From the IMG/VR virus record IMGVR_UViG_3300005573_000857, positions 27,894-91,893 of that record: a stretch of DNA of 64,000 nt. One strand, written 5' to 3'. The position numbers and the translations under genes are program-made. The notes under the pieces are model-generated. The model saw nothing but the letters and a program-made list of their open reading frames with translations. It was not told where the DNA came from and made no database searches. Of this stretch, positions 1 through 64,000 are shown piece after piece (the first letter of the stretch is position 1; the number at the start of each line of letters is the position of its first letter). This stretch comes from a virus.

Positions 1-1
1 A

Positions 2-2209
2 GTTGTAGAGGGTTACGTTCAAGAGAGGACGGATCTATCTAACTTAAGAGTAAGAGGATCCGAAGTTCTTACTCACTTGATCCAGAAGCAAGTTTTAGCA
101 GCTTTTACTGCATACAGAGAGCAAGTTTTATCTGGAAATAAGAATCCGCAGTTCACTATAAGTCCGACAAAAGTTTTGCATGATTTCGTAAATTCCGATA
201 TTGTGACGCTTATGGAATTTGCGAACCCAGTAGAAGAAATGTCTAGCATAACGAGGACCACACCAATTGGTAGAGGTGTTGGCGGAATAGCTGACAGAGA
301 AGCTATACAGATAGAGGCAAGAAACGTCCATCCATCTTTCTTTGGCAATATAGATCCTCTCGATACTCCTGAAGGACCCAACGTTGGCGTCACACAACAG
401 TTAGCTATCGATGCTACTGTCACATCTGCTAGAGGACTATTTCAAGTTAAGCCAATCGATGACAGAGAAGGTGCAGGAATTCTTTCTACTAGCACTTGCT
501 TAATTCCGTTTGTAGAGAATAACGATGGTGTTAGAATAATGATGGCTGCTAACCAAGCTCGTCAAGCTCAACCTTTAAAAGATCCAGAGCCTCCAATAGT
601 TAGAAGTGGTTTTGAGTCTCTTCTAACTAACGTTTTGTCTGACAACTTTGTAAAGAGATCGCCATGTAATGGGGTGGTCCGAAAAGTAACAAGAGATTCT
701 ATTGTAATTGCTTGTAGAACTGGAAAACAAGTAGTTGACATAACTCCAGTCCACTTACGGTCTGGCTCTGGGAAGAATACTCTTAGTGTTTTTATTCCGA
801 AGGTTGTAGAAGGCCAGTCAGTTAAGCAGGGTTCTATAATAGCGGAAGGGTCTTGTATTTCAGATGGAACTATAGCCTTAGGCAGGACGTTATGTGTCTG
901 CTTAATGCCATACAAGGGTTATAACTTCGAAGACGCAATAGTAATAAACGAAAAGCTAGTGGAAAATGACAAACTAACTTCTCTCCATGGTATAACGATC
1001 GATGTAGATGTTAGCGAAAAAGATAGACTACTATACATAGCTTCTATAGGACAAAGAACTGAAAAGGGACAAATATTGCTAAAAAAGTCTATTGGCGAAG
1101 TAGAAGAACTAATTGGTTATGAGGAAGAGAGAGACGATATTGATGTGGCAGAAGGATACTTTGTCCAGAAAAGTCCGGGTGGTGTTGTAGTAGATATAGA
1201 AGTTTTCTGCAATACAAATCCAGCTAAGTTCCCGGCTTTGCGTGACTTAATTGAAAGAACGAACAAGAAGCATGGAGTATCAAGTGGTAACTACTACACG
1301 AGGGAAGGAAGATTTAAGGGAATAAAAGTTAGATTTAAAGTAGAGCAAGAGCTGAAAATTCAGCTTGGGGACAAGCTTTGCAACCGATACGGAAATAAGG
1401 GAATTATCTCTCTTATTGAAAAAGACGACTTAATGCCAAGAACACCCTGGGGTGAAACAGTAGACGTCATACTAAATCCCATAGGTGTTTTAAGCAGAAT
1501 GAACGTTGGCCAGTTATTTGAGATGTATACTGGCTTAATTTCTAGAGCGTTAGCTTTTAAGTTCTTGGTTTTGTCTAGGACACAAGCAATTGACTTAGCT
1601 CGAAAAGTCCTGCAAGTGTTAGACACATCTAAGAACCAGCAGTTTAGTTCTTCATTTATTAGAGCTCTTAGTAATTTGTCGGAACGAGCATACAAAGAGT
1701 TTCTTGAGAAGTTAAAGAAGAGTACTTTTTTACCGATTGTTATTCCTCCTTTTGCTGCACCAAAGCAAGACAAAATTCGAGCTGCCCTTAGACTGCTGGG
1801 CTTAGAACCAGCGTATCATTTGTACTTGCCAGAATTTGGGACTAAAACTCATTACAAAGTTCCAGTTGGATACATGTACATCTTAAAGTTGGAGCATTTG
1901 GGCGAAATGAAGCTCCATGCTAGGTCAACTGGTCCAACTATTTCGAGAACATTGCAGCCAACTGCTGGTAAGAGGAGAGAAGGAGGACAGAGAGTTGGTG
2001 AAGCCGACACTTATGCCCTTATATCTCAAAACTGCTTAAAAGTTTTAGACGAACTATTTGGTCCTTTAAGCGACGATGTAGTTACTAAAGAAGAGATTAT
2101 TTCAGATATCGTTAGGACTGGATCAGCTAAGTGGAGGCCATCGAAGACGTCTCCAATACGAGAGTTAGTAAACAGCTACTTTATAGCGTTAATGTTAGAG
2201 AGGCAGTAA
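2..2209 (+). CDS. rpoB: DNA-directed RNA polymerase beta subunit, copy 1 (5'-truncated by window edge)
   Basis: Frame is open from base 2. Beta motifs RNVHPSFFGNIDPLDTPEGPNVG, GYNFEDA, GDKLCNRYGNKG, LNPIGVLSRMNVGQ, KLEHL..KLHARSTGP and GGQRVGE are present. Confidence 0.95.
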   Translation, partial: VVEGYVQERTDLSNLRVRGSEVLTHLIQKQVLAAFTAYREQVLSGNKNPQFTISPTKVLHDFVNSDIVTLMEFANPVEEMSSITRTTPIGRGVGGIADREAIQIEARNVHPSFFGNIDPLDTPEGPNVGVTQQLAIDATVTSARGLFQVKPIDDREGAGILSTSTCLIPFVENNDGVRIMMAANQARQAQPLKDPEPPIVRSGFESLLTNVLSDNFVKRSPCNGVVRKVTRDSIVIACRTGKQVVDITPVHLRSGSGKNTLSVFIPKVVEGQSVKQGSIIAEGSCISDGTIALGRTLCVCLMPYKGYNFEDAIVINEKLVENDKLTSLHGITIDVDVSEKDRLLYIASIGQRTEKGQILLKKSIGEVEELIGYEEERDDIDVAEGYFVQKSPGGVVVDIEVFCNTNPAKFPALRDLIERTNKKHGVSSGNYYTREGRFKGIKVRFKVEQELKIQLGDKLCNRYGNKGIISLIEKDDLMPRTPWGETVDVILNPIGVLSRMNVGQLFEMYTGLISRALAFKFLVLSRTQAIDLARKVLQVLDTSKNQQFSSSFIRALSNLSERAYKEFLEKLKKSTFLPIVIPPFAAPKQDKIRAALRLLGLEPAYHLYLPEFGTKTHYKVPVGYMYILKLEHLGEMKLHARSTGPTISRTLQPTAGKRREGGQRVGEADTYALISQNCLKVLDELFGPLSDDVVTKEEIISDIVRTGSAKWRPSKTSPIRELVNSYFIALMLERQ

Positions 2210-2210
2210 A

Positions 2211-2228
2211 CTGCTATATATATTTCTT
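2211..2228 (+). promoter_or_regulatory. Putative phage promoter motif CTGCTATATATATTTCTT
   Basis: Identical 18-mer at 63119-63136, with variants at 44664-44681 and 61671-61683. All copies are intergenic and upstream of + strand genes. Confidence 0.65.
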
Positions 2229-2275
2229 AGTGAAAGAAGTAACCAAGTCTTGTTTTTTTATGGAGGTTAAAGTGT

Positions 2276-2839
2276 GTGACGAAAGTTCTTAGTTCAATGC
2301 AAATCTTAGAGTTCGAAGAGCATGACGATGTAGATATTGCAGAAGAATCTAGTAAAGAGCATATGATGCAAGAAATAATATCTTCGCTTTCTACACCGTT
2401 ATTTGAGTCTACATACAAGTTATTTATGCCAGAAGTACGTAAGCTTGACTTTGCCACTCAGCAACAGTTTTGTTCTTCTATTTTGGAGAGAGTCGGACAA
2501 GTTTATTCTTTTTCACCTATTGACGTTTCTCTAGAGAGCAAAGATGACATAGAAGATGTTTATAAGCTAGTGGAATTTCTTGAATTTGACAACTTGGACT
2601 TCTTTGCTAAACTTTTCAGAAAACTTAGGGCTAACCCACTTTTGGTCGACATACGTGAATTTCTTCAAGAGAAGAAGACAGAAGTAGACTCTTTTATATC
2701 CACATTTAGAAGTGGTTCGAGATTAATTGACCAGTTTCTTATGTCATATCAGTGGGAAAATATGCTGCATTTTTTGTCAGAACGAGCGTTTCGACAGAAG
2801 GTCGAAATAGCGGTTACACTAGAAGGAGGAGAGATATGA
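2276..2839 (+). CDS. Hypothetical protein
   Basis: 187-aa ORF with GGAGG upstream; overlaps the next gene by ATGA. Confidence 0.75.
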   Translation: MTKVLSSMQILEFEEHDDVDIAEESSKEHMMQEIISSLSTPLFESTYKLFMPEVRKLDFATQQQFCSSILERVGQVYSFSPIDVSLESKDDIEDVYKLVEFLEFDNLDFFAKLFRKLRANPLLVDIREFLQEKKTEVDSFISTFRSGSRLIDQFLMSYQWENMLHFLSERAFRQKVEIAVTLEGGEI

Positions 2840-3084
2840 AGATTAGAATTAAGAAAGGAAGTATTGTTTTTGAGGCCCCCAAAGCCGACTTGATGTCAGT
2901 TAATTCTACGTGGGACGGTATCGTTTTTTCGTTTAGGGGTGGTATTGATTTAGTTTATACTAACGCGGATTTTCCTAATACGTCAAAAGACTTGATCGTG
3001 AATAGCTGCAACTCTTTTCAGAAAGCTGAGCTTACAGTAGACCTTGACAACCCATTGCATCCTGTAAAAGCTTCTATTTCGTGA
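2836..3084 (+). CDS. Hypothetical protein (start moved to MKIRIKKG)
   Basis: AGGAGG directly upstream of ATG 2836; coupled to the previous stop. Confidence 0.75.
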   Translation: MKIRIKKGSIVFEAPKADLMSVNSTWDGIVFSFRGGIDLVYTNADFPNTSKDLIVNSCNSFQKAELTVDLDNPLHPVKASIS

Positions 3085-3159
3085 CAGAAAAAAAGCACCA
3101 AAAAAAGTTAGTAATGCATATTTTACGTTGAAAAAAAATAAGAAGGAGGAAGATAGAAT

Positions 3160-4035
3160 ATGTTTGAAGAATTTAAAGGCTTAACAGGTTTTGCTGCAAG
3201 AGAAATCGAAAAACCAGAAGAAGCATTCTTCCATAGTGTTTATATTAGTGGAATGCCCAGACAGAATCATCTTGGAATTGTAGAACAGCCTGGCAAACTT
3301 CAGATTCGAGGAGTTGAGTACAATTTAGATAGAGTTTCTCTAATTATAACGAATGTAAAAAATGTCCTAGTGAAGATGAAGACAGTTGGTGATAGAGAAG
3401 TGTTGGATTGCTTCTCATATCAAGAGGGGCCACCTCCTTGGAAGGGCACATCTGGAAGAGTGTGTGGAAAAAATTCGGCGGAGCGTGCAGCAGTCGAGTT
3501 TTGCTCTGCATGCAGAAGCCACTTAATCGTAGCTGGCCTTTATACTGACGCAAACGGTGTTATTATAAGAGACCGTGAGACTGACAAACCGTTCTTTATT
3601 TTCATTAGAGCTAGGGGTTCTAAGTACGGCAAAGTTGCGGACTATTTGTCCGAACTAAGCAGGTTAGACTTGCCTCCAATTTTCGAGCCAGTGACTGAAG
3701 AATCTCGAGAATTCGAGAAACGAGTAGCTAATTTGTCTCGTTTCGTTACTAATGTAACTGTCGGTAAAGTGACTTTACAACGAGGAATCCATTCGGCTTT
3801 TGACTTATCGAGAGGCACTGAACTTCCAAAAGCAGCAGTTATAGAAGTTCTTAAAATAGCTAAGAAAATTCTGCCAAAGTTTAAAGAAAAGTTCGATTGG
3901 TCTTTGACGAAAGCTACTTCTGACTATAGCCAACTTGACGAAAGCCATAAGTTTGAAGAAAAAGCTGAGAAAGAGGTGAAGCCGGAGGAGAAGAAAGCTT
4001 CCTTTGAAGATATAATAAAAGGAATTGACTTCTAG
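3160..4035 (+). CDS. Hypothetical protein, possible ssDNA-binding protein
   Basis: Strong RBS; Cys cluster (C..C..CSAC); charged tail ending in an aromatic residue (..SFEDIIKGIDF); replication-gene context. Function is inferred. Confidence 0.5.
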   Translation: MFEEFKGLTGFAAREIEKPEEAFFHSVYISGMPRQNHLGIVEQPGKLQIRGVEYNLDRVSLIITNVKNVLVKMKTVGDREVLDCFSYQEGPPPWKGTSGRVCGKNSAERAAVEFCSACRSHLIVAGLYTDANGVIIRDRETDKPFFIFIRARGSKYGKVADYLSELSRLDLPPIFEPVTEESREFEKRVANLSRFVTNVTVGKVTLQRGIHSAFDLSRGTELPKAAVIEVLKIAKKILPKFKEKFDWSLTKATSDYSQLDESHKFEEKAEKEVKPEEKKASFEDIIKGIDF

Positions 4036-4049
4036 AAAAAGGAGGCTAA

Positions 4050-5273
4050 ATGAAAGAGGAAAGGGAAAAGAAGTACTACGAGCGATTAGACATCCCAATT
4101 CTGTCCATCGATAGAATAAAGAAGCTCATAAAGGACGTGATATTAGAGACACTGGAGTGTTGGAAGCAAGGAAGGGAAGTCCAGAAAACAACTTTTCACA
4201 TTATAGGACCAGCTGGCGTTGGCAAGACTGACATATGTCGACCACACCAACTTCCGGCAGAACTTAGAAAAGAGACTGGCCAAGATTGGCAGTCTCTTAT
4301 TATTAAATGTCCAGTCTTGTCAAGAGACGACTTCTTGATTCCTTTTCCAGTAAAGGATAATGGTGAAACGAAGTTCAAGATGCTGTACTCAGACTTCGTT
4401 CCACTTGACGAGAAGTCGTTCGGGTTGTTTGTTATCGACGAGTTTGGAAGAGGAGACCATAATCTACAGCAACTTATGTGGCAAGTCCAGAACGAATGCA
4501 AGATCCATTTAAAGGACTTACCGCGGGGTTGGTTCGTTATAGCATGCGACAATCCAGCAGACAGAGAGTACTCAATGGACTTTCTTGAAGATGCTGCTGG
4601 TCTCCGGAGGATGTTGCATGTTTATGTAGAAGTGTCAGCCCCAGCATTCTTAGAGTATGCAAAACAAAGAGATTTTCATCCTTTGGTAATCCAGTATATC
4701 CAAGCACATCCGGACCACCTGTACGATTTCGCTGCACAAAGAGCTGGAGCAGTATACGCTAACCCAGCTAGCTGGGAACGAGTTTCGGACATACTGTGGA
4801 TGTTTGACCGAAGGGGAATAGTTAGTAACCTCTTCGACATTTCGAATCTGTTGTCTGGCTATCTTAATGTTTCGATGACTAGGCAGTTTATTGACTTCGT
4901 TAAAAAGGGTGAAGATATTCTTCCGAAAGATATTTTCATGAACTATGGAAAGGTTCGTAAGAGAGTCTTGAACCTAGTGCAATCGAAGGACAATGCTGCT
5001 CTTGGTAATGTTATGAGAGCATTCTTAACTTACTTGAGTAGCGAGAGGCCGGACTTCAAGACAAAAGAGAAGAACATTTCCCAATTCGTAACAGACGTTC
5101 CAGCAGATACCGCCGCCCTTATTGTGACCTTTGCCGATAGCTTACCAAAAGACTCGGAAGCGTTCAAGTATTTGAATGCGCTAAATGCGTACATGTGTAA
5201 GAGAGATGAGAATTACAGAAAGAACTTTTACCAAACTATGGTAGACTACGGCAAAGCAGCAAGTGGAGTATAG
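4050..5273 (+). CDS. MoxR-like AAA+ ATPase
   Basis: Walker A GPAGVGKT, Walker B LFVIDEFGR, NPASWERVS; adjacent to a vWA gene. Confidence 0.85.
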   Translation: MKEEREKKYYERLDIPILSIDRIKKLIKDVILETLECWKQGREVQKTTFHIIGPAGVGKTDICRPHQLPAELRKETGQDWQSLIIKCPVLSRDDFLIPFPVKDNGETKFKMLYSDFVPLDEKSFGLFVIDEFGRGDHNLQQLMWQVQNECKIHLKDLPRGWFVIACDNPADREYSMDFLEDAAGLRRMLHVYVEVSAPAFLEYAKQRDFHPLVIQYIQAHPDHLYDFAAQRAGAVYANPASWERVSDILWMFDRRGIVSNLFDISNLLSGYLNVSMTRQFIDFVKKGEDILPKDIFMNYGKVRKRVLNLVQSKDNAALGNVMRAFLTYLSSERPDFKTKEKNISQFVTDVPADTAALIVTFADSLPKDSEAFKYLNALNAYMCKRDENYRKNFYQTMVDYGKAASGV

Positions 5274-5275
5274 GT

Positions 5276-6547
5276 ATGCTAGATGAAAAGTTGAGAGAAT
5301 GCATCGTAAAATTAATGTTTAGCAAGGACAACTCATTTTGGGGCTACATCTTTTCTAGAGTGTCACGAGTTCCAGACTCTAATTTGCCGACTGTAATGGG
5401 TGTGACAACGGTTGATTGTGAGTCATTCCAACTCATGTACAATCCGGAGCTTCTTCGTGACGCGGAAGACAACCAGATTATGCTTGTTCTCCAGCATGAG
5501 GGTGTGCATCTGCTAAACATGCATCTTCCTCGTTTGCTTCGAATCTTCGGCAAAGAAACGAACTTAGCTAAAGAGAAGCAGAATATAGCATCTGATTGGA
5601 ACATAGCTTGCGATATTTCAGCAAACGAGCTCATCGGACTGGAGCAACCATTTAAGTTTGGGCACTGCGAGATACGTCCACTAACTGCTAGTATGTTTGG
5701 TCTTCCAGAAGGAAAGACAGCGGAGTGGTACTACGAGTATATCCGCAAGAACGGAAAAAAAGTGAGTGCAGTAATGTCCTCAAGTGGTTCTGCTTCTAGG
5801 CTTGACGACCACTCTGGTTGGTGGAAGTGTACTGAAAAAGTCCCAGATGTACTAGCTGCTTCCAGGAAGCTAGAATCGTTTTCCAAACAGCTGATTGCTG
5901 AAGCAGCGAATGAGTGTAGAGGCAACTTACCGATGGGTATAAAAGAAATTATAGACGAATTGTTGTCTGTGGGGGAACTTCAATATTACGAGCTAATTCG
6001 AAAACTTGTAAAAGGGAGTCTTCTGACAAAATGGCAGAAGTGCCTCACACGGATAAATCGGAAGCGAGTCTATACGTTCGTTACAAGTAAGGAAGACTTT
6101 ATACCAGAAATTCCTCCCTTCCCTGGCAGGAAGAGAGATTTTAGCTATTATATAGGCTTGCTTCTAGATACGTCAGGGAGTATGAGTGCATCGGATATTC
6201 GCAGAGGGTTGTCTAGTATTAGAGACATTCTGGAGAACGACAGATCGTGCAAGATCACCGTTATCGAAGTTGACGCTCAAGTGCAGAAAGTCTATGACGT
6301 AAAGAAGATAGCCGACATTCAGTACGATGTAAGAGGGCGGGGTGGAACGTACCTTAGCCCAGCCCTGTGGAAGTTCAAAGAGCTGGGTGTAGATGTAGTC
6401 TTGGCGTTTACTGATGGTTATTGCGAAGACTTAAGTAACACTCCAAGAAGTGTTCTGCCGAAAAAAATTATATGGATTATCAGTAGTAACGGAAGCTGCA
6501 GAGAGATAAGTAATACAGGATTTATCTTGAGGTTGCCAGATAAGTGA
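5276..6547 (+). CDS. Metallopeptidase-vWA domain protein (DUF2201-like)
   Basis: HEGVH (HExxH) and WNIACD in the N-terminal domain; MIDAS DTSGSMS, GRGGT and FTDGY in the C-terminal domain. Confidence 0.85.
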   Translation: MLDEKLRECIVKLMFSKDNSFWGYIFSRVSRVPDSNLPTVMGVTTVDCESFQLMYNPELLRDAEDNQIMLVLQHEGVHLLNMHLPRLLRIFGKETNLAKEKQNIASDWNIACDISANELIGLEQPFKFGHCEIRPLTASMFGLPEGKTAEWYYEYIRKNGKKVSAVMSSSGSASRLDDHSGWWKCTEKVPDVLAASRKLESFSKQLIAEAANECRGNLPMGIKEIIDELLSVGELQYYELIRKLVKGSLLTKWQKCLTRINRKRVYTFVTSKEDFIPEIPPFPGRKRDFSYYIGLLLDTSGSMSASDIRRGLSSIRDILENDRSCKITVIEVDAQVQKVYDVKKIADIQYDVRGRGGTYLSPALWKFKELGVDVVLAFTDGYCEDLSNTPRSVLPKKIIWIISSNGSCREISNTGFILRLPDK

Positions 6548-6552
6548 CATAG

Positions 6553-6604
6553 AGAGAAGACTAACCACTCTAAGAGCGGTGATTAGTCTTCTCTTTCTTT
6601 TTTC
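6553..6604 (+). terminator. Rho-independent terminator
   Basis: AGAGAAGACTAA..TTAGTCTTCTCT inverted repeat followed by a T-rich tract. Confidence 0.7.
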
Positions 6605-6618
6605 GGAAAAGGGGGACC

Positions 6619-8415
6619 ATGAAAAAGTACGACGAGAAGGCTATAAAAGTTCTCGATCCAATATCTCACATTCGTCTAAATGCTGGAATGTATATTGGGG
6701 AGACTTCTAATCCAGTTCATTTAATTGAAGAGGCGCTAGATAATAGTTTAGACGAATGTCTAGCTGGCTATGCTAAGAAAGTAGCTGTCAATATTGATAC
6801 GAAAGAAAATGTATATACAGTAATGGACGATGGGAGAGGAATTCCAATCCATAACAATGTTCCGGAAATTGTATCTACAGAACTTTTTTCCGGAGCTAAG
6901 TTTAAAGATTCTAAAGATGCATATACGATATGTTCGGGTTTGCATGGAGTTGGCTTAGTAGCGATTAACGCTCTAAGTGAACAATATACTGTAGAAATTT
7001 ATAGAGACCAAAAACATGCTATCTTCGAATTTGAGAATTCTAAACTAAAAAACAGAAAGATTGAAGACTATAATGGAAGACAACCTTTTTCTACTAAAAT
7101 TGCTTTCAAGCCAGACAGAACGATCTTTGAAAAGCTCATGCCAGATGTGGACCGAATTCGAAGACGGCTACTCGTAGCTTCTGTTGAGTTGAGTGAAGTT
7201 ACTTTCGTACTAGCAGTAGACAATAAAAAAGAAGTTATAAAGCTTTCTCTCGAAGACTTCTTTAAGAATTATTGTATGTCTGAGAACGACCAGCTTATAG
7301 TTCCACTTGTTTCTTTGTCCGCTAAAAAGGGAATTGAAAGTCTAAGAGTTTCTTTTTCCTACTCTAGTACTGGTCCATCCCCAAAGATTCTCTCTTCTGT
7401 AAACTTGCTACCAGTAGAAGGAGGCGGAACTCATGTAACTTGCTTCTTAGACGTCTTGAAGACAGCTTTTTCTTCGAGAGGCAAGAAACTTAACCTGAAG
7501 TTCCAGCCGAATGACTGTGTAGCTGGACTAAGGTGTTATATAAGTTTAGAGTTAGAGAAACCTGAGTTCGTTGGGCAAACGAAAGACCGGCTAGTTAATA
7601 GTCCGACCCATTTAGAAGACCTTTTTAAGAAGATTTCTCAAGAGCTAGAAAACTACCTTTCCGAACACCAAGATCAAGTTGAAGCTTTGCTAAATTTCTT
7701 CGAGGACTATAGGTCACGGCTGGATCTAAGGAAGCTCAAGATTAGTGGTAGGACGACGTCAAGAGCTGCTACTAAATTGACGAAGTTAAGAGACTGTTCT
7801 TCAAGAAACGGAGAACTCTTTATTGTAGAAGGAGATTCCGCCGAGAGTACTTTACTCCAGTGTAGAGATCCGAAAAGACACGCGATTTTGCCTCTTAGAG
7901 GCAAGATAGCTTCTGCAGTAAACGTGAAAGACATTTTGGAAAACACTGAAGTTAAAGAGATAATTACTGCTTTGGGAATCGGTGTTTACCCTAATATAAA
8001 CATGTCTAATTTGCGTTACGATAAAGTCATTATTATGACTGACGCTGACCCTGACGGAGGACATATCGCGTGTTTGGTTATAATGAATCTGGCAATACTA
8101 GTCCCAGACTTAGTGAAGGCTGGCAAAGTTTATGTTTGTCAGACTCCACTTTATGCGATAAGTGACCCGAAAAAGAAGATTTTCATTCCGCTTTGGAGTG
8201 AGGAAGAACTGAAGAAAGCTGTTCAAGAAGGGAAACCAATTTTAAGGGCTAAGGGACTTGGTGAATTAAATCCTGACCAGCTCGAAGAGTGTGCAATTGG
8301 TCCGAGGAGAAGACTTATAAAAGTTTCTTACACGAAAGATATCAACAAGCTAATTAAGCTCTTTTCCACTGCTATTGCTAAACGGGAGCTACTGGAAGGC
8401 AAGTTCGACATCTAG
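6619..8415 (+). CDS. gyrB: Type IIA topoisomerase, GyrB/ParE-like subunit
   Basis: GMYIG, EALDNSLDE, DDGRGIP, GLHGVG (GHKL ATPase); IVEGDSA, PLRGK, IMTDADPDG (TOPRIM); KGLGE. Confidence 0.95.
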   Translation: MKKYDEKAIKVLDPISHIRLNAGMYIGETSNPVHLIEEALDNSLDECLAGYAKKVAVNIDTKENVYTVMDDGRGIPIHNNVPEIVSTELFSGAKFKDSKDAYTICSGLHGVGLVAINALSEQYTVEIYRDQKHAIFEFENSKLKNRKIEDYNGRQPFSTKIAFKPDRTIFEKLMPDVDRIRRRLLVASVELSEVTFVLAVDNKKEVIKLSLEDFFKNYCMSENDQLIVPLVSLSAKKGIESLRVSFSYSSTGPSPKILSSVNLLPVEGGGTHVTCFLDVLKTAFSSRGKKLNLKFQPNDCVAGLRCYISLELEKPEFVGQTKDRLVNSPTHLEDLFKKISQELENYLSEHQDQVEALLNFFEDYRSRLDLRKLKISGRTTSRAATKLTKLRDCSSRNGELFIVEGDSAESTLLQCRDPKRHAILPLRGKIASAVNVKDILENTEVKEIITALGIGVYPNINMSNLRYDKVIIMTDADPDGGHIACLVIMNLAILVPDLVKAGKVYVCQTPLYAISDPKKKIFIPLWSEEELKKAVQEGKPILRAKGLGELNPDQLEECAIGPRRRLIKVSYTKDINKLIKLFSTAIAKRELLEGKFDI

Positions 8416-8425
8416 AAAGGAGCGA

Positions 8426-9754
8426 ATGGTGGATAAAATAATTAAGGAACTTTACTCCAACTACGGAGACCATGTAAATAAGTATAGAATGTTTCCACTT
8501 AGCTTAGATGGATTAAGGCCGGTGGAACGTAGGGTGTTGCTTGTAGCTTACCAAGTCGCTAGAGAAAAGTTCCAAAAAGCTACAAAAGTTGACGGAACTA
8601 CTCTAGCGAACTACCATCCACATGGTTCAGTTTTTGGAACTATGTGTAGACTAGTTCACAATGGTTTTCTAGACTCCCAGGGTTCCTGGGGGTCGAACGT
8701 TGGTATTAGCCCAGCACCTCCGGCAGCTCCAAGGTATGTAGAGTGTAAGCTTTCCCAGTTAACGCAAAAGTTGTGCTTTACTTTAATAGACCACGTACCT
8801 TGGGTAGAAGCAGAAGCGGACAAAAGTTTGCAAGAACCAGTTTTTCTACCTGCTATGTTTCCTCTCTGCTTGCTAGGTAACGAGCCTGTACAAGGAATAG
8901 GCTTTGGCTATAGAACATTCATTCCTTGCTATAGGCTTCGTGATCTTTACGATCGATTAATGTATCTACTTGGTGAGAAAAAAGAAAAGCCAGTTATAAA
9001 ACCAGTTAGTGACTGTAAAGTTGTAGCTCCAACTAGTGAGTTAGAAAAGCTCTTGACTACTGGCAAAGCTACTATAGAACTGGAAGGAAAAATCGAAGTA
9101 GACAACGCCCACCATAAAGTGGTCTTAAGATCTTGGCCAAATAAGTCGTTCGAAAGTCTCATCTCTAAATTTAGGACAGAAATCAACGCCCAAGAAATCG
9201 GTTGGATTGACCTCTCTACAGACGAGACAAAAATCGTATTTGAAGTTCTAAAGCAGAGGAATAGGGAGTCTACTTTCAAGAGCTTCGTGGAGAAGCTTAA
9301 GAAAGCAATCCAAGGGCGTATTTCTTACGAAGTAATAGTAGTCGATTTTGCTAGTAACAAGCTTGTTGAAGTTGGAGTTGACGACCTTCTTTTAGCAAGT
9401 TTTACTAACTATAGCGAAATAACTAAGGTGATGCTTGAAGCACAGAAAAAGAAAGTGCAGAGCATGATTACTGAATACAAAATGTTGCAAGAGATTCGAC
9501 CCCACCTGCATAAGTACTTGAATATAACTGATGTAGATACAGTGGCTTCTAAACTTTCTCAAGACACTAGTATTCCAGTTGAGACAGTAAAGGACATGCT
9601 TTCTAGATACCGGATATCTCGCCTGTTTTCAGTTTCTCTCGATATAAAAGAACTTGACGAGAGGCTGGCCGAAATTGACAACTCCCTTTCTAACCTTAAA
9701 CAGTATGTACTGAAAGAGTACAAAGAACTTGCAGAGTTTTCTGCTACTTTGTGA
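8426..9754 (+). CDS. gyrA: Type IIA topoisomerase, GyrA/ParC-like subunit without C-terminal beta-pinwheel
   Basis: DGLRPVERR, YHPHG and catalytic AAPRY; AAGGAG RBS before ATG 8426; only ~442 aa. Confidence 0.9.
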   Translation: MVDKIIKELYSNYGDHVNKYRMFPLSLDGLRPVERRVLLVAYQVAREKFQKATKVDGTTLANYHPHGSVFGTMCRLVHNGFLDSQGSWGSNVGISPAPPAAPRYVECKLSQLTQKLCFTLIDHVPWVEAEADKSLQEPVFLPAMFPLCLLGNEPVQGIGFGYRTFIPCYRLRDLYDRLMYLLGEKKEKPVIKPVSDCKVVAPTSELEKLLTTGKATIELEGKIEVDNAHHKVVLRSWPNKSFESLISKFRTEINAQEIGWIDLSTDETKIVFEVLKQRNRESTFKSFVEKLKKAIQGRISYEVIVVDFASNKLVEVGVDDLLLASFTNYSEITKVMLEAQKKKVQSMITEYKMLQEIRPHLHKYLNITDVDTVASKLSQDTSIPVETVKDMLSRYRISRLFSVSLDIKELDERLAEIDNSLSNLKQYVLKEYKELAEFSATL

Positions 9755-10074
9755 GAAAAATGAAGAAAGACGCAAAGCACGCAGTAAAGAAGTTCGGTCC
9801 TGGATATGTTGTATGCCCAAAGTGCAATGGAAATGGAGAAGTAGTAGAAGAAGCTTACTTTCCTAATAATGTTATAGCCGAACACTCAGAAACTTCGAGA
9901 CAAGAAAGGATGCGAACTTTAGAATGTAGAGAATACACAATGCACTTTGACATAAGAGAGAACCTTAAGTTTCCGATTCTTCGTATTTGTCAGGTGTGCT
10001 CCGGTAGAGGAAGCATATCTTTGTTTGAGTGCATAAAGATGGGTTTCGACCCGTTTCAGGCAAAGAACAGTTAG
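9751..10074 (+). CDS. DnaJ-type zinc-finger protein
   Basis: Two CxxCxGxG repeats (CPKCNGNG, CQVCSGRG). Confidence 0.65.
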   Translation: MRKMKKDAKHAVKKFGPGYVVCPKCNGNGEVVEEAYFPNNVIAEHSETSRQERMRTLECREYTMHFDIRENLKFPILRICQVCSGRGSISLFECIKMGFDPFQAKNS

Positions 10075-10152
10075 AAAAGAATGGATGGTAAAAAACCGAC
10101 CTGACTTGGATGATCGTTGCAAGGTTGCTAGAAAAACTTCATGAGGTGCAAC

Positions 10153-10356
10153 ATGGATGCTTTTTTGACAGCATTAGAAATAGTCGTATTAACTGCAATG
10201 GCATTACCGCTTGCGTACATCGGTGTAAGAATACTAATAGCTGGTTTATTCGACAACGAATACGATTGGATAGATGCAATTTTTGGCTTGACATTAACAG
10301 CAGTAAGCAGCCTGGGAGGCGGTGTTCTATTGATGCTATTGTCTAAAGGATGGTAA
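10153..10356 (+). CDS. Small two-TM membrane protein, paralog 1
   Basis: GAGGTG RBS; hydrophobic; close paralog of the next ORF. Confidence 0.7.
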   Translation: MDAFLTALEIVVLTAMALPLAYIGVRILIAGLFDNEYDWIDAIFGLTLTAVSSLGGGVLLMLLSKGW

Positions 10357-10367
10357 AGAGGTGCAAC

Positions 10368-10568
10368 ATGGATGCTTTTTCGACGGCATTGGCAATAGCT
10401 ATAATGGCTTGGATAGCACTACCACTTGCATATGTCGGTGTAAGAACATTAATAGATGGTTTATCTGGTAAGGATGGTTGGATAGATGTGATTTGTGGCT
10501 TGGCATTAATAGTAGTAAGTAGCCTAGCGAGCGGTGTCCTATTGCTGCTATTGTCTAAAAGATGGTAA
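10368..10568 (+). CDS. Small two-TM membrane protein, paralog 2
   Basis: Tandem duplicate sharing MDAF..ALPLAY.GVR.LI.GL..WID.I.GL..SSL..GVLL..LSK.W. Confidence 0.7.
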   Translation: MDAFSTALAIAIMAWIALPLAYVGVRTLIDGLSGKDGWIDVICGLALIVVSSLASGVLLLLLSKRW

Positions 10569-10578
10569 GGAGTATAAC

Positions 10579-10761
10579 ATGTATACCTTCTTAATGTGGA
10601 TGGGAATAGTTGCAATAATTGGAGTAGTATTGCTTAAAATATTTACAACTTGTCTGTTCGATGACAGGAATTTAGAAGGGCGTGGTTTTGGTTTGACAAT
10701 AATAATAAGTAGCTTGGCTATAGGCTGTTCCCTATTGCTATTGCTACTTGAAGGAGAGTAA
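10579..10761 (+). CDS. Small two-TM membrane protein, divergent paralog 3
   Basis: AAGGAG RBS; shares LFD..FGLT..SSL..G.LLLLL. Confidence 0.6.
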   Translation: MYTFLMWMGIVAIIGVVLLKIFTTCLFDDRNLEGRGFGLTIIISSLAIGCSLLLLLLEGE

Positions 10762-11126
10762 ACTCACCCACACTTGAGGGGAAAAGAAAGGAGAAAAAAT
10801 GGAAACATCGACGAACAAAGTTAATATGGCAGACTTAGAATGGTTAACTGATTTATTGGAAATCTACGACCATATTGTTAAAGTTATAATGGAACATGAT
10901 AACAGTTATGAGGTTAATTATGAAACCTACGATATCCCTGGCCGAGTAATGTTAAAAGAAGTTCTGCAAGGATTACATAAGGGATTTATAAGGGAAATTC
11001 TTTATAAATTTCCCCAATTGGAATTGGAGAATAATATGGATATTCGAAGATTGCCATTCCGTGACAGGTCAAAGCCACTTCACTATAAACTCTCCAACAC
11101 TTGAGGGCAAAGAAAGGAGAAAAATG
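10759..11126 (+). repeat. ~41-bp imperfect direct repeats (10759-10801 and 11086-11126) flanking ORF 10799-11104
   Basis: TAAACTC-x-ACACTTGAGGG-x-AAAGAAAGGAGAAAAA(A)TG occurs twice. Confidence 0.8.
10799..11104 (+). CDS. Hypothetical protein
   Basis: 101 aa; AAGGAG RBS. Confidence 0.7.
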   Translation: METSTNKVNMADLEWLTDLLEIYDHIVKVIMEHDNSYEVNYETYDIPGRVMLKEVLQGLHKGFIREILYKFPQLELENNMDIRRLPFRDRSKPLHYKLSNT

Positions 11127-11360
11127 AGTAAAGCTAGAGAATTAAAGAATTTAATTGAACAATCGAAAGATGTCCAATTTAAAGTAGGTGACAAAGTTAG
11201 GCTTGTTAGGAAAGTAGCTTCTATTCCCGCAGGTGCAAAAGGAGTGGTTACTGGGAATGATGTAACTAATCCTGATAGAGTTTCAGTAAGCTTCTTTCGC
11301 AGTGATGACCCAGTCCCTTATAACACTTACATTTACAAGTCTGACCTTGAAAAATACTAG
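11124..11360 (+). CDS. Small SH3/KOW-like protein
   Basis: FKVGDKVRL..GAKGVV pattern; RBS supplied by the repeat. Confidence 0.55.
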   Translation: MSKARELKNLIEQSKDVQFKVGDKVRLVRKVASIPAGAKGVVTGNDVTNPDRVSVSFFRSDDPVPYNTYIYKSDLEKY

Positions 11361-11428
11361 GAAAAGATAATCCTGGGGATGCGTGTAGGGAAAACAAGCA
11401 TAAGATCAAATACAGGAGGATATTAGAA

Positions 11429-11680
11429 ATGAGTATTAGAGCAGAAATGAGAGACGCTCAAACCATGAAAATGAAATGGAATGAGCTAAGTGATTCCGAA
11501 AAGATCGAACGTATGCGTGAAGTAGTTAAAGGCATCGAACGAGAAATTTTACGTTTGAGACGTAAAATAGATTTAATGAAAAACCACATTCACTTAGACA
11601 ATAACTTAGTAATTAGGTTTAGTGATATAGATTCGTCGGATTGTGCATATGGTGAGTGTGAAAAAGATGTATATTTTTAA
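11429..11680 (+). CDS. Hypothetical protein
   Basis: 83 aa; AGGAGG RBS. Confidence 0.7.
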   Translation: MSIRAEMRDAQTMKMKWNELSDSEKIERMREVVKGIEREILRLRRKIDLMKNHIHLDNNLVIRFSDIDSSDCAYGECEKDVYF

Positions 11681-11737
11681 CTTGCTACTAGCTTGAGAGA
11701 CAAAAAAAAAGTTAAAAAATGAAAGGAAAGTAAATCT

Positions 11738-12163
11738 ATGAGAAGTAGAGAAGAAGTTTTGAGAGCAGTAGAAGAGGGACTATGCAAGTGTTTCGATGGG
11801 AGAGACCGTAAAAGGTTGTTGCTTTTCTTTGAGCCAAAATTATGGGAACATTTTGGATATAAAAAGAAGGAGAACGTTAATGATGCTGAAATAGAAATTT
11901 TGCCCTGGAAAGAAGAGACGATTCTGAATGAATTGAAAAGAGATCTGGCTTTTGCTTTTAAAAAAGCCCTTGGCAAGAGGTTTATGTCAGCATCGCTCAT
12001 GTACCAGGTTATAAAGATGTGGTTGTGGATTCTTGAAGATCCTTTGTATCAGTTTAATGAGTATGCAATGTATGGTTTACCACTTTTTAAAAGAGTAGCA
12101 GTCAAATATGGTTTCGATAATCCTATTGGTGATGATGAGGGGAACGAGGATAAGTACGTTTAA
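11738..12163 (+). CDS. Hypothetical phage protein
   Basis: 141-aa ORF with a purine-rich RBS. Confidence 0.7.
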   Translation: MRSREEVLRAVEEGLCKCFDGRDRKRLLLFFEPKLWEHFGYKKKENVNDAEIEILPWKEETILNELKRDLAFAFKKALGKRFMSASLMYQVIKMWLWILEDPLYQFNEYAMYGLPLFKRVAVKYGFDNPIGDDEGNEDKYV

Positions 12164-12213
12164 TAAGATGAATAAGTATGCTAGAAAATAAGAGAAAAAG
12201 AAGGGGAAATACA

Positions 12214-12573
12214 ATGGCAACTTGCAATCATGATAGGTGGTTGTATATACCACCAAGCCTGGGAATTGGAGATGGTTACTTTCATATTGACGACAAATGT
12301 TTTCTATGTGCAGATTGCGGTCAATGGATCCAGTTTGGGTCCATTGACGTAGAGAAAATAGTCAATATAAAGCATCTTCCTCCAGAAAGCTGCCCACACG
12401 ACATAGATTACTTTACCATAGGTCGTTACTACCTTTGTCTAAGGTGCGGCTATAGGTGGATTAGAGAACTGCCGAAGCTCGATATAAAAACGGATTCCTT
12501 TAACTGGGAAGAGTGGGATAAGCAAAGGAGACAAGAAGCTCTAGAAAGATACAAAAATGGAGAGATACTTTAA
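12214..12573 (+). CDS. Protein with two zinc-ribbon-like C-x-H...CxxCG repeats
   Basis: CNH..CADCG and CPH..CLRCG. Confidence 0.6.
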   Translation: MATCNHDRWLYIPPSLGIGDGYFHIDDKCFLCADCGQWIQFGSIDVEKIVNIKHLPPESCPHDIDYFTIGRYYLCLRCGYRWIRELPKLDIKTDSFNWEEWDKQRRQEALERYKNGEIL

Positions 12574-12596
12574 AGGAGGCGGAGGTTTAGAGAGAT

Positions 12597-12911
12597 ATGG
12601 TAGCAACTATGAGAGAAATATCGATGAGCAAAAGATTACTTAACTTTCTTAGTGAGAAAGAATCAGTTGACGAGCAGAGCAGGATTCCATCTGATAGTGA
12701 GATAGCTGCAGACGTTAGTAATATTCTGAAAATGCATAAAGATCCAGCAACAGCTACTGGTAAGTTAATGAACCACTTCGTCACGAAGTACAAATTAAGT
12801 CTAGATCAGTTAAAATCAATAGTTCCTAAGATTAACTTAGCTGCTAAGACTTATGGAATAATGACTAAGACTGAAGAATATGCTTACGACATAGGATCTA
12901 GAGAGGTTTAG
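12597..12911 (+). CDS. Hypothetical protein
   Basis: 104 aa; GGAGG RBS; flanked by ATATGGTAGCAACT direct repeats. Confidence 0.65.
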   Translation: MVATMREISMSKRLLNFLSEKESVDEQSRIPSDSEIAADVSNILKMHKDPATATGKLMNHFVTKYKLSLDQLKSIVPKINLAAKTYGIMTKTEEYAYDIGSREV

Positions 12912-12951
12912 AAGTAGAAAATATGGTAGCAACTTTACTGGAGGTGCAAAG

Positions 12952-13203
12952 ATGGATTACGCCCACGACCACGGGCTATTTACTTTCTGCCCTAAGTGTA
13001 ATGAGACTGTATCGTTTTTAGTCTGTCATATAAGAGGATGTGTTTCACTTCGTGAAGAAGACGGAAAGTTGTACTGTAAAATAGAGCGTGCTTTAGAAGA
13101 AGCGAAGCGAGGCAAAACAATTAGTCTTATAGACAATGTTGCGGTCGAGATTAAGGGTGCTCGCAGAAAGAAGGCAACTAAAAAGTTGGAGGATAGTGAA
13201 TGA
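12952..13203 (+). CDS. Small Cys-rich hypothetical protein
   Basis: CPKC..C..GC; GGAGG RBS. Confidence 0.65.
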   Translation: MDYAHDHGLFTFCPKCNETVSFLVCHIRGCVSLREEDGKLYCKIERALEEAKRGKTISLIDNVAVEIKGARRKKATKKLEDSE

Positions 13204-13421
13204 AAAATCTAAAGAGAATTGCAGAAAGACAGTTAGTCCAAATTGGCTCATCGTGGTATGACGTCTGCCACATTGGCAGGAAACATGTAACGATAGGTGA
13301 CAAGTCCAAACCACTAAACATTCCGAAAACTATGGTCAAGAAGTACAAGACTGAGCTGATAGATTTAGAAGAGAGTGAACGAAAGGGAGGAAGCGTATGC
13401 CAAGAACTTCAGAAAACTTGA
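13200..13421 (+). CDS. Hypothetical protein
   Basis: 73 aa; coupled overlap; GGAGG RBS. Confidence 0.6.
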   Translation: MKNLKRIAERQLVQIGSSWYDVCHIGRKHVTIGDKSKPLNIPKTMVKKYKTELIDLEESERKGGSVCQELQKT

Positions 13422-14044
13422 AGTTTATGGATGACGACAATCTGCTCGACAATCTTAAACCAATTGTTGTAGAACTATACAGTAGAGTAGAAGACCTCGA
13501 AGATATAGCAGAGACGGCGGACAATAAAATAAAAGAACTTGGTAGTGAGTTGACAAATACAGTTGGAAAATTGCAAGAGCTTAAGTTCTCGCAACTAGAG
13601 AAAAGCACTCCTAAGAAAAAGATATGGACTATTAGCAGGACTTTTGCTATTCCAGTTGGCCATAGGCTTATGACTCATAAGGGAAAATGCCAGAATCTCC
13701 ACGGCCATAATCTAAAAGTGCGTGTTTGCTTAAGAGCTGAGCAGCTTAACCAGAACTGCATGGTAGTCGATTTTTCTGACTTGAAAAGAATAGCTCTAGA
13801 ATCGATACTAGATAAGCTAGATCACTCACTTCTGCTAAATAGAGAAGATCCGCTACTGCAAGAAAAGAATACTTTAAGTGAAAAGTTTAACATCGTAAAG
13901 ATAGAAGGAGAACCTACCGCCGAAACTTTGGCTGAGTTTATATATACTTTACTTAGCCAGAAACTGCCTGCAGGCATACAGATGGATTCGGTTACGGTAT
14001 GGGAAAATGACGAATCCGAAGCAACGTACAAGGAGGTCGTATGA
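13397..14044 (+). CDS. queD: 6-carboxytetrahydropterin synthase (QueD/PTPS) with N-terminal coiled-coil extension
   Basis: HRL..KCQNLHGHN, MVVDFSDLK, LDH..LN, PTAE and VWE motifs. Confidence 0.9.
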   Translation: MPRTSENLKFMDDDNLLDNLKPIVVELYSRVEDLEDIAETADNKIKELGSELTNTVGKLQELKFSQLEKSTPKKKIWTISRTFAIPVGHRLMTHKGKCQNLHGHNLKVRVCLRAEQLNQNCMVVDFSDLKRIALESILDKLDHSLLLNREDPLLQEKNTLSEKFNIVKIEGEPTAETLAEFIYTLLSQKLPAGIQMDSVTVWENDESEATYKEVV

Positions 14045-14454
14045 AAAATCTTAATTTAGACCAAAAAATGAGAGACAAAATTATTGGTGAACACGACGAA
14101 AAATTTAGAACTTCGAGTTATTTTGGAGGTATAAAACATTTCAAGAATCTCCCAGCTACAGCTGTGAGGTATCTGCTGGTAGTTGGATTAGCGCACCCAG
14201 ACGAAAGACAAAATCTATATGGTCCATCTATTGAGGAATTCGTTGATTTTATGGAGAAGTATCCAGAAGTTCCTTTAACGGCTCATGGTTATGTGGTTTC
14301 GAAAGAGCGCGAAGACTACCGAGTTTCGATAGAAGGACTTCATGCAAAGAGTGAAAACATTCCAGAAGAAGTACAAAAAGAGTTTGCTTTAGCTTTTCGC
14401 AAAGCAGACGAACTAAAGGTTAGCTCTTCTGAACTATACTGCTGGTACGATTAA
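14041..14454 (+). CDS. Hypothetical protein
   Basis: 137 aa; GGAGG RBS. Confidence 0.7.
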   Translation: MKNLNLDQKMRDKIIGEHDEKFRTSSYFGGIKHFKNLPATAVRYLLVVGLAHPDERQNLYGPSIEEFVDFMEKYPEVPLTAHGYVVSKEREDYRVSIEGLHAKSENIPEEVQKEFALAFRKADELKVSSSELYCWYD

Positions 14455-14467
14455 GAAAGGAGCAGTA

Positions 14468-15925
14468 ATGCTAACTTTTAAGAGAACTTCTGGAATAGAG
14501 ATTCCGAGGACTTACTTGAAGGAAGATTTTTATACTAAAATTAAGGACTTTCTGAGAAGGAGAGTCAAGTCTTACCAGACCTCAGATTTTTCTGTCTATA
14601 ATTTCTTTGTAGAAAACAAAGAAAGTCTTATTGTGCCGAGATTCTTCCCTATGGAAATGTTCCTACCAGACTGTGAAGTACAGGATAGTTTAAGTGATGG
14701 CCAAGATATTGACATACAGCACAGTATTCTCTTAAGAGATACTGTGCAGCACGATATGGTTGACTACTTACTGAAAAATGACAGAGGTATAATCCAAGCA
14801 CCTCCAGGGTCTGGTAAGACTGTTGTCTGTATTTATGCGATTGCAGAGAGAAAAAAGAAAGCTTTTATTTTAGTCCATAGAAGTTCTTTATGTGACCAGT
14901 GGAAGGGTCCTGGTATTGAAGCTAAGCAAGGGTTCTTGTCATTTACGTCTCTGAGTGAGAAAGACGTAGCAATACTCGACTCTTCGTCTTTCGTTGAAGA
15001 CTTGAAGAAACCGATAATCATTTCTACAAACCAAACGTTTGTCTCTCTACTTAAGAGGGAGCCGAGCTTTCCTGACGAATTACGAAAAGCAAACATAGGC
15101 ATTTTCGTTGCTGACGAAGTCCACACATCAGTTGGTGCTCCTATCTTTTCGTTGTGCTCTATACATGTCCCAGCAAAAGTTGTTTTTGGATTTAGTGCTA
15201 CTCCGTATCGATGGGATGGAAATGAAGACATTATTCGCTACCACCTTGGTGAAGTCTTCATTCCAAGTGGTACTCGAGAAACAGTAGAAGGAAAAGTTAC
15301 GTTCTTGATGTTCGACTTTGGTATAAGGAAAACTAGCTTACCCTACATATACTGGGGCTGCGAATTTCAGAAAAGTCGATACTTAAACTTGCTGAGGAAA
15401 GCTGGAAGGTTCGTAAGTGTATGTAAGTCGTTACTGAAAAAGTTTTCGGAAGATGGAAGACAAGTTATTTTCGTTGCTGAGAGGATTAAGCTCTTGACTG
15501 AGCTCTATGACTGGTTAGACCATCCTAATAAGTCGGAGTTCTTTGGTAAAGAAGGGAACGAACGTCTAGAATACCAAGTGACGTTTGCTACGCCCGGCAA
15601 AATTAGAGATGGTGTTGACGCTCCTAAAAAAGATTGCTTGATTCTAACCTCGCCGATAGGGAACATCGAGCAAATGTGTGGTAGAATTGAGCGAGTAGTT
15701 GAAGGGAAGAGGAATGTCATAGTAGTCGATATGGTTGACTTAGGTTTTCAAGAAATTTCAAGGACTATGGTTTACAGGCTAAAGTACTACGAAAAGAAAA
15801 AATGGTCTGTACGCTTCGTTAAATTGTCCGAAAACGGTTATGAGGAAATAACAAAGAAGCAAGCTTTAGAACTCGCTAAAATAGCGACAGAAAGGAGAAA
15901 GAATGAAGTTCATCTTTATAGCTGA
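14468..15925 (+). CDS. Superfamily 2 helicase (UvsW/Rad25-like)
   Basis: APPGSGKT, ADEVH, SATPYR and QMCGRIER. Confidence 0.9.
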   Translation: MLTFKRTSGIEIPRTYLKEDFYTKIKDFLRRRVKSYQTSDFSVYNFFVENKESLIVPRFFPMEMFLPDCEVQDSLSDGQDIDIQHSILLRDTVQHDMVDYLLKNDRGIIQAPPGSGKTVVCIYAIAERKKKAFILVHRSSLCDQWKGPGIEAKQGFLSFTSLSEKDVAILDSSSFVEDLKKPIIISTNQTFVSLLKREPSFPDELRKANIGIFVADEVHTSVGAPIFSLCSIHVPAKVVFGFSATPYRWDGNEDIIRYHLGEVFIPSGTRETVEGKVTFLMFDFGIRKTSLPYIYWGCEFQKSRYLNLLRKAGRFVSVCKSLLKKFSEDGRQVIFVAERIKLLTELYDWLDHPNKSEFFGKEGNERLEYQVTFATPGKIRDGVDAPKKDCLILTSPIGNIEQMCGRIERVVEGKRNVIVVDMVDLGFQEISRTMVYRLKYYEKKKWSVRFVKLSENGYEEITKKQALELAKIATERRKNEVHLYS

Positions 15926-16928
15926 TCTTCATTTGGCGCAGTACGGACCTGTTGTGGAGAATGATTTCCCGGAAAAGTTATACTACATCTTGCAAAGTAT
16001 GCAGGAAGTTGTTGATTTCGCTAAAGCCAAGAAAATCCAGACTATTGTAGTTGGTGGAGACATTTTCCACACTAAGAGTATAATTCATTCGTTAGCCCAA
16101 TCCGCTTTGCTAGACTTTATTAGAAACAACCGTAGTATAGATTTCGTGGTATTAGATGGAAACCACGACATGTCTTCGAAGTCTGCTAAAGCTAGTGTTT
16201 CCAGTTTGAAGTGTTTAGACTCAGAACCTAATGTACATACTATCCACGAACCGGAGCAAAGTGCAGATATTTACTTTCTTCCTTGGATCCATGTCTCGAA
16301 AGAGTTACTTTCAAATGTGCAGTCGAAGTTTCTTATCTCACACTTTGGGGTGAACGAAGCAAAATTGTCTTCTGGTATTTCTATAGTTTCCGACGTCGGG
16401 TTAAAAGACTTGGCAAATTTCCGTTATGTACTTCTGGGTCATTACCATAAACCGCAGGAGATCATGTCTAGCAGTTTGTCTCTATACTACGTTGGTTCTC
16501 TAATCCAGTTAGATTGGTCTGAGAAGCATGAAGAAAAACGTTTTCTAGTTGTAGATACTGAGCTAGAGAGTATCGAGAGTTTCCCGACCACTCGGTATAG
16601 GAAGTACGTAGAGTTACTAGTAACTAAAGAGACTAAACGAGAAGTAATCGAAAGAGCTAAGGCTCTTCTTGAAGAAGGACACCACGTTCGGATAATGACT
16701 GATGATTCGACACTAATGCCAGAAGTAAGTGAGGAAGTCGGTCAAGAGGCTAGTGTTATCCTGAGAGACGAGTCAGATTCGAAGATAACTAATAGAGGAA
16801 TCTCGTCTTCTATGAGTATGAAAGATAAACTAAATCGCTACCTTGACTTAAAGAACATTACTCAAGATCGAGAGTTCTATGTAAGAAAAGCAATTGAGAT
16901 AATAGAGAAGTCAGGAGGAGAAAAGTGA
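15903..16928 (+). CDS. sbcD: SbcD/Mre11-like metallophosphoesterase nuclease
   Basis: ADLH, GGDIFH, GNHD, SH and GHYH motifs; upstream of an SbcC-like gene. Confidence 0.92.
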   Translation: MKFIFIADLHLAQYGPVVENDFPEKLYYILQSMQEVVDFAKAKKIQTIVVGGDIFHTKSIIHSLAQSALLDFIRNNRSIDFVVLDGNHDMSSKSAKASVSSLKCLDSEPNVHTIHEPEQSADIYFLPWIHVSKELLSNVQSKFLISHFGVNEAKLSSGISIVSDVGLKDLANFRYVLLGHYHKPQEIMSSSLSLYYVGSLIQLDWSEKHEEKRFLVVDTELESIESFPTTRYRKYVELLVTKETKREVIERAKALLEEGHHVRIMTDDSTLMPEVSEEVGQEASVILRDESDSKITNRGISSSMSMKDKLNRYLDLKNITQDREFYVRKAIEIIEKSGGEK

Positions 16929-19108
16929 AAAGTGTAAGCTTTAAGAGCGTTGGGATGAAGAACTTCTGCTGCTTTAAGGACGAGATATCGCTCGAGTTTA
17001 GTGGTGAAAAGTTAGTTCTAATTACTGGCCCAAATGGCTCTGGAAAAACAACTCTTTTCGATTGCATACCTTTCACGCTTTATGGTTCTACTAGCAAAGG
17101 ATTAAGAAGTGACGATGTAGTAAATGTCGAAGTTGGGAAAAACTGCCATACTTGGCTAGAGTTTTCTGTTGACGGTTCTAACTTCCGTATTGATAGGTAC
17201 TGCAAACATTCGAAAATGGGTAATACTGTTACAGTTGCGAAAGATGGTAGTATTATAAAGAAAGGTCAGACTGAGGTTCTTCCGTTTGTGGAAGAACTGC
17301 TTGTTCCACAGAAACTTTTCATGAATACTTTACTGTTTTCTCAGAAAGTCAGGACATTCTTTACAGACTTACCAGATTCGGAGCAGAAAGAAATCTTTAG
17401 AAAAGTCTTGCAGCTCGACAACTTCTTGCTTTATTACAATACGTGCAATGCAGAACTGAAACGTATAGAAAATGACCTTCGAACGGTAGAGAAAGATATT
17501 GAAGTGAAAATATCGCTCTTCGAGGAAGCCGTAGGAAATATTACAAGAACTAAGCATGAGAAAGAACAGTTCTACTTGAAGAAAAAAGAGCTCTTAGCTC
17601 AGCTTAGCCAGAAGTTGGTAGAAAAGAAAGCAGAACTTGAGAGTGCGAAAGCTACTTTGGAATCTTTCGAACTAGAGAAGTTGCAAAAAGATCTCGAAGT
17701 TTCTACAGCGAAGATGGCTTCTCTTTCTGCCACTCTTTCGCAACTCAAAACGGAACTCGAAAAAGAGCAGCAAAAGATTATTTACGACAAAAATGAAGCA
17801 ATGAGTGAAGTGCGACGAAAGGCGGAGTCAACTCTAAAAAAGAACTTAGAAATAAAGACAGAGAAAGTAAAAGAACTTAGTAAAAAGGCAACAGATAGCG
17901 TTAAACCTCTTACTGAAAGATTTTCTACTTTAGACAAGGAACTCTCTTCTCTTCGGACAGAGATGTCGGTTTCTGGAAGACAAGTACAAGAGTTAGAAGA
18001 AAAGATTGCCGTCTTCGAAGAAGGACTAAAAGGTGACATTCCAGTTTGTGCTGCTTGTAAGCAACCACTAAAGGATGCGACATCTCTTAAAGCTTTTTTG
18101 GACAACTTGAAAAGAGACTACGAACAACTGAAAGCGAAAACGAACTACTTGCCAGAACTGTTTGCACAAAAGAGCAAAGAAAAACAAGAAGTACAAACCG
18201 CAATAAGTGACTTAGAGCGAGCTTATAATGAAGAGTTAGAAGCTCTAGAGAAAGATTACAAGGAGAAAGAAGAAGAAGTTGAATCTAAGCTAAGGAAGAC
18301 GCTAGATGAGTTAGAGGAAGTTGCTAGGCAGAAGCTTGAAACTCTTAGCGAAAGTTTCTCGGAGAAAGAAAGTGAAGTTCTTCGTAACATACAAAACCAA
18401 GAGTCAGAGGAGAAACGACTCCGTAGTGTTCTGCAAGAAGCGAAAATTGTACAGCAGAAAGTTGTGCTACTTGAAAAAGAAGTAGCGATAGCAGAAGAAC
18501 AGCTTAGGCAAAAGGAGCAAGAAGAGTTTGACGAAGAGAAGATAACGTATTGGGTAGATATGAAGAAGAATCTAGAAAACTCAATTTGTTCTTTAGAGCA
18601 GCGTAAAGCGGAAGTAGAGAAAGAAAAGAACTGCATAGAGTTTTGGAAAGAAGGGTTCTCTTCCTCTGGTATACCCAGTATGCTAATAGACGAAGCGATA
18701 CCGTTCATGAATAGTAGAATTTCTCAATATTTAGAGAAGATTGGTGGAAGGTACATTGTTTCCTTCGACACCATTGGCGAAACGAAAGCTGGAGAGTTTA
18801 GGGATAAGATTACTGTTAGAGTGCTAGATGTAAAAACGAAAGCAGACTCTAGAAAGAAGTTGTCTGGCGGGCAAACTCGAATTGTAGATATTGCTACTAT
18901 TTTAACTCTTAGTGATTTGCAAAGCAAAGTACAAGACATGAAGTTCAACATCATGCTCTTCGACGAAATATTCGATTCCCTAGACGACGAAAATATTTCG
19001 TACGTTTCAAGTTTGCTTAGAACTCTTCTGGAAGGTAAGTCAATCTACATTATTTCGCATAGACATATAGACCAGATAGAGGCAGACGAAGTTCTGCGGT
19101 TCTACTAA
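16925..19108 (+). CDS. sbcC: SbcC/Rad50-like SMC ATPase
   Basis: GPNGSGKT, long coiled coil, zinc hook CAAC, LSGGQ, FDEIFDSLD and ISH. Confidence 0.93.
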   Translation: MKSVSFKSVGMKNFCCFKDEISLEFSGEKLVLITGPNGSGKTTLFDCIPFTLYGSTSKGLRSDDVVNVEVGKNCHTWLEFSVDGSNFRIDRYCKHSKMGNTVTVAKDGSIIKKGQTEVLPFVEELLVPQKLFMNTLLFSQKVRTFFTDLPDSEQKEIFRKVLQLDNFLLYYNTCNAELKRIENDLRTVEKDIEVKISLFEEAVGNITRTKHEKEQFYLKKKELLAQLSQKLVEKKAELESAKATLESFELEKLQKDLEVSTAKMASLSATLSQLKTELEKEQQKIIYDKNEAMSEVRRKAESTLKKNLEIKTEKVKELSKKATDSVKPLTERFSTLDKELSSLRTEMSVSGRQVQELEEKIAVFEEGLKGDIPVCAACKQPLKDATSLKAFLDNLKRDYEQLKAKTNYLPELFAQKSKEKQEVQTAISDLERAYNEELEALEKDYKEKEEEVESKLRKTLDELEEVARQKLETLSESFSEKESEVLRNIQNQESEEKRLRSVLQEAKIVQQKVVLLEKEVAIAEEQLRQKEQEEFDEEKITYWVDMKKNLENSICSLEQRKAEVEKEKNCIEFWKEGFSSSGIPSMLIDEAIPFMNSRISQYLEKIGGRYIVSFDTIGETKAGEFRDKITVRVLDVKTKADSRKKLSGGQTRIVDIATILTLSDLQSKVQDMKFNIMLFDEIFDSLDDENISYVSSLLRTLLEGKSIYIISHRHIDQIEADEVLRFY

Positions 19109-19123
19109 GGGAGGTTGGAATAG

Positions 19124-19459
19124 ATGAAACTTAGGAGAGGTTTTGTAACCAATAGCAGTAGTACTTCGTATGTTGTCTTTGGCTTTAAGTTGCCGAAAGA
19201 GATCTGGTTTGAAGACAATGGTCCTTACTTACTTGATAACGAAGAAAAGAAGTCTCTTGGAATTCCTGAGGAACTGCAAGCTTTTTATGACAGCGGTAGG
19301 GTTTTAGTTGGTTCGTGTTTCAAAGAATATGATTCAGAAATAGAAGTTAGTGCAAAAGATCTCTTAGCGAAGACAGAAACAATAAAAGAGTGTGCTGCTA
19401 AGTTTGGTGTAGACCTAAAAGAAGTTCTCTTGTTTGCTAAATTCCACTACGACGGTTGA
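19124..19459 (+). CDS. Hypothetical protein with N-terminal MKxRxGFVTNSSS motif
   Basis: MKLRRGFVTNSSSTSY, a recurring N-terminal motif of uncharacterised phage and bacterial proteins. Confidence 0.7.
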   Translation: MKLRRGFVTNSSSTSYVVFGFKLPKEIWFEDNGPYLLDNEEKKSLGIPEELQAFYDSGRVLVGSCFKEYDSEIEVSAKDLLAKTETIKECAAKFGVDLKEVLLFAKFHYDG

Positions 19460-20499
19460 AGAGGAAGAAACTAATGGTTAGAATTGTTAATTGGCTAGTC
19501 ACTAGAAAGTGTAATCTTCAATGCTCTTACTGCAGAATTGCTAGGAGCTACGAGTCTCCGAAAGAGTATCCGAAGATAATAGACTTCTACAAGAATGAAG
19601 TTAGCCTTGACTTTATTGTAGAAGCTCTTAGACGATTTAAAAATCATAACCCAGAATGCTTCCATATCTTCTATGGTGGCGAGCCTCTATTGAGGTTAGA
19701 TTTAAAAGATATTGTTGCTTTCTGCAATAAAGAAAGCATTAACTATACCGTTATTACGAACGGGACAGAGGAGTTAGAACCATACTTGGAAGAGCTCTTA
19801 TCCACGACGAAGTTAGCTGGTCTCACAACGTCAGTCGATCCAGTAATCTTTTCACGAGAAGAAAGTGAAGACATTCTTAAGAAAAGTTTAGCTGGGTTAG
19901 AGCGTCTCTCTAAGTATAAAGAGCAAGTTGGTGATTTGGTAGCAGAGGTTACTGTTGGCAAAGACAACTTAAAGTTTCTTCATGATCTCACGAGAGAACT
20001 TACGTCTAGAAGAATCACTAGTTCGATTACTTTTATAGACATAGCGAAAAGCCCGTACTACGATTTTTCGAACATAACGGATACTTCTGTCCTTGTCTCT
20101 AAAGAAGAAGCTCTTCCTGTCTTGAACGCTATAGATGATGACGATGATGTAGACGTCCACATGAAGCATACACTTTTACCCAAGCTATACCAAGCTCTTC
20201 CGTCTAACTTAGATTGTAAGATAGAGGAAAGCGTACATAACCTGACTATTGACAGTGACGGAACAGTGAGACTTTGCTTAAGAATTCGTGGGGTAAAGAC
20301 ACCAGAGAAGACGATTCTACAATACTTAAATAGTGACGGGTCAATTGGTGACGAACTAAAAGAAAGATTGGCAGAAGACAAGAGAAGCTACTGTAAGCTT
20401 TGCAATTGGACTTGCCCGATCATGAGTTCTCTTGTCGAATGTGGAAGTAGTGATGTAAAATATCTTATCCATTCTGAAAGGAGAGACCAATGGGTATAA
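19456..20499 (+). CDS. Radical SAM protein with C-terminal Cys cluster
   Basis: CNLQCSYC (CxxxCxxC), GGEPL and TNG; C-terminal DGTVRLC and CKLCNWTC. Confidence 0.9.
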   Translation: MKRKKLMVRIVNWLVTRKCNLQCSYCRIARSYESPKEYPKIIDFYKNEVSLDFIVEALRRFKNHNPECFHIFYGGEPLLRLDLKDIVAFCNKESINYTVITNGTEELEPYLEELLSTTKLAGLTTSVDPVIFSREESEDILKKSLAGLERLSKYKEQVGDLVAEVTVGKDNLKFLHDLTRELTSRRITSSITFIDIAKSPYYDFSNITDTSVLVSKEEALPVLNAIDDDDDVDVHMKHTLLPKLYQALPSNLDCKIEESVHNLTIDSDGTVRLCLRIRGVKTPEKTILQYLNSDGSIGDELKERLAEDKRSYCKLCNWTCPIMSSLVECGSSDVKYLIHSERRDQWV

Positions 20500-20777
20500 T
20501 GGAAAAGGCTTTAACGTTCTTAAGTGCAGCAACCGAAAAAGAGGTGAAAGTTGAGTTTATAAAGAAGGATGGATCAAGAAGAGTAATGAAGTGTACTCTC
20601 GATTTTTCTAAGATTCCAGAAAAGGATAGACCAAAGTCATTTGAGCTGAAGAAGGCTCTTGAGCAGCTTAAGAAAAATAAGATTCTGCACGTCTACGACG
20701 TAGAAAACCAGGGATGGAGAAGCGTTCCTTTAGACAGAGTCACATCGTTCGTTGTCGATGGCAAAGAATCTTTGTAG
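20490..20777 (+). CDS. WYL_2 / Sm-like SH3 beta-barrel protein
   Basis: VEFIKKDGSRRVMKCTL...VYDVENQGWRSV. Confidence 0.75.
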   Translation: MGIMEKALTFLSAATEKEVKVEFIKKDGSRRVMKCTLDFSKIPEKDRPKSFELKKALEQLKKNKILHVYDVENQGWRSVPLDRVTSFVVDGKESL

Positions 20778-20786
20778 TAAGGAGGA

Positions 20787-21146
20787 ATGATGTTGACAAA
20801 GTTTATTGTTGGAACTCTTAATGTAGACCAGAGCGGAAAGACTATAACTCTTTGTAGAATTGCAAGTGAGAAGCCTGTTCTTACTATTACTAGCGATAGT
20901 TTCGAGCAAGGATCTGACAAATTTACTAGTATAAGAGTTAAAGCTAAGGAAGTAAATGTTGAGACCGAAACTGATAACGATTCGAATGCAGATGACCTTG
21001 AAAGCTTTGTTTTTGAGCTACTTACGAAAGTAGCAGTAGCGAGTAGCACTGTCGCAGATAAGAAGGAGTTCTATACTAATGTACTCGCTACTATAGAAGA
21101 TTTTCTTTCCAAGGGGGTTTGTCGTGAGAAAGGAAAAGTCGTTTGA
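20787..21146 (+). CDS. Hypothetical protein
   Basis: 119 aa; AGGAGG RBS. Confidence 0.7.
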   Translation: MMLTKFIVGTLNVDQSGKTITLCRIASEKPVLTITSDSFEQGSDKFTSIRVKAKEVNVETETDNDSNADDLESFVFELLTKVAVASSTVADKKEFYTNVLATIEDFLSKGVCREKGKVV

Positions 21147-21519
21147 CAAAATACTTAAGAAGTATGGTCAAGTAAAGACAATATTTTACTATCTTAAAGA
21201 TGATAGAACGAAAAGGCCACATACTACAGTGTGCCTACTTGTTTCGCCAGACGGGCGAATATTGTCTAGAGGAATCTCTATATGCTCTCCGCTAGATTCT
21301 TTCCGAAAGAAGACTGGAAAAGACAAAGCTCTTGGAAGAGCTATAAAGGCCCTTGTACGGAAGATATCTAGCGAACCAATTCAACCTTTCTCTCATTCAT
21401 TCTCCGGATCTGAGGAGAGAATTCGCTATCTCAAAGAAGTAGAGAAAGAATTTGGGTTCAAGTCTACGTATTTGCCAACTGCTAGATATTTTGAGGTAGG
21501 ACTGCTTCGAACTGCCTAA
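21124..21519 (+). CDS. Hypothetical phage protein with GxSxCxPxDxFxxxxGxxxAxxRA motif
   Basis: TTVCLL..RGISICSPLDSFRKKTGKDKALGRA. Confidence 0.65.
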   Translation: MRKEKSFDKILKKYGQVKTIFYYLKDDRTKRPHTTVCLLVSPDGRILSRGISICSPLDSFRKKTGKDKALGRAIKALVRKISSEPIQPFSHSFSGSEERIRYLKEVEKEFGFKSTYLPTARYFEVGLLRTA

Positions 21520-21527
21520 AACAAACT

Positions 21528-21557
21528 GGGAACTCACTAATTCGTTAGTGAGTTCCC
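21528..21557. terminator. Perfect 13-bp hairpin with TTCG loop (terminator or processing site)
   Basis: GGGAACTCACTAA-TTCG-TTAGTGAGTTCCC; no strong U-tract. Confidence 0.55.
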
Positions 21558-21599
21558 GTAGATCTAGTCTGGAAGGCAGAGAATAAAAATAATGGAGAG

Positions 21600-22466
21600 G
21601 TGTTCATGCAGATAGAGAAGTTAGTTCTCGTCGGCTTGGGATCTCTTGGAAGTTTTCTGTGTGAGAAATTATGCAAACTGAGAAAACTTAGGGAAATTAC
21701 TCTCATTGACTACGATATCGTAGAACGAAAAAACTTGGAGACAAGTAACTTTAAACAAAGTGACGTTGGTCTACTAAAAGTAGATGCAATGGCCAAGCTT
21801 GTAAAAGCAACTAGCAAAGAGATAAGAGTAAGAAAAATCCCAGAAAAGTTTGTCGAAGGACAAACAAAGATCCCAAAAGCCGATCTTGTATTAGACACTC
21901 GAGACTTTAACTACGATAGAGGAAAGTTAATCGATGCTCGTCTATTCCTTTCCCTACCGTATCTTGTAGTTGACTGCAGGAAAAATGTAACTTACCACAG
22001 AAAGTACGAAGGAAAGTATCCGTTGAGTATAACGAGAGAAGACATTGTCGATGCCAGTAACCATGCTTACTCTCTTATAGCTAGAGGATACTTAGACCAT
22101 CTTTTGAGAAGACAATCAGTCTATACGATAGAGATTGACAAGATTACGAAAGACTTCTTAGAAAGTTCGCATACTTCGTACGATTTTGCTTGCGATATTG
22201 ACGAAAGCAGGATTTCAAACATAGTTGCGAATATTCCAGCTGTTCTCGAAATGAACAACCAGGCAGAAGTCGTCGTTTATCTTGGAAGTAAAAAAGATCC
22301 AGTCATTTCAAGAAAGCTTCCGCAAAACTTCTTAAGAACGCCGGATGATGTTTCCTCTTGTTTTCTTTCTATGCTAAAAGGTCTTCCAGACTTTAGGAAC
22401 TACTTTGTTGTAGTTTCTAAGAAGGACTTTTGCATAGAACTCATTCCAGAAACTGCTTCCGCATAG
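21600..22466 (+). CDS. ThiF/MoeB/E1-like adenylyltransferase domain protein
   Basis: VLVGLGSLGS, TLIDYDIVE.KNL, DVG..KVDA and DLVLD..D. Confidence 0.85.
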   Translation: MFMQIEKLVLVGLGSLGSFLCEKLCKLRKLREITLIDYDIVERKNLETSNFKQSDVGLLKVDAMAKLVKATSKEIRVRKIPEKFVEGQTKIPKADLVLDTRDFNYDRGKLIDARLFLSLPYLVVDCRKNVTYHRKYEGKYPLSITREDIVDASNHAYSLIARGYLDHLLRRQSVYTIEIDKITKDFLESSHTSYDFACDIDESRISNIVANIPAVLEMNNQAEVVVYLGSKKDPVISRKLPQNFLRTPDDVSSCFLSMLKGLPDFRNYFVVVSKKDFCIELIPETASA

Positions 22467-22474
22467 AGGCGAAA

Positions 22475-22858
22475 ATGAACGTAGTCAGAAAAGAAGTAAA
22501 CATTTACCCAAGTAAAGTAAGAATTTACGGCAAGCTCTACAGTGTCGAACCGCGCAGTGAAGAAGTAAAGATAAAGAAAATTACTTTGTACCTAGATAGA
22601 GCTAACCGCTTGACGAAGGTAGTAGTGGACACCAAAGTTCACCCAAACTGCGACCCACGAACGAAAGAGTTTTGTCTTCCAGAAGAAGTTAAGAAATTAG
22701 AGTACAATGAAACTTTAGTAAAGTTGGTCGGTTCTCTTCTTTCCGTCTGGAATCTAGACAATTGTTTTGCGAAACTCCATTTCTTGAACTATTTTAACTT
22801 ATGTGAAGAGGAGGTAGTAGGTAAATGGCACTCAGAGAAGAATTTAAAGCCAAAATAA
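22475..22858 (+). CDS. Putative E2 (UBC-fold)-like protein
   Basis: VHPNCDPRTKEFCLP matches HPN-x7/8-CL; downstream LVGSLLSVWNLDN resembles the E2 helix 'IxSLLxxPN'. Confidence 0.55.
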   Translation: MNVVRKEVNIYPSKVRIYGKLYSVEPRSEEVKIKKITLYLDRANRLTKVVVDTKVHPNCDPRTKEFCLPEEVKKLEYNETLVKLVGSLLSVWNLDNCFAKLHFLNYFNLCEEEVVGKWHSEKNLKPK

Positions 22859-22992
22859 GAAACACTGTTTACGAAACAACACACCAGTTTTTCTCTAGTA
22901 TTAAGCAGGCAATTAATAATTGTATCGACATGATTGAAGAATATGTAAAAGAAAAGACCGATGAACTCTTCGGTAAGGAGGAGGAAAAATGA
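22825..22992 (+). CDS. 55-aa hypothetical protein (not in ORF track)
   Basis: GGAGG RBS; MALREEFKAKIRN...KEEEK; ATGA coupling to the next gene. Confidence 0.65.
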   Translation: MALREEFKAKIRNTVYETTHQFFSSIKQAINNCIDMIEEYVKEKTDELFGKEEEK

Positions 22993-23204
22993 GTGTTTTC
23001 GGTCAAGAAGCAGTAGAGGAAATTAAGTCTATCGTTAAATCTTGTTTCGACGAAGTGACAAAGAGTGAGAAACAAGAAGCTATTAAGTTAATAGAAGAAA
23101 AACTTAGCAAACTTGTCGCAGACGAGGTGAGTAACTACTTTAGAAAAATTTCTACATATGTTCTATATGGGGAGATTGTCAATAAATTGGAGGAAAAAAA
23201 GTAA
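22989..23204 (+). CDS. Small helical hypothetical protein
   Basis: 71 aa; GGAGG RBS; TAATG coupling to rpoC. Confidence 0.7.
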   Translation: MSVFGQEAVEEIKSIVKSCFDEVTKSEKQEAIKLIEEKLSKLVADEVSNYFRKISTYVLYGEIVNKLEEKK

Positions 23205-25903
23205 TGCCAGAACTCTTTAACATTGACGAGTTTTGCAAAGACCTACCAGAAGTGACGAGTTCGAAAATTAAAGAAAAGGGAAAGTTTAGTCCTCACGGGC
23301 TTTTTTCTGAGCAGATATTCGGTCCAGTTACTAACTACACTTGTCAGTGCGGTAAGTACTCTGGACCTTCTTCTCCAGTTGAGAAATGCGACATTTGCGG
23401 TGTCGAAATAACCTCGTCAATTGAAAGGAGAAGAAGATTCGCCAAAATAGTTCTTCCATTAAAAGTAGTAAATCCGACATTCTACAACTTAATTGCAGTT
23501 ACAGCTGGAAGAGTGAAGAGTCTATTAGACACACTAATGAAGGACGAGAAAAGCGTATTGTACAAAGAAGGAGACGAATATGTAGTAGCTCAAACTGCAC
23601 CTCCGAATGTAAAAGTATGGGAAAGATACGAAGCTATGGAAGAACTTATTAGAGGTCTGGCTACTTACACTGTAGAGAACAGTGACCCAGACGTCCCAAT
23701 CGTTAAGTCTTGGAAATTCATAAAAGACAACATTGACAAGATGTTTATTAAGAACATTATCGTCCTTCCACCAGACTTGCGACCAATCTCGAAAGCTGGT
23801 AATGACGTGCAGAAAGCTGATCGTATAAACTGGTTTTACAACTTTATTCTGGTTAAGAAAGAGAAAATGAGAGATACTATGTTCGATGTTAACCAGAATA
23901 AAGCTCTCTTTTACGCGTACTTTAAGCAGCTACAGAAGGCTGTAAACGAGCTCTTCGACCACATAATAGAGAAGTTGTCCAAGAAAGAAGGACTAGTTAG
24001 AGGGAACATCTTGGGGAAGAGGGTAGATTTCTCTGGAAGAGCAGTGATAGTTCCAAAAGTAACTCTTAACATCGACGAGTGTGGTCTTCCGTACTTTATG
24101 CTTTTGGAAATCTACAAGATGCAGATTGCCAAGCGGCTCGTTGGAACTACCGTAAAAACTCTTAATGAAGCCATAGAGTATGTAGACGAGTGTATTCGAA
24201 TGAAGAGCAAAGACCTGCTTGACGTATGTGAAGAGGTTACTAAGCATGAAGTATGTCTGCTAAATCGTCAACCTTCTTTGCACAGACTGAGTTTAGTTGG
24301 ATTTAAAATCAAAGTCTGTCTTGGTGACGTTATTTACCTCCATCCGCTAGTCTGCTCCGGTTTTAATGCAGATTTCGATGGAGACCAGATGGCTGTTTAC
24401 ATTCCCCTTTCTCCAGAAGCAAAGCAAGAGGTTCGAGAAAAGCTGATGATTACTAAGAACTTCTCGAATCCAGCAAATGCTTCTTTGTCAACTCTTCCAA
24501 ACCAGGACGTAGTCCTTGGTATCTACGCCTTAACTACAAACTCGTTCCCGAATTTAAGAAACTTGGTAGAGTGTAAGGGCAGCTTAGTTACTGAAAGCAT
24601 GGCTATCTTTAATAAGTGCTTGCCTGATGACTACCCTTTAGTAAACAAAGTCGTAACGAAGAAAGAGTTAATCGAGATACTAACAGACATAAAAGAGAAG
24701 TACGACCCGGAAACAGTGAGAGTTGTTCTTGACGAAGTAAAGGAGAAAGGGTTCAGGTACTCTACACTTTTCGGAGCTTCATTGTCGCTTCAGTCCTGTT
24801 ATGTGCCGGACCATGAAAAAGTAAGAGACGATCTTTACTCACCAAGTGATGTAAAAGAACAGATTGCGAAAGTTTCTGGAAAAGAATCTGAAACTATCTT
24901 ACGTGAGAAATTTCCCTATGCCTACATGGTTGAGTCTGGGGCTCGTGGTAGCTGGGACCAAGTTCGTCAGATCGTCTTAACAAGAGGTTTTATTTCGAAC
25001 TTCAAAGGACAAATCTTGAAGACTCCAGTAAAGAGAAGTCTTTTGGACGGACTTACTAGAGAAGAGTTCTTCTTGTCTACTTTTGGTTGCAGAAAAGGTC
25101 TTCTTGATGTTGCACTAAACACTGGAGCATCTGGCTATTTGTCAAGGAAACTAGTGTTTACTGCTGCGAACGCTCTAGTAAGTGAAACAGTTGAAGATTG
25201 TGGTACTACTGATTTACTTGAAGTTTATGTGGACTCGACTAAGAAAGCTAAGATGCTAATTGGTCGGTACTACAAAGATGCGTCTGGTAAACTCGACAAA
25301 ATTACGAAGAAAAACTACGCACAGTTTTTGGGGAAGACTATATTTATAAGGAGCCCAATTTTCTGTCGTAGTCTAGAATTCTGCCACACTTGCTACGGAG
25401 ATCTGTATAAGACTCTGCATAGCCGCTTCGTTGGTGTTATAGCTGCACAAAGCTTAGGAGAGACGAATACTCAGCTAATATTGAGAACGTTCCATACTTC
25501 AGGAGTCGCTGTAGTAAAAGGCGAAGCCTCTCTGAAGCAGAAAGATATAGTAGCAGACTTGAGTGCAGCTTCGAAACTATTACACCAGTTAGAAGGAGTT
25601 AACTATAAAGATTTAGTGCACGATTTGTTCGAAGTCTACAATACTTCTAGAGAAATTTTCTCAGTCCACATTGAAGTTATTGTCTCTGAAATGATGTGGG
25701 CTGGAAACGTTCTTTGGAGAATGGCGAAAAATAGAGACAAGATAACTCCAACGTACCATAGTGTCCAAAGCGTTCCTGCTAGACAAAGCTGGTTACTTGG
25801 TTTCGCTTTTTCTCATCCGAAGTGGAATTTGCTTAGAGGTGTGCAGTATTCTGGTGAGTACGTTGGTCCAATTGATAAGATGCTAAGAGGCGAGAGAATC
25901 TAA
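23204..25903 (+). CDS. rpoC: DNA-directed RNA polymerase beta' subunit (compact, 899 aa)
   Basis: GLFSEQIFGP, CQC..CDIC zinc site, VLPPDLRP, LGKRVDFSGRAVI, LLNRQPSLH, catalytic FNADFDGDQM, SGYLSRKL and TQLILRTFH. Confidence 0.97.
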   Translation: MPELFNIDEFCKDLPEVTSSKIKEKGKFSPHGLFSEQIFGPVTNYTCQCGKYSGPSSPVEKCDICGVEITSSIERRRRFAKIVLPLKVVNPTFYNLIAVTAGRVKSLLDTLMKDEKSVLYKEGDEYVVAQTAPPNVKVWERYEAMEELIRGLATYTVENSDPDVPIVKSWKFIKDNIDKMFIKNIIVLPPDLRPISKAGNDVQKADRINWFYNFILVKKEKMRDTMFDVNQNKALFYAYFKQLQKAVNELFDHIIEKLSKKEGLVRGNILGKRVDFSGRAVIVPKVTLNIDECGLPYFMLLEIYKMQIAKRLVGTTVKTLNEAIEYVDECIRMKSKDLLDVCEEVTKHEVCLLNRQPSLHRLSLVGFKIKVCLGDVIYLHPLVCSGFNADFDGDQMAVYIPLSPEAKQEVREKLMITKNFSNPANASLSTLPNQDVVLGIYALTTNSFPNLRNLVECKGSLVTESMAIFNKCLPDDYPLVNKVVTKKELIEILTDIKEKYDPETVRVVLDEVKEKGFRYSTLFGASLSLQSCYVPDHEKVRDDLYSPSDVKEQIAKVSGKESETILREKFPYAYMVESGARGSWDQVRQIVLTRGFISNFKGQILKTPVKRSLLDGLTREEFFLSTFGCRKGLLDVALNTGASGYLSRKLVFTAANALVSETVEDCGTTDLLEVYVDSTKKAKMLIGRYYKDASGKLDKITKKNYAQFLGKTIFIRSPIFCRSLEFCHTCYGDLYKTLHSRFVGVIAAQSLGETNTQLILRTFHTSGVAVVKGEASLKQKDIVADLSAASKLLHQLEGVNYKDLVHDLFEVYNTSREIFSVHIEVIVSEMMWAGNVLWRMAKNRDKITPTYHSVQSVPARQSWLLGFAFSHPKWNLLRGVQYSGEYVGPIDKMLRGERI

Positions 25904-25926
25904 TAACTAGAAAGGAGGTCTCTGGA

Positions 25927-28900
25927 TTGAGGATAGTAAATCCGTTTTTTCATCTTAGTGATGGGGGTATCTTCGAACTTAGAGAGAAAGACTATGCGTC
26001 AATTGAGCAGACAGTGAGAGAAATGCTAAAGCCAGCTGAAGAAGCTGGTTTCGTTATAAAAGAGTTTGAGTTGAGAGACCAGAGACCGTCTGTACGAGAA
26101 CTGATGCCAACTCTAAAGAAGAATCTGGTAATAGTACTAGAAAAGAACAACTCTGTAGTGAATTTAACTACGCAAATTCCAAAGCTTGTTGACGGAAACT
26201 ATATTGTAATTTCTGGAAGGAAGAAGGTACCCCTCTTCCAGTTGTTCGATTTGCCGATTGTTACAAGAGGTAAATCAATAAAGCTACGAACAAATGTTGC
26301 AACGTTGAGTCTAACTGTAAAGGACAAAAAAGGAGAGTCTGACCCCTTTTACGTATCTCTAAATTTCATGAACAAAGACGTTCCCTTTTCTCTCGTCCTG
26401 TTTTGCTGCTACGGATTCGATAGAGTAGTGGACATGTTTGGACTAGATAAACTCACTGAACTTCCAAGTAACTCGGGTCTTCTTGGTAAGTTGGAATGCG
26501 ATTTCTTTTCGTACTACAGTGAATCGAAAGAATACACTCAAGAAGACTTTGTGCGAGAGCTTGGAAGATACTACACTTCTTACGATGCGAAAAAGAAAGG
26601 TGAAGAAGTAGTTTACGCGCTCGATCTCATTGCGAAAGTAGACGTTCCATCCTCTAGGTTCTTTACAACGGAGTCTGCTGTCAGTGAGTTATTGCAAGCT
26701 CTAAGAATTGGTCACATTGACGATACTGACTTCAGAAATAAAAGAATACGCTGTTTCGAGTACATAGTGCTGGCTAAGCTGGCAAGAGACATTTACAACC
26801 TCTGTATCGCTAGTCGTAACGCTTTGCGCCCAAAGTTTAGTACGAACTCTAAACAAGTTATCTCAGAATGTAAGACTTCGTCAATTATCCAGTACGATCA
26901 GTCACTGAATCCGATAGATGAACTGACAAAACTTAGCAGAGTTAGCTTAGCTGGTCCAGGAGCTTTTACTAAAGAAAATGTCCCAGAGTACTTAAGAGAC
27001 GTTCATCCGTCAATGTTTGGTCGGGTGTGTTCTGTGGACACACCAGAAAGAGAGAACTGTGGTGTATTGCAAAGTCTGTTGCCAAAAGTAAAGCTAACTG
27101 AGCACATGCGGTTCGACGAAGAAGTAGAAGATAAAGCCACAGTTTCGATAGCAGTCTCGATGGTTCCATTTTTAGAGCATGACGACCAAACTAGGTTGCA
27201 GATGGCTTCATCGCAAATGAGACAGGCTGTTACTCTTCTAAAAGTAGAGAAGCCCTACATTCGTTCTGGGTGCGAAGGACTGTACACAGATTATTCGTCT
27301 TTCATAAAAAGAGCTAGAAAGAATGGAGAGATCGTATATCGCGATGAGTCGTTCTGTGTGGTAGTATATGACGACAAAGATTTCGACATCTTTAAGGTCG
27401 GATTCAGGAAAACTCAGACAGAAAATATAGACTTCCTAGTTTGTAAGCATAAAGTTGGAGATAAAGTAAAAGCTGGCGATATAGTAGTTGAAAGCTTCTT
27501 CTGCACAAACGGAGAAATAAAGATAGGAAAGAATTTGTTAACGGTTTTAGCTACATGGCATGGCTTGAATTACGAAGATGCTATTCTAATTTCAGAAGAA
27601 GTTAGAGACCGAGGTGATTTTACTTCTTTACACTTTATAGACTTATCCTTCGTCCTTCCGCCGAACAAGATACTTCTGGATTTGTCAGATGATAGCAAAG
27701 GAAAAACTTATAGACCACTTCCGACTCCTTATAGCAAGATCGTTGTAAAGAGGAAGGATAAGGTCTTTGACATGCAAAGCGATAACGAAGTGCAAGAGGA
27801 AGTAATAGAAGACTATTCAGTTGTTGCTTTAGAGAAGGGTCAGAAGTATGCGGTAGTAAAGGAGATGTATGTAGATAATGATGTAGAAAAAGTTTTCGAA
27901 GAAGAACAAGTTTATAGGACTGAGAGAGACGTAAAAATCTACTCTGTAAATATCTACGCTAACAAATGGTACGATAAAGTTCGCCCATTTGACGAGTGGG
28001 TGCAAGAAACGATAAGAATGCAACAGAAAAGAGAAAGAGATTTTCACGAAAGTCTATACAAGTTTATTCCAAGGGAAAAAGTGCAGGAGTTCATTCGAGA
28101 TAATGGATTAAACAAGTTCACTTCTCAAGGAAGCTACAGAATAAACGGAGAGCTTGTTAATGGAATGTACATAGAGATTCTTGGAGTATATGAAAAGCCG
28201 ATAAACGTAGGCGACAAAATTGGAAATCGGCATGGTAATAAGGGAGTTGTAAATATTCTCCCAAAAGAAAAAATGCCGTTACTAGAAAATGGACGGCATG
28301 CCGAAGTATGTGTAAGTCCGATGTCTACTATCTCGAGAATGAACGTAGGCCAGATCTTCGAGATGCATCTAGCGATGTCTTTACAAGACCTTAAGGCTAA
28401 GCTACTGAAAATGATAGAAGATGGAAAAAGTCAAGAAGAAATGAGAAAGTATCTTCTCGACTACATAAAGATAGTAGATGCTACGAAAGATAACTGGTTC
28501 TACAATCAGTTTGAGAGTCAGTTAGGTGTAATCGACAAGAAGTTTGTAGATGACCTTACTCTAGTGCAACCCCCGTTTGAGTCCTGTTCAAGAGAACAAG
28601 TTCTAGAAGCTTGCAAGTATACGAATACTCCACTTGAGTGTTCGATTTACGATCCAATAACGGGAGAGAAAGTTCTCAACAAAGTTGGATTTGGGTACAT
28701 GTACTTCTTCAAGATGGTCCATATTGCCGAAGACAGGTTAGCTGCTAGAGGCATCGGAACGTATTCGAAAAGAACTCTACAACCTCTTGGAGGGAGAAGG
28801 AACAGAGGTGGACAAAGAGTTGGAGAAATGGAAATGTGTTGCTTTATAGCTCACGATGCTACAGAAAACTTGTACGAAACTCTCACTACAAAGTCCGATT

Positions 28901-29064
28901 CTATCGACCTCAAGAACGAATACTTAAGAACCATTCTCGGATCGGACTTCGTTAGGAGACCCGATAAGATCGACGATGTCCCAGAGGCTGTAAAACTGCT
29001 AGACTCTTATTGCTTAGTAGTCGGTGTAAAGACGAAAAGCGATAAAAAGGAGGGTAGTGAATGA
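25927..29064 (+). CDS. rpoB: DNA-directed RNA polymerase beta subunit, copy 2
   Basis: RDVHPSMFGRVCSVDTPE, PFLEHDD..R.QMASSQMRQA, GDKIGNRHGNKG, SRMNVGQ and GGQRVGEME. Confidence 0.95.
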   Translation: MRIVNPFFHLSDGGIFELREKDYASIEQTVREMLKPAEEAGFVIKEFELRDQRPSVRELMPTLKKNLVIVLEKNNSVVNLTTQIPKLVDGNYIVISGRKKVPLFQLFDLPIVTRGKSIKLRTNVATLSLTVKDKKGESDPFYVSLNFMNKDVPFSLVLFCCYGFDRVVDMFGLDKLTELPSNSGLLGKLECDFFSYYSESKEYTQEDFVRELGRYYTSYDAKKKGEEVVYALDLIAKVDVPSSRFFTTESAVSELLQALRIGHIDDTDFRNKRIRCFEYIVLAKLARDIYNLCIASRNALRPKFSTNSKQVISECKTSSIIQYDQSLNPIDELTKLSRVSLAGPGAFTKENVPEYLRDVHPSMFGRVCSVDTPERENCGVLQSLLPKVKLTEHMRFDEEVEDKATVSIAVSMVPFLEHDDQTRLQMASSQMRQAVTLLKVEKPYIRSGCEGLYTDYSSFIKRARKNGEIVYRDESFCVVVYDDKDFDIFKVGFRKTQTENIDFLVCKHKVGDKVKAGDIVVESFFCTNGEIKIGKNLLTVLATWHGLNYEDAILISEEVRDRGDFTSLHFIDLSFVLPPNKILLDLSDDSKGKTYRPLPTPYSKIVVKRKDKVFDMQSDNEVQEEVIEDYSVVALEKGQKYAVVKEMYVDNDVEKVFEEEQVYRTERDVKIYSVNIYANKWYDKVRPFDEWVQETIRMQQKRERDFHESLYKFIPREKVQEFIRDNGLNKFTSQGSYRINGELVNGMYIEILGVYEKPINVGDKIGNRHGNKGVVNILPKEKMPLLENGRHAEVCVSPMSTISRMNVGQIFEMHLAMSLQDLKAKLLKMIEDGKSQEEMRKYLLDYIKIVDATKDNWFYNQFESQLGVIDKKFVDDLTLVQPPFESCSREQVLEACKYTNTPLECSIYDPITGEKVLNKVGFGYMYFFKMVHIAEDRLAARGIGTYSKRTLQPLGGRRNRGGQRVGEMEMCCFIAHDATENLYETLTTKSDSIDLKNEYLRTILGSDFVRRPDKIDDVPEAVKLLDSYCLVVGVKTKSDKKEGSE

Positions 29065-29912
29065 CAGAATTGCCAGATATACAGCATAATCAAGAACCAG
29101 AGCACAAGTTTTACATAAATAAGGTTGGAGTGCAAAGTGTACGCTCTCCGTTTATTCTTCAGACACGATACGGTAGTTTCCACGAATTAGTGGCAAAGAT
29201 TACAATGACTACTGATTTGGCACCTAGCATAAAGGGAATAAGTATGTCCAAACTAATAAGGACATTAAAACCTTACTTAGAGAAGCCACTTAAGCATCCT
29301 CTTATAAGAGAGATTCTACAGCGCCTCCGAGTTGAAGTTGAAACTGATTCTGCAAATAGTTCTATTAGGTTTGAGTTCCAACTCCCTGTTATAAAAGTTT
29401 CACCGATAAGCAAACACACATTTCCAGAATACTACGATTGTGCTTTCGAAGGTTCTCTTGTCGGAGAAAAGTTCCGCTTCTTCCAGAAAGTAATTGTGCA
29501 GTATGCTTCTTATTGCCCGTGCTCTGCTTCGCTATGTGAACACTTAAAGCAAAATTCGAAGCTTGGTTTTCCGCACGCACAGAGGTCGTTCGCAGAAGTT
29601 CTTGTAGAAGTCATACCGCCAGAACTCCTTTGGCTAGAGGATATTATTGACCTTGTTGAAGATGCAGTTAAAACTATACCGTACCCGATTCTTCAAAGGG
29701 TCGATGAGCAAGAGTTAGCAAGGATTGCAGCCCAGAATGCGATGTTTGTAGAGGATGCTATAAGAAGAATTATCGCCAACTTAAATTCCTGTAGCAAAAT
29801 TTACGACTGGATTGTAAAATGTTGTCACGAAGAGTCAATCCATAAGCATGAGGCGATAGCAGTGGCTTGGAAAGGAATCAATGGGGGATTCGATGACAAG
29901 AAGTTTCTTTAA
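29061..29912 (+). CDS. folE2: GTP cyclohydrolase IB (FolE2)
   Basis: LPDIQ, KGISMS, CPCS, HAQRS, R.DE, FVEDAIR and ESIH.H. Confidence 0.92.
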   Translation: MTELPDIQHNQEPEHKFYINKVGVQSVRSPFILQTRYGSFHELVAKITMTTDLAPSIKGISMSKLIRTLKPYLEKPLKHPLIREILQRLRVEVETDSANSSIRFEFQLPVIKVSPISKHTFPEYYDCAFEGSLVGEKFRFFQKVIVQYASYCPCSASLCEHLKQNSKLGFPHAQRSFAEVLVEVIPPELLWLEDIIDLVEDAVKTIPYPILQRVDEQELARIAAQNAMFVEDAIRRIIANLNSCSKIYDWIVKCCHEESIHKHEAIAVAWKGINGGFDDKKFL

Positions 29913-29931
29913 GAAAAAGGAGAAATAAAAT

Positions 29932-30276
29932 ATGGAAAGAAAAAAGCTACTACAACTTTACGAAAAAGAAAGAAGGTACCAAGACAGCGTCTTTGGTGAC
30001 CCTAAAAAGAATCCCAATTTAAATGTAGCTAGTTTTCTGCTTTTTATTAAAACGTATGTCGACAGAGCAGCAAGCGAATACTTAAATAAATGGGATTCAG
30101 AAGTTCCTGAGTGGTTCAATGGAAGTATAGAATATTCGACACAAGAAACAGCTCCAGTGAAAACGTATGAAGATCTGGTTAAGATTATGGCCTTGGCCGG
30201 AGCGGCTTTAGAAGCGTTTGTAGAAATTGAACCAGAGTATTGGAGAACGGAAGGAGTAAAAAAGAAATGGCTATAG
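29932..30276 (+). CDS. Possible MazG-like all-alpha NTP pyrophosphohydrolase
   Basis: EKERRYQD..FG ... EDLVKIMALAGAALE helical pattern. Confidence 0.45.
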   Translation: MERKKLLQLYEKERRYQDSVFGDPKKNPNLNVASFLLFIKTYVDRAASEYLNKWDSEVPEWFNGSIEYSTQETAPVKTYEDLVKIMALAGAALEAFVEIEPEYWRTEGVKKKWL

Positions 30277-30437
30277 AAAAAAAGACTGACGAACTAGAAG
30301 TGCAAAAAGTACAAGAAACGCAAGAGCAAGACTTGCTGAAAGTTGGCGACACTTTCATGTTCCGTGGTATAGAGTACGTAGTTACATACTACAACAGTGG
30401 CAAGAAAAGATGGACAGTACAAGTTTACAAATCGTAG
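30267..30437 (+). CDS. Small hypothetical protein
   Basis: AAGGAG RBS before MAIEKK; LKVGDTF beta-rich pattern. Confidence 0.55.
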   Translation: MAIEKKTDELEVQKVQETQEQDLLKVGDTFMFRGIEYVVTYYNSGKKRWTVQVYKS

Positions 30438-30451
30438 AGGGAGGGACGAAG

Positions 30452-31204
30452 ATGGAGGAGAACTTGTTGGACTATTTGCCAAAGACAAAGTCATTTGACG
30501 AACCTGCGCCTGAGGAACCAAAGAAAGTTAGAGAAGTACAGTGTAGGAATATAGAGCCGATACCAGATATACAGACTATCTCTTTGTTCGACTGGTTCGA
30601 AGAACATAAGAGCGAGTTTGGTAATATTGTTAAGAGCGGCAAGATGAGTCTTACTGGAGTAGAGCGGGGAGAGCATCTCCTTGTAACAATTCCGGATTCT
30701 CGGGGAGGTTTTGCGTCAGATGGATTTCCAAGGAGATTTCCAGTACTCATTCACTGGGTCTCGAAGATAAGAGTTCTAAACTTGAAACCAATCGAGTTTG
30801 AGTTCTTCCAGAACTCTTTATTTAGAGTTCTGTACGATGTCAATGAGGCAATTAAAATAAGAGCGTACTACACGAAGACTGGGCTCATCGTAACATTCTG
30901 CTACGTAACAGTATCCGACAGGATTGTTCCGTATAATAAAACGAAGATTCGTAACAACGAGAAGTCTGTAAAAGTTCCTTTGCCAGACGCGGTCTTTATC
31001 GAAAGAGCGATGTTTGAGAAAGCGGATACGGAAATGGCGTCGGTTCTTTATAGCAAGTTATCTAAGGAAGAGAAGTACAAGATAAAGACGTTTAAAGACC
31101 TCATTGACTGGTTTACCCAGCGTGGCAAAGGTGTCACTGACGTAAACCACCTAGCCCAGATTGACGACGTGTGCATCTATGTTCTTAACAAGATAAGAGT
31201 GTAG
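30452..31204 (+). CDS. Hypothetical protein
   Basis: GGGAGG RBS before MEENLL. Confidence 0.7.
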   Translation: MEENLLDYLPKTKSFDEPAPEEPKKVREVQCRNIEPIPDIQTISLFDWFEEHKSEFGNIVKSGKMSLTGVERGEHLLVTIPDSRGGFASDGFPRRFPVLIHWVSKIRVLNLKPIEFEFFQNSLFRVLYDVNEAIKIRAYYTKTGLIVTFCYVTVSDRIVPYNKTKIRNNEKSVKVPLPDAVFIERAMFEKADTEMASVLYSKLSKEEKYKIKTFKDLIDWFTQRGKGVTDVNHLAQIDDVCIYVLNKIRV

Positions 31205-31210
31205 AGTAAA

Positions 31211-31244
31211 GAAAGAGAGGTTTTCAAGAACCTCTCTTTCTCTT
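31211..31244. terminator. Hairpin, probable terminator
   Basis: GAAAGAGAGGTT-TTCAAG-AACCTCTCTTTC. Confidence 0.6.
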
Positions 31245-31254
31245 AAGGAAGCAA

Positions 31255-31977
31255 ATGAAAATTCTGTCTAAAAAACTTTACTTAACTGACGTCTATTCCT
31301 ACGACATTTCAGCTTGCCATTATACTATTCTAAAGAAACTGGGTTACGATATGTCCCAAATTCCAGAGCACGATAAAGCCGCAAGAAACATAGAAATCGG
31401 TCTTAGGATGAGAGACAACCCAAGCTTAACTACTATCTTGCGAAGTGTTACTGAATCTTTAATTTCGGAGTACATTGTTAGGAACTCAATTAGCGAAGAA
31501 GACTTAGTCTTAAGACAGTACGACGGAATTTTAACTACGAAAAAACTAGTCGAAACTGACTCTTTTCTACCGTTAGAACTACGCGGAATCTTTGATGTTT
31601 TTCTGGCCTCTTCTGACCGTACAAAGTTCGTTGGTAAATACAAGAACGGCGAATTTGTGGCAAAAGGCGTTCCCTATCTATATGAAAACATTGAAAAATT
31701 TTTAGAGAAAATTCTAACTGCGGATGCTTGCAGCAAAAGTGCGTTATTTAGCCGACTGCAAAGAATACGAGACGAGTTTTTCGCAGTGAATGACCCTCTT
31801 GTATTTTGCATTCCAACTGACGACGAAAAGTTTCTAGTGACGCTAAAAGGCTACGGTCAGGTAAGAGTCTCAAAAAGTGCTACGAAAATGATATCTTGCT
31901 TGGACATCGATAAGCAGTCGTACTGGAATTTCTATTTGCGACCTTTCTGTGAGTCTTTAGTGATTGAGTTTGGATAA
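31255..31977 (+). CDS. Small family-B DNA polymerase-like (palm-only) protein
   Basis: YSYDISACHY (motif A-like), RQYDGI (motif C-like) and AKGV (KG motif); only 240 aa. Confidence 0.5.
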   Translation: MKILSKKLYLTDVYSYDISACHYTILKKLGYDMSQIPEHDKAARNIEIGLRMRDNPSLTTILRSVTESLISEYIVRNSISEEDLVLRQYDGILTTKKLVETDSFLPLELRGIFDVFLASSDRTKFVGKYKNGEFVAKGVPYLYENIEKFLEKILTADACSKSALFSRLQRIRDEFFAVNDPLVFCIPTDDEKFLVTLKGYGQVRVSKSATKMISCLDIDKQSYWNFYLRPFCESLVIEFG

Positions 31978-31982
31978 GGGAG

Positions 31983-32408
31983 GTGTTTTACGTTATGACT
32001 AAACAAGTGAAATCAATAAGGATCTGGAGTTTAGAACAAGCTCCAGACAACTACAAGAGGAAGTTCTCGAAAGATATACGAGCAAAGACCAGAGGGTGGC
32101 TTGTTGTAGTACCACAGCACCTGGCAACAAGCTACCCGAAGGAGTTGGAAGAACTAAGTAGTGGGGAAGTAAATTATGCAGTCTGCGAGAACGGAGATAT
32201 TTGTTTTATCGAGCTCGAGGAGGAAGAAGTTCCAGATCACTTAGAGAATGACGAACTCGATGAAGCAGACTGGCCGTTCGTGGTCGAAGTTCTAGACAGG
32301 GAAATGGAATACCAACTCAGGAGTTGGATTCCAGAGCACGTTGAAGACCTTGTGGGCTTTATAGATCGTATAGAAGAAGTTAGGGAGAAAAAACATGCTC
32401 GCAAATGA
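31983..32408 (+). CDS. Hypothetical protein with acidic C-terminus
   Basis: 141-aa ORF. Confidence 0.65.
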   Translation: MFYVMTKQVKSIRIWSLEQAPDNYKRKFSKDIRAKTRGWLVVVPQHLATSYPKELEELSSGEVNYAVCENGDICFIELEEEEVPDHLENDELDEADWPFVVEVLDREMEYQLRSWIPEHVEDLVGFIDRIEEVREKKHARK

Positions 32409-32991
32409 AGCAGTTCTTAACTTAGGCTCTGGAAAAATTCTTCCAGGAGAGTTTCAAAACTGTTTTTTGGTAAACCTGGATACATGCTATTATGGGGGGT
32501 CTAAAGCAAAAGTTATCGAAAGAGCTTACGAGAGAAAGTGGCTATCTAAGAAAGAGCCAGCTACTTTTTTCTGTACTGAAGATGCTTTCACTTTTCTTGA
32601 GAGGACGAGAATCATTTTCGATACTATTGTAGCTTACAGGTTTCTAGAGCACATCCATCCAAGTAAGCTGCTTTATCTTATCCACTTAATGTATGAGTGC
32701 TTACGGCCAAAGGGAAGAGTTATTGGGCTAACACCAGACTACGAAATTCTGGCGAAAAGAATTCTGAGAGAAGATCCGTTTTCTCCAGATTTTGAGAAAG
32801 AAAATATTGTAACTACTACTGAACTACTCAATGAGCCGAATTCCCCCCACTGTAGTATATGGACTCAAAAAAGAGCTTTCTACTACTTTACTTACGAAGG
32901 TAAGTTTAAACTAACTTCAATAGAATCTCCGTTTTCTTACGATGGACGGAACATCTACATGAAATTCATTGCAGAAAGGAGTACTCTATGA
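32395..32991 (+). CDS. Class I SAM-dependent methyltransferase
   Basis: LNLGSG, LVNLD, FLEHI, LRPKG and TPD. Confidence 0.8.
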   Translation: MLANEAVLNLGSGKILPGEFQNCFLVNLDTCYYGGSKAKVIERAYERKWLSKKEPATFFCTEDAFTFLERTRIIFDTIVAYRFLEHIHPSKLLYLIHLMYECLRPKGRVIGLTPDYEILAKRILREDPFSPDFEKENIVTTTELLNEPNSPHCSIWTQKRAFYYFTYEGKFKLTSIESPFSYDGRNIYMKFIAERSTL

Positions 32992-33218
32992 GACAGCTTA
33001 CAAAAGAAGAAATAAAGAAGTTAGCAAGTGTTCCTGGAGTTAGGAGAATAGCAGTAGAGAACTTCTTGTTTACTCTGACGAATAATAGAACCCCAGGTGA
33101 AGCCCTCCGAAATCTAGAGTACGACGCAAAGTTGTACAAGTGGGATGCCAAAACTGTTGGCGTTATAAAGAAGGGTATTAGGATGGCGATGAGAGAGGAC
33201 ATAAATGCAACAACTTAA
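32988..33218 (+). CDS. Hypothetical protein
   Basis: 76 aa; AAGGAG RBS. Confidence 0.65.
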   Translation: MRQLTKEEIKKLASVPGVRRIAVENFLFTLTNNRTPGEALRNLEYDAKLYKWDAKTVGVIKKGIRMAMREDINATT

Positions 33219-33618
33219 GGACGTCATATTGAAGACACCTTTTAAGAGAATCGAAAAAGACCTGTCTAAGTTCTTTAAAAAGGGCAGAAAAACTAAGTCT
33301 CTACGAGCTTACAGAATCCTGTACTCTAACCTAAAAAGGAAAAGAGCAAAACCGTCTGACGTAATCGTTTGCTTTAAGAAGAGGGGTAAAGAGTGTTGGG
33401 AAGTTTATGGCAAAAGTGCCACAACTGGACAAGAGTTTGCTCTTGATTATAGTACTTTTTCTGACTGGTTAGGCTTTAACTTGCAAAGAGTTCCACTTTC
33501 TTTAGAGCAAGCTCTTTCTGCTATTCTATGGGAAATGACCTTCTACGGTTTGACTGATTCTAAGGTCTACAAGGAGCGTCGGACTTTGAGGCGCCTGCTA
33601 AAAGAAAGGAGACGTTAG
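33205..33618 (+). CDS. Hypothetical protein (DUF6557-like)
   Basis: ALDYSTFSDWLG...AILWEMTFYG. Confidence 0.6.
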   Translation: MQQLKDVILKTPFKRIEKDLSKFFKKGRKTKSLRAYRILYSNLKRKRAKPSDVIVCFKKRGKECWEVYGKSATTGQEFALDYSTFSDWLGFNLQRVPLSLEQALSAILWEMTFYGLTDSKVYKERRTLRRLLKERRR

Positions 33619-33801
33619 GTGTTAAGTGAGTCCTGTATAAAAATAGAAGAGCCCAATTTGGAAGTTAAGATAGCGAATCTGAATATATTTCTTGTCGAAA
33701 AGAGAACACTACTAAATCGAGTGAAGTGGAAACTTTTTTCCAAGCTATTTCCAATTAAGTACCGCTGGATAAAAAAGGAGAAAAAGCATGGCGAACTTTA
33801 G
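33619..33801 (+). CDS. Small hypothetical protein
   Basis: 60 aa; fills the gap between neighbours; AAGGAG upstream. Confidence 0.5.
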   Translation: MLSESCIKIEEPNLEVKIANLNIFLVEKRTLLNRVKWKLFSKLFPIKYRWIKKEKKHGEL

Positions 33802-34633
33802 TGAAAGAATGGCAGCTGCTGGTGTCGAAGAGTACAAAAGTGGCTGCTTTAAGTATGTAGATGACATTAGCGTTGTCTGCTATAAGAAAGTAACAACTTC
33901 AGATCAAGACAACATCCCATTCTACGCCGTTTTTACTGCTTGTAAACCGCACGAACCACTTCGTTTTGCTGGATTTGTTTCTGAGTACTACAACTTTATT
34001 GGTAATCGAGTTCTTATTAACAAGATAAAAGAGTCTGTACAAGAAACAGGAACTGTGGTTCTTAAAGAAGCTACAGCTTTTAACTCTCGAAAGACGAGCA
34101 TGATACACGAAATTGTAGTAAGTAGTGGTTCTGCACAGGAAGGAGACATTCTTCCAGAAATTGCAGTCCAGAATTCGTACGACGGAACTTGGCAAGCTAA
34201 AGTCTTGTTTGGTTTGTGTGTTGCTGGTACTAAGCTAGTTTTTAGAACGAAGCTTGGATCTTTCTCTCAAGTGCATTCTGTTGCTTCCAAAAGTCGCTTA
34301 ACAGGAGCAATTGCCTCTTATTTCGTCACTTTTAAGGAAAACATTACTGAGTTAGTGTCTCTAAATTTTAAGAACAAACTAACCGAAGACGACGTTCTAA
34401 GAACTCTCGAGTTAGTCGAAAGGATCGGTAAGAAAAAGAGACAAGTAGTGTCAGAGTACCTCGCAGAAATGTCAGGACCAGTAACTGCGTGGAATATGTT
34501 TCTGGCGATTACAAAGTTTTCTTCCACAGAGAAGAACATAAATACTAGAATTCTACTTGAGAATATAGCGGAAAGGGTTCTTGTTTTACCCCAGAAAATG
34601 CTTAACTTATGTGAGGAGGAAGAAACACAATGA
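33788..34633 (+). CDS. DUF932-like phage/plasmid protein
   Basis: GFVSEYY..I.N and IAVQNSYDGT..KVLFG; TAWNMFLAIT. Confidence 0.6.
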   Translation: MANFSERMAAAGVEEYKSGCFKYVDDISVVCYKKVTTSDQDNIPFYAVFTACKPHEPLRFAGFVSEYYNFIGNRVLINKIKESVQETGTVVLKEATAFNSRKTSMIHEIVVSSGSAQEGDILPEIAVQNSYDGTWQAKVLFGLCVAGTKLVFRTKLGSFSQVHSVASKSRLTGAIASYFVTFKENITELVSLNFKNKLTEDDVLRTLELVERIGKKKRQVVSEYLAEMSGPVTAWNMFLAITKFSSTEKNINTRILLENIAERVLVLPQKMLNLCEEEETQ

Positions 34634-34920
34634 CAATAAACGAGCTTTTGAGTCTGACGAAGATTATTAGAGAAAGAATTAACGACTTGCAGGAGCTGAA
34701 GAAGCAGGTTAGTATTAGAGAAAGATTCTACTCTCCAACTGAGAAAGTTGTTGAGCCAAGGTATGACGTTGTGGCAGTAGACAAAAAGATCCAAGAACTT
34801 CGCCTGTTCCTCTTTAGAGCAGATGCTCTCGTAAAAGCGGCAAACGCTAGAACTGAAATTTCTATCGACGTAAATATAGAAAAACTCCTAGAACCTTTGC
34901 CGGAAGCAGGAACTAGATAA
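34630..34920 (+). CDS. Small coiled-coil protein, DIP1984/DUF6847-like
   Basis: MTINELL..RERINDL...YDV..VDK.I..L...D..VK.ANA.TEI pattern. Confidence 0.55.
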   Translation: MTINELLSLTKIIRERINDLQELKKQVSIRERFYSPTEKVVEPRYDVVAVDKKIQELRLFLFRADALVKAANARTEISIDVNIEKLLEPLPEAGTR

Positions 34921-34926
34921 ACAGGT

Positions 34927-35126
34927 AAGCGAGCAAAAGAGATAGAAACGCAAGTTAGAAACTTCCTTGTCACTGGTATACACCAGAGTGGGTATTGTAA
35001 GTGGGCTTAAAACAATTTTACTATGTTGTTGATTTTAAAAGCCCACGACAGACCCACACTTTTAGTTGGTTGTTGTAACGGTTTGGAAACCACTAACTTG
35101 CTTTCTCTCTTTGCTCGCTTTTTTTT
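34927..35126 (+). ncRNA. Putative ~200-nt multibranch structured RNA ending in a U-tract
   Basis: 28-bp closing stem (34927-34958 with 35093-35120), three internal hairpins, then a T-run. Confidence 0.65.
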
Positions 35127-35129
35127 CGC

Positions 35130-36413
35130 TTAGTAACAGGCTGACAAAGAGCTTTCTAATTTCTCGATTGCTTCGTCTACTTCTTGTTCTTTTAAAATAA
35201 GTGGCGGGCAAAACCTGATTGAAGATTGGCCGCAGGGGAGAGCTAATAAGCCGTTTCGGAAGCACTTTTCGATAATAAGACTTCTTTCCGCTCCAGCTGG
35301 CTCTTTTCGAGTGCGGTCTCTTACAATTTCAATTGCAACCATTAAACCTTTTCCTCTAACATCACCAATCACTTCAAACTTCTCAGCTAGTTGCTTTAGC
35401 TTTGCAATTAGATAATTCCCAACTCTTTCGACGTTTTCGAGTAATTCTTGTACAACTTCTATTGTGGCAAGAGCAGCAGCACACGAAACTGGGTTACCAC
35501 CGAACGTGCTACCGTGAGAACCAGCACTCCAGTCAGTTACTAGCGAGTCTTTTGCTACCATAGCTCCTAGTGGAAGACCAGACGCTATTCCTTTTGCTAG
35601 TGTGAAGATATCTGGATCTACGTGGAAATGTTCACACGCAAACATTTTACCTGTTCTTCCAAACCCAGTTTGGACTTCGTCAGCTATAAATAAGATGTCA
35701 TTCTCTTTGCATAAGTTGTAGAGCTTTGGCAGATAGTCGTCAGGAGGAACTACATATCCTCCTTCTCCAAGAATTGGCTCTATAAAAACGGCTGCTACTT
35801 CTTCTGCAGGAACTGCTTTTTCTAGTACTTCTCTAATGAAAGAAAGGCATTGCATACCGCAAGAGGGGTACTCTAACTTAAAGAAACATCTATAACAATA
35901 AGGATAAGGAACGAATACTGTTGGTAAGAGACTACCATAACCTTTTTTGTTCGAGCTTTTATTTGACGTAATAGATAGAGAACCGAATGTTCGACCATGA
36001 AAAGAACCTATAAAAGAGATGAAGAAGTTCTTTCTTGTAGAAAAGCGGGCTAGCTTCATTGCTGCTTCGTTTGCTTCTGCGCCAGAATTACAAAGAAAAG
36101 CTTTTCTATCTTTAGAACCTGGAGAGAGCTGGACTAACTTTTGGCATAGGTCAATCGCTTTTTCGTAGTAGAAGTCAGCAAAACACATATGCAGGAACTT
36201 TTCTGCTTGTTCCTTTATAGCAGAGACTATTTTTGGATGACAGTGTCCGGTATTGCAAGTTGCTATACCAGAAGTGAAATCTAAATACTCTTTATTGTCT
36301 ATATCGTATATTCGAACACCGTTACCTCTACTGACAACGAGAGGATATACTCTACCATAGCAGGGAGCCACGAATTTCCAGTTTCTCTGGAGAATATCTT
36401 CTACTTTGGACAT
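35130..36413 (-). CDS. Class III PLP aminotransferase (4-aminobutyrate/acetylornithine family)
   Basis: YLDFTSGIA, NSGAEANEAA, FHGRT, EPILGEGG, DEVQTGFGRTG, LAKG and STFGGNP. Confidence 0.95.
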   Translation of the reverse strand: MSKVEDILQRNWKFVAPCYGRVYPLVVSRGNGVRIYDIDNKEYLDFTSGIATCNTGHCHPKIVSAIKEQAEKFLHMCFADFYYEKAIDLCQKLVQLSPGSKDRKAFLCNSGAEANEAAMKLARFSTRKNFFISFIGSFHGRTFGSLSITSNKSSNKKGYGSLLPTVFVPYPYCYRCFFKLEYPSCGMQCLSFIREVLEKAVPAEEVAAVFIEPILGEGGYVVPPDDYLPKLYNLCKENDILFIADEVQTGFGRTGKMFACEHFHVDPDIFTLAKGIASGLPLGAMVAKDSLVTDWSAGSHGSTFGGNPVSCAAALATIEVVQELLENVERVGNYLIAKLKQLAEKFEVIGDVRGKGLMVAIEIVRDRTRKEPAGAERSLIIEKCFRNGLLALPCGQSSIRFCPPLILKEQEVDEAIEKLESSLSACY

Positions 36414-36483
36414 TCTTCAGCCCTCCCTTCTTCATGGGCTTTCCTCTACTATTACTACCCAGATTCATGTTAAGGAGTTTCAG

Positions 36484-38214
36484 TTAAGTTTCTCCTCTAG
36501 ATCTTGTAGAACCCCTCTTCCACAGATTCCATAAGTTTTTAGCTCTCTCCGAAATAGTTTGTACTGTCGTTTTTTCAGTTGTTCCCATTTCGTCTGCATA
36601 GTACGTACCAGAGATTTTTGTCTTGATACTTTGCATAGCAGAAGAAACTTTCTCTTTTGCTGCAGAAGTTACGCTAGCTGCTTTATTTTCTAGAGACATT
36701 CGTTCTGCTATAGCTCTTTCGTAAGCTTTCTTTGACATCTCTTTTAAAGCGGTTCTCGCTTCAGAAACCTTCTCTTCCATATTCACTTCTTTCGAAGGAT
36801 CTTGCTTAGTCGTTACTTTTTCTACTGAATCGTGGGGAGGCGGTTCGTACCACTCTGCAGGATCCACTCTCTCGACTGCGTTTGTGGCTAGCTGTTCTTG
36901 TTCCTCTAACGACTGTTGTGTTTCGTCGTACGTTGGCGAAGAAACCTGACCAAAAAGCTGGCTAGCTTCTTCTCTTGTTTCTTCTTCTGTGCTAACTTGT
37001 TCCTCTGGAATTGGGTCGGCATCAGCTAGTATGTTATACGAAGCTAAGTCAGAAGGCGAGACTCTACTAGAGATTTCTACTTCTTCCTCACCGTACTTAG
37101 TTGCGGTATATGTATACTCTACTTCTAAAGTCTTCGGCGGTGACCCAGCCACACCAGCTGGAACTACATACATATTCTTAATCGAACTTTTAGAATCTAA
37201 TATACCATCTATATAGTCTTTTACATTTGGTATGTCTTCGTTTGCGACACCACTTACGAGAACGTTGTACAAGTTAGTAAAGTCTATCCGGACATCGACT
37301 ATCCAAGGTCGCTGCATCCAAGATATTCCGCCAGCAGCTTGGTCACCACCTTTTGAGACAGAAATGTTAGTTATTGCCGCAGCTTTAATATTGAACAATC
37401 CTGGGCATTTAACTTTATGTATAAATGGCCATCTGTACAAGAAGCTATCTTCTGTTGACTGGGGAACTGCCAAAAGAAGTAAAGCTGCAAGTGGCCCAAT
37501 GATTGTCCGTGCATATGTAGAGTCATCTTTTACATCTGGACACATAAGTCTAACAGTAATCGAATACACTGCACCAAAAGCACTGGATTTCCAAACATTT
37601 GGCCAGTCAACTCTGGAACCAGTTAATAGAGCTTGCCCAACTCTAGCTCCAGTTTCTAGCATTCTTGCTGCACCACGTTCTCCTCTTAGTCTTAGCTCAG
37701 CTGTTTTTAGTCCAGCCCATCTTTCTGCACTTTCTATAGCTCCTTTGGCTCTTTCCATCCACCCAGCTATGCTTTCTGCTCCAGCTCCTCTAGCTATTTC
37801 ACTCATCGCACCAATAGCAGATTGAAGGTTCTGTACGTTCGCTATATACATTAACTCTTGCATTGGTGCAGATATTACTTCAGTCATTTGTTGCAAAAAA
37901 CTTGGTGAGTAGTCATTAGTAAATGATTCTGTTGGTGTATTGTCTAATTGGAAAACGACTGGTAGAGATCGCCCTGTTGTATTTTGCTCTCCTAGTTCGA
38001 AGCCAAGAGATTGCAGCATAGTTTTATACATTCCGAAAACTGGATCTAGCCTGTAGAGAGTGATTCCTTCGCCTACAGTTGGCAAGCATGGTGTTATTTC
38101 CATTCGCGGAAGAGTTGCTTCAAATGGAACACCACTAACTCTGGCTTCCACAGGCGGTACACCTATCGGTAAAGAAATCTTCTCAACTGGGGCCTCTTTC
38201 GTTAGCTCTATCAT
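36484..38214 (-). CDS. Putative virion structural protein (tail/baseplate region)
   Basis: 576 aa, next to the tape-measure-like gene; beta-rich tube-like segment (AITNISVSKG..VDVRIDF). Confidence 0.5.
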   Translation of the reverse strand: MIELTKEAPVEKISLPIGVPPVEARVSGVPFEATLPRMEITPCLPTVGEGITLYRLDPVFGMYKTMLQSLGFELGEQNTTGRSLPVVFQLDNTPTESFTNDYSPSFLQQMTEVISAPMQELMYIANVQNLQSAIGAMSEIARGAGAESIAGWMERAKGAIESAERWAGLKTAELRLRGERGAARMLETGARVGQALLTGSRVDWPNVWKSSAFGAVYSITVRLMCPDVKDDSTYARTIIGPLAALLLLAVPQSTEDSFLYRWPFIHKVKCPGLFNIKAAAITNISVSKGGDQAAGGISWMQRPWIVDVRIDFTNLYNVLVSGVANEDIPNVKDYIDGILDSKSSIKNMYVVPAGVAGSPPKTLEVEYTYTATKYGEEEVEISSRVSPSDLASYNILADADPIPEEQVSTEEETREEASQLFGQVSSPTYDETQQSLEEQEQLATNAVERVDPAEWYEPPPHDSVEKVTTKQDPSKEVNMEEKVSEARTALKEMSKKAYERAIAERMSLENKAASVTSAAKEKVSSAMQSIKTKISGTYYADEMGTTEKTTVQTISERAKNLWNLWKRGSTRSRGET

Positions 38215-38322
38215 TTATCTTTGCCTCTCGTCAAGTATTAGTATGATTAACCACGTAAAACCTATGAAGCAACACGATACTAGAAACGCAACCAATAGCA
38301 AAGACCACAGTGCTTCTAACAT
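38215..38322 (-). CDS. 35-aa single-TM peptide (not in ORF track)
   Basis: GAGGT RBS; MLEALWSLLLVAFLVSCCFIGFTWLIILILDERQR; stop abuts the next ATG. Confidence 0.55.
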   Translation of the reverse strand: MLEALWSLLLVAFLVSCCFIGFTWLIILILDERQR

Positions 38323-38338
38323 GAATTTTACCTCTTTT

Positions 38339-41300
38339 TTATGGAACGTTTCCAGATAAGACTATAGTTAGTTCTGAATCGTAAGGACTCTGGTATGCAG
38401 CTCTACCACCACCAGCGTTCATGTTTTGCATAGTAGTGTTATAGACGTTAGTTATATTAGTCATTACATGTTGTATCTGTTTGCTTAAGTTGGCCATACC
38501 AGCTGCAAGAGCTCGAGCTACTTCTGAACTTCCAGCTGCGCCCAAAAGTGCTTCCGAAGCTCTCATAGCAGCTAAGCTTTTCATTGTAAGGAACGTTCTA
38601 CCAGCGGTGTCTCTCACTGTTATAGCGTCACCAACTGACTGATATGTAAGATGCCAAGGTTCATGTGGCAGTGTCCTAGCGAAGCCGTACTTCTGTAAGA
38701 GACCAAGTTCTTCGAGTTTTCTTGCATCAATTGAAGATACATCTACAGCGAGACCTCTTTCATGTAGTGACCTCCCTGGAGGAGCTGCGAGTCCTGGTCC
38801 TTTTTCCATGTACAGTCTTGCTTGCTCTTCTCTTGATCTGTAAGCTGAGTTAACAGTTAGTGGTCTTCCAGTCATAGCTTTAAACTCTTCAGCCATAGCT
38901 TCCAAATTTCTCCTTACTGGCTCTTGTAACTGCTCTATTTTCGCACCTTCTCTCGCAATGATCATTCCCCGTATTCTTTTGTAGTAAGAGACAAACGGTT
39001 CTTTAACTTCTTCTACTACTCTTGCACCAACTGCGGCTGCTGGTTTTGCTACTTCTTCTACTACTCTTGCACCAGCTGCGGCTACTGGTTTTGCTATTTC
39101 TCTAACTGCTTCGAACCCAGCTTTTCCAACTCTGTAAGCAGCTATATATGGAGCCATGAGAGGTCTAAGAAATGGAAGAGCAACGACGATTTTCTCAATA
39201 ATCCAATCTTTAATAGATGTGCCTATATCATGTAAGAACTTAAAGATTGTAACGAACGAATCTATAAGATTCTCTGCCGACCTCTTTGCAAAGAAGGTAA
39301 CTTTATCTATAACTGTCTTTGTCGTATCTCTTATTGAGTCCCATTTTTCAGATATCCAAGATGCTAGTTCTCTAACTGCACCGACAGCAACTTCTATTGG
39401 ATATTTAACCCATTTCCATGTTGCTTCTGCAAGACGGCTAACTTGTTTCCACACTACTGTTACTGCTCTTGCTATGTTTTCCCCGCCTATGTAACCAAGG
39501 ATAGCACCAGCAATAGCACCAATTCCAGCTCCTACTGCTGTACCAACACCTGGAACTATAGAACCAGCAGCTGCTCCTAAAGCTGCTCCCTTTAAAGCTC
39601 CTTCTTTAAGACCTTCCAGTCCTCCACCAATACTGCCAAGAACACCACCAACCATAGCAGCCCAAGTTGGAACGCCCCATTCTTTTGCTCTCCTAGCTGC
39701 TTCTCTGGCATCTGCTGCAGCCATAAGACCACCGCTAATAGCAGCAGTTACACCCCAGGGGCCCATTCTTGACAAAAGTCTACCCACTCCTCTTCCAGCG
39801 AGGACTATACCACGTCCTATACCTCTACCACCTAAGAGCAAGCCTTCTATGAGAGCTCTGGGTATCTTGTAGAGTAACTTAGTGAAAAACCAAGCCGGAT
39901 TTAGCAAGAAAGTCTTTATCTTGCCAAGCACCCACATAGCTAGGAGACCAAATTTAGCTAACCATTTCTTCCACCAAGGTTGTGCGGTATTTTCTTTTAT
40001 TTCGACAAGACGATCATGTATTCTCTTCCATTGTTCTTTGAATCTAAACTTCGCCTCTATAGACCATTCTTTTATCTTCCCCCATAAAGTTTGTGCTCCT
40101 GGAAGTTCACCAATTCTTTTCAAGTAGGGTTTAACCGCACCAATAGTACCAAGCAGTGCTATTCCGCCAACAGGCCCAACGAATGGAATCAAAGGAGCTG
40201 CTAAGAAACCAAGAATACCCCACTTGAAAAATCTTTTGGCCATAGCTGTAACTTGGGGTGCTTGTTTTTTAGCCTCAGCATAAAAGCCAGTAGCTGCACC
40301 TACAGCTGCACCTGCAGCACCAGTTACTAAGGAAAGTCCTGGAATTGGGATTGGTAGTCCAGCAGCTGCTCCCGCTATGCCACCGAATATTACTCTCTTC
40401 TTTATTTTCTTAAGTGCTTCTACAAAACTTGCCCACTTCTTTTCTGCATCAGCAAAACCAGACTTAACTCCAGGTACAGTTCTACCTTTTGCTCTTCCAA
40501 AAAGCATACCCAGAATTCTGAAAGGACTTAAGAAAGAAGCAAAGCCAGTAATTCCAGCTTCTCTAAGACTCTCTTCTCTAAGTTCAAGTGCATCAATGAA
40601 CTTTTTCCAAAGAAGTACTCTTACTGGAGTTTCTTTTGTCTTTGTTCCTAAGAACTCTCTTATCTTATCGTATAAACTATACGTTTGCTCCTTAACTGCC
40701 TCTGCTTCTCTTCCAGTTAAGCTCTCTACCATTTGCTTCAGACTAAGCATAATTTGGTCCAGCTTTGGCATCATGTTTGTGAAGATTAGGAAGAGAGTAT
40801 CTTGAATGTTTCCAAGAACATTGACGCCTCTCGGGAGCATAGCCCTGTAACCGCCTCTAACACCAAACAACCACTTTATGGGTTTCAAAAAACCAACTTT
40901 TAAAACAGTTCCTAAACCAATTAAAAACCTGAGAGTCGGATGCTCCATTAATGTTCGTTGCCAAGCTATTCTAATAGCAGAAGTCATCCCGAATAATCCA
41001 GTCTTCAGTTCAGCCAGCAACCTAACTACACGTTCTCTCCAGTCTTTTTCTTCGAAGTGACGTTCTTCTTGCCAGTTTTTAACGAACGATTCAATAAAAC
41101 TTCTCTGTTCTACCCTTTCTCTCTTAATAAACTTTTCTAGGTCGATAACTCCATATGTAAGCTCTTTTATCCACGCTTCGATTTTTTCTAGTATATCTTT
41201 TTTTCCAGTCTTCTCTTCTATATAACGGAATATTTTTTCAACAGGAGTAATAACTTCAGCTTCATGCACCAGCGCCACACCAGTTCTACGTACGTAGCCA

Positions 41301-41953
41301 CCCTCTTGCAGTTTTGGTGCTTTTACTTTTACACGTTCGATCTTCCCTCTGTATGCCCTCTCTTCTGCTCGTCTTCGAAACCATTCTGTAACACCACCCC
41401 ACATGCTTCGAAGTTTGTCAGCTACGAACGAAATTGCATTTAAGAACTTTTCTTTGATCCCTTCGGTGATTCTTTGGAATAATCTTGTCTCGAAGAACTT
41501 TCCTATAAAGTAGCCAAAGATTGGTGTAGCTGTCGAAAGAGCCATTGCTACTGCACGGGGCTTACTTATGTAAATATCTTGCCTAATTGCGTCCCTATAC
41601 TCTTGGAGAGTTTCTGCTGTAACTTGACTGATCTTTGTGACACCACGGGATAGAGACTCAACTACATAGCCAAGTTTGTCGAGAATTTTTGCTACTGAAC
41701 TTTCAACTTCCCTAATTTCACCAGGACCAGCTAATTCAGTAACCCTTCTTTTTCGTGCGATATCTGCTACAGTTCCTTTGTACTTTCGTATGTCACCTTC
41801 AAATCGAGCTTCTTCTCTGCTTATAAAGTTGAGGACAGGATTGACTCCTCTTCTTTCAGCTAGTGTATCGAGGGCGGTCTTCTTTGCTTCTGCTCGTCTT
41901 AGCAAGTCTTCTATTTGCCTTTTTGACTCTCTGGTAGGATCGTAGTCGGCCAT
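38339..41953 (-). CDS. Tape-measure-like protein with C-terminal M15 (VanY-like) peptidase
   Basis: 1204 aa, helical and Gly/Ala-rich, with Trp periodicity; SAYRS..PPGRSLHERGLAVDV..EPWH. Confidence 0.8.
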   Translation of the reverse strand: MADYDPTRESKRQIEDLLRRAEAKKTALDTLAERRGVNPVLNFISREEARFEGDIRKYKGTVADIARKRRVTELAGPGEIREVESSVAKILDKLGYVVESLSRGVTKISQVTAETLQEYRDAIRQDIYISKPRAVAMALSTATPIFGYFIGKFFETRLFQRITEGIKEKFLNAISFVADKLRSMWGGVTEWFRRRAEERAYRGKIERVKVKAPKLQEGGYVRRTGVALVHEAEVITPVEKIFRYIEEKTGKKDILEKIEAWIKELTYGVIDLEKFIKRERVEQRSFIESFVKNWQEERHFEEKDWRERVVRLLAELKTGLFGMTSAIRIAWQRTLMEHPTLRFLIGLGTVLKVGFLKPIKWLFGVRGGYRAMLPRGVNVLGNIQDTLFLIFTNMMPKLDQIMLSLKQMVESLTGREAEAVKEQTYSLYDKIREFLGTKTKETPVRVLLWKKFIDALELREESLREAGITGFASFLSPFRILGMLFGRAKGRTVPGVKSGFADAEKKWASFVEALKKIKKRVIFGGIAGAAAGLPIPIPGLSLVTGAAGAAVGAATGFYAEAKKQAPQVTAMAKRFFKWGILGFLAAPLIPFVGPVGGIALLGTIGAVKPYLKRIGELPGAQTLWGKIKEWSIEAKFRFKEQWKRIHDRLVEIKENTAQPWWKKWLAKFGLLAMWVLGKIKTFLLNPAWFFTKLLYKIPRALIEGLLLGGRGIGRGIVLAGRGVGRLLSRMGPWGVTAAISGGLMAAADAREAARRAKEWGVPTWAAMVGGVLGSIGGGLEGLKEGALKGAALGAAAGSIVPGVGTAVGAGIGAIAGAILGYIGGENIARAVTVVWKQVSRLAEATWKWVKYPIEVAVGAVRELASWISEKWDSIRDTTKTVIDKVTFFAKRSAENLIDSFVTIFKFLHDIGTSIKDWIIEKIVVALPFLRPLMAPYIAAYRVGKAGFEAVREIAKPVAAAGARVVEEVAKPAAAVGARVVEEVKEPFVSYYKRIRGMIIAREGAKIEQLQEPVRRNLEAMAEEFKAMTGRPLTVNSAYRSREEQARLYMEKGPGLAAPPGRSLHERGLAVDVSSIDARKLEELGLLQKYGFARTLPHEPWHLTYQSVGDAITVRDTAGRTFLTMKSLAAMRASEALLGAAGSSEVARALAAGMANLSKQIQHVMTNITNVYNTTMQNMNAGGGRAAYQSPYDSELTIVLSGNVP
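39006..39095. repeat. 45-bp tandem repeat x2 (AKPxAAxGARVVEEV) in the tape-measure-like gene
   Basis: Two near-identical 45-nt units are visible in the DNA. Confidence 0.85.
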
Positions 41954-41986
41954 TTAAGCATTAATCTCCTTTTTAGATTTTTTCTG

Positions 41987-42868
41987 CTAAATTTTCTTCA
42001 TTAAAGACAAAAACTTAGAACTGAAGAGTCCATTACCACAGAGTATACTGACAACCTCAGATGGTGCAACCAACTCTTGAAGACATATAGTATCTAGGTT
42101 ACTGAGTCCGAACCGTTTGTACGCTTCGTAAAGTGGTAAAATTGTCTGCGCAGAGGATGAGAATATTTCTAAGGGATCTTGTTCCGAAGCTATCTTTGCT
42201 ATGGTAATAAGAAGAGAAACCTGTCTTACTCTAAACTGCTTTTTGTCTACAGCAAGTTTTCCGAAACTGTCTAGTTCTTTTTCGTATAATCTTATAAACT
42301 TTTTAATAAGGATCGCTTTCGACTGATAAGTAACAAGAAATTTGAGAAAGTCCTCAACTATTATACTAACTTCCTTACTCTTTTCTTTGGGTAAGGAAAA
42401 CAAGTCCATAAAATAAGAAGAGTAAAATTTCTGCAAAACATCATTAAACTCGGCATAGAAAGCTCCTGGAATCTCTACTGCAAACTTGTGGCAAAGTTCG
42501 TGCAAAAGGACGTCTTCGAGCAGTTCGTTAGGATATGACAAAAACCAGTTCGTCTTGTTGTCGATAACTATGTAAATTGTCTTTTCTGGTTGGCTGTAAG
42601 CACCAACGAGAATTTTCGAACGGGCCGGAGCGAAAATGCTCCTAGCGATAAAAGAAATAACGTTACTGCTTTGCCAGCACGGAACAATCTGCCCGTACTT
42701 TACCATTTCTGCAATCTTGTCAATACACTTAGAGAGAGTCTTAGACAATAAAATTGCTTCAATAAACTTCTCTTTCAATTTTTCGGAAGAGTAAACTGGA
42801 ATGTTGCCGAAAGTAGCTACAACTTCAGCTCCAAATGGTAAAACGAAAAGCTCTTGAAGATTATCCAT
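41987..42868 (-). CDS. HExxH zincin-like protein
   Basis: GAYSQPEKTIYI ... VLLHELCH. Confidence 0.55.
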   Translation of the reverse strand: MDNLQELFVLPFGAEVVATFGNIPVYSSEKLKEKFIEAILLSKTLSKCIDKIAEMVKYGQIVPCWQSSNVISFIARSIFAPARSKILVGAYSQPEKTIYIVIDNKTNWFLSYPNELLEDVLLHELCHKFAVEIPGAFYAEFNDVLQKFYSSYFMDLFSLPKEKSKEVSIIVEDFLKFLVTYQSKAILIKKFIRLYEKELDSFGKLAVDKKQFRVRQVSLLITIAKIASEQDPLEIFSSSAQTILPLYEAYKRFGLSNLDTICLQELVAPSEVVSILCGNGLFSSKFLSLMKKI

Positions 42869-42881
42869 TTTAGTAACTTCC

Positions 42882-44636
42882 TCACTCAGTTGTCAAATCA
42901 ATATAGTCAGCAAAAGAAAAGCTAGAGTCAATATCTTTCTCTAAGTCGATAGGACCTTTCTTTATTCTAAACATGGGTTCTAGTTTCTGCAACTGGGAAC
43001 TTCCGTCATAGAATTGTAGAGTATTAATGAACGAGCCTCCCATAGCTGAGATCTGGGCTATGTTCTCTTTTACAAACTGTGCAATATCTTCGTTAGTAAA
43101 AGAAGAGAGATTCTCACTGACGTTTAAGTTTAGAACTTTATCGAGTATATTTCCTTTTTCTCCAGCCAAACTTATCGCTAGTGGCGGGTCATACTTTCTG
43201 ACGTAGAAAGCACAAGCTGTAGCTAAAGCTAAGTCGTCTCTACAACCTTCATCACCTTCTACTCTGCCGCTAGCTTTCGAGACTAAACCCACAAGTTCTA
43301 GAGCTAGTCTTCTAGACTTTACGATCTCTGGAGTTTCTGCTATATACGAATAAAGAGAATCGATCATGAGGGGTCGTGTTTTCGAGTTAGTAGAGAGACC
43401 AGTAACGACTTTATTTTCTGACCTTTTCTCTTTATATAGCATTGGAGCAAACTCGCTTCGGTCTAGTGCTTCACATACTTGGTTACCGTAAGAGTTGTTC
43501 TCAACCACCACAATACCTGAGTACTGAGCACAAGCAAGAGCTACAACTTTTGTAAAATCTGTAACTGAGCACTTACCTTGGTATTCGCAGACTTGTTCTA
43601 GTGTTACGTAGTCCCAAACAGTAATTGCAGAGTTGTCTTCCCCATGCTCACCAGCAGTGTCTACGCCAATTAAATAGTACCTTCCCTTTTCTGGCTGCTT
43701 AAACTTCCACCATTCGCCGTTAAATAGTTTAAGTACTTCAATTGGTTTACAGTCTATTGATTGTAGTTTTTCGCATATCTCTTCAGAGAAGAAAGAACCG
43801 CTCCCAGGTAAGAATACTAAGTCTAACTCCTGTTTTATAGCTTTTTCGTCATAACCGAATAGCTTTCGCTGTGTCTCATACCAAGACGGATCACTTGCCA
43901 GTTCTGGAATGTCTTTCCAGTGTATCTTAAATAACTTGAAGATGTCAGAGTTAGATAAAGCTTTCTGGTATCGAGTAAAAAACCACTTTCCAACACCTTC
44001 TGTCTTGTTCGGGGTGCTTAGCAGAACTGTTCCATAGGGTATCCCATTTTGTCTAGCGTGTTTCTGAGAAGTAGCTAAAGCTGAGACCATTCCAGTCCAT
44101 GCTTCTTCAATATGTGGCACAAAAGCTGCTTCATCAATAACTAGAAAAGTAATTGCTTTACCTCTTAGCGTTTTTTCTGGCGTTGACGGATTGACAGGTG
44201 TTGCATACACTTTAGAACCATTGCTCAAAATAAACGTTTGTTCTGTTCTTTTCTTGAACCCTGGTGTCATCCATTTTGGAAGCTTATCTAACATGGACAT
44301 TATATTTCTAGCGAAACTAGTTGCTTCCGGTCCATCTTTAGAAATGATTCCGACGACGACATTGTCGAAAAAAGTGGTAAGCCAAGTGATATAAGCCTGG
44401 ACAATCGTAGAAATTCCAATTTGCCTAGACTTAAGAACTAATACAGTTTTCTCTTGCTCGATCGTTTTTATTAGCTTTAACTGTTCCTTGTAGGGATTTA
44501 AGTAAACGTCGCCACCAGGAAGCTCGATTACAATGTAGTTTCTGCAGAAGTATTCGAAGTCTGACTTACATTTTATATACTCTTGAACTAGTTTTTCTCT
44601 TTCTTCTTTCGTCATGTTTTGTGCACTGCTCTCCAT
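42882..44636 (-). CDS. terL: Terminase large subunit (T4 gp17-like)
   Basis: LKSRQIGIST, LVIDEAAF, LLSTPN; RNase H-like IGVDTA, VENNSYG and DDLALA. Confidence 0.93.
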   Translation of the reverse strand: MESSAQNMTKEEREKLVQEYIKCKSDFEYFCRNYIVIELPGGDVYLNPYKEQLKLIKTIEQEKTVLVLKSRQIGISTIVQAYITWLTTFFDNVVVGIISKDGPEATSFARNIMSMLDKLPKWMTPGFKKRTEQTFILSNGSKVYATPVNPSTPEKTLRGKAITFLVIDEAAFVPHIEEAWTGMVSALATSQKHARQNGIPYGTVLLSTPNKTEGVGKWFFTRYQKALSNSDIFKLFKIHWKDIPELASDPSWYETQRKLFGYDEKAIKQELDLVFLPGSGSFFSEEICEKLQSIDCKPIEVLKLFNGEWWKFKQPEKGRYYLIGVDTAGEHGEDNSAITVWDYVTLEQVCEYQGKCSVTDFTKVVALACAQYSGIVVVENNSYGNQVCEALDRSEFAPMLYKEKRSENKVVTGLSTNSKTRPLMIDSLYSYIAETPEIVKSRRLALELVGLVSKASGRVEGDEGCRDDLALATACAFYVRKYDPPLAISLAGEKGNILDKVLNLNVSENLSSFTNEDIAQFVKENIAQISAMGGSFINTLQFYDGSSQLQKLEPMFRIKKGPIDLEKDIDSSFSFADYIDLTTE

Positions 44637-44699
44637 TTTTTTGTTCAGAAGAGAACTACACCGCAGCTATATATATATCTTTACAGAAAGGAGGGAAAA

Positions 44700-44912
44700 A
44701 TGAAAACACCTATTTTTTTAATCGACTCAACGACAAGTGAGCTAGCGAAATCTTGGCTTGGGAAGTACTGTCCTTTGTGCATTTCGAAAGAACAGCTCCT
44801 TTGGGATGCAGACTTAGTTAGAGGAAAGTGGTTCTTTAGAAGGAAGTGCTTGAAAGGCCACTCAGTGGAAGTATCAACCGAAGTCTACGAACAACTAAGA
44901 AAAGGGAAGTAA
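44700..44912 (+). CDS. Small zinc-ribbon protein
   Basis: GGAGG RBS; CPLC...CLKGH; preceded by the TATATATAT motif. Confidence 0.6.
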   Translation: MKTPIFLIDSTTSELAKSWLGKYCPLCISKEQLLWDADLVRGKWFFRRKCLKGHSVEVSTEVYEQLRKGK

Positions 44913-44920
44913 TGGAAGAA

Positions 44921-46162
44921 GCGACCTTCTGGGGGACTAAAGCCCCCAGATTCCTGTTACTTTTGTTGGGTCTAACAGAGCGCTAGAGTCACTAGTAGCG
45001 CATTGAGATTTCTTATAGAACTTCTCAATGTTTCTTGACCCGTTTAGATCAGTATCAAGTTGAATCAAACAATCATTACAAACAAATCTTTCTTGTTGTG
45101 GTCTAGAAGTATTTCTACTTCCGCAACTTGAACAAGTTTTAGACGTATATGCTGGATTGATTTTTACAACTAGAATTCCCTGATCTAAACATTTATACTC
45201 CAAGAAGTTTTGGAACATCGAGTAAGGAAAACTGTTAATGATATAATTCAACATTTTTCCTTTAGAAGTCCCAAGTTTTCTTGAAGCTGACCTTCTCAAA
45301 TGTCTCAGATCTTCTAGGACTAGAACGTCTACTCCTTGTTGAAGAAGTTCTTTAGAAATTTGAGAAGTCAATTTGTGCAAATAGTCTTTTGAATAGTTTG
45401 CCAAATTTCGAAGTTTCTGGTTATTCTTTTTACGCTCAAGTTTTCTATGAGCAAGTTGTTTGATATGCTTAAAGATATTATTTGAAAGAACAACTCGTTT
45501 GTAGTTAACATCAAGACCAACTACTTTTGGAATTTGTTTTGGTTGTGGATCTGGTTTTTCTATTTCTATAGAAAGTCTTAAATACAACTTATTGTTACTA
45601 GACCTTTTGTAAATTTGAACTAGTTTAACTTTTCCTTTTGAAAGATCTAGATGTTTTCCAAACAAAGGAAAATACTTTCTAAATAGTTTTAGCCAGATTT
45701 TGGCGTATTTAGTTGGTTTAGTTGTATTAGAAACTTGTTGGCCTTGATCCATGAAAATACTTGCTTTTATTGGTTTCTTTGGAGCTTTCTTGTAATTCCA
45801 AGGAGCATATAAACTTATGAAGTTTTGAAGACATTTAGAATTTATTTGAGGAAATTGTTGTCTGCAAAGTCGATACAAAGACTTTTGATCGTTCCAACTT
45901 GACTTACACAAGTAGAAAACAAATTCTGACAATTGCTGAATCTGTTGTAAAGTATTTTCTAGAAACTCAAGTTTCTGTTTATTTCCAGAAATTCTACAAG
46001 TATAGGATTTTAATGTTTTCATACCCGTTTTTGACTTTCAATTGTATTTTTAGTTATATTTGTTTGTTCTAAATTTAAAACAAATCAGAATCAAGAACAG
46101 TTCTAAAATGATCTCAATTCATCCGGATGACTAAAGTCACCGGCTTTCTTGAGAAAGGAGAT
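44921..46162 (-). mobile_element. Non-autonomous IS200/IS605-family element (tnpB only)
   Basis: On the - strand, left end TTAC|...AAAG-CCGGTGAC-TTTA-GTCATCCGG; right end GAAT-CTGGGGG-CTTTAGT-CCCCCAG..TCGC. Interior is more AT-rich; no tnpA. Confidence 0.8.
44937..46022 (-). CDS. tnpB: RNA-guided endonuclease TnpB
   Basis: RuvC I VVGLDVN, RuvC II VLEDL, YTSKTCSSCG/CNDC zinc finger, RuvC III DTDLNGSRNI. Confidence 0.93.
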   Translation of the reverse strand: MKTLKSYTCRISGNKQKLEFLENTLQQIQQLSEFVFYLCKSSWNDQKSLYRLCRQQFPQINSKCLQNFISLYAPWNYKKAPKKPIKASIFMDQGQQVSNTTKPTKYAKIWLKLFRKYFPLFGKHLDLSKGKVKLVQIYKRSSNNKLYLRLSIEIEKPDPQPKQIPKVVGLDVNYKRVVLSNNIFKHIKQLAHRKLERKKNNQKLRNLANYSKDYLHKLTSQISKELLQQGVDVLVLEDLRHLRRSASRKLGTSKGKMLNYIINSFPYSMFQNFLEYKCLDQGILVVKINPAYTSKTCSSCGSRNTSRPQQERFVCNDCLIQLDTDLNGSRNIEKFYKKSQCATSDSSALLDPTKVTGIWGL

Positions 46163-46207
46163 GTAAAGAATTTTCCAGTACGACGGAAAAAGAAAGCTTG
46201 AGCTCGA

Positions 46208-46255
46208 AGAAAAAAAGCTCTTTAGTCTATTTTCATACTAAAGAGCTTTTTTTTT
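46208..46255. terminator. Bidirectional rho-independent terminator
   Basis: AAAAAAGCTCTTTAGT..ACTAAAGAGCTTTTTTTTT between convergent units. Confidence 0.8.
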
Positions 46256-46265
46256 GCTAGCTTCC

Positions 46266-47519
46266 TCATACAATATTATTACTTCTAGCTAAGTCTAACG
46301 TAGCTACGGCTATCCAGTCTCCACGCTTTTGGAACCTGATCTCTGAAGATTTTAAGATGTATTTTCCAGCTAAGTCTATATAGTCAGGATTCAAGCTAGC
46401 TAGCTTTACGCACTCACCAACATCGAGAAGCGAGAGAACTCTAAAGTTTCTTTCTATATGAACTGTAGTAGTAGATAGAGAAGTCAAGTGTTTACCAACT
46501 TTCGACTTAATAAAAGTTTCGTCATCTTCATAGCCAGTCTGGTCTATATAGTATCGAGTTCTATCTATAGTTCTGTCAGTATAGATCTTGTTTGTCTTGT
46601 AAAGAATGCCAACGTCAGAGCAGAGGTCATCTAAATTGTGCTCTAGTTTGTAGTACAGCTTATCTTTCGGTTTTACTATGTGCTCTAACTTTCTAGCAAG
46701 AAGAGTTGCTTTTGCATTTCCAGAGAACTGGTTCTTTATCGGAGCATACGTAATGAAACTATTGCCATCTTCTACCTCATGTAGTTTATTCTCTAACTCT
46801 TTCTTATCGAGGTCTAAAGGAAGTTGGTAGATCGTGAAACGCTGTGCTTTAGCCACTTTTCTAGACATATTGCTGATGAATAGAGTATTGTCATATCTGC
46901 AGTGTACTTCGCATGCACCATCATATAAACCAAACGTCGAGTCAATGTATTGGATTGCTCTGTGCAAAGTTAAGGGTGGTATAACTACTTGATCTATTAC
47001 ATTTTGGTTTATTCCAGAAGTATCTAGTCTAAGAGTTGCTTCGGTAGTTCCAACTAGACTCTTTATCACTTTTTCTAAAGTAGTATTAGTAAAAACGTCA
47101 TTTACTAGAGTAGTCACTGTTTTAAAGGGTTTACGACATAAGCATGCTAAGCTCATGATAGTTCTGTCTTTCTGGACTGTATTTGGTGTCATAGCTGTCG
47201 GAGAGACTGCGTGGTAGGACTTTAAGTACATGAGTTCAAAGTCAACTTGTTGTAAAGGTACTCCTTCTCCTTCTCTTGAGCCACCTTGTATTCCAAGGAG
47301 TTTAACTGTAAGCTTTATAGGGTTTTCTTCTAGAATTCGGTCTTTTATTAGATCACCGTGGCCTCTAAAAACGAACAGGTCTAAAACGACAATCTGGTAT
47401 GGAACGACTATAGACGAAATAACTCTCGCGGAAAGTAAGTCAGCTGTAAAATCTCTATCTCCTATTTTTACTTCCAGTTTATACGATCGTGTTGGGATTG
47501 CTCTTGCTTCTTGAGCCAT
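46266..47519 (-). CDS. Putative baseplate hub / tail protein
   Basis: 417 aa, beta-rich; AGKYILKSSEIRF C-terminus resembles hub-like proteins; structural-gene context. Confidence 0.5.
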   Translation of the reverse strand: MAQEARAIPTRSYKLEVKIGDRDFTADLLSARVISSIVVPYQIVVLDLFVFRGHGDLIKDRILEENPIKLTVKLLGIQGGSREGEGVPLQQVDFELMYLKSYHAVSPTAMTPNTVQKDRTIMSLACLCRKPFKTVTTLVNDVFTNTTLEKVIKSLVGTTEATLRLDTSGINQNVIDQVVIPPLTLHRAIQYIDSTFGLYDGACEVHCRYDNTLFISNMSRKVAKAQRFTIYQLPLDLDKKELENKLHEVEDGNSFITYAPIKNQFSGNAKATLLARKLEHIVKPKDKLYYKLEHNLDDLCSDVGILYKTNKIYTDRTIDRTRYYIDQTGYEDDETFIKSKVGKHLTSLSTTTVHIERNFRVLSLLDVGECVKLASLNPDYIDLAGKYILKSSEIRFQKRGDWIAVATLDLARSNNIV

Positions 47520-47522
47520 GCT

Positions 47523-47987
47523 TTATTTTTCACATTCCTTTTCCATAATCTCGAGACGAGTATAGTAGTCTGGACACTCTGCTAAGTGATCTTTGGCAAT
47601 TTCTTTCGCTATAGCTGGATCGTCTGTATGTTCCAATTCGACTTTCTGTCCCATAGCTAGCTGATGTGCATCGTACTCAGAGTCTGGAACATGTCTGTGC
47701 TTACCGACGGATAAGAATGAACTAGCAAGCCGGTAAAGAACTCTCCTAACCGCTGGTGTCGGAACTCCGATTCTTGCTGCGAATTCGTGTACATCTTGCT
47801 CTGACGGAGACTGATTTTTCTCTAGAAATTCTATGACTTCTTTCTCGAAGTCTTGCGTAACCCCAGGTACTGGTCGAAGAACACTCTTTAGAGACTGCAT
47901 ATAGTTAGGGTAGGGATTCCCACCAATGTCTTCTAGTCCTTGACCGAATGCTTCTAACATTTCTTTTAGCTTGTCAGAGATATCCAT
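47523..47987 (-). CDS. DUF5661-like protein
   Basis: QLAMGQKVELEHTDD..AKEIAKDHL.E.PDYYTRL..ME. Confidence 0.75.
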   Translation of the reverse strand: MDISDKLKEMLEAFGQGLEDIGGNPYPNYMQSLKSVLRPVPGVTQDFEKEVIEFLEKNQSPSEQDVHEFAARIGVPTPAVRRVLYRLASSFLSVGKHRHVPDSEYDAHQLAMGQKVELEHTDDPAIAKEIAKDHLAECPDYYTRLEIMEKECEK

Positions 47988-47988
47988 T

Positions 47989-49101
47989 TCAGCACCTCGC
48001 TTTTCTAGCAAAAAGAGTAATATAATATGCTAGAAATAAGTTAGTTAAGAACTGCGTTTGACTTGTAAAACTCTTAAATTTACGTTCGAAGCCAATACTT
48101 CTTAAGATTTGTAGTAGAAGATTAGTTACTTGCTGTTTAAAATGCAGTAGTTTAGATGTCCTTTTTATTGCCATGAGAGAACGAACAATTTTATAAAAGT
48201 GAGTCCCGCATAAATCAGCTACACTTTTTATCTCTCGTAAGAACAAGTCTAAAATTACTCTTACTGACTCGGAGTACTTTGGTGTCGATAACTCATTAAC
48301 AATTGCTTCTGCTAAAGTTTTAGTAGTAGAAGTAATCTTTCTAGCGTTCTCTAAGTTCTCTTCATCTATTTCACCAAACGTAGTTATTCTTCTTGCTACT
48401 TCGTTTATAAAGAGTTCTCTCTTTTCTATTGCTGGTAAGATTGTCTCTGCTCTCTCTTCTGGTTGTTCGTACGGAGTTTTATAACCAATTTTCTCCTTAA
48501 CGTTATTATGGTATGCTATTGCGAAGCTTCTAACACTCTGGTTAATTCTATGTCTTGTTTCTCCAATAAATCGAGAAATTCTGTCTAAGTCTTGTGCGAA
48601 GATGTCGCGAGCATACTTTTGTTCGAGTGCATTGGCTAAGAAGAGAAGAGCATTAGCAATAGTCTTTTCTCTCGAAAATAAGTGAGTTTTTCCTAAGTGG
48701 TCAAGAGTAAACTTGAATGCAGCTTCGTCGCAGTAAGCGGGCATAAACTTTTTCATAATATTAGCGTAGTTTCTAATCATGTGGTACATTAAAGCATACT
48801 TGAAATTTATCATATCTTTCTTTTTCAGAAAGTACCACATTAGCCAAATTGAAAACAGAGTTACAGGATCTTTCCAGAGGTTCCACTTTGCTTCTTTTCT
48901 ACCCTTCCAAAAGCGTGACACAAACTCTTTTATGTTTTGCTCGTTTAATCCGCAACTTTGTAAGAGTTCGTAATAGTAAGCTTTGTGGCTCGGAATATAG
49001 CAGGGTTTCGAAAGTTCACTCATTTCTTTTCCAACTACATCTCTTAAAAGAGATTTGAGCTTAGCTTCCTCAACACGTGCTATAGAATATAAAGTTTCCA
49101 T
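47989..49101 (-). CDS. Hypothetical protein (helical)
   Basis: 370-aa ORF within the structural cluster. Confidence 0.75.
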   Translation of the reverse strand: METLYSIARVEEAKLKSLLRDVVGKEMSELSKPCYIPSHKAYYYELLQSCGLNEQNIKEFVSRFWKGRKEAKWNLWKDPVTLFSIWLMWYFLKKKDMINFKYALMYHMIRNYANIMKKFMPAYCDEAAFKFTLDHLGKTHLFSREKTIANALLFLANALEQKYARDIFAQDLDRISRFIGETRHRINQSVRSFAIAYHNNVKEKIGYKTPYEQPEERAETILPAIEKRELFINEVARRITTFGEIDEENLENARKITSTTKTLAEAIVNELSTPKYSESVRVILDLFLREIKSVADLCGTHFYKIVRSLMAIKRTSKLLHFKQQVTNLLLQILRSIGFERKFKSFTSQTQFLTNLFLAYYITLFARKARC

Positions 49102-49127
49102 TACTGTTACCTAGCTAAATCTTTCTG

Positions 49128-49937
49128 TTATGTTGTTTCCTTTCGGAGTACTCTATTTTTTCTAATAGCAGCTTTTATAATGTCCATGCTGATTCCAATC
49201 AAGTCGGCGAACGACACAAGAGCGTTTGTGTCTTTCGGAAAGCACTTTCCTCCGAAGCCTCTCTCGTTAACAAAGACAGCCGAATGCATTTTTTCTACTC
49301 TTTTGTCAAGTGTCCAACCTTCTCTTACTACATGATAGCTAGCACCAAGTTTTTGGCACAAGTCATAGAATTCTTGACAGAAAACTACTTTTACAGCTCC
49401 CCAGCAGTTTTCCATATACTTAATGATTTCGGCTTCTACTGCAGTAGTTAAGTAGTAAGTTTTCTCTGGCCCAAGTCGTTCTACGAAAATGTCGCAAACT
49501 TTTTCTCTAACTTCTTTCTCCCCGCCAATGATAACGTAGTCATGTAATCTAGGGTCGCTCGGGTCTGGATATTTCCATGGCGAAGTGAAGTACTTGGATT
49601 CGCCAACTATCTCTGGAGAAAAACAAACATTCTTTCCAGTTTTGGCTACAATTGTATCAGTAAACGTTGGTGGGACTGTTGATTTTATTACTATATATTT
49701 GCTTTCGAGCCAAGAAATTACTTCTTCCACTATTGAGGTATCTGCTGGAAAAAATTCTTTGCCTTCTTCTATTTTCATAGGGGTTGGAACACATACAAGT
49801 GCAAGCTCGCATTCGTTTACTTCTTCTTTAGTTGCTAGACTCTTCTCTTTGTTTTCGTCATAGATAAGAGCATCTGGAAAGACTTTTTGCATAGCCTTTC
49901 CAACTGTTCCGTACCCAATAATAGCAACTTTTCTCAT
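49128..49937 (-). CDS. UDP-glucose/GDP-mannose dehydrogenase family protein (short form)
   Basis: IIGYGTVG, CVPTP, IKSTVPP, SPE, AEIIKY.EN and catalytic GFGGKCFPKD. Confidence 0.9.
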   Translation of the reverse strand: MRKVAIIGYGTVGKAMQKVFPDALIYDENKEKSLATKEEVNECELALVCVPTPMKIEEGKEFFPADTSIVEEVISWLESKYIVIKSTVPPTFTDTIVAKTGKNVCFSPEIVGESKYFTSPWKYPDPSDPRLHDYVIIGGEKEVREKVCDIFVERLGPEKTYYLTTAVEAEIIKYMENCWGAVKVVFCQEFYDLCQKLGASYHVVREGWTLDKRVEKMHSAVFVNERGFGGKCFPKDTNALVSFADLIGISMDIIKAAIRKNRVLRKETT

Positions 49938-49964
49938 TTTTTTCCTCTTGCTTCTAACTTAGTG

Positions 49965-50327
49965 TTATACTGTTTTTCTTGTCTTATATTTGTAAGCACC
50001 AATAGCACCAGCGCCAGCAGCAGCAGCAGCGCCAATAGCAATTTTTCCTTTCTTAGTCGCAGCAAGCTGTCTAGCTTTGGCTGTCAGATTTCTAAGTTCT
50101 TCAGCTTTCTTCTGGTACTGTGCTTTTAAAACCTCTTTCGAACTGCCGCGAGCGTTCTTGATTCTCTGGAGCAGTTGAGATAGAAGTTGTCTTTTAGTAG
50201 CTATCTTTTGCCTAAGAGCCGCAAGTGCTCCTTGCCCCGCTTTTGTAAGAGCACCGGCCTGCTCTTGAACTTGAATCTTCTTCAGTGCCTTAGTTACGAC
50301 TTTTTCGATTAGTTTGTCACTTACCAT
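49965..50327 (-). CDS. Basic Ala/Lys-rich putative virion (internal) protein
   Basis: N-terminus is paralogous to that of 54687-55124; hydrophobic AIGAAAAAGAGAIGA segment. Confidence 0.6.
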   Translation of the reverse strand: MVSDKLIEKVVTKALKKIQVQEQAGALTKAGQGALAALRQKIATKRQLLSQLLQRIKNARGSSKEVLKAQYQKKAEELRNLTAKARQLAATKKGKIAIGAAAAAGAGAIGAYKYKTRKTV

Positions 50328-50367
50328 TTTTTTTTGCTTCCTCTCTTATTGCGAAATCAAAAAACGT

Positions 50368-50949
50368 CTATGCATTAGTAATTCTAGAAGCCAAATGCTT
50401 TTTAGTTGCTAGAAGATCTCTAATGTTTTTCATGTGTTCTGCATACTTGGCAGAAAGTATAGCACGTTGTGGTCCTGTTGCTAACTTCATCTTTTTTAGC
50501 ACTTCACCAGCTGCTGCTCTTTCTTTGCTTAAAGCTTTTAGTACATTTGACATTCTTTGAGCTATCGCTGGAACGACTTGCTCAACATCGATTCTTTCGC
50601 ATGTTCGATTGATAATTTCTTCTATTTTTTGTCTATCATGTTTGCTTACGCTTCCTCCCAGAATAGCGATGTTATTAGGGCGAGATGTAGACAATGTTAG
50701 AATTTTCTTCTTAATTTTTTCTATCCTATCTTTAGATTTCCGAATTTCTTCTTCGTAGTAGCCTCTTTCTGGCCCTTTTTTCCAAGACAATTCTTTAATC
50801 TTAATTTCTAGCCCTTTTATTTTGCACTTCTCTATGCAAATCTTGTATGCAGTGCTATTCTTTTTGTACTGCTTGCATTTACGATAGCACGGAAGTAAAT
50901 CTTCTTTTTCTCGTGCTAAATTTATGTAGTCTTCCAAAAGCGTGCTCAT
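50368..50949 (-). CDS. Basic Cys-containing hypothetical protein
   Basis: GGAGG RBS before MSTLLEDY; CYRKC..YKICIEKC. Confidence 0.65.
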   Translation of the reverse strand: MSTLLEDYINLAREKEDLLPCYRKCKQYKKNSTAYKICIEKCKIKGLEIKIKELSWKKGPERGYYEEEIRKSKDRIEKIKKKILTLSTSRPNNIAILGGSVSKHDRQKIEEIINRTCERIDVEQVVPAIAQRMSNVLKALSKERAAAGEVLKKMKLATGPQRAILSAKYAEHMKNIRDLLATKKHLASRITNA

Positions 50950-50951
50950 TT

Positions 50952-51353
50952 TTAAGCCTCCATTAAGCTTTCTAAGCGACTGATTTCTTCTGCTAATACT
51001 TGTCTGCAAGATCCATCGCTACCGCAAGCAGACATATTAGCTTCGAGGCACTCTTTTATGCGTTGCAGTTTTTCAGTACACTCTTGAGAAAGAGTCGCTT
51101 CTTTAGCAAACTCTTTACACTCTGCAATTATTCTAAGAGCAGATCCAGCTCCTCCGTAGCCGACAAACTCCGAGAGTTTTTTGCCTCTCTTAGTATAATG
51201 AGGTTTGTAGCCCTTCTTTTTCATATACCAAGCTAGAGCCCAAGGGCTTTTAATTTTCTTATGCTTTTTCATCGCTTTAATAGTTCCTTCCCAGTCAGGA
51301 GGAGCTACTTCTTGAAGAAACTCCAAATAGGTGTTTAGTAATTTGTTTTTCAT
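50952..51353 (-). CDS. Hypothetical virion-associated protein
   Basis: APPDWEGTIKAMKKH..SPWALAWYMKKKG; C-terminal Cys motif. Confidence 0.65.
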   Translation of the reverse strand: MKNKLLNTYLEFLQEVAPPDWEGTIKAMKKHKKIKSPWALAWYMKKKGYKPHYTKRGKKLSEFVGYGGAGSALRIIAECKEFAKEATLSQECTEKLQRIKECLEANMSACGSDGSCRQVLAEEISRLESLMEA

Positions 51354-52165
51354 TCTTGCTCACCAACTAAGTGTTTTTGGATTAAGTTTTTCAATCCCTG
51401 TTTATCTTGTTCTTGAATCTTTTTCCACGTTTCTTCTTTCTTTAAGAGTGACTCTACTCTTTCTTCTGTTTCTGGGTGTGAAGCAAAAATATTTCCGATC
51501 TTTTTATTGACACGACACAAGAAACCGCAGAACTCTTTTTTCTTACTGTACTCTTCGATTTTTTGTAGAGCACTTGCTAGATCTTGAGCATAACCAAACT
51601 TGACAGTGTAAGCGTCAGACCTCTTTTCTTGCATTCTCATTAAGAACGCGATAGCAACCACTTCACTAAGTGCAGTTAAACCGACAACAGAAGCGACGAG
51701 TGCTGACCTGAGAGCAGGCCCTCCAATCCGCTGCTTTATCACGAAATTTGTTGCTCTAGCAATAACTCCTGTTAAGCCAGCTCTTGCCGCTAAAACTGAA
51801 AGAAGGAGTGTAAATGAGTCGTACGTTTTCAAATGAGCAATCTCGTGGAGAGCTACTGCTATTAATTCTCTCTCAGTACACATTTTTACAAGTCCTCTTG
51901 TCATAAAAATAGTTCGCGGAATAAGACTAGTGCAAAACGCATTCGGAACTTTTGTGACAAGTTCGAGAATTTTATAGTCAAATCCAGTGCTTTCGATAAG
52001 TTTAAGTTCTAAGTCATTTCTCCTCTTACTAGCTCTTACTAAGCTAGCGAAGTACAAAAATACAAGCAACAAACCACCAGCAAGAATAGAAATGTCCTGA
52101 AGAGTAACTCTTCTAAGCAACTTTTTGCTTAGTGATAGTTCAGCTAAACATTGCAAATTTTCCAT
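51350..52165 (-). CDS. M48 (HtpX/Ste24-like) membrane metallopeptidase
   Basis: PNAF, ELIAVALHEIAH, QEKRSD and ASHP..ERV; TM segments. Confidence 0.85.
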   Translation of the reverse strand: MENLQCLAELSLSKKLLRRVTLQDISILAGGLLLVFLYFASLVRASKRRNDLELKLIESTGFDYKILELVTKVPNAFCTSLIPRTIFMTRGLVKMCTERELIAVALHEIAHLKTYDSFTLLLSVLAARAGLTGVIARATNFVIKQRIGGPALRSALVASVVGLTALSEVVAIAFLMRMQEKRSDAYTVKFGYAQDLASALQKIEEYSKKKEFCGFLCRVNKKIGNIFASHPETEERVESLLKKEETWKKIQEQDKQGLKNLIQKHLVGEQE

Positions 52166-52178
52166 GTGGCTGCTCTCC

Positions 52179-54671
52179 TTATGTTAATATTTTAATTGAT
52201 ATGTCGAATGTAGTGAAGAAAACGTACTCAGGTGTATATTCAAGTAATTCTTCTTGCGTCAGACTTTCTAAATCGTAGTTGAAGAAAATATCGCAGTATG
52301 GAGAGATCAAGTTGCAATGGTCGACACCATCTATCTCTTGCACAGTTCTAATAATCTCAGAACGGTACAATTCTATTGTTGGTCCAAACCTGCTTTCGAA
52401 TTCGGATACGAGCTTGCTTTTTATAGTGTTGCTCAATTCTGTGTCGGACCCAACGTATGTCTTACTCTTAAACACTTCGAGTTCTATTTGTAGAGGAACA
52501 GTAAACTCTGGAACGACCCAGTTAGTTCCAGTATAGATTAACTTCGTTTTCTTTTCCGTCACGTAAACAATATCGTTTGTCGATGGTTCTGTAAATGACC
52601 AGAGTACACCAGAAGTCGAATCGTTCGCAATACATTGAGCTATATTATTTCTTCTTCCAAGCCAAGCTCCTTCTTCATAACCAGAAACTATGTACCGATC
52701 ACCAACTGCTGGATCTGGAGGAACACTACAGAGTCCAGAATCTTTTACTGCTACTCTTGTAACTTTATTAAACTTCATGTTAGTCATTCGACCAGTAGTA
52801 TTCGCGAACTTGAGATTCGTAAAGTCTGTAAGCATTCGATATTTATAAATACTAAAAGAAGACAACATTTTTTGTAGAACTACTAGTTCGAAATCGTCTT
52901 GGTTAATAGAATCGTAGTACGTCTTTTCTACGACCGGAACGTCATAAACTATAACTGAAGTACCGTCAACTACGACGTTAGACATCATGAAAGATTTAAG
53001 TGGCATTCTAAAAGCGAAAGTACACGAGTAAGTAGCTACTTGGGCTGCTGTGCTATCTAATAGAGTAAACAGAAAAGTAGTTTCTCCTTCTCTAATAGTT
53101 GTGTAGTCCGAAAAGGTGTAAACAAACTTCTTACTAGCAGGAACGTTTGTGAAAGTAAACGTTTCTCCGGTCTCTAGTATCTGCATTATACAGGATGCAG
53201 AACCATAATCTGGTTCACTTGAGTAGTACGTTAGTTCGAAAATCGCTCCGGAACCACTTCTTTGTACTTTCAGAGAGTTTGCAACTATGTCATATGTAGA
53301 GCCAAAGCTTTCGGCGAGAGTTAGAGAAAACTCTGAAGAACTCATTATATAGTGGTAGTATGCTTCAGTATTGATGTAGTCCAAAGTTATATCGAAAAGA
53401 GTATAGTATTTGAAGCCGTCTTGATCTTCGATAACTGTTCCCCTTGGAAGATAAGTTGTACCAAGAGGAAGAAGTATTTTCTCATTTCTTGTTGGGACTA
53501 CTACGTCGTTAAAAATTAAGCATGTAAATAATTGTATGTCGTTAACTTTTACGTCAGACCTCTTAAGAACTGGAACTGGATTTACGTTCATTGCTGGGTA
53601 AGGAATTACTACATTCGAATTCTTGTAGTCTTCTTCAGATACAAGTCTTCCCAGAGCTGAGAGATTTGCAATTGCATTGCTACGAATTTCTTCTATAGAT
53701 TCTTCGTCTTCCCCATTGACAGCAGAAGATGGGTTAACTACTGTATAGTTTACTATCTTAGTTATACCACTTTGGTTTGTATAGTAGATTCTATCTCCTC
53801 TAGTGATACTTCCTGCTATTACGTTTCCATCTGCTCCTTCTGTTTCTCTTACAGTTACTAAAACTGTTGAGTTTGGTTCTGGCTGTACTCCTATTAGACC
53901 ATTTCCAAAATAAAGCTTTCTTCCAGTAATAGTTCGTCTCGAAACGTAGCCGTAGTCTGTTGGTGACATAAGATAGAGACTTTGAAATTCTTCGTAGAGT
54001 CTCCATGACGTAGCTCCTGGACTTTTAATCGCAACAGAGAGAGCCGTCACTTTGCCTTTTATTGGAACGTCAATAGTAACGAACTGATATGGTTTTAAGT
54101 CTGCATCTATCTGGAATTCTTGAGTAGTTTCTTTATACTGCCGAACTGGTAGTATAAACTTCATTTGTGGTGTTGTAGAAGACGTTGTGTCGATTATTAC
54201 TGGTAAGTTGTAAGTTCTATTTTCTTCTACTACCACAACTGATGCGTAAGCATTATTGTGTACTGTTATGTCAGTCCTATAGTAAGTAGTAAACTGAATA
54301 TCGCTAGCGTAAAACTTGTGTCCCTGTGGTATAGAGAAACGAGCCACATTGTCTTCAAACGTTAGGGGTATTTTTACGAGTACGTCAGTAATTGCATATC
54401 TAGCTTCTTTCGTGTTGTACCCAAGAAAAGCAGAAAGATTTAGAATACTTTCTGGAAGTTGTGCTGTCGTTAAGAAGAACTCTCTGTAGACAGAAGTTTC
54501 GTAAAATAGTAAGTTCGAAGTTAATGTAGAAATTACGTTAATCAAGTACGACAAGAAAGACGTCTTCGTAAGATCTACATTCTCTAGTTCTAAATACTTT
54601 TTGACGTACTCTATAATTCTAAGTCGTATTTGGTCTCTACTTAGATAGATCTGGTTGCTTAGAGTCTCCAT
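52179..54671 (-). CDS. Baseplate wedge subunit (T4 gp6 / baseplate-J-like)
   Basis: REFFLTTAQLPESI..L...LGY, LYFGNG, TEGADGN and GEDEESIEEIR..A...RLVSEEDY. Confidence 0.85.
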   Translation of the reverse strand: METLSNQIYLSRDQIRLRIIEYVKKYLELENVDLTKTSFLSYLINVISTLTSNLLFYETSVYREFFLTTAQLPESILNLSAFLGYNTKEARYAITDVLVKIPLTFEDNVARFSIPQGHKFYASDIQFTTYYRTDITVHNNAYASVVVVEENRTYNLPVIIDTTSSTTPQMKFILPVRQYKETTQEFQIDADLKPYQFVTIDVPIKGKVTALSVAIKSPGATSWRLYEEFQSLYLMSPTDYGYVSRRTITGRKLYFGNGLIGVQPEPNSTVLVTVRETEGADGNVIAGSITRGDRIYYTNQSGITKIVNYTVVNPSSAVNGEDEESIEEIRSNAIANLSALGRLVSEEDYKNSNVVIPYPAMNVNPVPVLKRSDVKVNDIQLFTCLIFNDVVVPTRNEKILLPLGTTYLPRGTVIEDQDGFKYYTLFDITLDYINTEAYYHYIMSSSEFSLTLAESFGSTYDIVANSLKVQRSGSGAIFELTYYSSEPDYGSASCIMQILETGETFTFTNVPASKKFVYTFSDYTTIREGETTFLFTLLDSTAAQVATYSCTFAFRMPLKSFMMSNVVVDGTSVIVYDVPVVEKTYYDSINQDDFELVVLQKMLSSFSIYKYRMLTDFTNLKFANTTGRMTNMKFNKVTRVAVKDSGLCSVPPDPAVGDRYIVSGYEEGAWLGRRNNIAQCIANDSTSGVLWSFTEPSTNDIVYVTEKKTKLIYTGTNWVVPEFTVPLQIELEVFKSKTYVGSDTELSNTIKSKLVSEFESRFGPTIELYRSEIIRTVQEIDGVDHCNLISPYCDIFFNYDLESLTQEELLEYTPEYVFFTTFDISIKILT

Positions 54672-54686
54672 TTTCCCTTCCGCACT

Positions 54687-55124
54687 TTATTTTGCTGCTT
54701 TTTTGGCTCTTATAGCTTTAGCTTGCTCATATGCTTGCTTTGCTAACTCTCTTAACTTCCGTGCTTTGGCAGTTAACTTTTCTTTACATCTTTCAGGGTC
54801 TTTGGTAAACTTACACTTAGCTATAGCAGCTTCAGCTGAGTTTGCGGCTTTCGTATAGTTTTTGGCGAGACACTTTTTATAAGCTTCTAAACCAAATCTT
54901 CTCTTTACAGGTCTGCATTCATCTATAATTCCAGTTATAATGTAAGTTAACCCTAATAAACCAAGAACACCAGCGCCAGCTTTGAGCAAAGTCTTTGCTG
55001 TTAACTTCTTCGAAAGAGATGGCAATTCTTTAGCCATTGCTCGAGCTACTGGATTTGCTTGTTCTCTAATCTTCTTGTAAACTTTGTCAATAACTTTTTC
55101 TATTGTCTTGTCGTCAACTAACAT
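54687..55124 (-). CDS. Basic TM protein of the CxxxxxPxxC paralog family
   Basis: KCKFTKDPERCKEKL; one TM segment. Confidence 0.65.
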   Translation of the reverse strand: MLVDDKTIEKVIDKVYKKIREQANPVARAMAKELPSLSKKLTAKTLLKAGAGVLGLLGLTYIITGIIDECRPVKRRFGLEAYKKCLAKNYTKAANSAEAAIAKCKFTKDPERCKEKLTAKARKLRELAKQAYEQAKAIRAKKAAK

Positions 55125-55147
55125 CTTTATTTTCCTCCATTTCTTAA

Positions 55148-55798
55148 TTAAATTAAGTAAAATCCTGAGTTTTGGTCATAAAGTTGTTTCAAGTTATTGC
55201 GTATCGCTTCATTTTTAACCATCATTCTACTTAAAGTTTGAGCGTCTTCCACTGTATAGATCTTTTTCGTATAGTCGAAGAAAACTCTTTGCTTACTTAC
55301 TTGTTTGTCTATTTCGTCAGTTGTTCTAGACTGTTCAATTGTAAGCTTAAGCTCCCATAGAATTTTTCCGTTAGGTGGTCTAACCTTTACACCAGTAACG
55401 CAGAAAAGGCTATACTTATCCGGTCCTCTTCCAGCCACTAAAAATTCTTGCTCAAACTTTATCATGTCGTTTGGTGTCGGTTCAATACCATAAGACCAAG
55501 GAATGACAAACCTGCTTTCACCTTCATTTATATAGCCAATGTCTTCGGCTGTGTAGTCAGTAAGAGTTTCTTCAACCCAAAAGACAGGCAAAAAGTGATA
55601 CTTAATCCAACGGACTCCAGTCAAATCTCCTATTTTTTCGTAGTAGCCACCCATTAAGTTTTCGTCGTCCCATACAGTCGAACTTCTATCTAAATTGTAG
55701 TAAGTGCATAAGAAAGCGATCGAGTGTTTCGAGTAGTAATCGTAAACTAACTTTTGGTAGTCGTGTATATAGTCATACAGTCTTTTGTAGAACTGCGT
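55148..55798 (-). CDS. Putative virion protein, probable non-canonical ACG start
   Basis: Frame stays open 48 codons upstream of ATG 55654, up to an ACG at 55798 that follows a GGAGG. Confidence 0.65.
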   Translation of the reverse strand, partial: TQFYKRLYDYIHDYQKLVYDYYSKHSIAFLCTYYNLDRSSTVWDDENLMGGYYEKIGDLTGVRWIKYHFLPVFWVEETLTDYTAEDIGYINEGESRFVIPWSYGIEPTPNDMIKFEQEFLVAGRGPDKYSLFCVTGVKVRPPNGKILWELKLTIEQSRTTDEIDKQVSKQRVFFDYTKKIYTVEDAQTLSRMMVKNEAIRNNLKQLYDQNSGFYLI

Positions 55799-55840
55799 TT
55801 TCTTAGTCCTCCGTTTAGAAAAATAATTAACTCAAAAATA

Positions 55841-56440
55841 CTATGTCTTCTTGTATCTGGCTTTCATTCTACGAATCTGGACTCTCGCTTCTGCTTCTGC
55901 TTTCTTTTGTGTAGCATAGAGTATTAGCTTTGACATCCTCTTTTCGCATAGCTTTGGATTCTTTTGCACTGGGCATGTTTTTCTCTCTATCTCCAACTCT
56001 GTCAGTACTTTATTCCAAGATGCGAGGTCACACATTGCATAGCATAATCTTTTGTCTTTTATCTCTTTTCCGTATTCTCCTGACTGACATGCTGCTTCGC
56101 ATTTCCAGTTGTGTAAGTCATGTAAGTAACGAACTGCTGCATAAAATAGCAGTGTACCCCCTGGTATAGCTGGATGCAAGAGAGGAAGACACACAGCTAC
56201 AGCGAAACCTTTGGCCAGAATATCTGCAATAGCAGAAATGGGTTTTGCTGGAGGTTGGCCTCTCTTTCTTTCTAAGAGGATGGCGAGTTCTAGAACCTTC
56301 TCACTTGGAAGGTGCTTAACAGCTTTGTAAAGACCAAAGTGCTCTCTGAAAGTGAGTTTTCTTTTTAAAACTCTGCTTTCTTCGATTATGTCAAGCAGCG
56401 TATGCCGAACACTTTCGGTTAGCTGTTCTTTCTTTGTCAT
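55841..56440 (-). CDS. CxxxxxPxxC paralog family protein
   Basis: ESRVLKRKLTFREH (shared with 56711-57388); TCPVQKNPKLCEKR. Confidence 0.7.
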   Translation of the reverse strand: MTKKEQLTESVRHTLLDIIEESRVLKRKLTFREHFGLYKAVKHLPSEKVLELAILLERKRGQPPAKPISAIADILAKGFAVAVCLPLLHPAIPGGTLLFYAAVRYLHDLHNWKCEAACQSGEYGKEIKDKRLCYAMCDLASWNKVLTELEIERKTCPVQKNPKLCEKRMSKLILYATQKKAEAEARVQIRRMKARYKKT

Positions 56441-56441
56441 G

Positions 56442-56681
56442 TTACTTGCCTCTAGCTAGTCTTTTTTTCAAGTTTGTTAATTAGTCTGTCGTACTTTTTT
56501 TTGCCACATTTTAATGTAGGGTGCATAGCTTTTCTTGCAAGATTCTGGCTTGCGGGCTTTTTTGGCAATAGCGAGCAGCAACATACTTCAAGTTTTCTAC
56601 TACTTTCTTTGCTGCTCTAGCTCGACTATTCTTTCCGCAGCTTGCCCAGAGTTTTTTGCTTTCGTAAACTAGAAAGCTCAT
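56442..56681 (-). pseudogene. Frameshifted, truncated member of the CxxxxxPxxC family
   Basis: Removing one A from each of three poly-A runs restores ...YCQKARKPESCKKSYAPYIKMWQKKYDRL...GK*. Confidence 0.6.
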
Positions 56682-56710
56682 TTTAGAAGAGAGTCTTTAT
56701 TCGGAAGAAG

Positions 56711-57388
56711 TTATGCTTGGCCGCTTGCAATAGCCATCTGTTGTCTGTACTTTCCTTCCCACTTTCCTATTTCTTTCATGATTTTGGCCCTGCAGGCGAT
56801 CGGGTCTGGAGCTTTGGAACACTGATTTAAAGAACTTCTCAGTTGAGAAATTACTTTCTGTATAGCAGCAGCTCTGCATCTAGCTGTTTCTGTTCTTCCT
56901 TTCAGTGCTCTGCATGGGTCGGAGAATCGTCTCCAAAGATATAGTCCTAATACGCCAGCCGCGATACCAAGTTTCTTTGCTGGGGCTTTTTTCAACTTTT
57001 GTATTGTTGCTGCTATTTTCTCAGCTTGCGCCAGTGTTTGTGCACCTTCTTTCTTACCCATCATCTCCGCCGCGGCTTTCCGCAGTGCTTTTTCTTTAGC
57101 GGCTAGTGACGCCAATTTTGACTTTTTTATCTTCGATGCAACAATCATTCCAGCGCCTGCAGCTGCTCCATACTTTGCACCCCTTTTAACGGAACCCTCA
57201 CCTTGTTCCGCTAACGGAATGCCGTTATTAAAGATAGCAGCCATGACTTCGTCGTAGTTCATTTTGTCGACTAAGTCATGCACCCTCTTGTGTTCCTTAA
57301 ACGATAACTTTCGTCTAAGTACCTTACTCTCACTAATTACTTCTTTTAAGAAATCCTTGCATGCAAGTTCTAAGTACTTTTTGTCCAT
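56711..57388 (-). CDS. CxxxxxPxxC paralog family protein
   Basis: ESKVLRRKLSFKEH; QCSKAPDPIACRAKI. Confidence 0.7.
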   Translation of the reverse strand: MDKKYLELACKDFLKEVISESKVLRRKLSFKEHKRVHDLVDKMNYDEVMAAIFNNGIPLAEQGEGSVKRGAKYGAAAGAGMIVASKIKKSKLASLAAKEKALRKAAAEMMGKKEGAQTLAQAEKIAATIQKLKKAPAKKLGIAAGVLGLYLWRRFSDPCRALKGRTETARCRAAAIQKVISQLRSSLNQCSKAPDPIACRAKIMKEIGKWEGKYRQQMAIASGQA

Positions 57389-57412
57389 TTTTTAACTCCT
57401 CACTTTTATTGT

Positions 57413-57898
57413 TTATCGTAAGTACATTCTCTGTATAAGAGCCAATTTGGATACTACACTTTTTTGGGGAACTACTTCCCCAATGTCAAGATCAAGTTTT
57501 CCTCTAAGAATGTAAATCTTTTTACTACCAGTTGTCAAGAAATCGTCAAACGTTAGTAAGATGTTTGATTTAACAACTAAAGCTTGTTTCTTTCCAGATA
57601 CGACAATTTTCGTAGTCTTGTTATTCTTCTTTAATGGAATGCATTGCAATTCTTCCACGACCGAAAATCTTTCTCCAAAGTACTCTTGTTTGCCCTTTAT
57701 GACTTCTTCGAGTAACTCTGCTGGAAATGACACCATTAGCTGGGATACGTAAGAGTTTTCTTCATCACTTAGCTTTCCAATTAGAGCAATATAAAAGTAG
57801 TTAGTAAAAGAGACTGGAATAAAAAATAAGTGCACTTTCTTGGTCTTTTTTCTTAACAGTCCCTTCTTAAAAGTTAGCACGCAGTAAACTAGCTTCAT
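57413..57898 (-). CDS. Hypothetical protein
   Basis: 161-aa ORF. Confidence 0.7.
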   Translation of the reverse strand: MKLVYCVLTFKKGLLRKKTKKVHLFFIPVSFTNYFYIALIGKLSDEENSYVSQLMVSFPAELLEEVIKGKQEYFGERFSVVEELQCIPLKKNNKTTKIVVSGKKQALVVKSNILLTFDDFLTTGSKKIYILRGKLDLDIGEVVPQKSVVSKLALIQRMYLR

Positions 57899-57911
57899 GA
57901 AGTCAGTTGCC

Positions 57912-58337
57912 TCACTGGATCAAGTTAAAGAAAGATTCTTTATCGAATGTCTTAGATATTTTCGTGATCTCTCCTTTGTATCTAACGAAGATGTCTACGA
58001 CAAAGCCCTTTTTATCTGGCAAAAACTTAATGTTGACGTTAGTAATAGACGCTCTATTATCGTAATACATTAGTTTCTCTTTTATCTCTGTTTTTATCGC
58101 ATCCATTGTAATCTCATCTGCGGGATCGAAAACGCGCTTATAAAGTTCACTTCCATAGTTCGGGTCAAAAACGTAAGTTCTAACTGGAGTTCTTAGCAGA
58201 TTCATCCACGAACTAAGAATTGCTTCAATTCCTTCGACTTTCTGGAAATCTCCAGATGGTTCAATCTTCGCAATGTAGTCGACATGTTTATTCTTAGAAC
58301 CAGCTACATTTTTTCTGAATCTTTCTAAAAAGTTCAA
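57912..58337 (-). CDS. Baseplate gp25/GPW-like protein
   Basis: GIEAILSSWMNLLRTP..FDPNYGSEL..VFDP..YDNRA. Confidence 0.85.
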   Translation of the reverse strand: MNFLERFRKNVAGSKNKHVDYIAKIEPSGDFQKVEGIEAILSSWMNLLRTPVRTYVFDPNYGSELYKRVFDPADEITMDAIKTEIKEKLMYYDNRASITNVNIKFLPDKKGFVVDIFVRYKGEITKISKTFDKESFFNLIQ

Positions 58338-58540
58338 CGAGCTTTACCTCTCTTTACTTTTAGAGCACTAGCTTTCTCTTCCATCATTTTAGCTTTTTCT
58401 TCTTCTAACTGCGACTTCCACTTTAGCAAATCCATAAAACGCTTAACAGGCATCTCAGCAATAGAGCTATATGGTTGTTTTAGTGCTTCAATACAGACGA
58501 AGATATTTTCTTGCAAGTTTTTTCTGTAAGCTTCGATCAA
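58334..58540 (-). CDS. Small baseplate/tail assembly protein
   Basis: YSSIAEMPVKRF..LLKW; directly follows the gp26-like gene. Confidence 0.55.
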   Translation of the reverse strand: MIEAYRKNLQENIFVCIEALKQPYSSIAEMPVKRFMDLLKWKSQLEEEKAKMMEEKASALKVKRGKAR

Positions 58541-58544
58541 GTCG

Positions 58545-59336
58545 TCATGAACTGTATACCATGCGAAAAAAGTTCTCCACTAAGTCGATAGTAGTAACTT
58601 CTTCATTACCACAATGAATACAGTACGACTTGAACTTCAGGTCGATACCATATTTTCCAAACTCTTCGTTGTATTTCTCGTATATCGCTCTTTTGTCTAG
58701 AGCAGGCAAACTCCTGTAAGCTTCAATTACTTCGGATCTCTCAGATACAACCATTGGCTCAGTCGATTCTGGTATGTCTTGTTCGAACCTGTCTAAAACC
58801 AGAGTCTCTGCAATTGCCTCAAGAGTAAAGCCAGGAGTTCCTGACAAAGTTCTGATAGCCTCAGCTTCATCTTCAAGAGTTGGTTGCTTTATGTAAGTAG
58901 AAACACCCTTAGATACTGGAAGATCGACTTTCACTCTCTTTGTCAGTACGTCCGTGCCTGGATACGGCAAAACACTAAAAGTTTGAGATGCTTTTACAGT
59001 AATAGGGTACTCTTTTCTACAAGAAGTACATCTTACGTCATAGTTTCTAATGTCTTCGTAAGTCACGTGGTAAAGACCGTAAAGTAATGCATCTCTGTCC
59101 TTTAGCGTAGTGTTTTGCAAGAAAGTCTTAAAGTCTTTAATTTGTGGCGGTCTTTTTACAATAGCTTCGTAAATGCACTTGTTCAAGTGCTCAGCCACTT
59201 TCGTTGGAGTTATCATACTAGCTTTCATTCTCTCTTCTTCCGCCACTGTCAAAGAGCGAACAGTGTAAGATAATCCAGTCTGTGGAGTTATAACTTCGTA
59301 CTCCGGAAACTTCACTTTAAATCCTGTAAACGGCAT
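58545..59336 (-). CDS. Baseplate hub assembly protein (T4 gp26-like)
   Basis: YEVITPQTG..TVRSLTVAEE; CTSC and CIHC pairs; ENFF near the C-terminus. Confidence 0.75.
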   Translation of the reverse strand: MPFTGFKVKFPEYEVITPQTGLSYTVRSLTVAEEERMKASMITPTKVAEHLNKCIYEAIVKRPPQIKDFKTFLQNTTLKDRDALLYGLYHVTYEDIRNYDVRCTSCRKEYPITVKASQTFSVLPYPGTDVLTKRVKVDLPVSKGVSTYIKQPTLEDEAEAIRTLSGTPGFTLEAIAETLVLDRFEQDIPESTEPMVVSERSEVIEAYRSLPALDKRAIYEKYNEEFGKYGIDLKFKSYCIHCGNEEVTTIDLVENFFRMVYSS

Positions 59337-59447
59337 TTTTCTATCTCCTTTCTTCTCTTTATCTAAATTAGTGAGTTATTCGAGAAAATCACCGTAGTAT
59401 AGTTTGCTTTACGTAGCACTAGCTAAGACTTTTTCTCTCTGTTTTTA

Positions 59448-60164
59448 TCACTCTGGATGCAATCCTTCTACATAAGTAGCAGAAGTGATATTGCTGACAT
59501 AATTGTCGCGTATATTATTGTAGACCCAGTCTTCATGCCATGCGTAATCCACATTAAATTCGATTTCTATATCTAGTCTGCCAACAGTTTCTACATCACT
59601 TACGAACAGGTCTTGCGGGTCTTTAGATGGAAACACACCGTCGTAGCACGCAAAGAACTCTATTGTCTTCGCGTCTGGTGCAGTAGTCCAGTAGTACATT
59701 ACACCAGCGTATCTGTTCTTGTTATATCCAGCACCAGTTTCTCCAGCTTCTAGTTCTGGACGTGTTATTCCAGTTCGATAGTCACGGATCAGTTTAACCC
59801 AGCTGTGCATAATGTCAAGAATAGGTGTTTTGCTCATTTCTAGAAACTTTACAGAAACAGTGTTTCCATAGTCAATATTAGCTGGCACAGCCCACTTAAT
59901 TCCGCCTAGTCCAGTGAACTCGACTTTATTTAGTGTTCCACCTGGCGGTGTAACGGTAAGACAAGTTGCAGCTAAAATCCTCTGGATGTTTTCGTTGCTG
60001 TTTAGCTCAGGATTTAGCTTAGAAGTGTAGATATACAGATCTCTCGGTAACTGCGAAAACCAAATAAAGTGGTAACCAGAAACATAAGGCTCGGCAGTTC
60101 CCTTTACACCACCGAATCGTCTTGTTAAAATGTTGTTCTTTATTGATGCAAATGAACTTTTCAT
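59448..60164 (-). CDS. Tail tube-like protein
   Basis: GGAGGG RBS before MKSSF; TVSVKFLE, HSWVKLIRD..TG, DGVFP and IEIEFNVD (gp19-like pattern). Confidence 0.65.
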   Translation of the reverse strand: MKSSFASIKNNILTRRFGGVKGTAEPYVSGYHFIWFSQLPRDLYIYTSKLNPELNSNENIQRILAATCLTVTPPGGTLNKVEFTGLGGIKWAVPANIDYGNTVSVKFLEMSKTPILDIMHSWVKLIRDYRTGITRPELEAGETGAGYNKNRYAGVMYYWTTAPDAKTIEFFACYDGVFPSKDPQDLFVSDVETVGRLDIEIEFNVDYAWHEDWVYNNIRDNYVSNITSATYVEGLHPE

Positions 60165-60562
60165 TTGTTTCCCTCCAAAATATTTGAGCACAAGAAATTG
60201 GTAAAAGTATTTCACACCCTTTTAATTATGTTCTCCGACAGAGCTGTTTCTGAGTACGAACTTCAAGTTTCGACAATCCCAAACTCGGTAGAAACCTTCT
60301 TGTTCTTAGAAGCCACTCTAGAATGCTTTTTATCTTCGTTTGCTTTCTTCTTTAAATTGAGCTTGCGTATTCTCTTGTATCCATCTTTCGTATACTAATA
60401 GCTTGGTTCCAAAACTGTCACCTTTTTTTAAGAAGTTTCGAAAATAGTCTTCAGACGAAACTTCATGGAAGCGTATGTGTTGAGAGAAGGGCATCTTTGC
60501 CACAAATTTTACATTCTCGTTTCTCTCATGACATCTTCTCTATTACCAAAATAGCACTACAA

Positions 60563-60622
60563 AAGAGTTGGCTAGGCTCTCTTGACTGGGAGCACCCCCT
60601 GAGCCAGCCTAGCTCACTCTCT
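60563..60622 (-). terminator. Branched hairpin / terminator after the Fn3 gene
   Basis: GCTAGGCT...AGCCTAGC stem with a T-tract on the - strand. Confidence 0.5.
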
Positions 60623-60630
60623 TTCTGAAC

Positions 60631-61014
60631 TCACTGCACTTTTATAGTAATTCTGAGATTAACAGGCACTCCTGGTGCTTCGAAGTCGATCCATATAGAA
60701 GCTTCGTTGGAGTATCCAGACTCGTTCCCTGACGTATCGATTGCGGTTAAAACAAAGAAGTATTGTTTTCGCTGTCCATCTGGGCTAGTGAACTGAAATT
60801 CGTCGGTATACGTTGTCTGCTGTGAGACGAAGGGAATTGTCTTTAAAAGAGTGTACGGACCACCTTGCGTTGTAGAATAGTAGAGTTTCCATCCTTGCAA
60901 GTCATTTGGGTTTGGAAGAGTCTGCTCCCATTGTGCAGTAAGAATCTTCTGGCCAGCATACGCAATAACTGACGACAGTAAAAGAACTGCGCAGAGAACT
61001 AGCAATTTTTTCAT
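60631..61014 (-). CDS. Fibronectin type III-like protein with signal peptide
   Basis: Signal peptide MKKLLVLCAVLLLSSVIAYA; DLQGWKLYY, YFFVLTAIDTSGNESGYSNE and APGVPVNL. Confidence 0.85.
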   Translation of the reverse strand: MKKLLVLCAVLLLSSVIAYAGQKILTAQWEQTLPNPNDLQGWKLYYSTTQGGPYTLLKTIPFVSQQTTYTDEFQFTSPDGQRKQYFFVLTAIDTSGNESGYSNEASIWIDFEAPGVPVNLRITIKVQ

Positions 61015-61071
61015 TGTAATCTCCTTTGTGGGCGAAAACTTTTTAATAAAAAGTTATTTCTTAAATATAGC

Positions 61072-61623
61072 TCATTTATTGTGTTTTTCTTCTACTTTTG
61101 GCAAGTCAGTTAAGGCTTGACTCCAACTTGAGAACGGAACTGCTCTGTCGTCAATATAAGCTACAGCGTTTAGTTTGTGGCAAGTAATTCTATCGAAAGG
61201 AATTTTCCATTTAGTTAGCCACGAAACTACTTGGTAATACTGTTTTTTGGCTTCTTCCACTGAGTTTCCTCTGTTCTGAGGACAAATTCTTGCAGTAAAT
61301 ATGACTATTTCGTAGCCATTTTTCTTTAAAGTTTCGAGAGCTTCTTTAGCTCCTTCGACTGGTTCGTCATACATTGTTCCATCCGCCCATCCCTTCGAAT
61401 ACTTGTGCACTACTCTGTCTAAATCGATAAGAATCCTCTTTGGTGTTTCTTCTGCTGACTGATCTACAACAATCTTCCTTTTGCTTATTTCGCTACCTTT
61501 CTTATACGGAAAAACACCTCTCTGGAGATTTTTGTCCCCGCTTGGAAAGTAGTCTATAGCAAAACCACCAACTGCTTCCTTTGCTTGGAGTTTCTTGAGG
61601 TACTCTTTTATTACGGGTTTCAT
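61072..61623 (-). CDS. HAD-superfamily phosphatase with N-terminal leader
   Basis: ILIDLDRVVH, VIFTAR, K..AVAYIDDRA; GGAGG RBS before MKPVIKEY. Confidence 0.8.
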   Translation of the reverse strand: MKPVIKEYLKKLQAKEAVGGFAIDYFPSGDKNLQRGVFPYKKGSEISKRKIVVDQSAEETPKRILIDLDRVVHKYSKGWADGTMYDEPVEGAKEALETLKKNGYEIVIFTARICPQNRGNSVEEAKKQYYQVVSWLTKWKIPFDRITCHKLNAVAYIDDRAVPFSSWSQALTDLPKVEEKHNK

Positions 61624-61710
61624 TTTACTTCCTCCAAGATGCTCTAAGGTTTTTAATTTGTTCTCACTCAATATATATTCCTTTCCGTGAGTAAGAAAGG
61701 AGGTGATAAA

Positions 61711-63033
61711 ATGAACGAAGAAAAAGCACTGAAAATTGTTTGGGAGTTACGAAAAAATGGTTACCAAGCGTTTTTTGTCGGCGGCTGGGTTCGTGACATG
61801 CTGCTCGGAAAGAAAACATCGGATGTAGACATCTGCACTAACGCAACACCAGATCGAGTCTACCAAATTTTTCGAGGCACCGCGAAAGTCGAACTCGTTG
61901 GCAAGAGCTTTGGTGTAGCTCTCGTTGGTGGGGTCGAAGTAGCTACATTTAGAAAGGACAAGTATTTTGGCCTTTCTGACAAGAATGTGGAAGTCTCTCC
62001 TGGAACTCTTGAAGAAGATTGCGAACGAAGAGACTTCACCGTTAATAGCATGTACTACGACCCATTTACTAAAGAGATTATCGATTTCGTCGGCGGTCAG
62101 AGAGATCTCCAGACGAGAACAATCCGGTTTATTGGCGAACCACGAAATCGGATTTTTGAGGATCCGAACCGGATTGTCCGAGCTTGCAGATTCCTCGCTC
62201 TTTTAGATGGCCATTTCGAAGAAAGCACATTCGAAGCTCTTAAGAACTACTCTTCATTGGTTGGGAAATACGTAGCACCGGAAAGGCTGAGAGTTGAAGT
62301 ACTCAAAGCCATGAAAGCCCGTAAGCCATCGAAATTCTTTAGGGCTTTACATGATATCGGTGCGCTGAAGTATGTCTTCCCATCTCTAGAAGAGTGTTTT
62401 GGTCTAGAAGGTGGAAGATTTCATGTAGAGACCGTGTTTGACCATAGCCTTCGATGCGGAGACAACATCTCTTGTAAGTTTCCACTTGTTCGTCTCGCTG
62501 GTTTCTTGCATGACGTAGGAAAGCCAAAAGAAATCAAGTTAGACGAAAACGGAGAAGTTTGCTTTAGATGTCACGAAGTGACCGGATCTGAAATAGTAGC
62601 TAGCGAGCTGAGACGTCTAAAGTTTCCAAATCATGAGATAAGATTCGTCTCTGGGTTGGTCAGCTTACATATGAGAGCAACCCAGAAGATGGGTGACAAA
62701 GGAGTGCGGCGATTACTGAGAGAGTGTTCCGAAAGAGGTCTGTCGTGGAAAGACCTTGTGAGAATCTGGTTCGCAGACCACAAGAGAGGTAGTCATCCCT
62801 TCGGGTTCAAGAAGGCGTTAGTTTCTCTCTTCTGGAGAGAACTTAAGCAAAGGCCCAAAGGAGTCTCGTTGGAGGTGGATGGTCACGATGTGTTGCGACT
62901 TCTCTCAGTAAAACCTGGACCGCTAGTTGGAAGGGTTCTTCGAACACTCTTGAATGAAGTACTAGAAGATCCTTCCAAGAACAATAGAGACTATCTATTG
63001 ACTCGCATCGTGCAGGGAAGCTGGGAAGCATAA
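61711..63033 (+). CDS. cca: tRNA nucleotidyltransferase (CCA-adding enzyme-like) with HD domain
   Basis: VGGWVRD, DVDICT, EVATFR, RRDFTVN, EDPNRIVRA, ERLRVE and H..LHDVGK. Confidence 0.9.
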   Translation: MNEEKALKIVWELRKNGYQAFFVGGWVRDMLLGKKTSDVDICTNATPDRVYQIFRGTAKVELVGKSFGVALVGGVEVATFRKDKYFGLSDKNVEVSPGTLEEDCERRDFTVNSMYYDPFTKEIIDFVGGQRDLQTRTIRFIGEPRNRIFEDPNRIVRACRFLALLDGHFEESTFEALKNYSSLVGKYVAPERLRVEVLKAMKARKPSKFFRALHDIGALKYVFPSLEECFGLEGGRFHVETVFDHSLRCGDNISCKFPLVRLAGFLHDVGKPKEIKLDENGEVCFRCHEVTGSEIVASELRRLKFPNHEIRFVSGLVSLHMRATQKMGDKGVRRLLRECSERGLSWKDLVRIWFADHKRGSHPFGFKKALVSLFWRELKQRPKGVSLEVDGHDVLRLLSVKPGPLVGRVLRTLLNEVLEDPSKNNRDYLLTRIVQGSWEA

Positions 63034-63053
63034 CTGTTTTTCCTAGCTTCCCT
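63014..63053 (+). terminator. Hairpin at the end of cca
   Basis: AGGGAAGCTGGGAA..TTCCTAGCTTCCCT. Confidence 0.5.
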
Positions 63054-63175
63054 AGTATTGAACAAACAATAGAGAAAACTAAGAAGAGAGCGAGTCAAGT
63101 AAATATAGAAAAGTAGCTCTGCTATATATATTTCTTTCCAGAATAAAAGAATGGTATATTTACTCGGGAGGACAC

Positions 63176-63481
63176 ATGTTGCCTGTAGCAGTTTTTATAA
63201 TTTGTCTTCTGGACACACTATTTACTTGCATAGGCATCCAGCAGGGATTCATTACGGAAAAGAATCCGCTCGTTATTAAGATAATAAACTATGGAGGGAT
63301 GCCATTATTTATATCTGTAAGAGTGTTGTCCGTGGCTGTAGCGATCTTTCTTCTAGAAAAAGCAAAGAGCAGGGGAGTAATTACAATAAGAACAGCTAAA
63401 GCCATCTATTCTTTCGTTTTGGCTTTATACATACTAGTATTTATAGTATTCACTTTGTGTGTTAATGTATTTGCTTTCTAA
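63176..63481 (+). CDS. DUF5658-like membrane protein
   Basis: LLDTLFT..G..E.NPL motif; three TM segments. Confidence 0.7.
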   Translation: MLPVAVFIICLLDTLFTCIGIQQGFITEKNPLVIKIINYGGMPLFISVRVLSVAVAIFLLEKAKSRGVITIRTAKAIYSFVLALYILVFIVFTLCVNVFAF

Positions 63482-63487
63482 GAAGCT

Positions 63488-63625
63488 AGAGTCTGTGGTC
63501 CTCTTCTTTTCTAAGTTCTCGTGGCCAGGAACTTGGAAAGAAGATTACTTGGATTGGCCATCCAAGGACAGGACCGGGGAACTCACCGCAAATGTGAGAA
63601 AGTGGTTCGAATCCACTGGACTCTA
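63488..63625 (+). ncRNA. tRNA-like RNA with expanded D-region
   Basis: 7-bp acceptor AGAGTCT/GGACTCT; T-arm AGTGG-TTCGAAT-CCACT; anticodon-like CTCAC-7nt-GTGAG; ~80-nt branched insert. Confidence 0.7.
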
Positions 63626-63696
63626 GTTTCTTTTCCAACCTAGCTAATGAAAGAAATAAAGTTAAAAATTAAAAAGTTGCCTGGAAACATGAGAAC

Positions 63697-63756
63697 CAGT
63701 CCGTAAGGGCAGTTAGTCTAAAAAGACTGATTGTCCCTTTTTTATTTTACGGACTG
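63697..63756 (+). terminator. Terminator hairpin nested in an outer stem
   Basis: GGGCAGTTAGTCT..AGACTGATTGTCCC plus T-tract; outer CAGTCCGTAA/TTACGGACTG. Confidence 0.65.
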
Positions 63757-63814
63757 TAGAAAACGAAAAGATAGAAACTGAAAAGGAAAGAATAAAAAAC
63801 CCAGAAAGGAGAAA

Positions 63815-64000
63815 ATGATGTCAAGACCAAAATTTAGTACAAATTCTACTGTTGCAAGAAACAGGAAATTAGTATTGGAGGCATTTAAAAACTTACGCAA
63901 GCAGGGGCTGATTGCAAGGGCGAATTTCCTGTGTTGCTCAAATTGTGCCGGCTCTGAAATTGCGTCTTACGTTTCTAATTTGCCAGTAGAGAAAGCCAAA
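63815..64000 (+). CDS. DUF6891-like protein, 3'-truncated
   Basis: AAGGAG RBS; AFKNLRKQGLIARANFLCCSNCA; open to the window end. Confidence 0.6.
   Translation, partial: MMSRPKFSTNSTVARNRKLVLEAFKNLRKQGLIARANFLCCSNCAGSEIASYVSNLPVEKAK

Follow-up and report, generated by a model that had tools for sequence, protein, structure and literature searches.

Two adjacent genes of an uncultured phage encode a pair of E1-like and E2-like proteins, and this pair is a core feature of one uncultured phage clade, since its synteny is near-universal there, while a search with the E1 in prokaryote genomes and searches with both proteins in deposited phage genomes did not find it. The first gene product is modelled as a complete E1 adenylation fold, and the second is likely a minimal E2 of the UBC type. 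Together they likely form a working, phage-specific E1-E2 thioester relay, the activity being inferred from sequence and models. The pair is located in a stretch of 64,000 nucleotides (hereafter, the window), positions 27,894 to 91,893 of the IMG/VR virus record IMGVR_UViG_3300005573_000857. The contig is 91,893 bp long, and its sequence was found in hot-spring and sediment metagenomes. No terminal repeat was found on it, and therefore its completeness is not established; the sequencing runs containing the contig sequence include no RNA dataset. The features discussed below are listed in Table 1.

Table 1. Features of the E1-E2-RNAP gene run (window positions; aa, amino acids).
Feature	Position	Strand	Basis or remark
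Perfect hairpin, 13 bp	21528..21557	.	Between the 131-aa gene and E1; MFE -25 kcal/mol, z -2.96
E1-like (ThiF/MoeB/Cap2-type) adenylating enzyme	21606..22466	+	286 aa from ATG 21606
E1 adenylation (Rossmann) domain, residues 1-~200	21606..22199	+	Conserved columns and structural alignments
Disordered linker of variable length, E1 residues 182-201	22143..22202	+	pLDDT <50; indel-rich in the alignment
Extra C-terminal alpha/beta domain, E1 residues ~205-283	22212..22448	+	DSSP of the AF2 model
Conserved free tail IELIPETASA	22434..22463	+	Family consensus [IV]EL[IL][PE]ETG[AGS]A-COOH
Minimal E2-like (UBC-fold) protein, 127 aa, likely	22475..22858	+	AF2, fold ranking, motif, E1 adjacency
Catalytic motif H56-P57-N58-x8-C67	22640..22675	+	Conservation in 61 sequences
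Small helical ORF, 55 aa	22825-22992	+	Between E2 and beta'
Small helical ORF, 71 aa	22989-23204	+	Between E2 and beta'
Phage multisubunit RNAP, beta'	23204-25903	+	Pfam Rpb1 and Rpb2 domains (beta' and beta)
Phage multisubunit RNAP, beta	25927-29064	+	Pfam Rpb1 and Rpb2 domains (beta' and beta)

The E1 ORF was listed as starting at GTG 21600, which gives 288 aa. As this GTG falls inside the ribosome-binding site GGAGAGG, we consider ATG 21606, 7 nt after that site, to be the likely true start; nevertheless, E1 residue numbers follow the 288-aa reading throughout. The Pfam ThiF model (PF00899) covers residues 7-103 only, with 53.5 bits (E 2.5e-14; gathering cut-off 28.1 bits). Full-length homologues number 52, at 31-38% identity. 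In an alignment of 30 sequences, G12, G14, G17, D37, D39, K60, and D99 are invariant, D102 is at least 90% conserved, and N45, R101, and C126 are also among the invariant or near-invariant core columns. The resulting layout is G12xG14xxG17, D37xD39, N45, K60, LD99-x-R101-D102, and C126, in which, from what is known about MoeB and ThiF, we recognize what we take to be the E1 GxGxxG, the D-x-D ribose contact, the conserved lysine, and the acidic Mg site.

The profile of the 30 E1 homologues matched MccB, MoeB, PaaA, ThiF, TcdA, Cap2, and UBA5 in the PDB at 2e-11 to 3e-8. The AF2 model of E1 (pLDDT 84) was matched by Foldseek to E1 adenylation domains at 4e-9 to 3e-7, and VIA-align agreed. Using the latter, the complete E1 domains of Cap2 (372-600), MoeB (25-248), and ThiF (17-244) all fit within phage E1 residues 1-186/209, and therefore the phage E1 fold is finished by residue ~200. 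According to the model, the E1 adenylation fold of the gene 1 product is thus complete and its nucleotide site intact. We found no CxxC pair (zinc site) in the phage E1. The arginine of NLxRQ is also absent: the phage E1 has KNLETS, with T/S at the Arg position, and the family consensus is KNLxNS. Possibly, the nearby R/K at position 52 and the invariant R101 substitute for it. C126 (VDCRKN), at least 90% conserved, directly follows strand beta6; its equivalence to Cap2 C548 or to the ATG7 cysteine has not been established.

Following the linker, the E1 carries an additional, confidently modelled domain of ~85 residues that falls outside every E1 structural alignment (Cap2, MoeB, ThiF). It consists of a helix (208-221), two strands (224-229 and 234-240), a helix (248-258), and two more strands (268-273 and 278-283). 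The beta-beta-alpha-beta-beta order over residues 224-283 fits the beta-grasp, on element order alone and without a fold search of the isolated domain. No PDB chain was matched in profile searches with this domain or with the tail domain of the free Ubl-like protein of the relatives (see below), hhalign showed no similarity between the two domains, and the ESM Atlas, whose own model of the C-terminal part of E1 was poor, returned no feature match that could be used. The domain can only tentatively be regarded, from its predicted structure, as a candidate fused Ubl-like or UFD-like module.

The tail consensus holds across 79 relatives: the end point does not shift, all but two terminate in Ala, and the last nine residues are the best-conserved stretch of the C-terminal domain. 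Gly at position -3 is nearly invariant in the relatives, while the window protein ends with ETASA instead. The Gly-Gly or Gly end of Ubl modifiers is lacking, as the family tail ends with G-[AGS]-A, and with ASA in the window.

The E2 gene starts with ATG 22475, 8 nt past the TAG stop of E1 and behind a GAGG site. Its product carries H56-P57-N58-CDPRTKEF-C67-LP and SLLSVWNLD. The E2 homologues emerged from the downstream neighbours of E1 homologues (phmmer E 1e-17 to 5e-5, 69 loci), and an exhaustive profile search yielded 347 cluster representatives at E<=1e-3, 212 of them at E<=1e-10. In an alignment of 61 sequences with the mean column identity of 20%, P12, H56, P57, and C67 never vary, and at least 90% of the sequences share N58 and P69. 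The family motif, HPNxxPxTGEFC[IL]P, persists in divergent members with loop insertions.

Known families hardly reach this protein. Pfam and PHROG assigned no family to the window E2. The Pfam UQ_con and Prok-E2 models gave no significant E2 match; UQ_con was reached by three of the 61 family members, with the best E 0.055. A word-based protein search returned nothing beyond the window's own E2. Only four chains were reached in a PDB profile search, two of them being the E2s Pex4p and UBE2U (E 0.2-0.7), which align exactly at the E2 motif, the HPN-x8-C spacing being equal to HPNVDPHTGQPC of UBE2U. In addition, some members of the mini-E2 family carry tandem duplications (P0062 and P0149, also P0118 and P0159). 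In P0062 and P0149, an intact second copy follows a first copy that has HPN but no Cys, an arrangement reminiscent of UEV-E2 pairs such as Mms2-Ubc13.

In the AF2 model of the E2 (pLDDT 87), a beta-meander (strands within residues 2-51) leads into the HPN loop and Cys67, and residues 79-89 form a helix. There is no helix alpha1, nor are there C-terminal helices alpha3/alpha4: the model opens with a strand at residue 2, and after alpha2 it has short elements only. Structural alignments begin at E2 residue ~30. Foldseek found no PDB match of this model at E<=1e-3; E2 and UEV proteins constitute about 40 of the top 50 PDB matches, and they also lead the VIA lists. A BFVD search with the model gave nothing significant, the best TM scores belonging to giant-virus E2s. 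The individual fold scores are thus low, and we accept the E2 identity because the fold ranking, the motif, its spacing, and the adjacent E1 combine. On these predictions, gene 2 is likely a minimal UBC-type core.

To assess synteny, we considered 80 IMG/VR loci seeded with E1 and 80 further loci seeded with beta' (51-58% identity) and drawn from 297 stretches. The common order in the E1-seeded loci is radical SAM – WYL_2 – … – 131-aa gene – E1 – E2 – two small ORFs – beta' – beta – FolE2. The order E1-E2-beta'-beta is kept in 79 of these 80 loci, and a profile search placed an E2 homologue immediately after E1 in 76. Three loci without an adjacent mini-E2 still retain the E1 tail. Among the 72 beta'-seeded loci with enough upstream DNA, all have E1 and 70 have E2. 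By contrast, tblastn of E1 and E2 against 50,697 deposited phage genomes found nothing, and a scan of 185,579 prokaryote species (one genome each) with the E1 alignment gave generic ThiF N-terminal matches only.

The observation behind the original prediction, made from the letters of the sequence, is confirmed by these results and is not due to chance, and the central interpretation is supported. It had proposed a ThiF/E1 domain (GLGSLGS, DYDIVE.KNL, DVG..K) followed 8 nt on by a 127-aa ORF; this held, GLGSLGS, DYDIVERKNL, and DVGLLK all being present in the E1 ORF. The proposed E2 signature HPN-x7/8-C also held, with the spacing x8, and SLLSVWNLD is indeed there. The predicted lack of CxxC pairs and of the SNLxRQ arginine was confirmed for the phage E1, as was the tail IELIPETASA, likened to a ThiS/MoaD end without Gly-Gly, which turned out to be conserved in the family. 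Among the suggested checks, the UBC fold of 22475-22858 is supported as a core by AF2 and, with low scores, by Foldseek, and a beta-grasp in the last part of the ThiF protein agrees with the order of elements, the profile searches being empty. The predicted complex of E1 and E2 had ipSAE 0.00, which counts neither for nor against an interaction and gives no verdict either way. The findings that would have refuted the pair, non-conserved HPN/Cys residues or a lack of synteny in related phages, were not borne out.

A hairpin precedes the E1 gene. It has no T-run on the plus strand, its T-rich tail being confined to the minus strand. The E1-E2-RNAP run starts at this hairpin, which may possibly be an operon boundary or a processing site. 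At the other end, the starts of the 55-aa ORF, the 71-aa ORF, and beta' each overlap the preceding stop, and translation from E2 through the small ORFs into beta' is likely coupled, judging from sequence alone. Two small, very Lys-rich ORFs occupy the same position in most relatives, and by profile match the 71-aa ORF belongs to the second of these two families (E 3e-7). Such small Lys-rich helical proteins could be RNAP accessory subunits or conjugation targets, both suggestions being tentative. The contig carries two distinct RNAP beta-like genes, 2-2209 and 25927-29064, and two multisubunit RNAP sets; beta' (899 aa) and beta (1045 aa) of the second set are encoded by a single gene each. The position of the pair beside the RNAP genes may follow from a gene order and an expression common to the whole clade, and it is no proof of RNAP being the target.

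Other genes of the run were noted as well. Radical SAM and WYL_2 genes (19456-20777) are found upstream of the pair, and FolE2, GTP cyclohydrolase IB (29061-29912, E 1.4e-62), whose start overlaps the beta stop, is found downstream; these neighbours are conserved in 38-58 of the 80 relatives, and hint that the gene run also encodes a pathway for nucleic-acid modification. The 131-aa gene upstream of E1 (21124-21519) has homologues of ~170-200 aa at the same position in at least 30 relatives. It matches only PHROGs without known function, and it is conceivable that it belongs to the E1-E2 module. Other cargo (5276-9754, and 35133-36413 on the minus strand) includes a DUF2201 VWA-like/metallopeptidase protein, gyrase B-/A-like topoisomerase subunits, and a class-III aminotransferase (E 2.8e-128).

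Most relatives encode a second system. In 65-72 of the 80 loci, ~5.5 kb lie between WYL_2 and the 131-aa gene (e.g., L010:1431-7282, L005:2471-7910). This block encodes a ~125-aa protein; a ~850-aa protein with a weak Prok-E2_D/PRTRC_B match (Prok-E2_D 1.3e-4); a JAB protein (Prok-JAB 7e-6, PRTRC_A 1.5e-13); a 227-aa ThiF (ThiF 2e-19, PRTRC_ThiF 5e-9); and a ~160-aa protein (L010:6782-7282) with homologues in 72 loci. The N-terminus of the latter is Rho_N/SAP-like, and its C-terminus, ...GDxLEFLKPAG[KR]KG, at times with one extra residue (Cys), is strongly conserved. Its sequence resembles, so far only as a possibility, a free ubiquitin-like modifier with a nucleic-acid-binding head. The block is likely a complete PRTRC-like Ubl/E1/E2/JAB set, although every score is below the curated cut-offs. 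Comparison of the mini-E2 with the E2_D-like region of the relatives by hhalign was weak (E 0.016, probability 2.9%) and is a hint only; it pairs N-x7-C and FNxD of that region with HPN-x8-C and FNLD of the mini-E2.

Searches with individual proteins did not find the PRTRC-like genes at the syntenic place in the window or elsewhere on the 91.9-kb contig, and profiles of the relatives' Ubl tail domain and large-E2 N-terminus found nothing on the contig either. Only one ORF on the contig ends with GG, and it is unrelated. Thus, in the window phage the mini pair persists without a free Ubl or JAB on the contig. In the relatives, each E1/E2 pair could be assigned its own modifier, but this is no more than a possibility.

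The pair differs from all the known systems that we compared it with. In type II CBASS, Cap2 is an E1-E2 fusion, while the phage E1 and E2 are separate genes. An HPN about eight residues ahead of the Cys is typical of canonical E2s but missing from the E2 domain of Cap2 (Cap2 preprint), and the phage E2 retains it. In CBASS, it is the C-terminus of the CD-NTase enzyme that Cap2 adenylates and conjugates (Cap2 preprint), whereas the proposed phage substrate tail is on the E1 itself; this proposed use of its own tail parallels both CD-NTase conjugation and MoaD/ThiS-type tails. CBASS is a host defence island, while the pair is phage-encoded, and no CD-NTase, effector, or Cap3/JAB was found around it or on the contig. 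A free Ubl and a JAB/DUB gene belong to the Bil (BilABCD) and Bub systems, and neither is present on the phage contig. The resemblance to them is limited to generic cores, and the phage genes are set in an RNAP operon; the Bil four-gene operon (free Ubl, E2, JAB, E1) is not present, the sole BilD match being weak (1e-4).

The PRTRC-type cassette (ParB-related, ThiF-related; Prok-E2_D, JAB, ThiF, and Ubl) is absent from the window and the contig, while most relatives have such a set 1-2 kb upstream of the pair; the mini pair is distinct from it and smaller. Unlike MoeB-MoaD and ThiF-ThiS, the phage E1 lacks the CxxC zinc sites, the NLxRQ arginine, and Gly-Gly; moreover, those are sulfur-carrier systems without an E2 partner, which the phage has. 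With the eukaryotic E2s UBE2U, UbcH7, and Ubc13, the phage E2 shares the beta-meander, the HPN loop, the Cys nine residues after the Asn, and the helix that follows. These are its best fold matches, and the HPN-x8-C spacing is the same as in UBE2U and Pex4p. However, the phage E2 is ~40 residues shorter, lacks alpha1 and the C-terminal helices, and has its own NLDDCY-FTPW motif.

We propose a relay because three things occur together: the complete E1 fold, the UBC-type core, in which H56, P57, and C67 are invariant and N58 nearly so, and the conserved tight pairing. The E1, probably a homodimer like MoeB, ThiF, and Cap2, would use ATP to adenylate a C-terminal carboxylate. The acyl group would then be passed to Cys67 of the E2, possibly by way of the near-invariant Cys126 of the E1, and the E2 would ligate it to an amine of the target, probably a lysine. 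The phage RNAP, host transcription proteins, and the neighbouring Lys-rich small proteins are candidate targets only. Hence, of the original proposal that the phage conjugates a protein, possibly onto its own RNAP, the central conjugation reading is supported and the RNAP remains just a candidate.

The prediction had left it undecided whether the modifier is fused or supplied by the host. The single most likely activated C-terminus is the E1's own tail, which would make the E1 both the enzyme and the modifier; we regard this as being as likely right as wrong. We favour it because the domain carrying the tail is added beyond the E1 fold; because the flexible linker of ~20 residues is long enough to reach the active site, most plausibly that of the dimer partner; because the extreme end is conserved and consists of small residues; because the contig encodes no other modifier; and because Cap2 sets a precedent of an enzyme conjugated by its C-terminus. 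A bolder reading is a self-contained two-protein viral ubiquitination-like system, in which the E1 would adenylate its own tethered C-terminal domain and, as the modifier, be ligated by the minimal HPN-Cys E2 to transcription proteins (the phage RNAP, the small Lys-rich accessory proteins, or the host RNAP), thereby controlling the transcription programme of the clade. We consider this bolder reading unlikely.

The main rival to the fused tail is a true E1-E2 pair with a separate modifier, that is, a host ThiS/MoaD/Bil-type Ubl or an unrecognized small phage protein supplied in trans, with the E1 C-terminal domain being UFD-like and docking or regulating the E2. In its favour, canonical E1s bear a C-terminal ubiquitin-fold domain that recruits the E2 (Cap2 preprint), and the extra domain of the phage E1 follows the adenylation domain in the same order. 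Moreover, the relatives encode nearby a free Ubl-like protein ending with ...KPAG[KR]KG, and in three relatives the E1 is kept without an adjacent mini-E2. However, UFDs need no fixed, conserved free C-terminus, yet the last nine E1 residues are the best conserved; no free Ubl is present on the contig, as judged by the empty profile searches and the unrelated GG-ending ORF; and the free Ubl of the relatives is accompanied by its own ThiF, E2, and JAB. We therefore hold the separate modifier to be unlikely. The E1 tail could also be a degradation tag. The ssrA tag ends with ...LAA and is recognized by ClpXP, and the E1 tail may be likened to it by analogy alone. A ...G-A-A end of this kind would limit the E1 lifetime, and the terminal Ala-Ala or Ser-Ala with the free carboxylate is indeed nearly invariant. 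Still, nine residues are conserved (ELIPETGAA), with a hydrophobic-Pro-x-Thr-Gly pattern like that of MoaD, Gly rather than Leu precedes the last two residues, and the tail belongs to an E1 whose chemistry acts on such termini; a degradation tag is thus very improbable, though not excluded.

The remaining rivals concern the role of the pair as a whole. It could serve counter-defence, mimicking host Bil, Bub, or CBASS Cap2-Cap3 and diverting the host modifier or the CD-NTase C-terminus, or acting as a decoy. However, the matches to those systems are generic to the ThiF Rossmann core (residues 4-98), and the pair consists of core, fixed-position genes co-packed with RNAP in the relatives; anti-defence genes are usually patchily distributed. 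The hosts and their defences are unidentified. Interference with host E1/E2 defences, also suggested originally, therefore seems very unlikely, without being excluded. Alternatively, the substrate of the ThiF enzyme could be a peptide or a non-protein molecule, adenylated as it is in nucleoside cyclisation of the TcdA type, ThiF/MoeB sulfur transfer, or MccB/PaaA peptide modification, an option that we cannot rule out but regard as highly unlikely. The 127-aa protein would then be a cysteine carrier, perhaps for the nearby nucleic-acid modification pathway (radical SAM, FolE2), which is equally improbable. This is supported by the best E1 sequence matches, which are MccB, MoeB, PaaA, ThiF, and TcdA, and by the conserved neighbours radical SAM, WYL_2, and FolE2. 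Still, none of those pathways has an HPN-Cys UBC-fold partner, other genes separate those neighbours from the pair (~5.5 kb in the relatives), and the conserved E1 tail is left without a role.

We found no description of this cassette in the literature searched; the coverage was incomplete, so a prior description is not excluded. Prokaryotic ubiquitin-type conjugation has so far been known mainly as anti-phage immunity (CBASS Cap2, Bil, Bub), and here it is encoded by a virus. The clade is represented in IMG/VR by 297 beta'-encoding stretches, with contigs up to 312 kb. As two Ubl systems exist side by side in most relatives, the question of their division of labour arises. The eukaryote-type HPN-Cys site on an E2 core of ~110 residues bears on the evolution of the UBC fold. 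If active, the pair would be among the smallest E1-E2 systems known and easy to reconstitute, and it would mean that phages tag proteins to serve their own programme or to act on the host.

Follow-up and report, generated by a model that had tools for sequence, protein, structure and literature searches.

An uncultured jumbo phage was found to carry a gene for a 96-residue helical protein and, encoded directly behind it, a folded RNA about 200 bases long. (The window, i.e. the whole stretch of phage DNA that was analysed, is 64,000 nt long.) Because the same RNA shape and the same U/G-rich 7-base repeats follow this gene in 22 of 23 distinct loci, gene and RNA are regarded here as an uncatalogued two-part module. 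On balance, we think that this phage module consists of the gene of a ~95-aa helical-hairpin protein and of a same-strand structured non-coding RNA (~150-250 nt), which lies directly behind the gene, is made together with it and is proposed to form a ribonucleoprotein.

The initial annotation had described the RNA as a long stem, starting a few nucleotides after the stop codon, that encloses several hairpins and is followed by a T-run. Most of this was recovered in the window (Table 1). The gap between the stop codon and the closing helix P1 is 6 nt. In P1 the segments 34927-34942 and 34945-34958 pair with 35093-35120 to give 28 bp, with 4 unpaired nucleotides on the 5' arm. The hairpin CTGGT/ACCAG, the arm GTGGGT/ACCCAC (P2), the nested arm GTGGGCT(T)/(A)AGCCCAC (P3) and the terminal run of 8 T were all located. 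GGTTT/AAACC, which had been listed as a further hairpin, is present as letters at 35080-35091, but it would have a 2-nt loop, is absent from the minimum-energy fold and is not conserved. When the segment 34921-35132 was folded, the minimum free energy (MFE) was -74.6 kcal/mol, compared with -46.7 +/- 3.8 kcal/mol for 200 dinucleotide shuffles (z -7.4), none of which was as good. For the opposite strand of the window element the MFE was -70.6 (z -6.45). A strain variant (C35043T) retains the affected P3 pair as G-U.

Table 1. Positions of the small gene and of the parts of the RNA element, numbered from the first nucleotide of the window
Feature	Position	Strand	Basis or remark
Gene, 96-aa helical-hairpin protein (helix, beta-hairpin, helix)	34630-34920	+	ORF and ribosome-binding site
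P1 5' arm, closing helix, purine-rich	34927-34958	+	28 bp with 35093-35120
Small optional hairpin CTGGT-ATAC-ACCAG between P1 and P2	34973-34986	+	Window fold
P2 5' arm GTGGGT	34988-34993	+	Pairs with 35052-35057; P2 covaries across loci
J2/3 junction ATTGTAA, nearly invariant UUG	34994-35000	+	T8 and T9 nearly invariant in alignment A5
P3 5' arm GTGGGCT	35001-35007	+	Pairs with 35040-35046
Apical loop: A-rich 5' half, then first U/G-rich heptad tract	35008-35039	+	Alignment A3
P3 3' arm AGCCCAC	35040-35046	+	Pairs with 35001-35007
P2 3' arm ACCCAC	35052-35057	+	Pairs with 34988-34993
3' linker with second U/G-rich tract AGTTGGTTGTTGTAAC (35064-35079)	35058-35092	+	Per-locus linkers, periodicity
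P1 3' arm, closing helix, pyrimidine-rich	35093-35120	+	Pairs with 34927-34958
Run of 8 T after P1	35119-35126	+	Likely + strand transcript 3' end in this phage

Homologues of the 96-aa gene were collected from 24 metagenomic phage loci (41-58% identity); together with the window, and after removal of two duplicates, these gave 23 distinct loci. The lack of a conserved fold behind homologous genes had been set beforehand as a refuting outcome, but such a fold was present in 22 of the 23. Each of these loci has, directly after the stop codon, P1, a two-tier central hairpin and single-stranded UUGUURN tracts at 7-nt spacing. The recurrence of the central hairpin and of the U/G-rich heptads upholds the early impression that there is more structure than a terminator needs. 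The element is absent behind the homologue in L015, and the second gene copy in L019/L020 is accompanied by an element remnant only. At the site of the optional hairpin the relatives have between zero and two hairpins of other sequences.

The helices P1, P2 and P3 differ in sequence between the loci while the architecture is kept. P3, for instance, occurs as GGGG/CCCC, GAGG/CCTC, GTAGA/TCTAC, GCGAGC/GCTCGC or GGTGAA/TTCACC. P1 was found in 22 of 22 elements with unrelated sequence and a length of 8-23 bp (script count, per segment), interrupted by bulges, and its duplex was in every case better than that of shuffled arms (median z -3.35). The median fold z over the 22 elements was -3.96, with 15 of them at or below -2.9. 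The thermodynamic signal was weak in L002 (z -0.6), L014 (z -0.1) and L006, L008, L013 and L019 (all approximately -1.7).

In the model-fitted alignment 59.2% of the cells were paired, compared with 47.2% after shuffling, and the covariation score was 0.335, compared with 0.193; neither value was reached by any of 500 shuffles. The in-register structure beat every slid version, and the central-domain covariance model (R1) stays near a sequence alignment. Column-wise covariation was modest because the positions of the helices shift relative to the sequence anchors. MAFFT combined with RNAalifold predicted no pairs across all 22 elements, the helices being out of register; in the short subgroup RNAalifold recovered a 16-bp P1. 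Comparison of four closely related locus pairs revealed 14 double compensatory changes. Duplexes that would create pseudoknots between loop and linker, loop and J5 (the 5' junction) or linker and J5 were not better than those of shuffled sequences (median z 0.0, -0.2 and -0.55, respectively).

The fold belongs to the sense strand. In 23 of 23 elements the + strand fold was the more stable one (mean -57.3 vs -43.2 kcal/mol, Wilcoxon p 2.7e-5), and G-U pairs were far commoner in the folds of the + strand than in those of the - strand.

The element has three single-stranded U/G-rich stretches with UUGUURN units 7 nt apart, namely the J2/3 junction, the apical loop in its 3' half, and the 3' linker. 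The first tract in the apical loop, ATGTTGTTGATTTTA at 35023-35037, is the most conserved sequence of the whole element; its T-G-T-T columns are invariant in alignment A3, and it contains TTG/TTA triplets at 7-nt spacing. In the 3' linker the block TGTTG..TTGTTGTTA is conserved in the same alignment. The tracts are short, with only 2-4 units each. TTG/TTA triplets lie preferentially 3, 7, 10 and 13 nt apart, and the 7-nt distance was observed 38 times, compared with an expected 6.2.

Gene and RNA stay linked in phage neighbourhoods that are otherwise unrelated. No gene other than the small one is shared among the loci, and in the 22 loci the element is always found immediately downstream, on the gene's own strand. 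Each locus has a single copy, and the rest of the 91.9-kb record from which the window was taken contains none. In L012 there was a second, weak match (4082-4152, - strand, E 0.004-0.2); it falls within a glycosyltransferase ORF, on the antisense strand, and was discarded as a chance match. Downstream of the element the genes vary, with tail tube, flap endonuclease and tRNA genes among them, and most are co-directional. Since the next gene points in the same direction in most loci, the element is more than just a bidirectional terminator. Two of the relatives lie beside tRNA genes. Co-location of gene and element could stem from shared transcription instead of shared function.

The ORF of the 96-aa protein has a strong ribosome-binding site (AGGAGG), and its start overlaps the stop codon of the upstream gene (ATGA). 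At E<=1e-3 the protein family has 269 cluster representatives, with a length of 87-105 aa in nearly every case, and homologues are also present in Logan and ENA. Within the family the residues are kept while the third codon positions vary; judged by these sequences, the small gene is a real gene family. Nine basic columns are conserved, and the proteins are near neutral (median net charge 0, pI 6.3). The AF2 model of the 96-aa protein has a pLDDT of 77. Fold searches with the small protein (Foldseek PDB, VIA wide and VIA second look) returned generic helical hairpins only, with Z <=7.8, and searches of Pfam, PHROGs and NCBIfam yielded no match to a nuclease or toxin family.

GenBank phages contained no DNA match to 34000-36500 and no tblastn match to the 96-aa protein or to P0139, and IMG/VR, when queried by protein or profile, gave no relatives. 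The core pattern TTGTTGTTRRTTRTTAYC had 113 matches in IMG/VR. None of these was associated with the gene or with a whole element, and they were taken as chance matches; the reverse test, from RNA to protein, was therefore uninformative. Rfam, which had been suggested as a source of an identity for the RNA, provided none: there was no match at E<=1 in 10 kb of the window and 15 relatives, and none at E<=10 with the element alone. The gathering scores of the orphan RNA motifs RAGATH-27 (RF03100) and RAGATH-19 (RF03096) were not reached by the window, the relatives or the element. Phage T5 (AY543070) had no match with PF20935, the small-protein profile A2 or RF03100. The phage occurs in hot-spring or sediment samples; the public sequencing runs containing the stretch (X1-X3) are DNA only, with no RNA run listed.

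The RNA probably works with the small protein as a ribonucleoprotein. It would be transcribed together with the small gene, because the gap between the stop codon and P1 is so short and there is no conserved promoter. In this phage P1 and the U-run are likely to define the 3' end of the RNA, and elements lacking the U-run would probably be cut out at the long P1 duplex in an RNase III-like manner. RNase III cuts the processing stems of rRNA operons and of phage early transcripts. The element resembles such stems in that its two flanks form a long duplex around what would be a stable RNA in a polycistronic transcript; it differs in that P1 is bulged and divided into segments, and the analogy makes P1 a putative cleavage site only.

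Several copies of the small protein could then bind the evenly spaced U/G-rich units. TRAP, which acts on the trp leader, and HutP, which acts on the hut mRNA, are oligomeric proteins that read evenly spaced triplets, and ring proteins of this type bind single-stranded repeats of fixed spacing, one unit per subunit. Short single-stranded units at fixed spacing are also present here, and by analogy TRAP and HutP may serve as a model for the reading of UUGUURN by the small protein. TRAP and HutP are, however, beta-rich rings that act on 5' leaders and control termination, whereas the present protein is a helical hairpin and the RNA lies 3' of its gene.

If gene and RNA work together, they make up a compact (~500 nt in all) and easily cloned protein-RNA system that is kept by large phages. 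It would be a simple case of a small helical protein reading evenly spaced RNA units, and would enlarge by one the small set of structured RNA classes known from phages. The more modest reading, a new conserved RNA family with a fixed gene partner, is also useful for annotating the 'intergenic' DNA of phages.

Two other known protein-RNA pairs were compared. A toxin-antitoxin-like pair had been among the first suggestions, but this found no support: in type III (ToxIN-like) systems tandem antitoxin RNA repeats lie upstream of an endoribonuclease toxin gene, whereas here the RNA is downstream of the gene, there is no long tandem array and the protein matches no nuclease or toxin family of Pfam, PHROGs or NCBIfam. 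Y RNA, the partner of Ro60/Rsr proteins (TROVE domain), is similar to the element in that both ends form a long closing stem, and in relative L005 a gene for a TROVE protein lies 1.1 kb upstream. The Y RNA/Ro interpretation was rejected: there was no Rfam Y RNA match, a TROVE gene was found in L005 only, with none in the phage's own 91.9-kb record, and it is the small helical protein, not Ro, that accompanies the RNA throughout.

The position of the element, close behind the stop codon and always on the strand of the gene, would also suit a cis-acting element in the 3'-UTR of the small gene's mRNA (acting as a terminator, in processing or stability, or as an autoregulatory operator) that yields no free RNA product. 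The gene is packed in operons without a promoter of its own, in the window 8 T follow P1, and a duplex as long as P1 would be a barrier to 3' exonucleases. However, a run of at least 4 T at the 3' end was found in only 7 of the 22 elements, and a simple terminator scan finds none in the window. A stabiliser or terminator needs neither a two-tier central hairpin nor invariant U/G-rich heptads, and 150-250 nt far exceeds the usual size of such elements. We regard this explanation as unlikely, although it deserves consideration. A trans-acting base-pairing RNA also seems improbable to us. Its G/U-rich single-stranded seeds would act on C/A-rich sequences near the ribosome-binding sites of host or phage mRNAs, or it would serve as a sponge, and the protein would be a chaperone or a mere neighbour. 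Conservation within the element is indeed highest in the unpaired U/G-rich runs of loop and linker, and there is a precedent in GcvB, whose G/U-rich R1 seed serves most targets (PMC9299463); C/A-rich target elements of GcvB are attributed to Sharma et al. 2007 in the same article (PMC9299463). GcvB likewise carries conserved unpaired G/U-rich stretches on a structured RNA of ~200 nt, but it is chromosomal and Hfq-dependent, has its own promoter and terminator, and lacks a closing helix, a 7-nt periodicity and a dedicated protein gene. Strict 7-nt spacing and strict linkage to one protein gene are atypical of seed regions, and the scarcity of 3' U-runs speaks against such an RNA as well. AACAAA was more frequent at -45 to +6 of the phage genes than in gene bodies (1.29 vs 0.35 per kb), with 7 sites only, but the full complement AACAACA/ACAACAA showed no enrichment in front of genes of the phage itself (1 and 0 sites), and no C/A-rich target set was recognised. 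In the window the loop motif seemed able to pair with the start region of the small gene itself, at 10 of 11 positions as counted by eye. This idea was dropped because third codon positions are free to vary and because in many cases the conserved TINEL block does not lie at the start.

In the window the + block of genes meets the - block at the element, and the cumulative GC skew peaks at ~35 kb. This could indicate a DNA-level site for replication (origin or terminus), recombination or packaging at the switch in gene orientation and GC skew, and the TTGTTG repeats could be read as iterons. Such a site is very unlikely, because in the relatives the elements lie inside co-directional gene runs and are tied to one small gene, not to a genome position, and because the helices, with the sense strand favoured throughout, use G-U pairs, which are A-C mismatches on the other strand. 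The convergent genes flanking the element, together with the good folding of both strands in the window, could also mean that there is nothing specific, only an inverted repeat that arose by chance or an ordinary bidirectional terminator between convergent blocks. We give this hardly any credence in view of the conservation in 22 of 23 loci and the covariation of the helices. Among the loci with a callable downstream ORF of at least 90 aa, the next gene is convergent only in the window and in L023. As an intrinsic bidirectional terminator the element is also atypical: the scan finds no site, a U-run follows the hairpin on the + strand and not on the - strand, and the stem encloses more than 130 nt.

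Returning to the protein of the proposed ribonucleoprotein, its sequence suggests a remote, sub-threshold relationship to the C-terminal half of DIP1984/DUF6847 (NF038048, PF20935), a family of bacterial and phage proteins of ~140-170 aa. The small protein is also helical, but with ~95 aa it is roughly half of a DIP1984 protein. A literature search found no paper on the function of this family. As a tentative extension, which we consider possible but doubtful, several 95-aa helical-hairpin proteins would sit on the 7-nt U/G-rich units of a closed RNA scaffold, and this phage ribonucleoprotein would be the minimal branch of a much wider association of DIP1984/DUF6847-type proteins with structured RNAs, in bacteria as well as in phages. 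If true, this would provide a function for part of the DUF6847/DIP1984 family. The label 'DIP1984-like', originally given by eye, is acceptable for a remote similarity in the C-terminal half, but the curated whole-protein cut-offs (70 bits in NCBIfam for NF038048 and 27 bits in Pfam for PF20935) are not reached. Matches to NF038048 were obtained with 15 of 26 members of the small-protein family and to PF20935 with 14 of 26, all below these cut-offs; the window protein scored 15.2 bits (E 0.018) and 14.9 bits (E 0.027), respectively, and the best-scoring member (P0125) 25.2 bits against the Pfam cut-off. The alignments always place residues 2-76 of the small protein on the C-terminal half of the model, positions ~62-148, so that only this part of the full-length architecture (~140-150 positions) is covered. 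No solved DIP1984 structure was among the results of the PDB sequence and fold searches. In the ESM Atlas, a structural neighbour was found in a 'DIP1984 family protein' cluster, with a TM score of 0.74 by query and 0.44 by target.

Homologous genes keep the downstream fold on which the initial annotation had based a protein-RNA module: the element is a structured RNA that is conserved and linked to the gene of a small phage protein. Sequence downstream of its stop codon was compared in 23 distinct metagenomic phage loci (window included, L008/L009 and L019/L020 each counted once), and the same plan was found in 22 of them. A long helix (P1) closes the element, with purines prevailing in its 5' arm and pyrimidines in its 3' arm; up to two small hairpins may follow before a central hairpin made of an outer (P2) and an inner (P3) tier. 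The apical loop (18-53 nt) is A-rich in its 5' half and reads (U)UGUUGUUnAUUGUUA in its 3' half. A single-stranded linker carries a second UGUUG..UUGUUGUUA stretch and leads to the P1 3' arm, and a third, nearly invariant UUG is located at the P2/P3 junction. Helix sequences differ from locus to locus, and the base of P1 is GUGG...CCAC(A/G)U in 14 of the 22 elements. The element was absent downstream of the L015 gene. In L019/L020 the small gene occurs in tandem; a full element follows the first copy, and the second copy, which in L019 is 48% identical to the window protein, has no more than a remnant behind it. In L010 and L018 GTGGA just past the stop codon pairs with a TCCAC tail to form an outer helix, therefore the conserved CCAC tail can be part of an extended P1.

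In the window the closing stem, its nested hairpins and the terminal T-run (8 T) were all present as initially described. P1 encloses CTGGT/ACCAG, GTGGGT/ACCCAC and GTGGGCT/AGCCCAC; the proposed GGTTT/AAACC hairpin, with its 2-nt loop, was absent from the best fold. The 210-nt stretch had a minimum free energy of -74.6 kcal/mol (z -7.4; dinucleotide shuffles -46.7 +/- 3.8), its complementary strand one of -70.6 kcal/mol (z -6.45). The Rfam search suggested at that stage returned no family, even at E<=10 with the element alone, and hence neither RAGATH-27 (RF03100) nor RAGATH-19 (RF03096).

Across the elements the whole-element z had a median of -3.96 and was <= -2.9 in 15/22, the weakest values being those of L002 (-0.6) and L014 (-0.1). 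In every locus the P1 duplex was better than with shuffled 3' arms (median z -3.35), a test in which shuffled purine/pyrimidine arms also pair well. In a plain MAFFT alignment the helices were out of register, and RNAalifold predicted no pairs from it. R1, a covariance model built for the central domain, found exactly one copy in each of 19 sources, none in L002, L005 and L024, and nothing besides the element in the 64-kb window. In the R1 alignment 59.2% of cells were paired (47.2% when shuffled) and the covariation score was 0.335 (0.193); neither value was attained in any of 500 shuffles, and the in-register structure was better than every slid version. Because the helices move with respect to the sequence anchors, this alignment gives only moderate support for covariation. 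Among near relatives, which can be aligned safely, stem changes mostly preserved pairing, with 14 double compensatory changes, and in the short subgroup RNAalifold recovered a G-U-rich P1 of 16 bp. Pseudoknots among apical loop, 3' linker and 5' junction were not supported, their duplexes pairing no better than shuffled sequence. Public DNA contigs contained a strain variant, C35043T, converting a P3 G-C pair to G-U, and strain indels in the apical loop. In the assembly of X3, a public DNA run containing the phage, the central hairpin is precisely where the sequence splits into two alternative short contigs, and the contigs of L003, L004, L008 and L011 terminate 189-291 nt past the stop codon; it seems that either strains vary strongly at the element or assemblers have difficulty with it.

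In each of the 23 elements folded, the sense strand was more stable than the complementary one (mean -57.3 vs -43.2 kcal/mol, Wilcoxon p 2.7e-5), and its helices contain many G-U pairs, which would become A-C in the complement. These data indicate an RNA, or at the least a single strand, with the polarity of the gene and speak against a double-stranded DNA site. Distances between TTG/TTA triplets in apical loops and linkers peaked at 3, 7, 10 and 13 nt (7 nt: 38 observed, 6.2 expected). Each tract is therefore made of two to four UUGUURN units.

The small gene is real; a strong ribosome-binding site precedes every copy, and third codon positions vary while residues are conserved. The 96-aa protein had no match in Pfam or PHROGs at normal thresholds. 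Four relatives came from a word-indexed search and 24 loci (41-58% identity) from scanning JGI metagenome contigs; a full profile search gave 269 cluster representatives (E<=1e-3), with few exceptions 87-105 aa long. An AlphaFold model (26-row alignment, pLDDT 77) places helices at residues 3-25 and 47-70 with a beta-hairpin between them, and structure searches returned generic helical hairpins only. In individual scans of the members with a relaxed threshold, 15/26 matched NCBIfam DIP1984_fam and 14/26 Pfam DUF6847, always under the cut-offs (some relatives came near, such as P0125 with 25.2 bits vs 27) and always in the C-terminal half of the model, the small proteins being roughly half-length. 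The nearest ESM Atlas entries were viral clusters of 93-100 aa, one with PF20935 in 20% of members, and a bacterial 'DIP1984 family protein' cluster was a structural neighbour (TM 0.74). The protein, initially called DIP1984-like, thus appears to be a remote relative of DIP1984/DUF6847 and not a member. Phage T5 had no match to PF20935, the small-protein profile or RF03100, and no paper was found on DIP1984/DUF6847 function or on the RAGATH-27 and RAGATH-19 motifs.

The loci are phage DNA, with genes for tail sheath, tape measure, portal, terminase and sliding clamp. A tblastn search with the proteins of 15 genes near it in the window, and a comparison of all ORFs against each other, left the small gene as the only one common to them. 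It is packed against the preceding gene, and a conserved upstream promoter was not found. No single type of gene lies 3' of the element: tail tube, flap endonuclease and tRNA genes occur there, as do unknowns. Each locus has one element copy, and there is none elsewhere in the 91.9-kb record. A tRNA gene lies nearby in L021 and L022, and in neither the window nor any other locus.

The element RNA would be transcribed together with the small gene, and in the window phage P1 plus U8 probably forms the transcript end. With a U-run behind P1 in only 7/22 relatives, the element is unlikely to act generally as a terminator. The suggestion that the region acts only as a bidirectional terminator is contradicted by the next gene, which is co-directional except in the window and L023 (among loci in which a downstream ORF of at least 90 aa could be called), and by the favoured sense strand; comparative and strand data likewise contradict a chance or terminator hairpin and a DNA site. 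RNase III releases stable RNAs from long transcripts through a long duplex of their flanks, and it may free the element RNA at the P1 duplex. Oligomeric proteins such as TRAP and HutP recognise short single-stranded RNA units at even distances, and such spacing is the hallmark of their sites; several copies of the small protein could bind the UUGUURN units in this way. The evenly spaced units, together with the small protein as the only constant neighbour, therefore favour a ribonucleoprotein of the two, which is plausible by this analogy. Against certainty counts the near-neutral charge of the protein (median net charge 0), yet it has nine conserved basic columns.

One rival to the ribonucleoprotein is a purely cis-acting 3'-UTR element; another is a seed-pairing RNA whose G/U-rich tracts act on C/A-rich mRNA elements, as the R1 region of GcvB does (PMC9299463). 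Upstream regions of genes in the phage itself, the set that was compared, showed no enrichment of the exact tract complement.

The window covers bases 27894-91893 of the 91.9-kb IMG/VR virus record (completeness 29%, CheckV), occurs in DNA runs from hot-spring and sediment metagenomes, and is a jumbo-phage fragment. Its genes (see table) also include type II topoisomerase and SbcCD. With a complete beta-prime/beta pair and a second beta-like gene, the phage brings its own multisubunit RNA-polymerase genes; the PTPS/QueD, radical SAM and FolE2 genes suggest 7-deazaguanine synthesis. Despite the CCA-adding enzyme gene, ARAGORN detected no tRNA genes across the 64 kb of the window. At the element ~35 kb of + strand genes converge with ~29 kb of - strand genes, and cumulative GC skew is maximal there, at about 35000. 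Relatives' elements are not located at such a switch, therefore their meeting here is probably a peculiarity of the one genome. The TnpB-like ORF adjoins the large terminase gene in a low-GC stretch and resembles an insertion consisting of tnpB alone.

Coordinates of features in the window and in related loci
Feature	Sequence	Position	Strand	Remark
RNA-polymerase beta-like	window	2-2209	+	truncated by window start
PTPS/QueD	window	13397-14044	+	
Radical SAM enzyme	window	19456-20499	+	
RNA-polymerase beta-prime-like	window	23204-25903	+	899 aa
RNA-polymerase beta-like	window	25927-29064	+	1045 aa
FolE2 GTP cyclohydrolase	window	29061-29912	+	
96-aa ORF	window	34630-34920	+	last + gene before switch
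P1	window	34927-34958/35093-35120		28 bp, 4 unpaired nt
Alternative X3 contigs	window	34969-35082		
Class-III aminotransferase	window	35130-36413	-	first - gene past switch; E 2.8e-128; end 3 nt from T-run
Large terminase	window	42882-44636		
TnpB-like ORF	window	44937-46022	-	361 aa; Cas12f1-like TNB domain, E 4.9e-22
Low-GC stretch	window	45000-46000		31% G+C
CCA-adding enzyme	window	61687-63033	+	PolyA_pol head, tRNA_NucTran2_2, HD domains
Gene, full element, gene copy 2, first ~25 nt of P1 5' arm	L019	1604-2501		L020 identical
Extra 5' hairpin	L010	404-460		between stop codon and main P1
Extra 5' hairpin	L018	1019-1075		between stop codon and main P1
tRNA-Pro	L021	2047-2123		begins right after element
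tRNA-Met	L022	321-396		upstream of small gene
TROVE-domain (Ro60-like) protein	L005	2378-3895	+	1.1 kb upstream of small gene
Gap behind TROVE gene	L005	3896-4138		244 nt

Follow-up and report, generated by a model that had tools for sequence, protein, structure and literature searches.

Non-decoding tRNA-shaped RNAs have been known in phages since the species 1 and 2 RNAs of T4, in the 1970s, and their function is still unassigned. Among bacterial RNAs, YrlA and tmRNA are handled by tRNA enzymes; tmRNA is marked by a G3:U70 alanine identity, pseudoknots and a tag-peptide reading frame. RNAs can also associate with one another through loops: the pRNA of phage phi29 self-assembles through loops that are exposed, and the HIV-1 DIS works on the principle of a 6-nt palindrome carried on a hairpin tip.

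The species 1 RNA of T4, also called RNA C, is expressed, and is a late RNA 'of yet unknown function' (PMC9697503). YrlA is a tRNA mimic bound by Ro/Rsr (PMC4201824). GOLLD and ROOL are phage-linked RNAs that oligomerise (PMC12286853), and manA is an RNA of <200 nt that is able to do so (bioRxiv 10.64898/2026.07.01.735769). On the enzyme side, jumbo phages commonly encode CCA-adding enzymes, which have been interpreted as a tRNA-repair component (PMC7824862). Here, we describe a tRNA-shaped RNA encoded close to such an enzyme, in which an intact tRNA top half is combined with a separate domain bearing two identical palindromic loops.

Source phage and genomic setting

The RNA is encoded near the end of a linear IMG/VR virus record of 91,893 bp, the last 64 kb of which constitute the window, that is, the whole stretch of DNA analysed (64,000 nt). 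CheckV estimates the completeness of the record at 29%, and the contig ends 370 nt downstream of the RNA; a contig of one strain variant extends ~2.8 kb beyond window position 64000. The gene content includes a T4-type baseplate protein, baseplate wedge subunits, the large terminase and the tape measure, along with multisubunit RNA polymerase beta-like genes. Relatives of the RNA polymerase, with 51–58% identity, are present on ~300 IMG/VR contigs, and since complete genomes of 277 kb and 312 kb are among these, we consider the RNA to be a jumbo-phage element. Public sequencing runs locate the phage in hot-spring and sediment metagenomes. No close relatives of its CCA enzyme or of its TerL were found in IMG/VR. 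The CCA enzyme has homologues with 50% identity, and its closest cellular homologues include some from Thermodesulfobacteriota.

The following features surround the RNA (63481–63631):

61687–63033, + strand: class II tRNA nucleotidyltransferase (CCA-adding/PcnB type) with an HD/HDIG domain (Pfam PolyA_pol, PolyA_pol_RNAbd, HD and tRNA_NucTran2_2)
63176–63481, + strand: gene for a DUF5658 protein of 101 aa (Pfam DUF5658, E = 3.8e-12)
63707–63746, + strand: intrinsic terminator, a 13-bp stem followed by a T-run, within a further outer stem of 10 bp

The product of the first gene, hereafter cca, matches the NCBIfam CCA tRNA nucleotidyltransferase models with E ~1e-58, but under their equivalog cut-offs. 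The initial annotation placed the RNA downstream of a CCA-adding enzyme; a class II gene of the CCA type does lie upstream, but the two are not immediate neighbours, the DUF5658 gene being located between them. The stop codon of that gene (TAA, 63479–81) meets the extended stem of the RNA at its first base (63481). The terminator is strong, begins 75 nt 3' of the RNA and is on the same (+) strand as the flanking genes.

Predicted fold of the RNA

The RNA can be divided into the following parts:

63481–63487, + strand: 5' leader strand of a 7-bp extension of the acceptor, pairing with 63625–63631
63488–63494, + strand: 5' strand of the acceptor stem, AGAGUCU, pairing with 63618–24 (six Watson–Crick pairs and one U·G)
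63496–63576, + strand: three-way domain of 81 nt in the position of the D-arm (minimum free energy (MFE) structure identical to centroid; pair probabilities 0.8–1.0)
63496–502/63570–76, + strand: basal stem of the 81-nt domain, 7 bp
63503–43, + strand: hairpin 1, 16 bp with one bulge, loop CGUGGCCA at 63520–27
63548–66, + strand: hairpin 2, 7 bp, loop UGGCC at 63555–59
63577–63581, + strand: single-stranded linker GGGAA leading from the domain to the anticodon-like arm (unpaired probability 0.67–1.0)
63582–63598, + strand: anticodon-like arm, 5 bp, with the 7-nt loop CGCAAAU and G at position 33
63601–63617, + strand: canonical T-arm AGUGG-UUCGAAU-CCACU, flush against the 3' strand of the acceptor with no spacer
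63618–63625, + strand: 3' strand of the acceptor, GGACUCU, and discriminator A63625; CCA is not encoded
63626–63631, + strand: 3' trailer strand of the stem extension

RNAfold predicts a four-way junction of −64.1 kcal/mol for these 151 nt (63481–63631, + strand), with z = −4.96 and none of 200 shuffled sequences folding as well. The MFE and centroid structures coincide with each other and with the structure described in the initial annotation, all of whose sequence features were found where it had placed them: the acceptor, the T-arm, A63625, the arm lacking U33, the inserted domain, the TGGCCA copies and the 7-bp extension. Pair probabilities in the helices are mostly 0.8–1.0, while all four loops are open (unpaired probability 0.75–1.0). 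The closing helix comprises 14 bp, namely the 7-bp acceptor and seven leader–trailer pairs, and the two TGGCCA copies (63522–27 and 63555–60) are located one on each hairpin tip. Because the structure includes five G·U pairs, the + strand folds 9 kcal/mol better than its complement (−64.1 vs −54.8 kcal/mol). This asymmetry between strands, together with the + orientation of the flanking genes and of the terminator, favours an RNA made from the + strand over a DNA cruciform. The predicted fold is therefore stable, strand-specific and tRNA-shaped.

Within the 92-kb contig, T-arm-like hairpins occur five times, about the rate expected by chance, and this is the only one closed by a helix; by our estimate, the probability that a T-arm would adjoin a 14-bp helix by chance anywhere in the contig is ~2e-3. 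TGGCCA itself is not rare, with 16 occurrences in the contig and 15 in the window (~1 per 4.3 kb), where 5.4 would be expected; this corresponds to ~3-fold over-representation, and 0 of 100 shuffles reached 15. The two copies within the RNA are nevertheless the only ones in the contig that lie on hairpin tips. The chance of two 8-nt loops sharing a palindromic hexamer is estimated at ~3e-5, and the loop–loop duplex is predicted to contribute −9.1 to −12.1 kcal/mol. No other tRNA-shaped elements were detected in the 92-kb contig, which represents ~29% of the genome and stops 370 nt beyond the RNA.

Relation to tRNA and other RNA families

The top half of the RNA is that of a canonical tRNA, with a 7-bp acceptor coaxial with a 5-bp T-stem and a T-loop (UUCGAAU) that fits UUCRANY. 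The remainder departs from the canon. In place of a D-arm of 3–4 bp with a 7–11-nt loop containing G18 and G19, there is the 81-nt three-way domain; the anticodon-like loop has G33 instead of U33, although the purine at position 37 is present (A37); and the variable region is 2 nt. Given the missing D-arm, G33 and the 2-nt variable region, decoding is impossible, and the RNA is thus tRNA-shaped but cannot decode. The GG of the linker could act as a substitute for G18/G19.

Gene-finding programs and family models were in agreement with this. ARAGORN, searching for tRNA and tmRNA, reported 0 genes in the window and 0 in the contig. Rfam yielded no match to the RNA at the gathering score, cmscan gave no tRNA match at E ≤ 10, and a search of the contig with RF00005 was also negative. 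The sole contact with Rfam was an alignment of the 17-nt T-arm to the tmRNA model, scoring 10.5 bits where the gathering score is 70. The view that this is a tRNA-shaped, non-decoding RNA is supported, and it is recognised neither by ARAGORN nor by any Rfam family, including the tRNA, tmRNA and Y RNA models.

Three specific identities were considered and rejected. A tmRNA is contradicted by the 3:70 pair, which is A-U, by the negative ARAGORN tmRNA search and by the T-arm standing alone as a match in Rfam. As for YrlA or another bacterial Y RNA, the contig (~29% of the genome) encodes neither a TROVE protein nor RtcB, Rfam yields no match and the topology is different. An attP site or the 3' half of a host tRNA does not account for the 5' strand, which is present, nor for the non-canonical anticodon loop and variable region.

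Search for relatives and the cca locus

The initial annotation proposed collecting homologues from related phages, yet nothing beyond strain level was recovered from INPHARED, IMG/VR, JGI metagenomes, GTDB or 43 related jumbo-phage records. No match to the region was obtained by blastn against INPHARED phages. In IMG/VR, a pattern of twin TGGCCA copies and the T-loop had six matches, none of them related to the RNA; besides ordinary tRNAs, they included a tRNA-like pair lacking a D-arm (L005/L006) and further matches of other kinds. A second pattern, TGGCCA with CGCAAAT and TTCGAAT, had 0 matches in IMG/VR. Scanning JGI metagenomes for all four loops returned a single match (L013), which lacks a T-stem and any similarity to the phage, is apparently coding and was judged to be due to chance. 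The scan of GTDB genomes produced >120 matches, and among the matches listed none resembles the RNA; those that passed the acceptor/T-arm check (e.g. L085, L115 and L130) are class II tRNA-like, with TGGCCA in the D region. Finally, a covariance model (R1) gave only tRNA-level scores against the 43 related jumbo-phage records, their cca loci and their tRNA clusters, a weak negative given the limited reach of a single-sequence model.

Homologues of cca were identified in 10 of the 43 related records, with 32–54% identity (44–54% in nine of them), and most of these ten also keep the synteny upstream of cca, which comprises a 255-aa protein and a HAD-like phosphatase. Downstream of cca, the ten phages have tightly packed unrelated ORFs and neither the DUF5658 gene nor the RNA; homologues of DUF5658 were likewise not found in IMG/VR or among the 43 records. 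In one locus (L216), a T-arm-like hairpin upstream of cca was discarded, as it lies inside a small ORF and has AT-rich flanks. Considering that the relatives keep cca without the DUF5658 gene and the RNA, the latter two constitute a lineage-specific insertion in a variable spot. The adjacency of the RNA and cca may therefore be incidental, and the tie to the CCA enzyme suggested in the initial annotation is not conserved, since ten related phages retain the enzyme gene without this RNA downstream.

The related clade is rich in tRNAs, with 2–29 per record, and also carries several non-canonical tRNA-like genes of 105–130 nt that receive no ARAGORN call:

G011, L232:2039–2166: tRNA-like element of 128 nt, adjoining tRNA-Arg
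G005: two tRNA-like elements, of 107 nt and 129 nt
G002: tRNA-like element of 105 nt

These long elements are heterogeneous and are not homologous to the RNA described here. They do show, though, that this phage clade makes a habit of carrying tRNA-shaped RNAs of expanded size.

Strain-level variation

Contigs from four sequencing runs belonging to four studies (two of sediment, one of a hot spring and one of a rhizosphere) provided strain-level variants, which were aligned to positions 62900–64000. Across the four variants, the RNA has 3 variable sites and 0 indels per 151 nt, compared with 22 variable sites and 11 indels per 325 nt in two stretches of flanking intergenic DNA (Fisher p = 0.028). 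The RNA is thus ~3-fold less variable than the intergenic DNA around it and equal in this respect to the neighbouring DUF5658 coding gene. Two of the changes preserve pairing: G63485A converts a G·U pair of the stem extension into A-U, and C63575T leaves G·U where the basal stem had G-C. The third, T63583C, observed in one run at a depth of 3, would disrupt a U-A pair of the anticodon-like stem. Both TGGCCA loops are invariant across the variants, an observation that is not informative on covariation. As the strain contigs represent few lineages with shared changes, the conservation test is weak, and we regard these sequence comparisons as modest but real evidence of purifying selection on the RNA rather than of covariation.

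Proposed maturation and function

Taken together, these data lead us to favour, at slightly better than even confidence, the interpretation that the locus is a real small RNA gene of a jumbo phage, tRNA-derived and non-decoding, for which we propose maturation by tRNA-end enzymes and self-association through the loops. The acceptor/T-arm top half of a substrate is what RNase P, RNase Z and class II CCA-adding enzymes work on, so an RNA that keeps this half would be expected to be cut, trimmed and CCA-tailed. The + strand would be transcribed up to the terminator (63707–46), the RNA being either the last part of the cca–DUF5658 message or the product of a start just upstream of it. With the acceptor/T-arm top half serving as the recognition part, RNase P is predicted from the tRNA-like geometry to cut at 63487/63488, RNase Z or exonucleases would trim the 3' side to A63625, and CCA would be added by either the phage or the host enzyme. 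What remains would be a stable molecule of ~141 nt, comparable to RNAs C and D of T4, which are tRNA-like and stable as well. The 7-bp leader–trailer extension could impede RNase P and RNase Z, or could signal another route, such as processing by RNase III. The RNA would also make an obvious substrate on which to assay the CCA-adding enzyme that the phage itself encodes.

The working part of the molecule would be the 81-nt domain in the D position, with the twin loops most likely binding a partner. Our first choice for that partner would be another copy of the RNA, giving a kissing-loop dimer or chain, and the alternative would be a dimeric protein. Loop–loop helices of six bases are feasible in loops of such sizes, as in TAR–TAR* and the HIV-1 DIS. 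Judging by the geometry, the basal stem would stack on hairpin 1, given that no linker separates them on the 5' strand. In the predicted fold, loop 1 is ~16 bp and loop 2 ~7 bp from the junction, and an intramolecular kiss between loops borne on stems of such different lengths was set aside as geometrically unlikely. Because the loops would be too far apart within one molecule, pairing between molecules, or binding of a dimeric protein, appears more plausible. On the basis of the modelled structure, self-association via the twin loops is plausible; the two loops could also have arisen by internal duplication rather than by selection.

A more specific and rather unlikely extension of this interpretation would be that the RNA serves as a tRNA decoy that bears a CCA tail and assembles with itself. 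Head-to-tail pairing of the loops would then build closed dimers, rings or chains of the RNA, forming a multivalent array of tRNA top halves whose near-anticodon loops resemble those of Leu-CAA or Cys-GCA but have G33. Such an array, remaining uncleaved, could titrate a defence nuclease with which the host attacks tRNAs, or some other factor that binds tRNA.

Alternative explanations

The alternative that survives best, which we consider unlikely without being negligible, is that the RNA acts in cis as a processing or stability signal (a 't-element') at the end of the cca–DUF5658 message, with the released RNA itself being jobless. According to this explanation, the tRNA-like fold would guide the cuts of RNase P and RNase Z and would thereby define and protect the 3' end of the mRNA, and in its favour the final base of the DUF5658 stop codon is also where the extended stem begins, and plant mitochondria are an established case of transcripts punctuated by tRNA-like structures (PMC1920247). 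For this purpose, however, an acceptor/T-arm minihelix alone would suffice, whereas in the strain variants all 151 nt, the 81-nt domain and its loops among them, are invariant or keep their pairing (T63583C excepted). The terminator 75 nt downstream already provides a protective 3' end, and an element present as a single copy in 92 kb is not a repeated punctuation mark.

We find it quite improbable that the locus is a tRNA gene, Leu-CAA-like or Cys-GCA-like, that would decode after removal of a D-loop insertion or 'intron' of ~63–74 nt. Insertions in phage tRNAs have precedents, among them a tRNA(CUA) with a 27-nt insertion in a related phage and the 'enigmatic introns' published for the tRNAs of Lak megaphages (PMC6784885). 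The 3' half of the RNA obtains its best scores against tRNA-Cys(GCA) and tRNA-Trp of related phages, and the loop CGCAAAU is one change away from the Leu-CAA loop or a one-base shift away from the Cys-GCA loop. When deletions were introduced in silico, ARAGORN called tRNA-Leu in 23 of 5185 variants, including 15 calls of tRNA-Leu(CAA), with 63–68 nt deleted. Yet all 23 have G33, where U33 is universal, along with an improvised D-arm and a T-stem that is either shifted or 4 bp long; the tRNA-Leu(CAA) calls depend on a shifted acceptor/T register, a D-stem built from leftovers and a 3-nt variable region. Moreover, the would-be insertion is a stable three-way domain closed by a stem of its own, which contains a perfect 6-bp Watson–Crick helix, and this is what would be expected of a built-in arm rather than of a removable segment. 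We also know of no bacterial route by which an insertion of such length in the D-loop, other than a group I intron, could be spliced out, which counts further against this explanation. We take the deletion calls and the tRNA similarity as evidence of descent from a tRNA, and not of a decoding tRNA restored by splicing.

That the locus might be a decaying tRNA pseudogene, or a stable fold arisen fortuitously, with no function in either case, would accommodate its being a singleton, with no counterpart in the 43 related jumbo-phage records or in any collection searched, and its position in a variable accessory region downstream of cca. Decay would not be expected to leave a perfect 14-bp closing helix and twin palindromic loops, nor to keep variation at the level of a coding gene, ~3-fold below that of the flanking intergenic DNA and free of indels, and a fortuitous fold is hard to reconcile with z = −4.96; we therefore hold this explanation to be very improbable. 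Least credible of all is an element acting at the level of DNA, in which the TGGCCA pair would bind a dimeric protein (as an operator, packaging site or origin) and the likeness to tRNA would be incidental, since, despite the ~3-fold over-representation of TGGCCA in the window (15 vs 5.4; 0/100 shuffles) and the spacing of 33 bp between the two palindromes, near three helical turns, a cruciform or protein site needs none of the five G·U pairs that make the fold strand-specific, the remaining TGGCCA sites (13 in the window, 14 in the contig) have no comparable context, and a canonical T-arm set against a 14-bp helix would be left unexplained.

Comparison with known systems

Returning to the preferred interpretation, that of a non-decoding small RNA derived from a tRNA, the closest counterpart among described RNAs is RNA C of T4 (species 1 RNA, rnaC, 139 nt; NC_000866), whose predicted fold has the same four-way layout. 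In that fold, an imperfect 7-bp terminal stem lies against a T-arm (CCGGG-UUCGAAU-CCCGG), a 60-nt arm takes the D position and a 10-bp hairpin precedes the T-arm. Both RNAs are encoded by phages, measure ~140 nt, carry the T-loop UUCGAAU, do not decode and are not in Rfam. They differ in several respects: the terminal stem of RNA C contains two U·U mismatches and is without the 7-bp extension found here, and RNA C has one long arm, in contrast to the three-way domain with twin palindromic loops. The genomic context also differs, since RNA C and RNA D are located inside a tRNA cluster, whereas no tRNA is present in this 92-kb fragment, which ends 370 nt downstream of the RNA. Searching T4 rnaC with R1 gave 13.5 bits (E = 0.044), the level of ordinary tRNAs, and hence no detectable homology between the two. 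As far as the predicted structures indicate, the resemblance to RNA C is one of kind, not of family. Given this common layout, and the other long tRNA-like genes in related phages, the 'new class' of the initial annotation was too strong a term; the RNA is an unusual variant among phage tRNA-like stable RNAs and not a categorically new class.

With canonical tRNA (RF00005), the RNA shares the stacking of acceptor and T-arm, the UUCGAAU loop, A73, an arm of 5 bp with a 7-nt loop and the order of elements around the junction. It differs from the intron-bearing tRNAs of Lak megaphages (PMC6784885) in that the insert occupies the D position and not the anticodon loop. YrlA and tmRNA are similar to it in being non-decoding while keeping the acceptor/T-arm module. 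In YrlA, however, the two ends of the molecule pair into a stem that sits at the anticodon position and binds Ro, and the gene adjoins rsr, while here the ends make up the acceptor stem.

As regards the RNAs that self-assemble, no sequence or Rfam match links the RNA to the pRNA, GOLLD, ROOL or manA families. The arrangement typical of kissing loops, in which self-complementary loops are placed on hairpin tips, is nonetheless found here twice, as UGGCCA in predicted exposed position. The comparison is timely, since manA, ROOL and GOLLD, small phage-linked RNAs, have newly been shown to form RNA-only assemblies. What distinguishes the present RNA from them is its tRNA scaffold and its two identical palindromic loops, the self-association being at the stage of prediction. 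It thus provides a clean and compact example of a tRNA top half left intact and joined to a separate domain with two identical self-pairing loops.

tRNA-shaped genes in the phage clade

Two genes of the window place the phage among its relatives:

23204-29064 (+), two large genes resembling those for beta/beta' of multisubunit RNA polymerases

Relatives of these genes, at 51–58% identity, are encoded by ~300 IMG/VR contigs, which reach up to 312 kb and include two with terminal repeats. The polymerase relatives on these contigs define a jumbo-phage clade, of which the present 29%-complete fragment is a member. Several of the related jumbo phages carry tRNA-shaped genes or a tRNA with an insertion:

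L232:2039-2166 (-), tRNA-shaped gene
L234:5381-5487 (+), tRNA-shaped gene
L234:16873-17001 (+), tRNA-shaped gene
L225:100-206 (-), tRNA-shaped gene
L224 (G003:C1:25316-25427) (-), tRNA whose anticodon, CUA, is followed by a 27-nt insertion

The four tRNA-shaped genes, of 105–130 nt, lie inside or adjoin tRNA clusters and combine an acceptor stem with a T-arm, CCA being encoded in some; ARAGORN made no call on any of them. They differ among themselves and are not homologous to the tRNA-shaped RNA of the window. The tRNA(CUA) is possibly an amber suppressor, a hint that some members of the clade may have reassigned a stop codon; the ORFs of the window are read normally with code 11.

The UGGCCA motif

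TGGCCA occurs 15 times in the window, approximately threefold more often than the 5.4 occurrences that dinucleotide shuffling predicts, and none of 100 shuffles reached 15; codon usage is a possible source of this excess. Only the two sites in the tRNA-shaped RNA occupy hairpin tips. A pattern scan of IMG/VR also returned, as a chance find, a D-armless tRNA-like RNA on two related contigs:

L005:1513-1594 (+), D-armless tRNA-like RNA, 82 nt
L006:7829-7910 (-), D-armless tRNA-like RNA, 82 nt

This RNA consists of an acceptor stem, a T-arm and one long arm with UGGCCA in its large loop, and its sequence is unrelated to that of the window's RNA.

Other features of the window and of a related phage

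Two further features of the window concern the terminator downstream of the tRNA-shaped RNA and the structural module:

63697-63756 (+), outer 10-bp helix around the terminator, strands CAGUCCGUAA / UUACGGACUG
44937-46022 (-), transposase-like ORF, 361 aa (phrog_506, E = 3.7e-40)

The outer helix encloses both the hairpin of the intrinsic terminator (63707-36, +) and its T-run, an unusual nested arrangement that could modulate termination. The transposase-like ORF, flanked by the large terminase gene (42882-44636) and further structural genes, is possibly a mobile-element insertion into this module.

The phage with the closest full-length homologue of the CCA-adding enzyme gene, G011, carries a structured element ~900 nt from that gene, on its downstream side:

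L214:465-585 (- strand of the locus), multibranch element, 121 nt

It is very stable (-54 kcal/mol), with a 17-bp closing helix followed by a T-run. Since neither a T-arm nor an Rfam match was found in it, this element represents another kind of structured RNA, at a location comparable to that of the tRNA-shaped RNA in the window.
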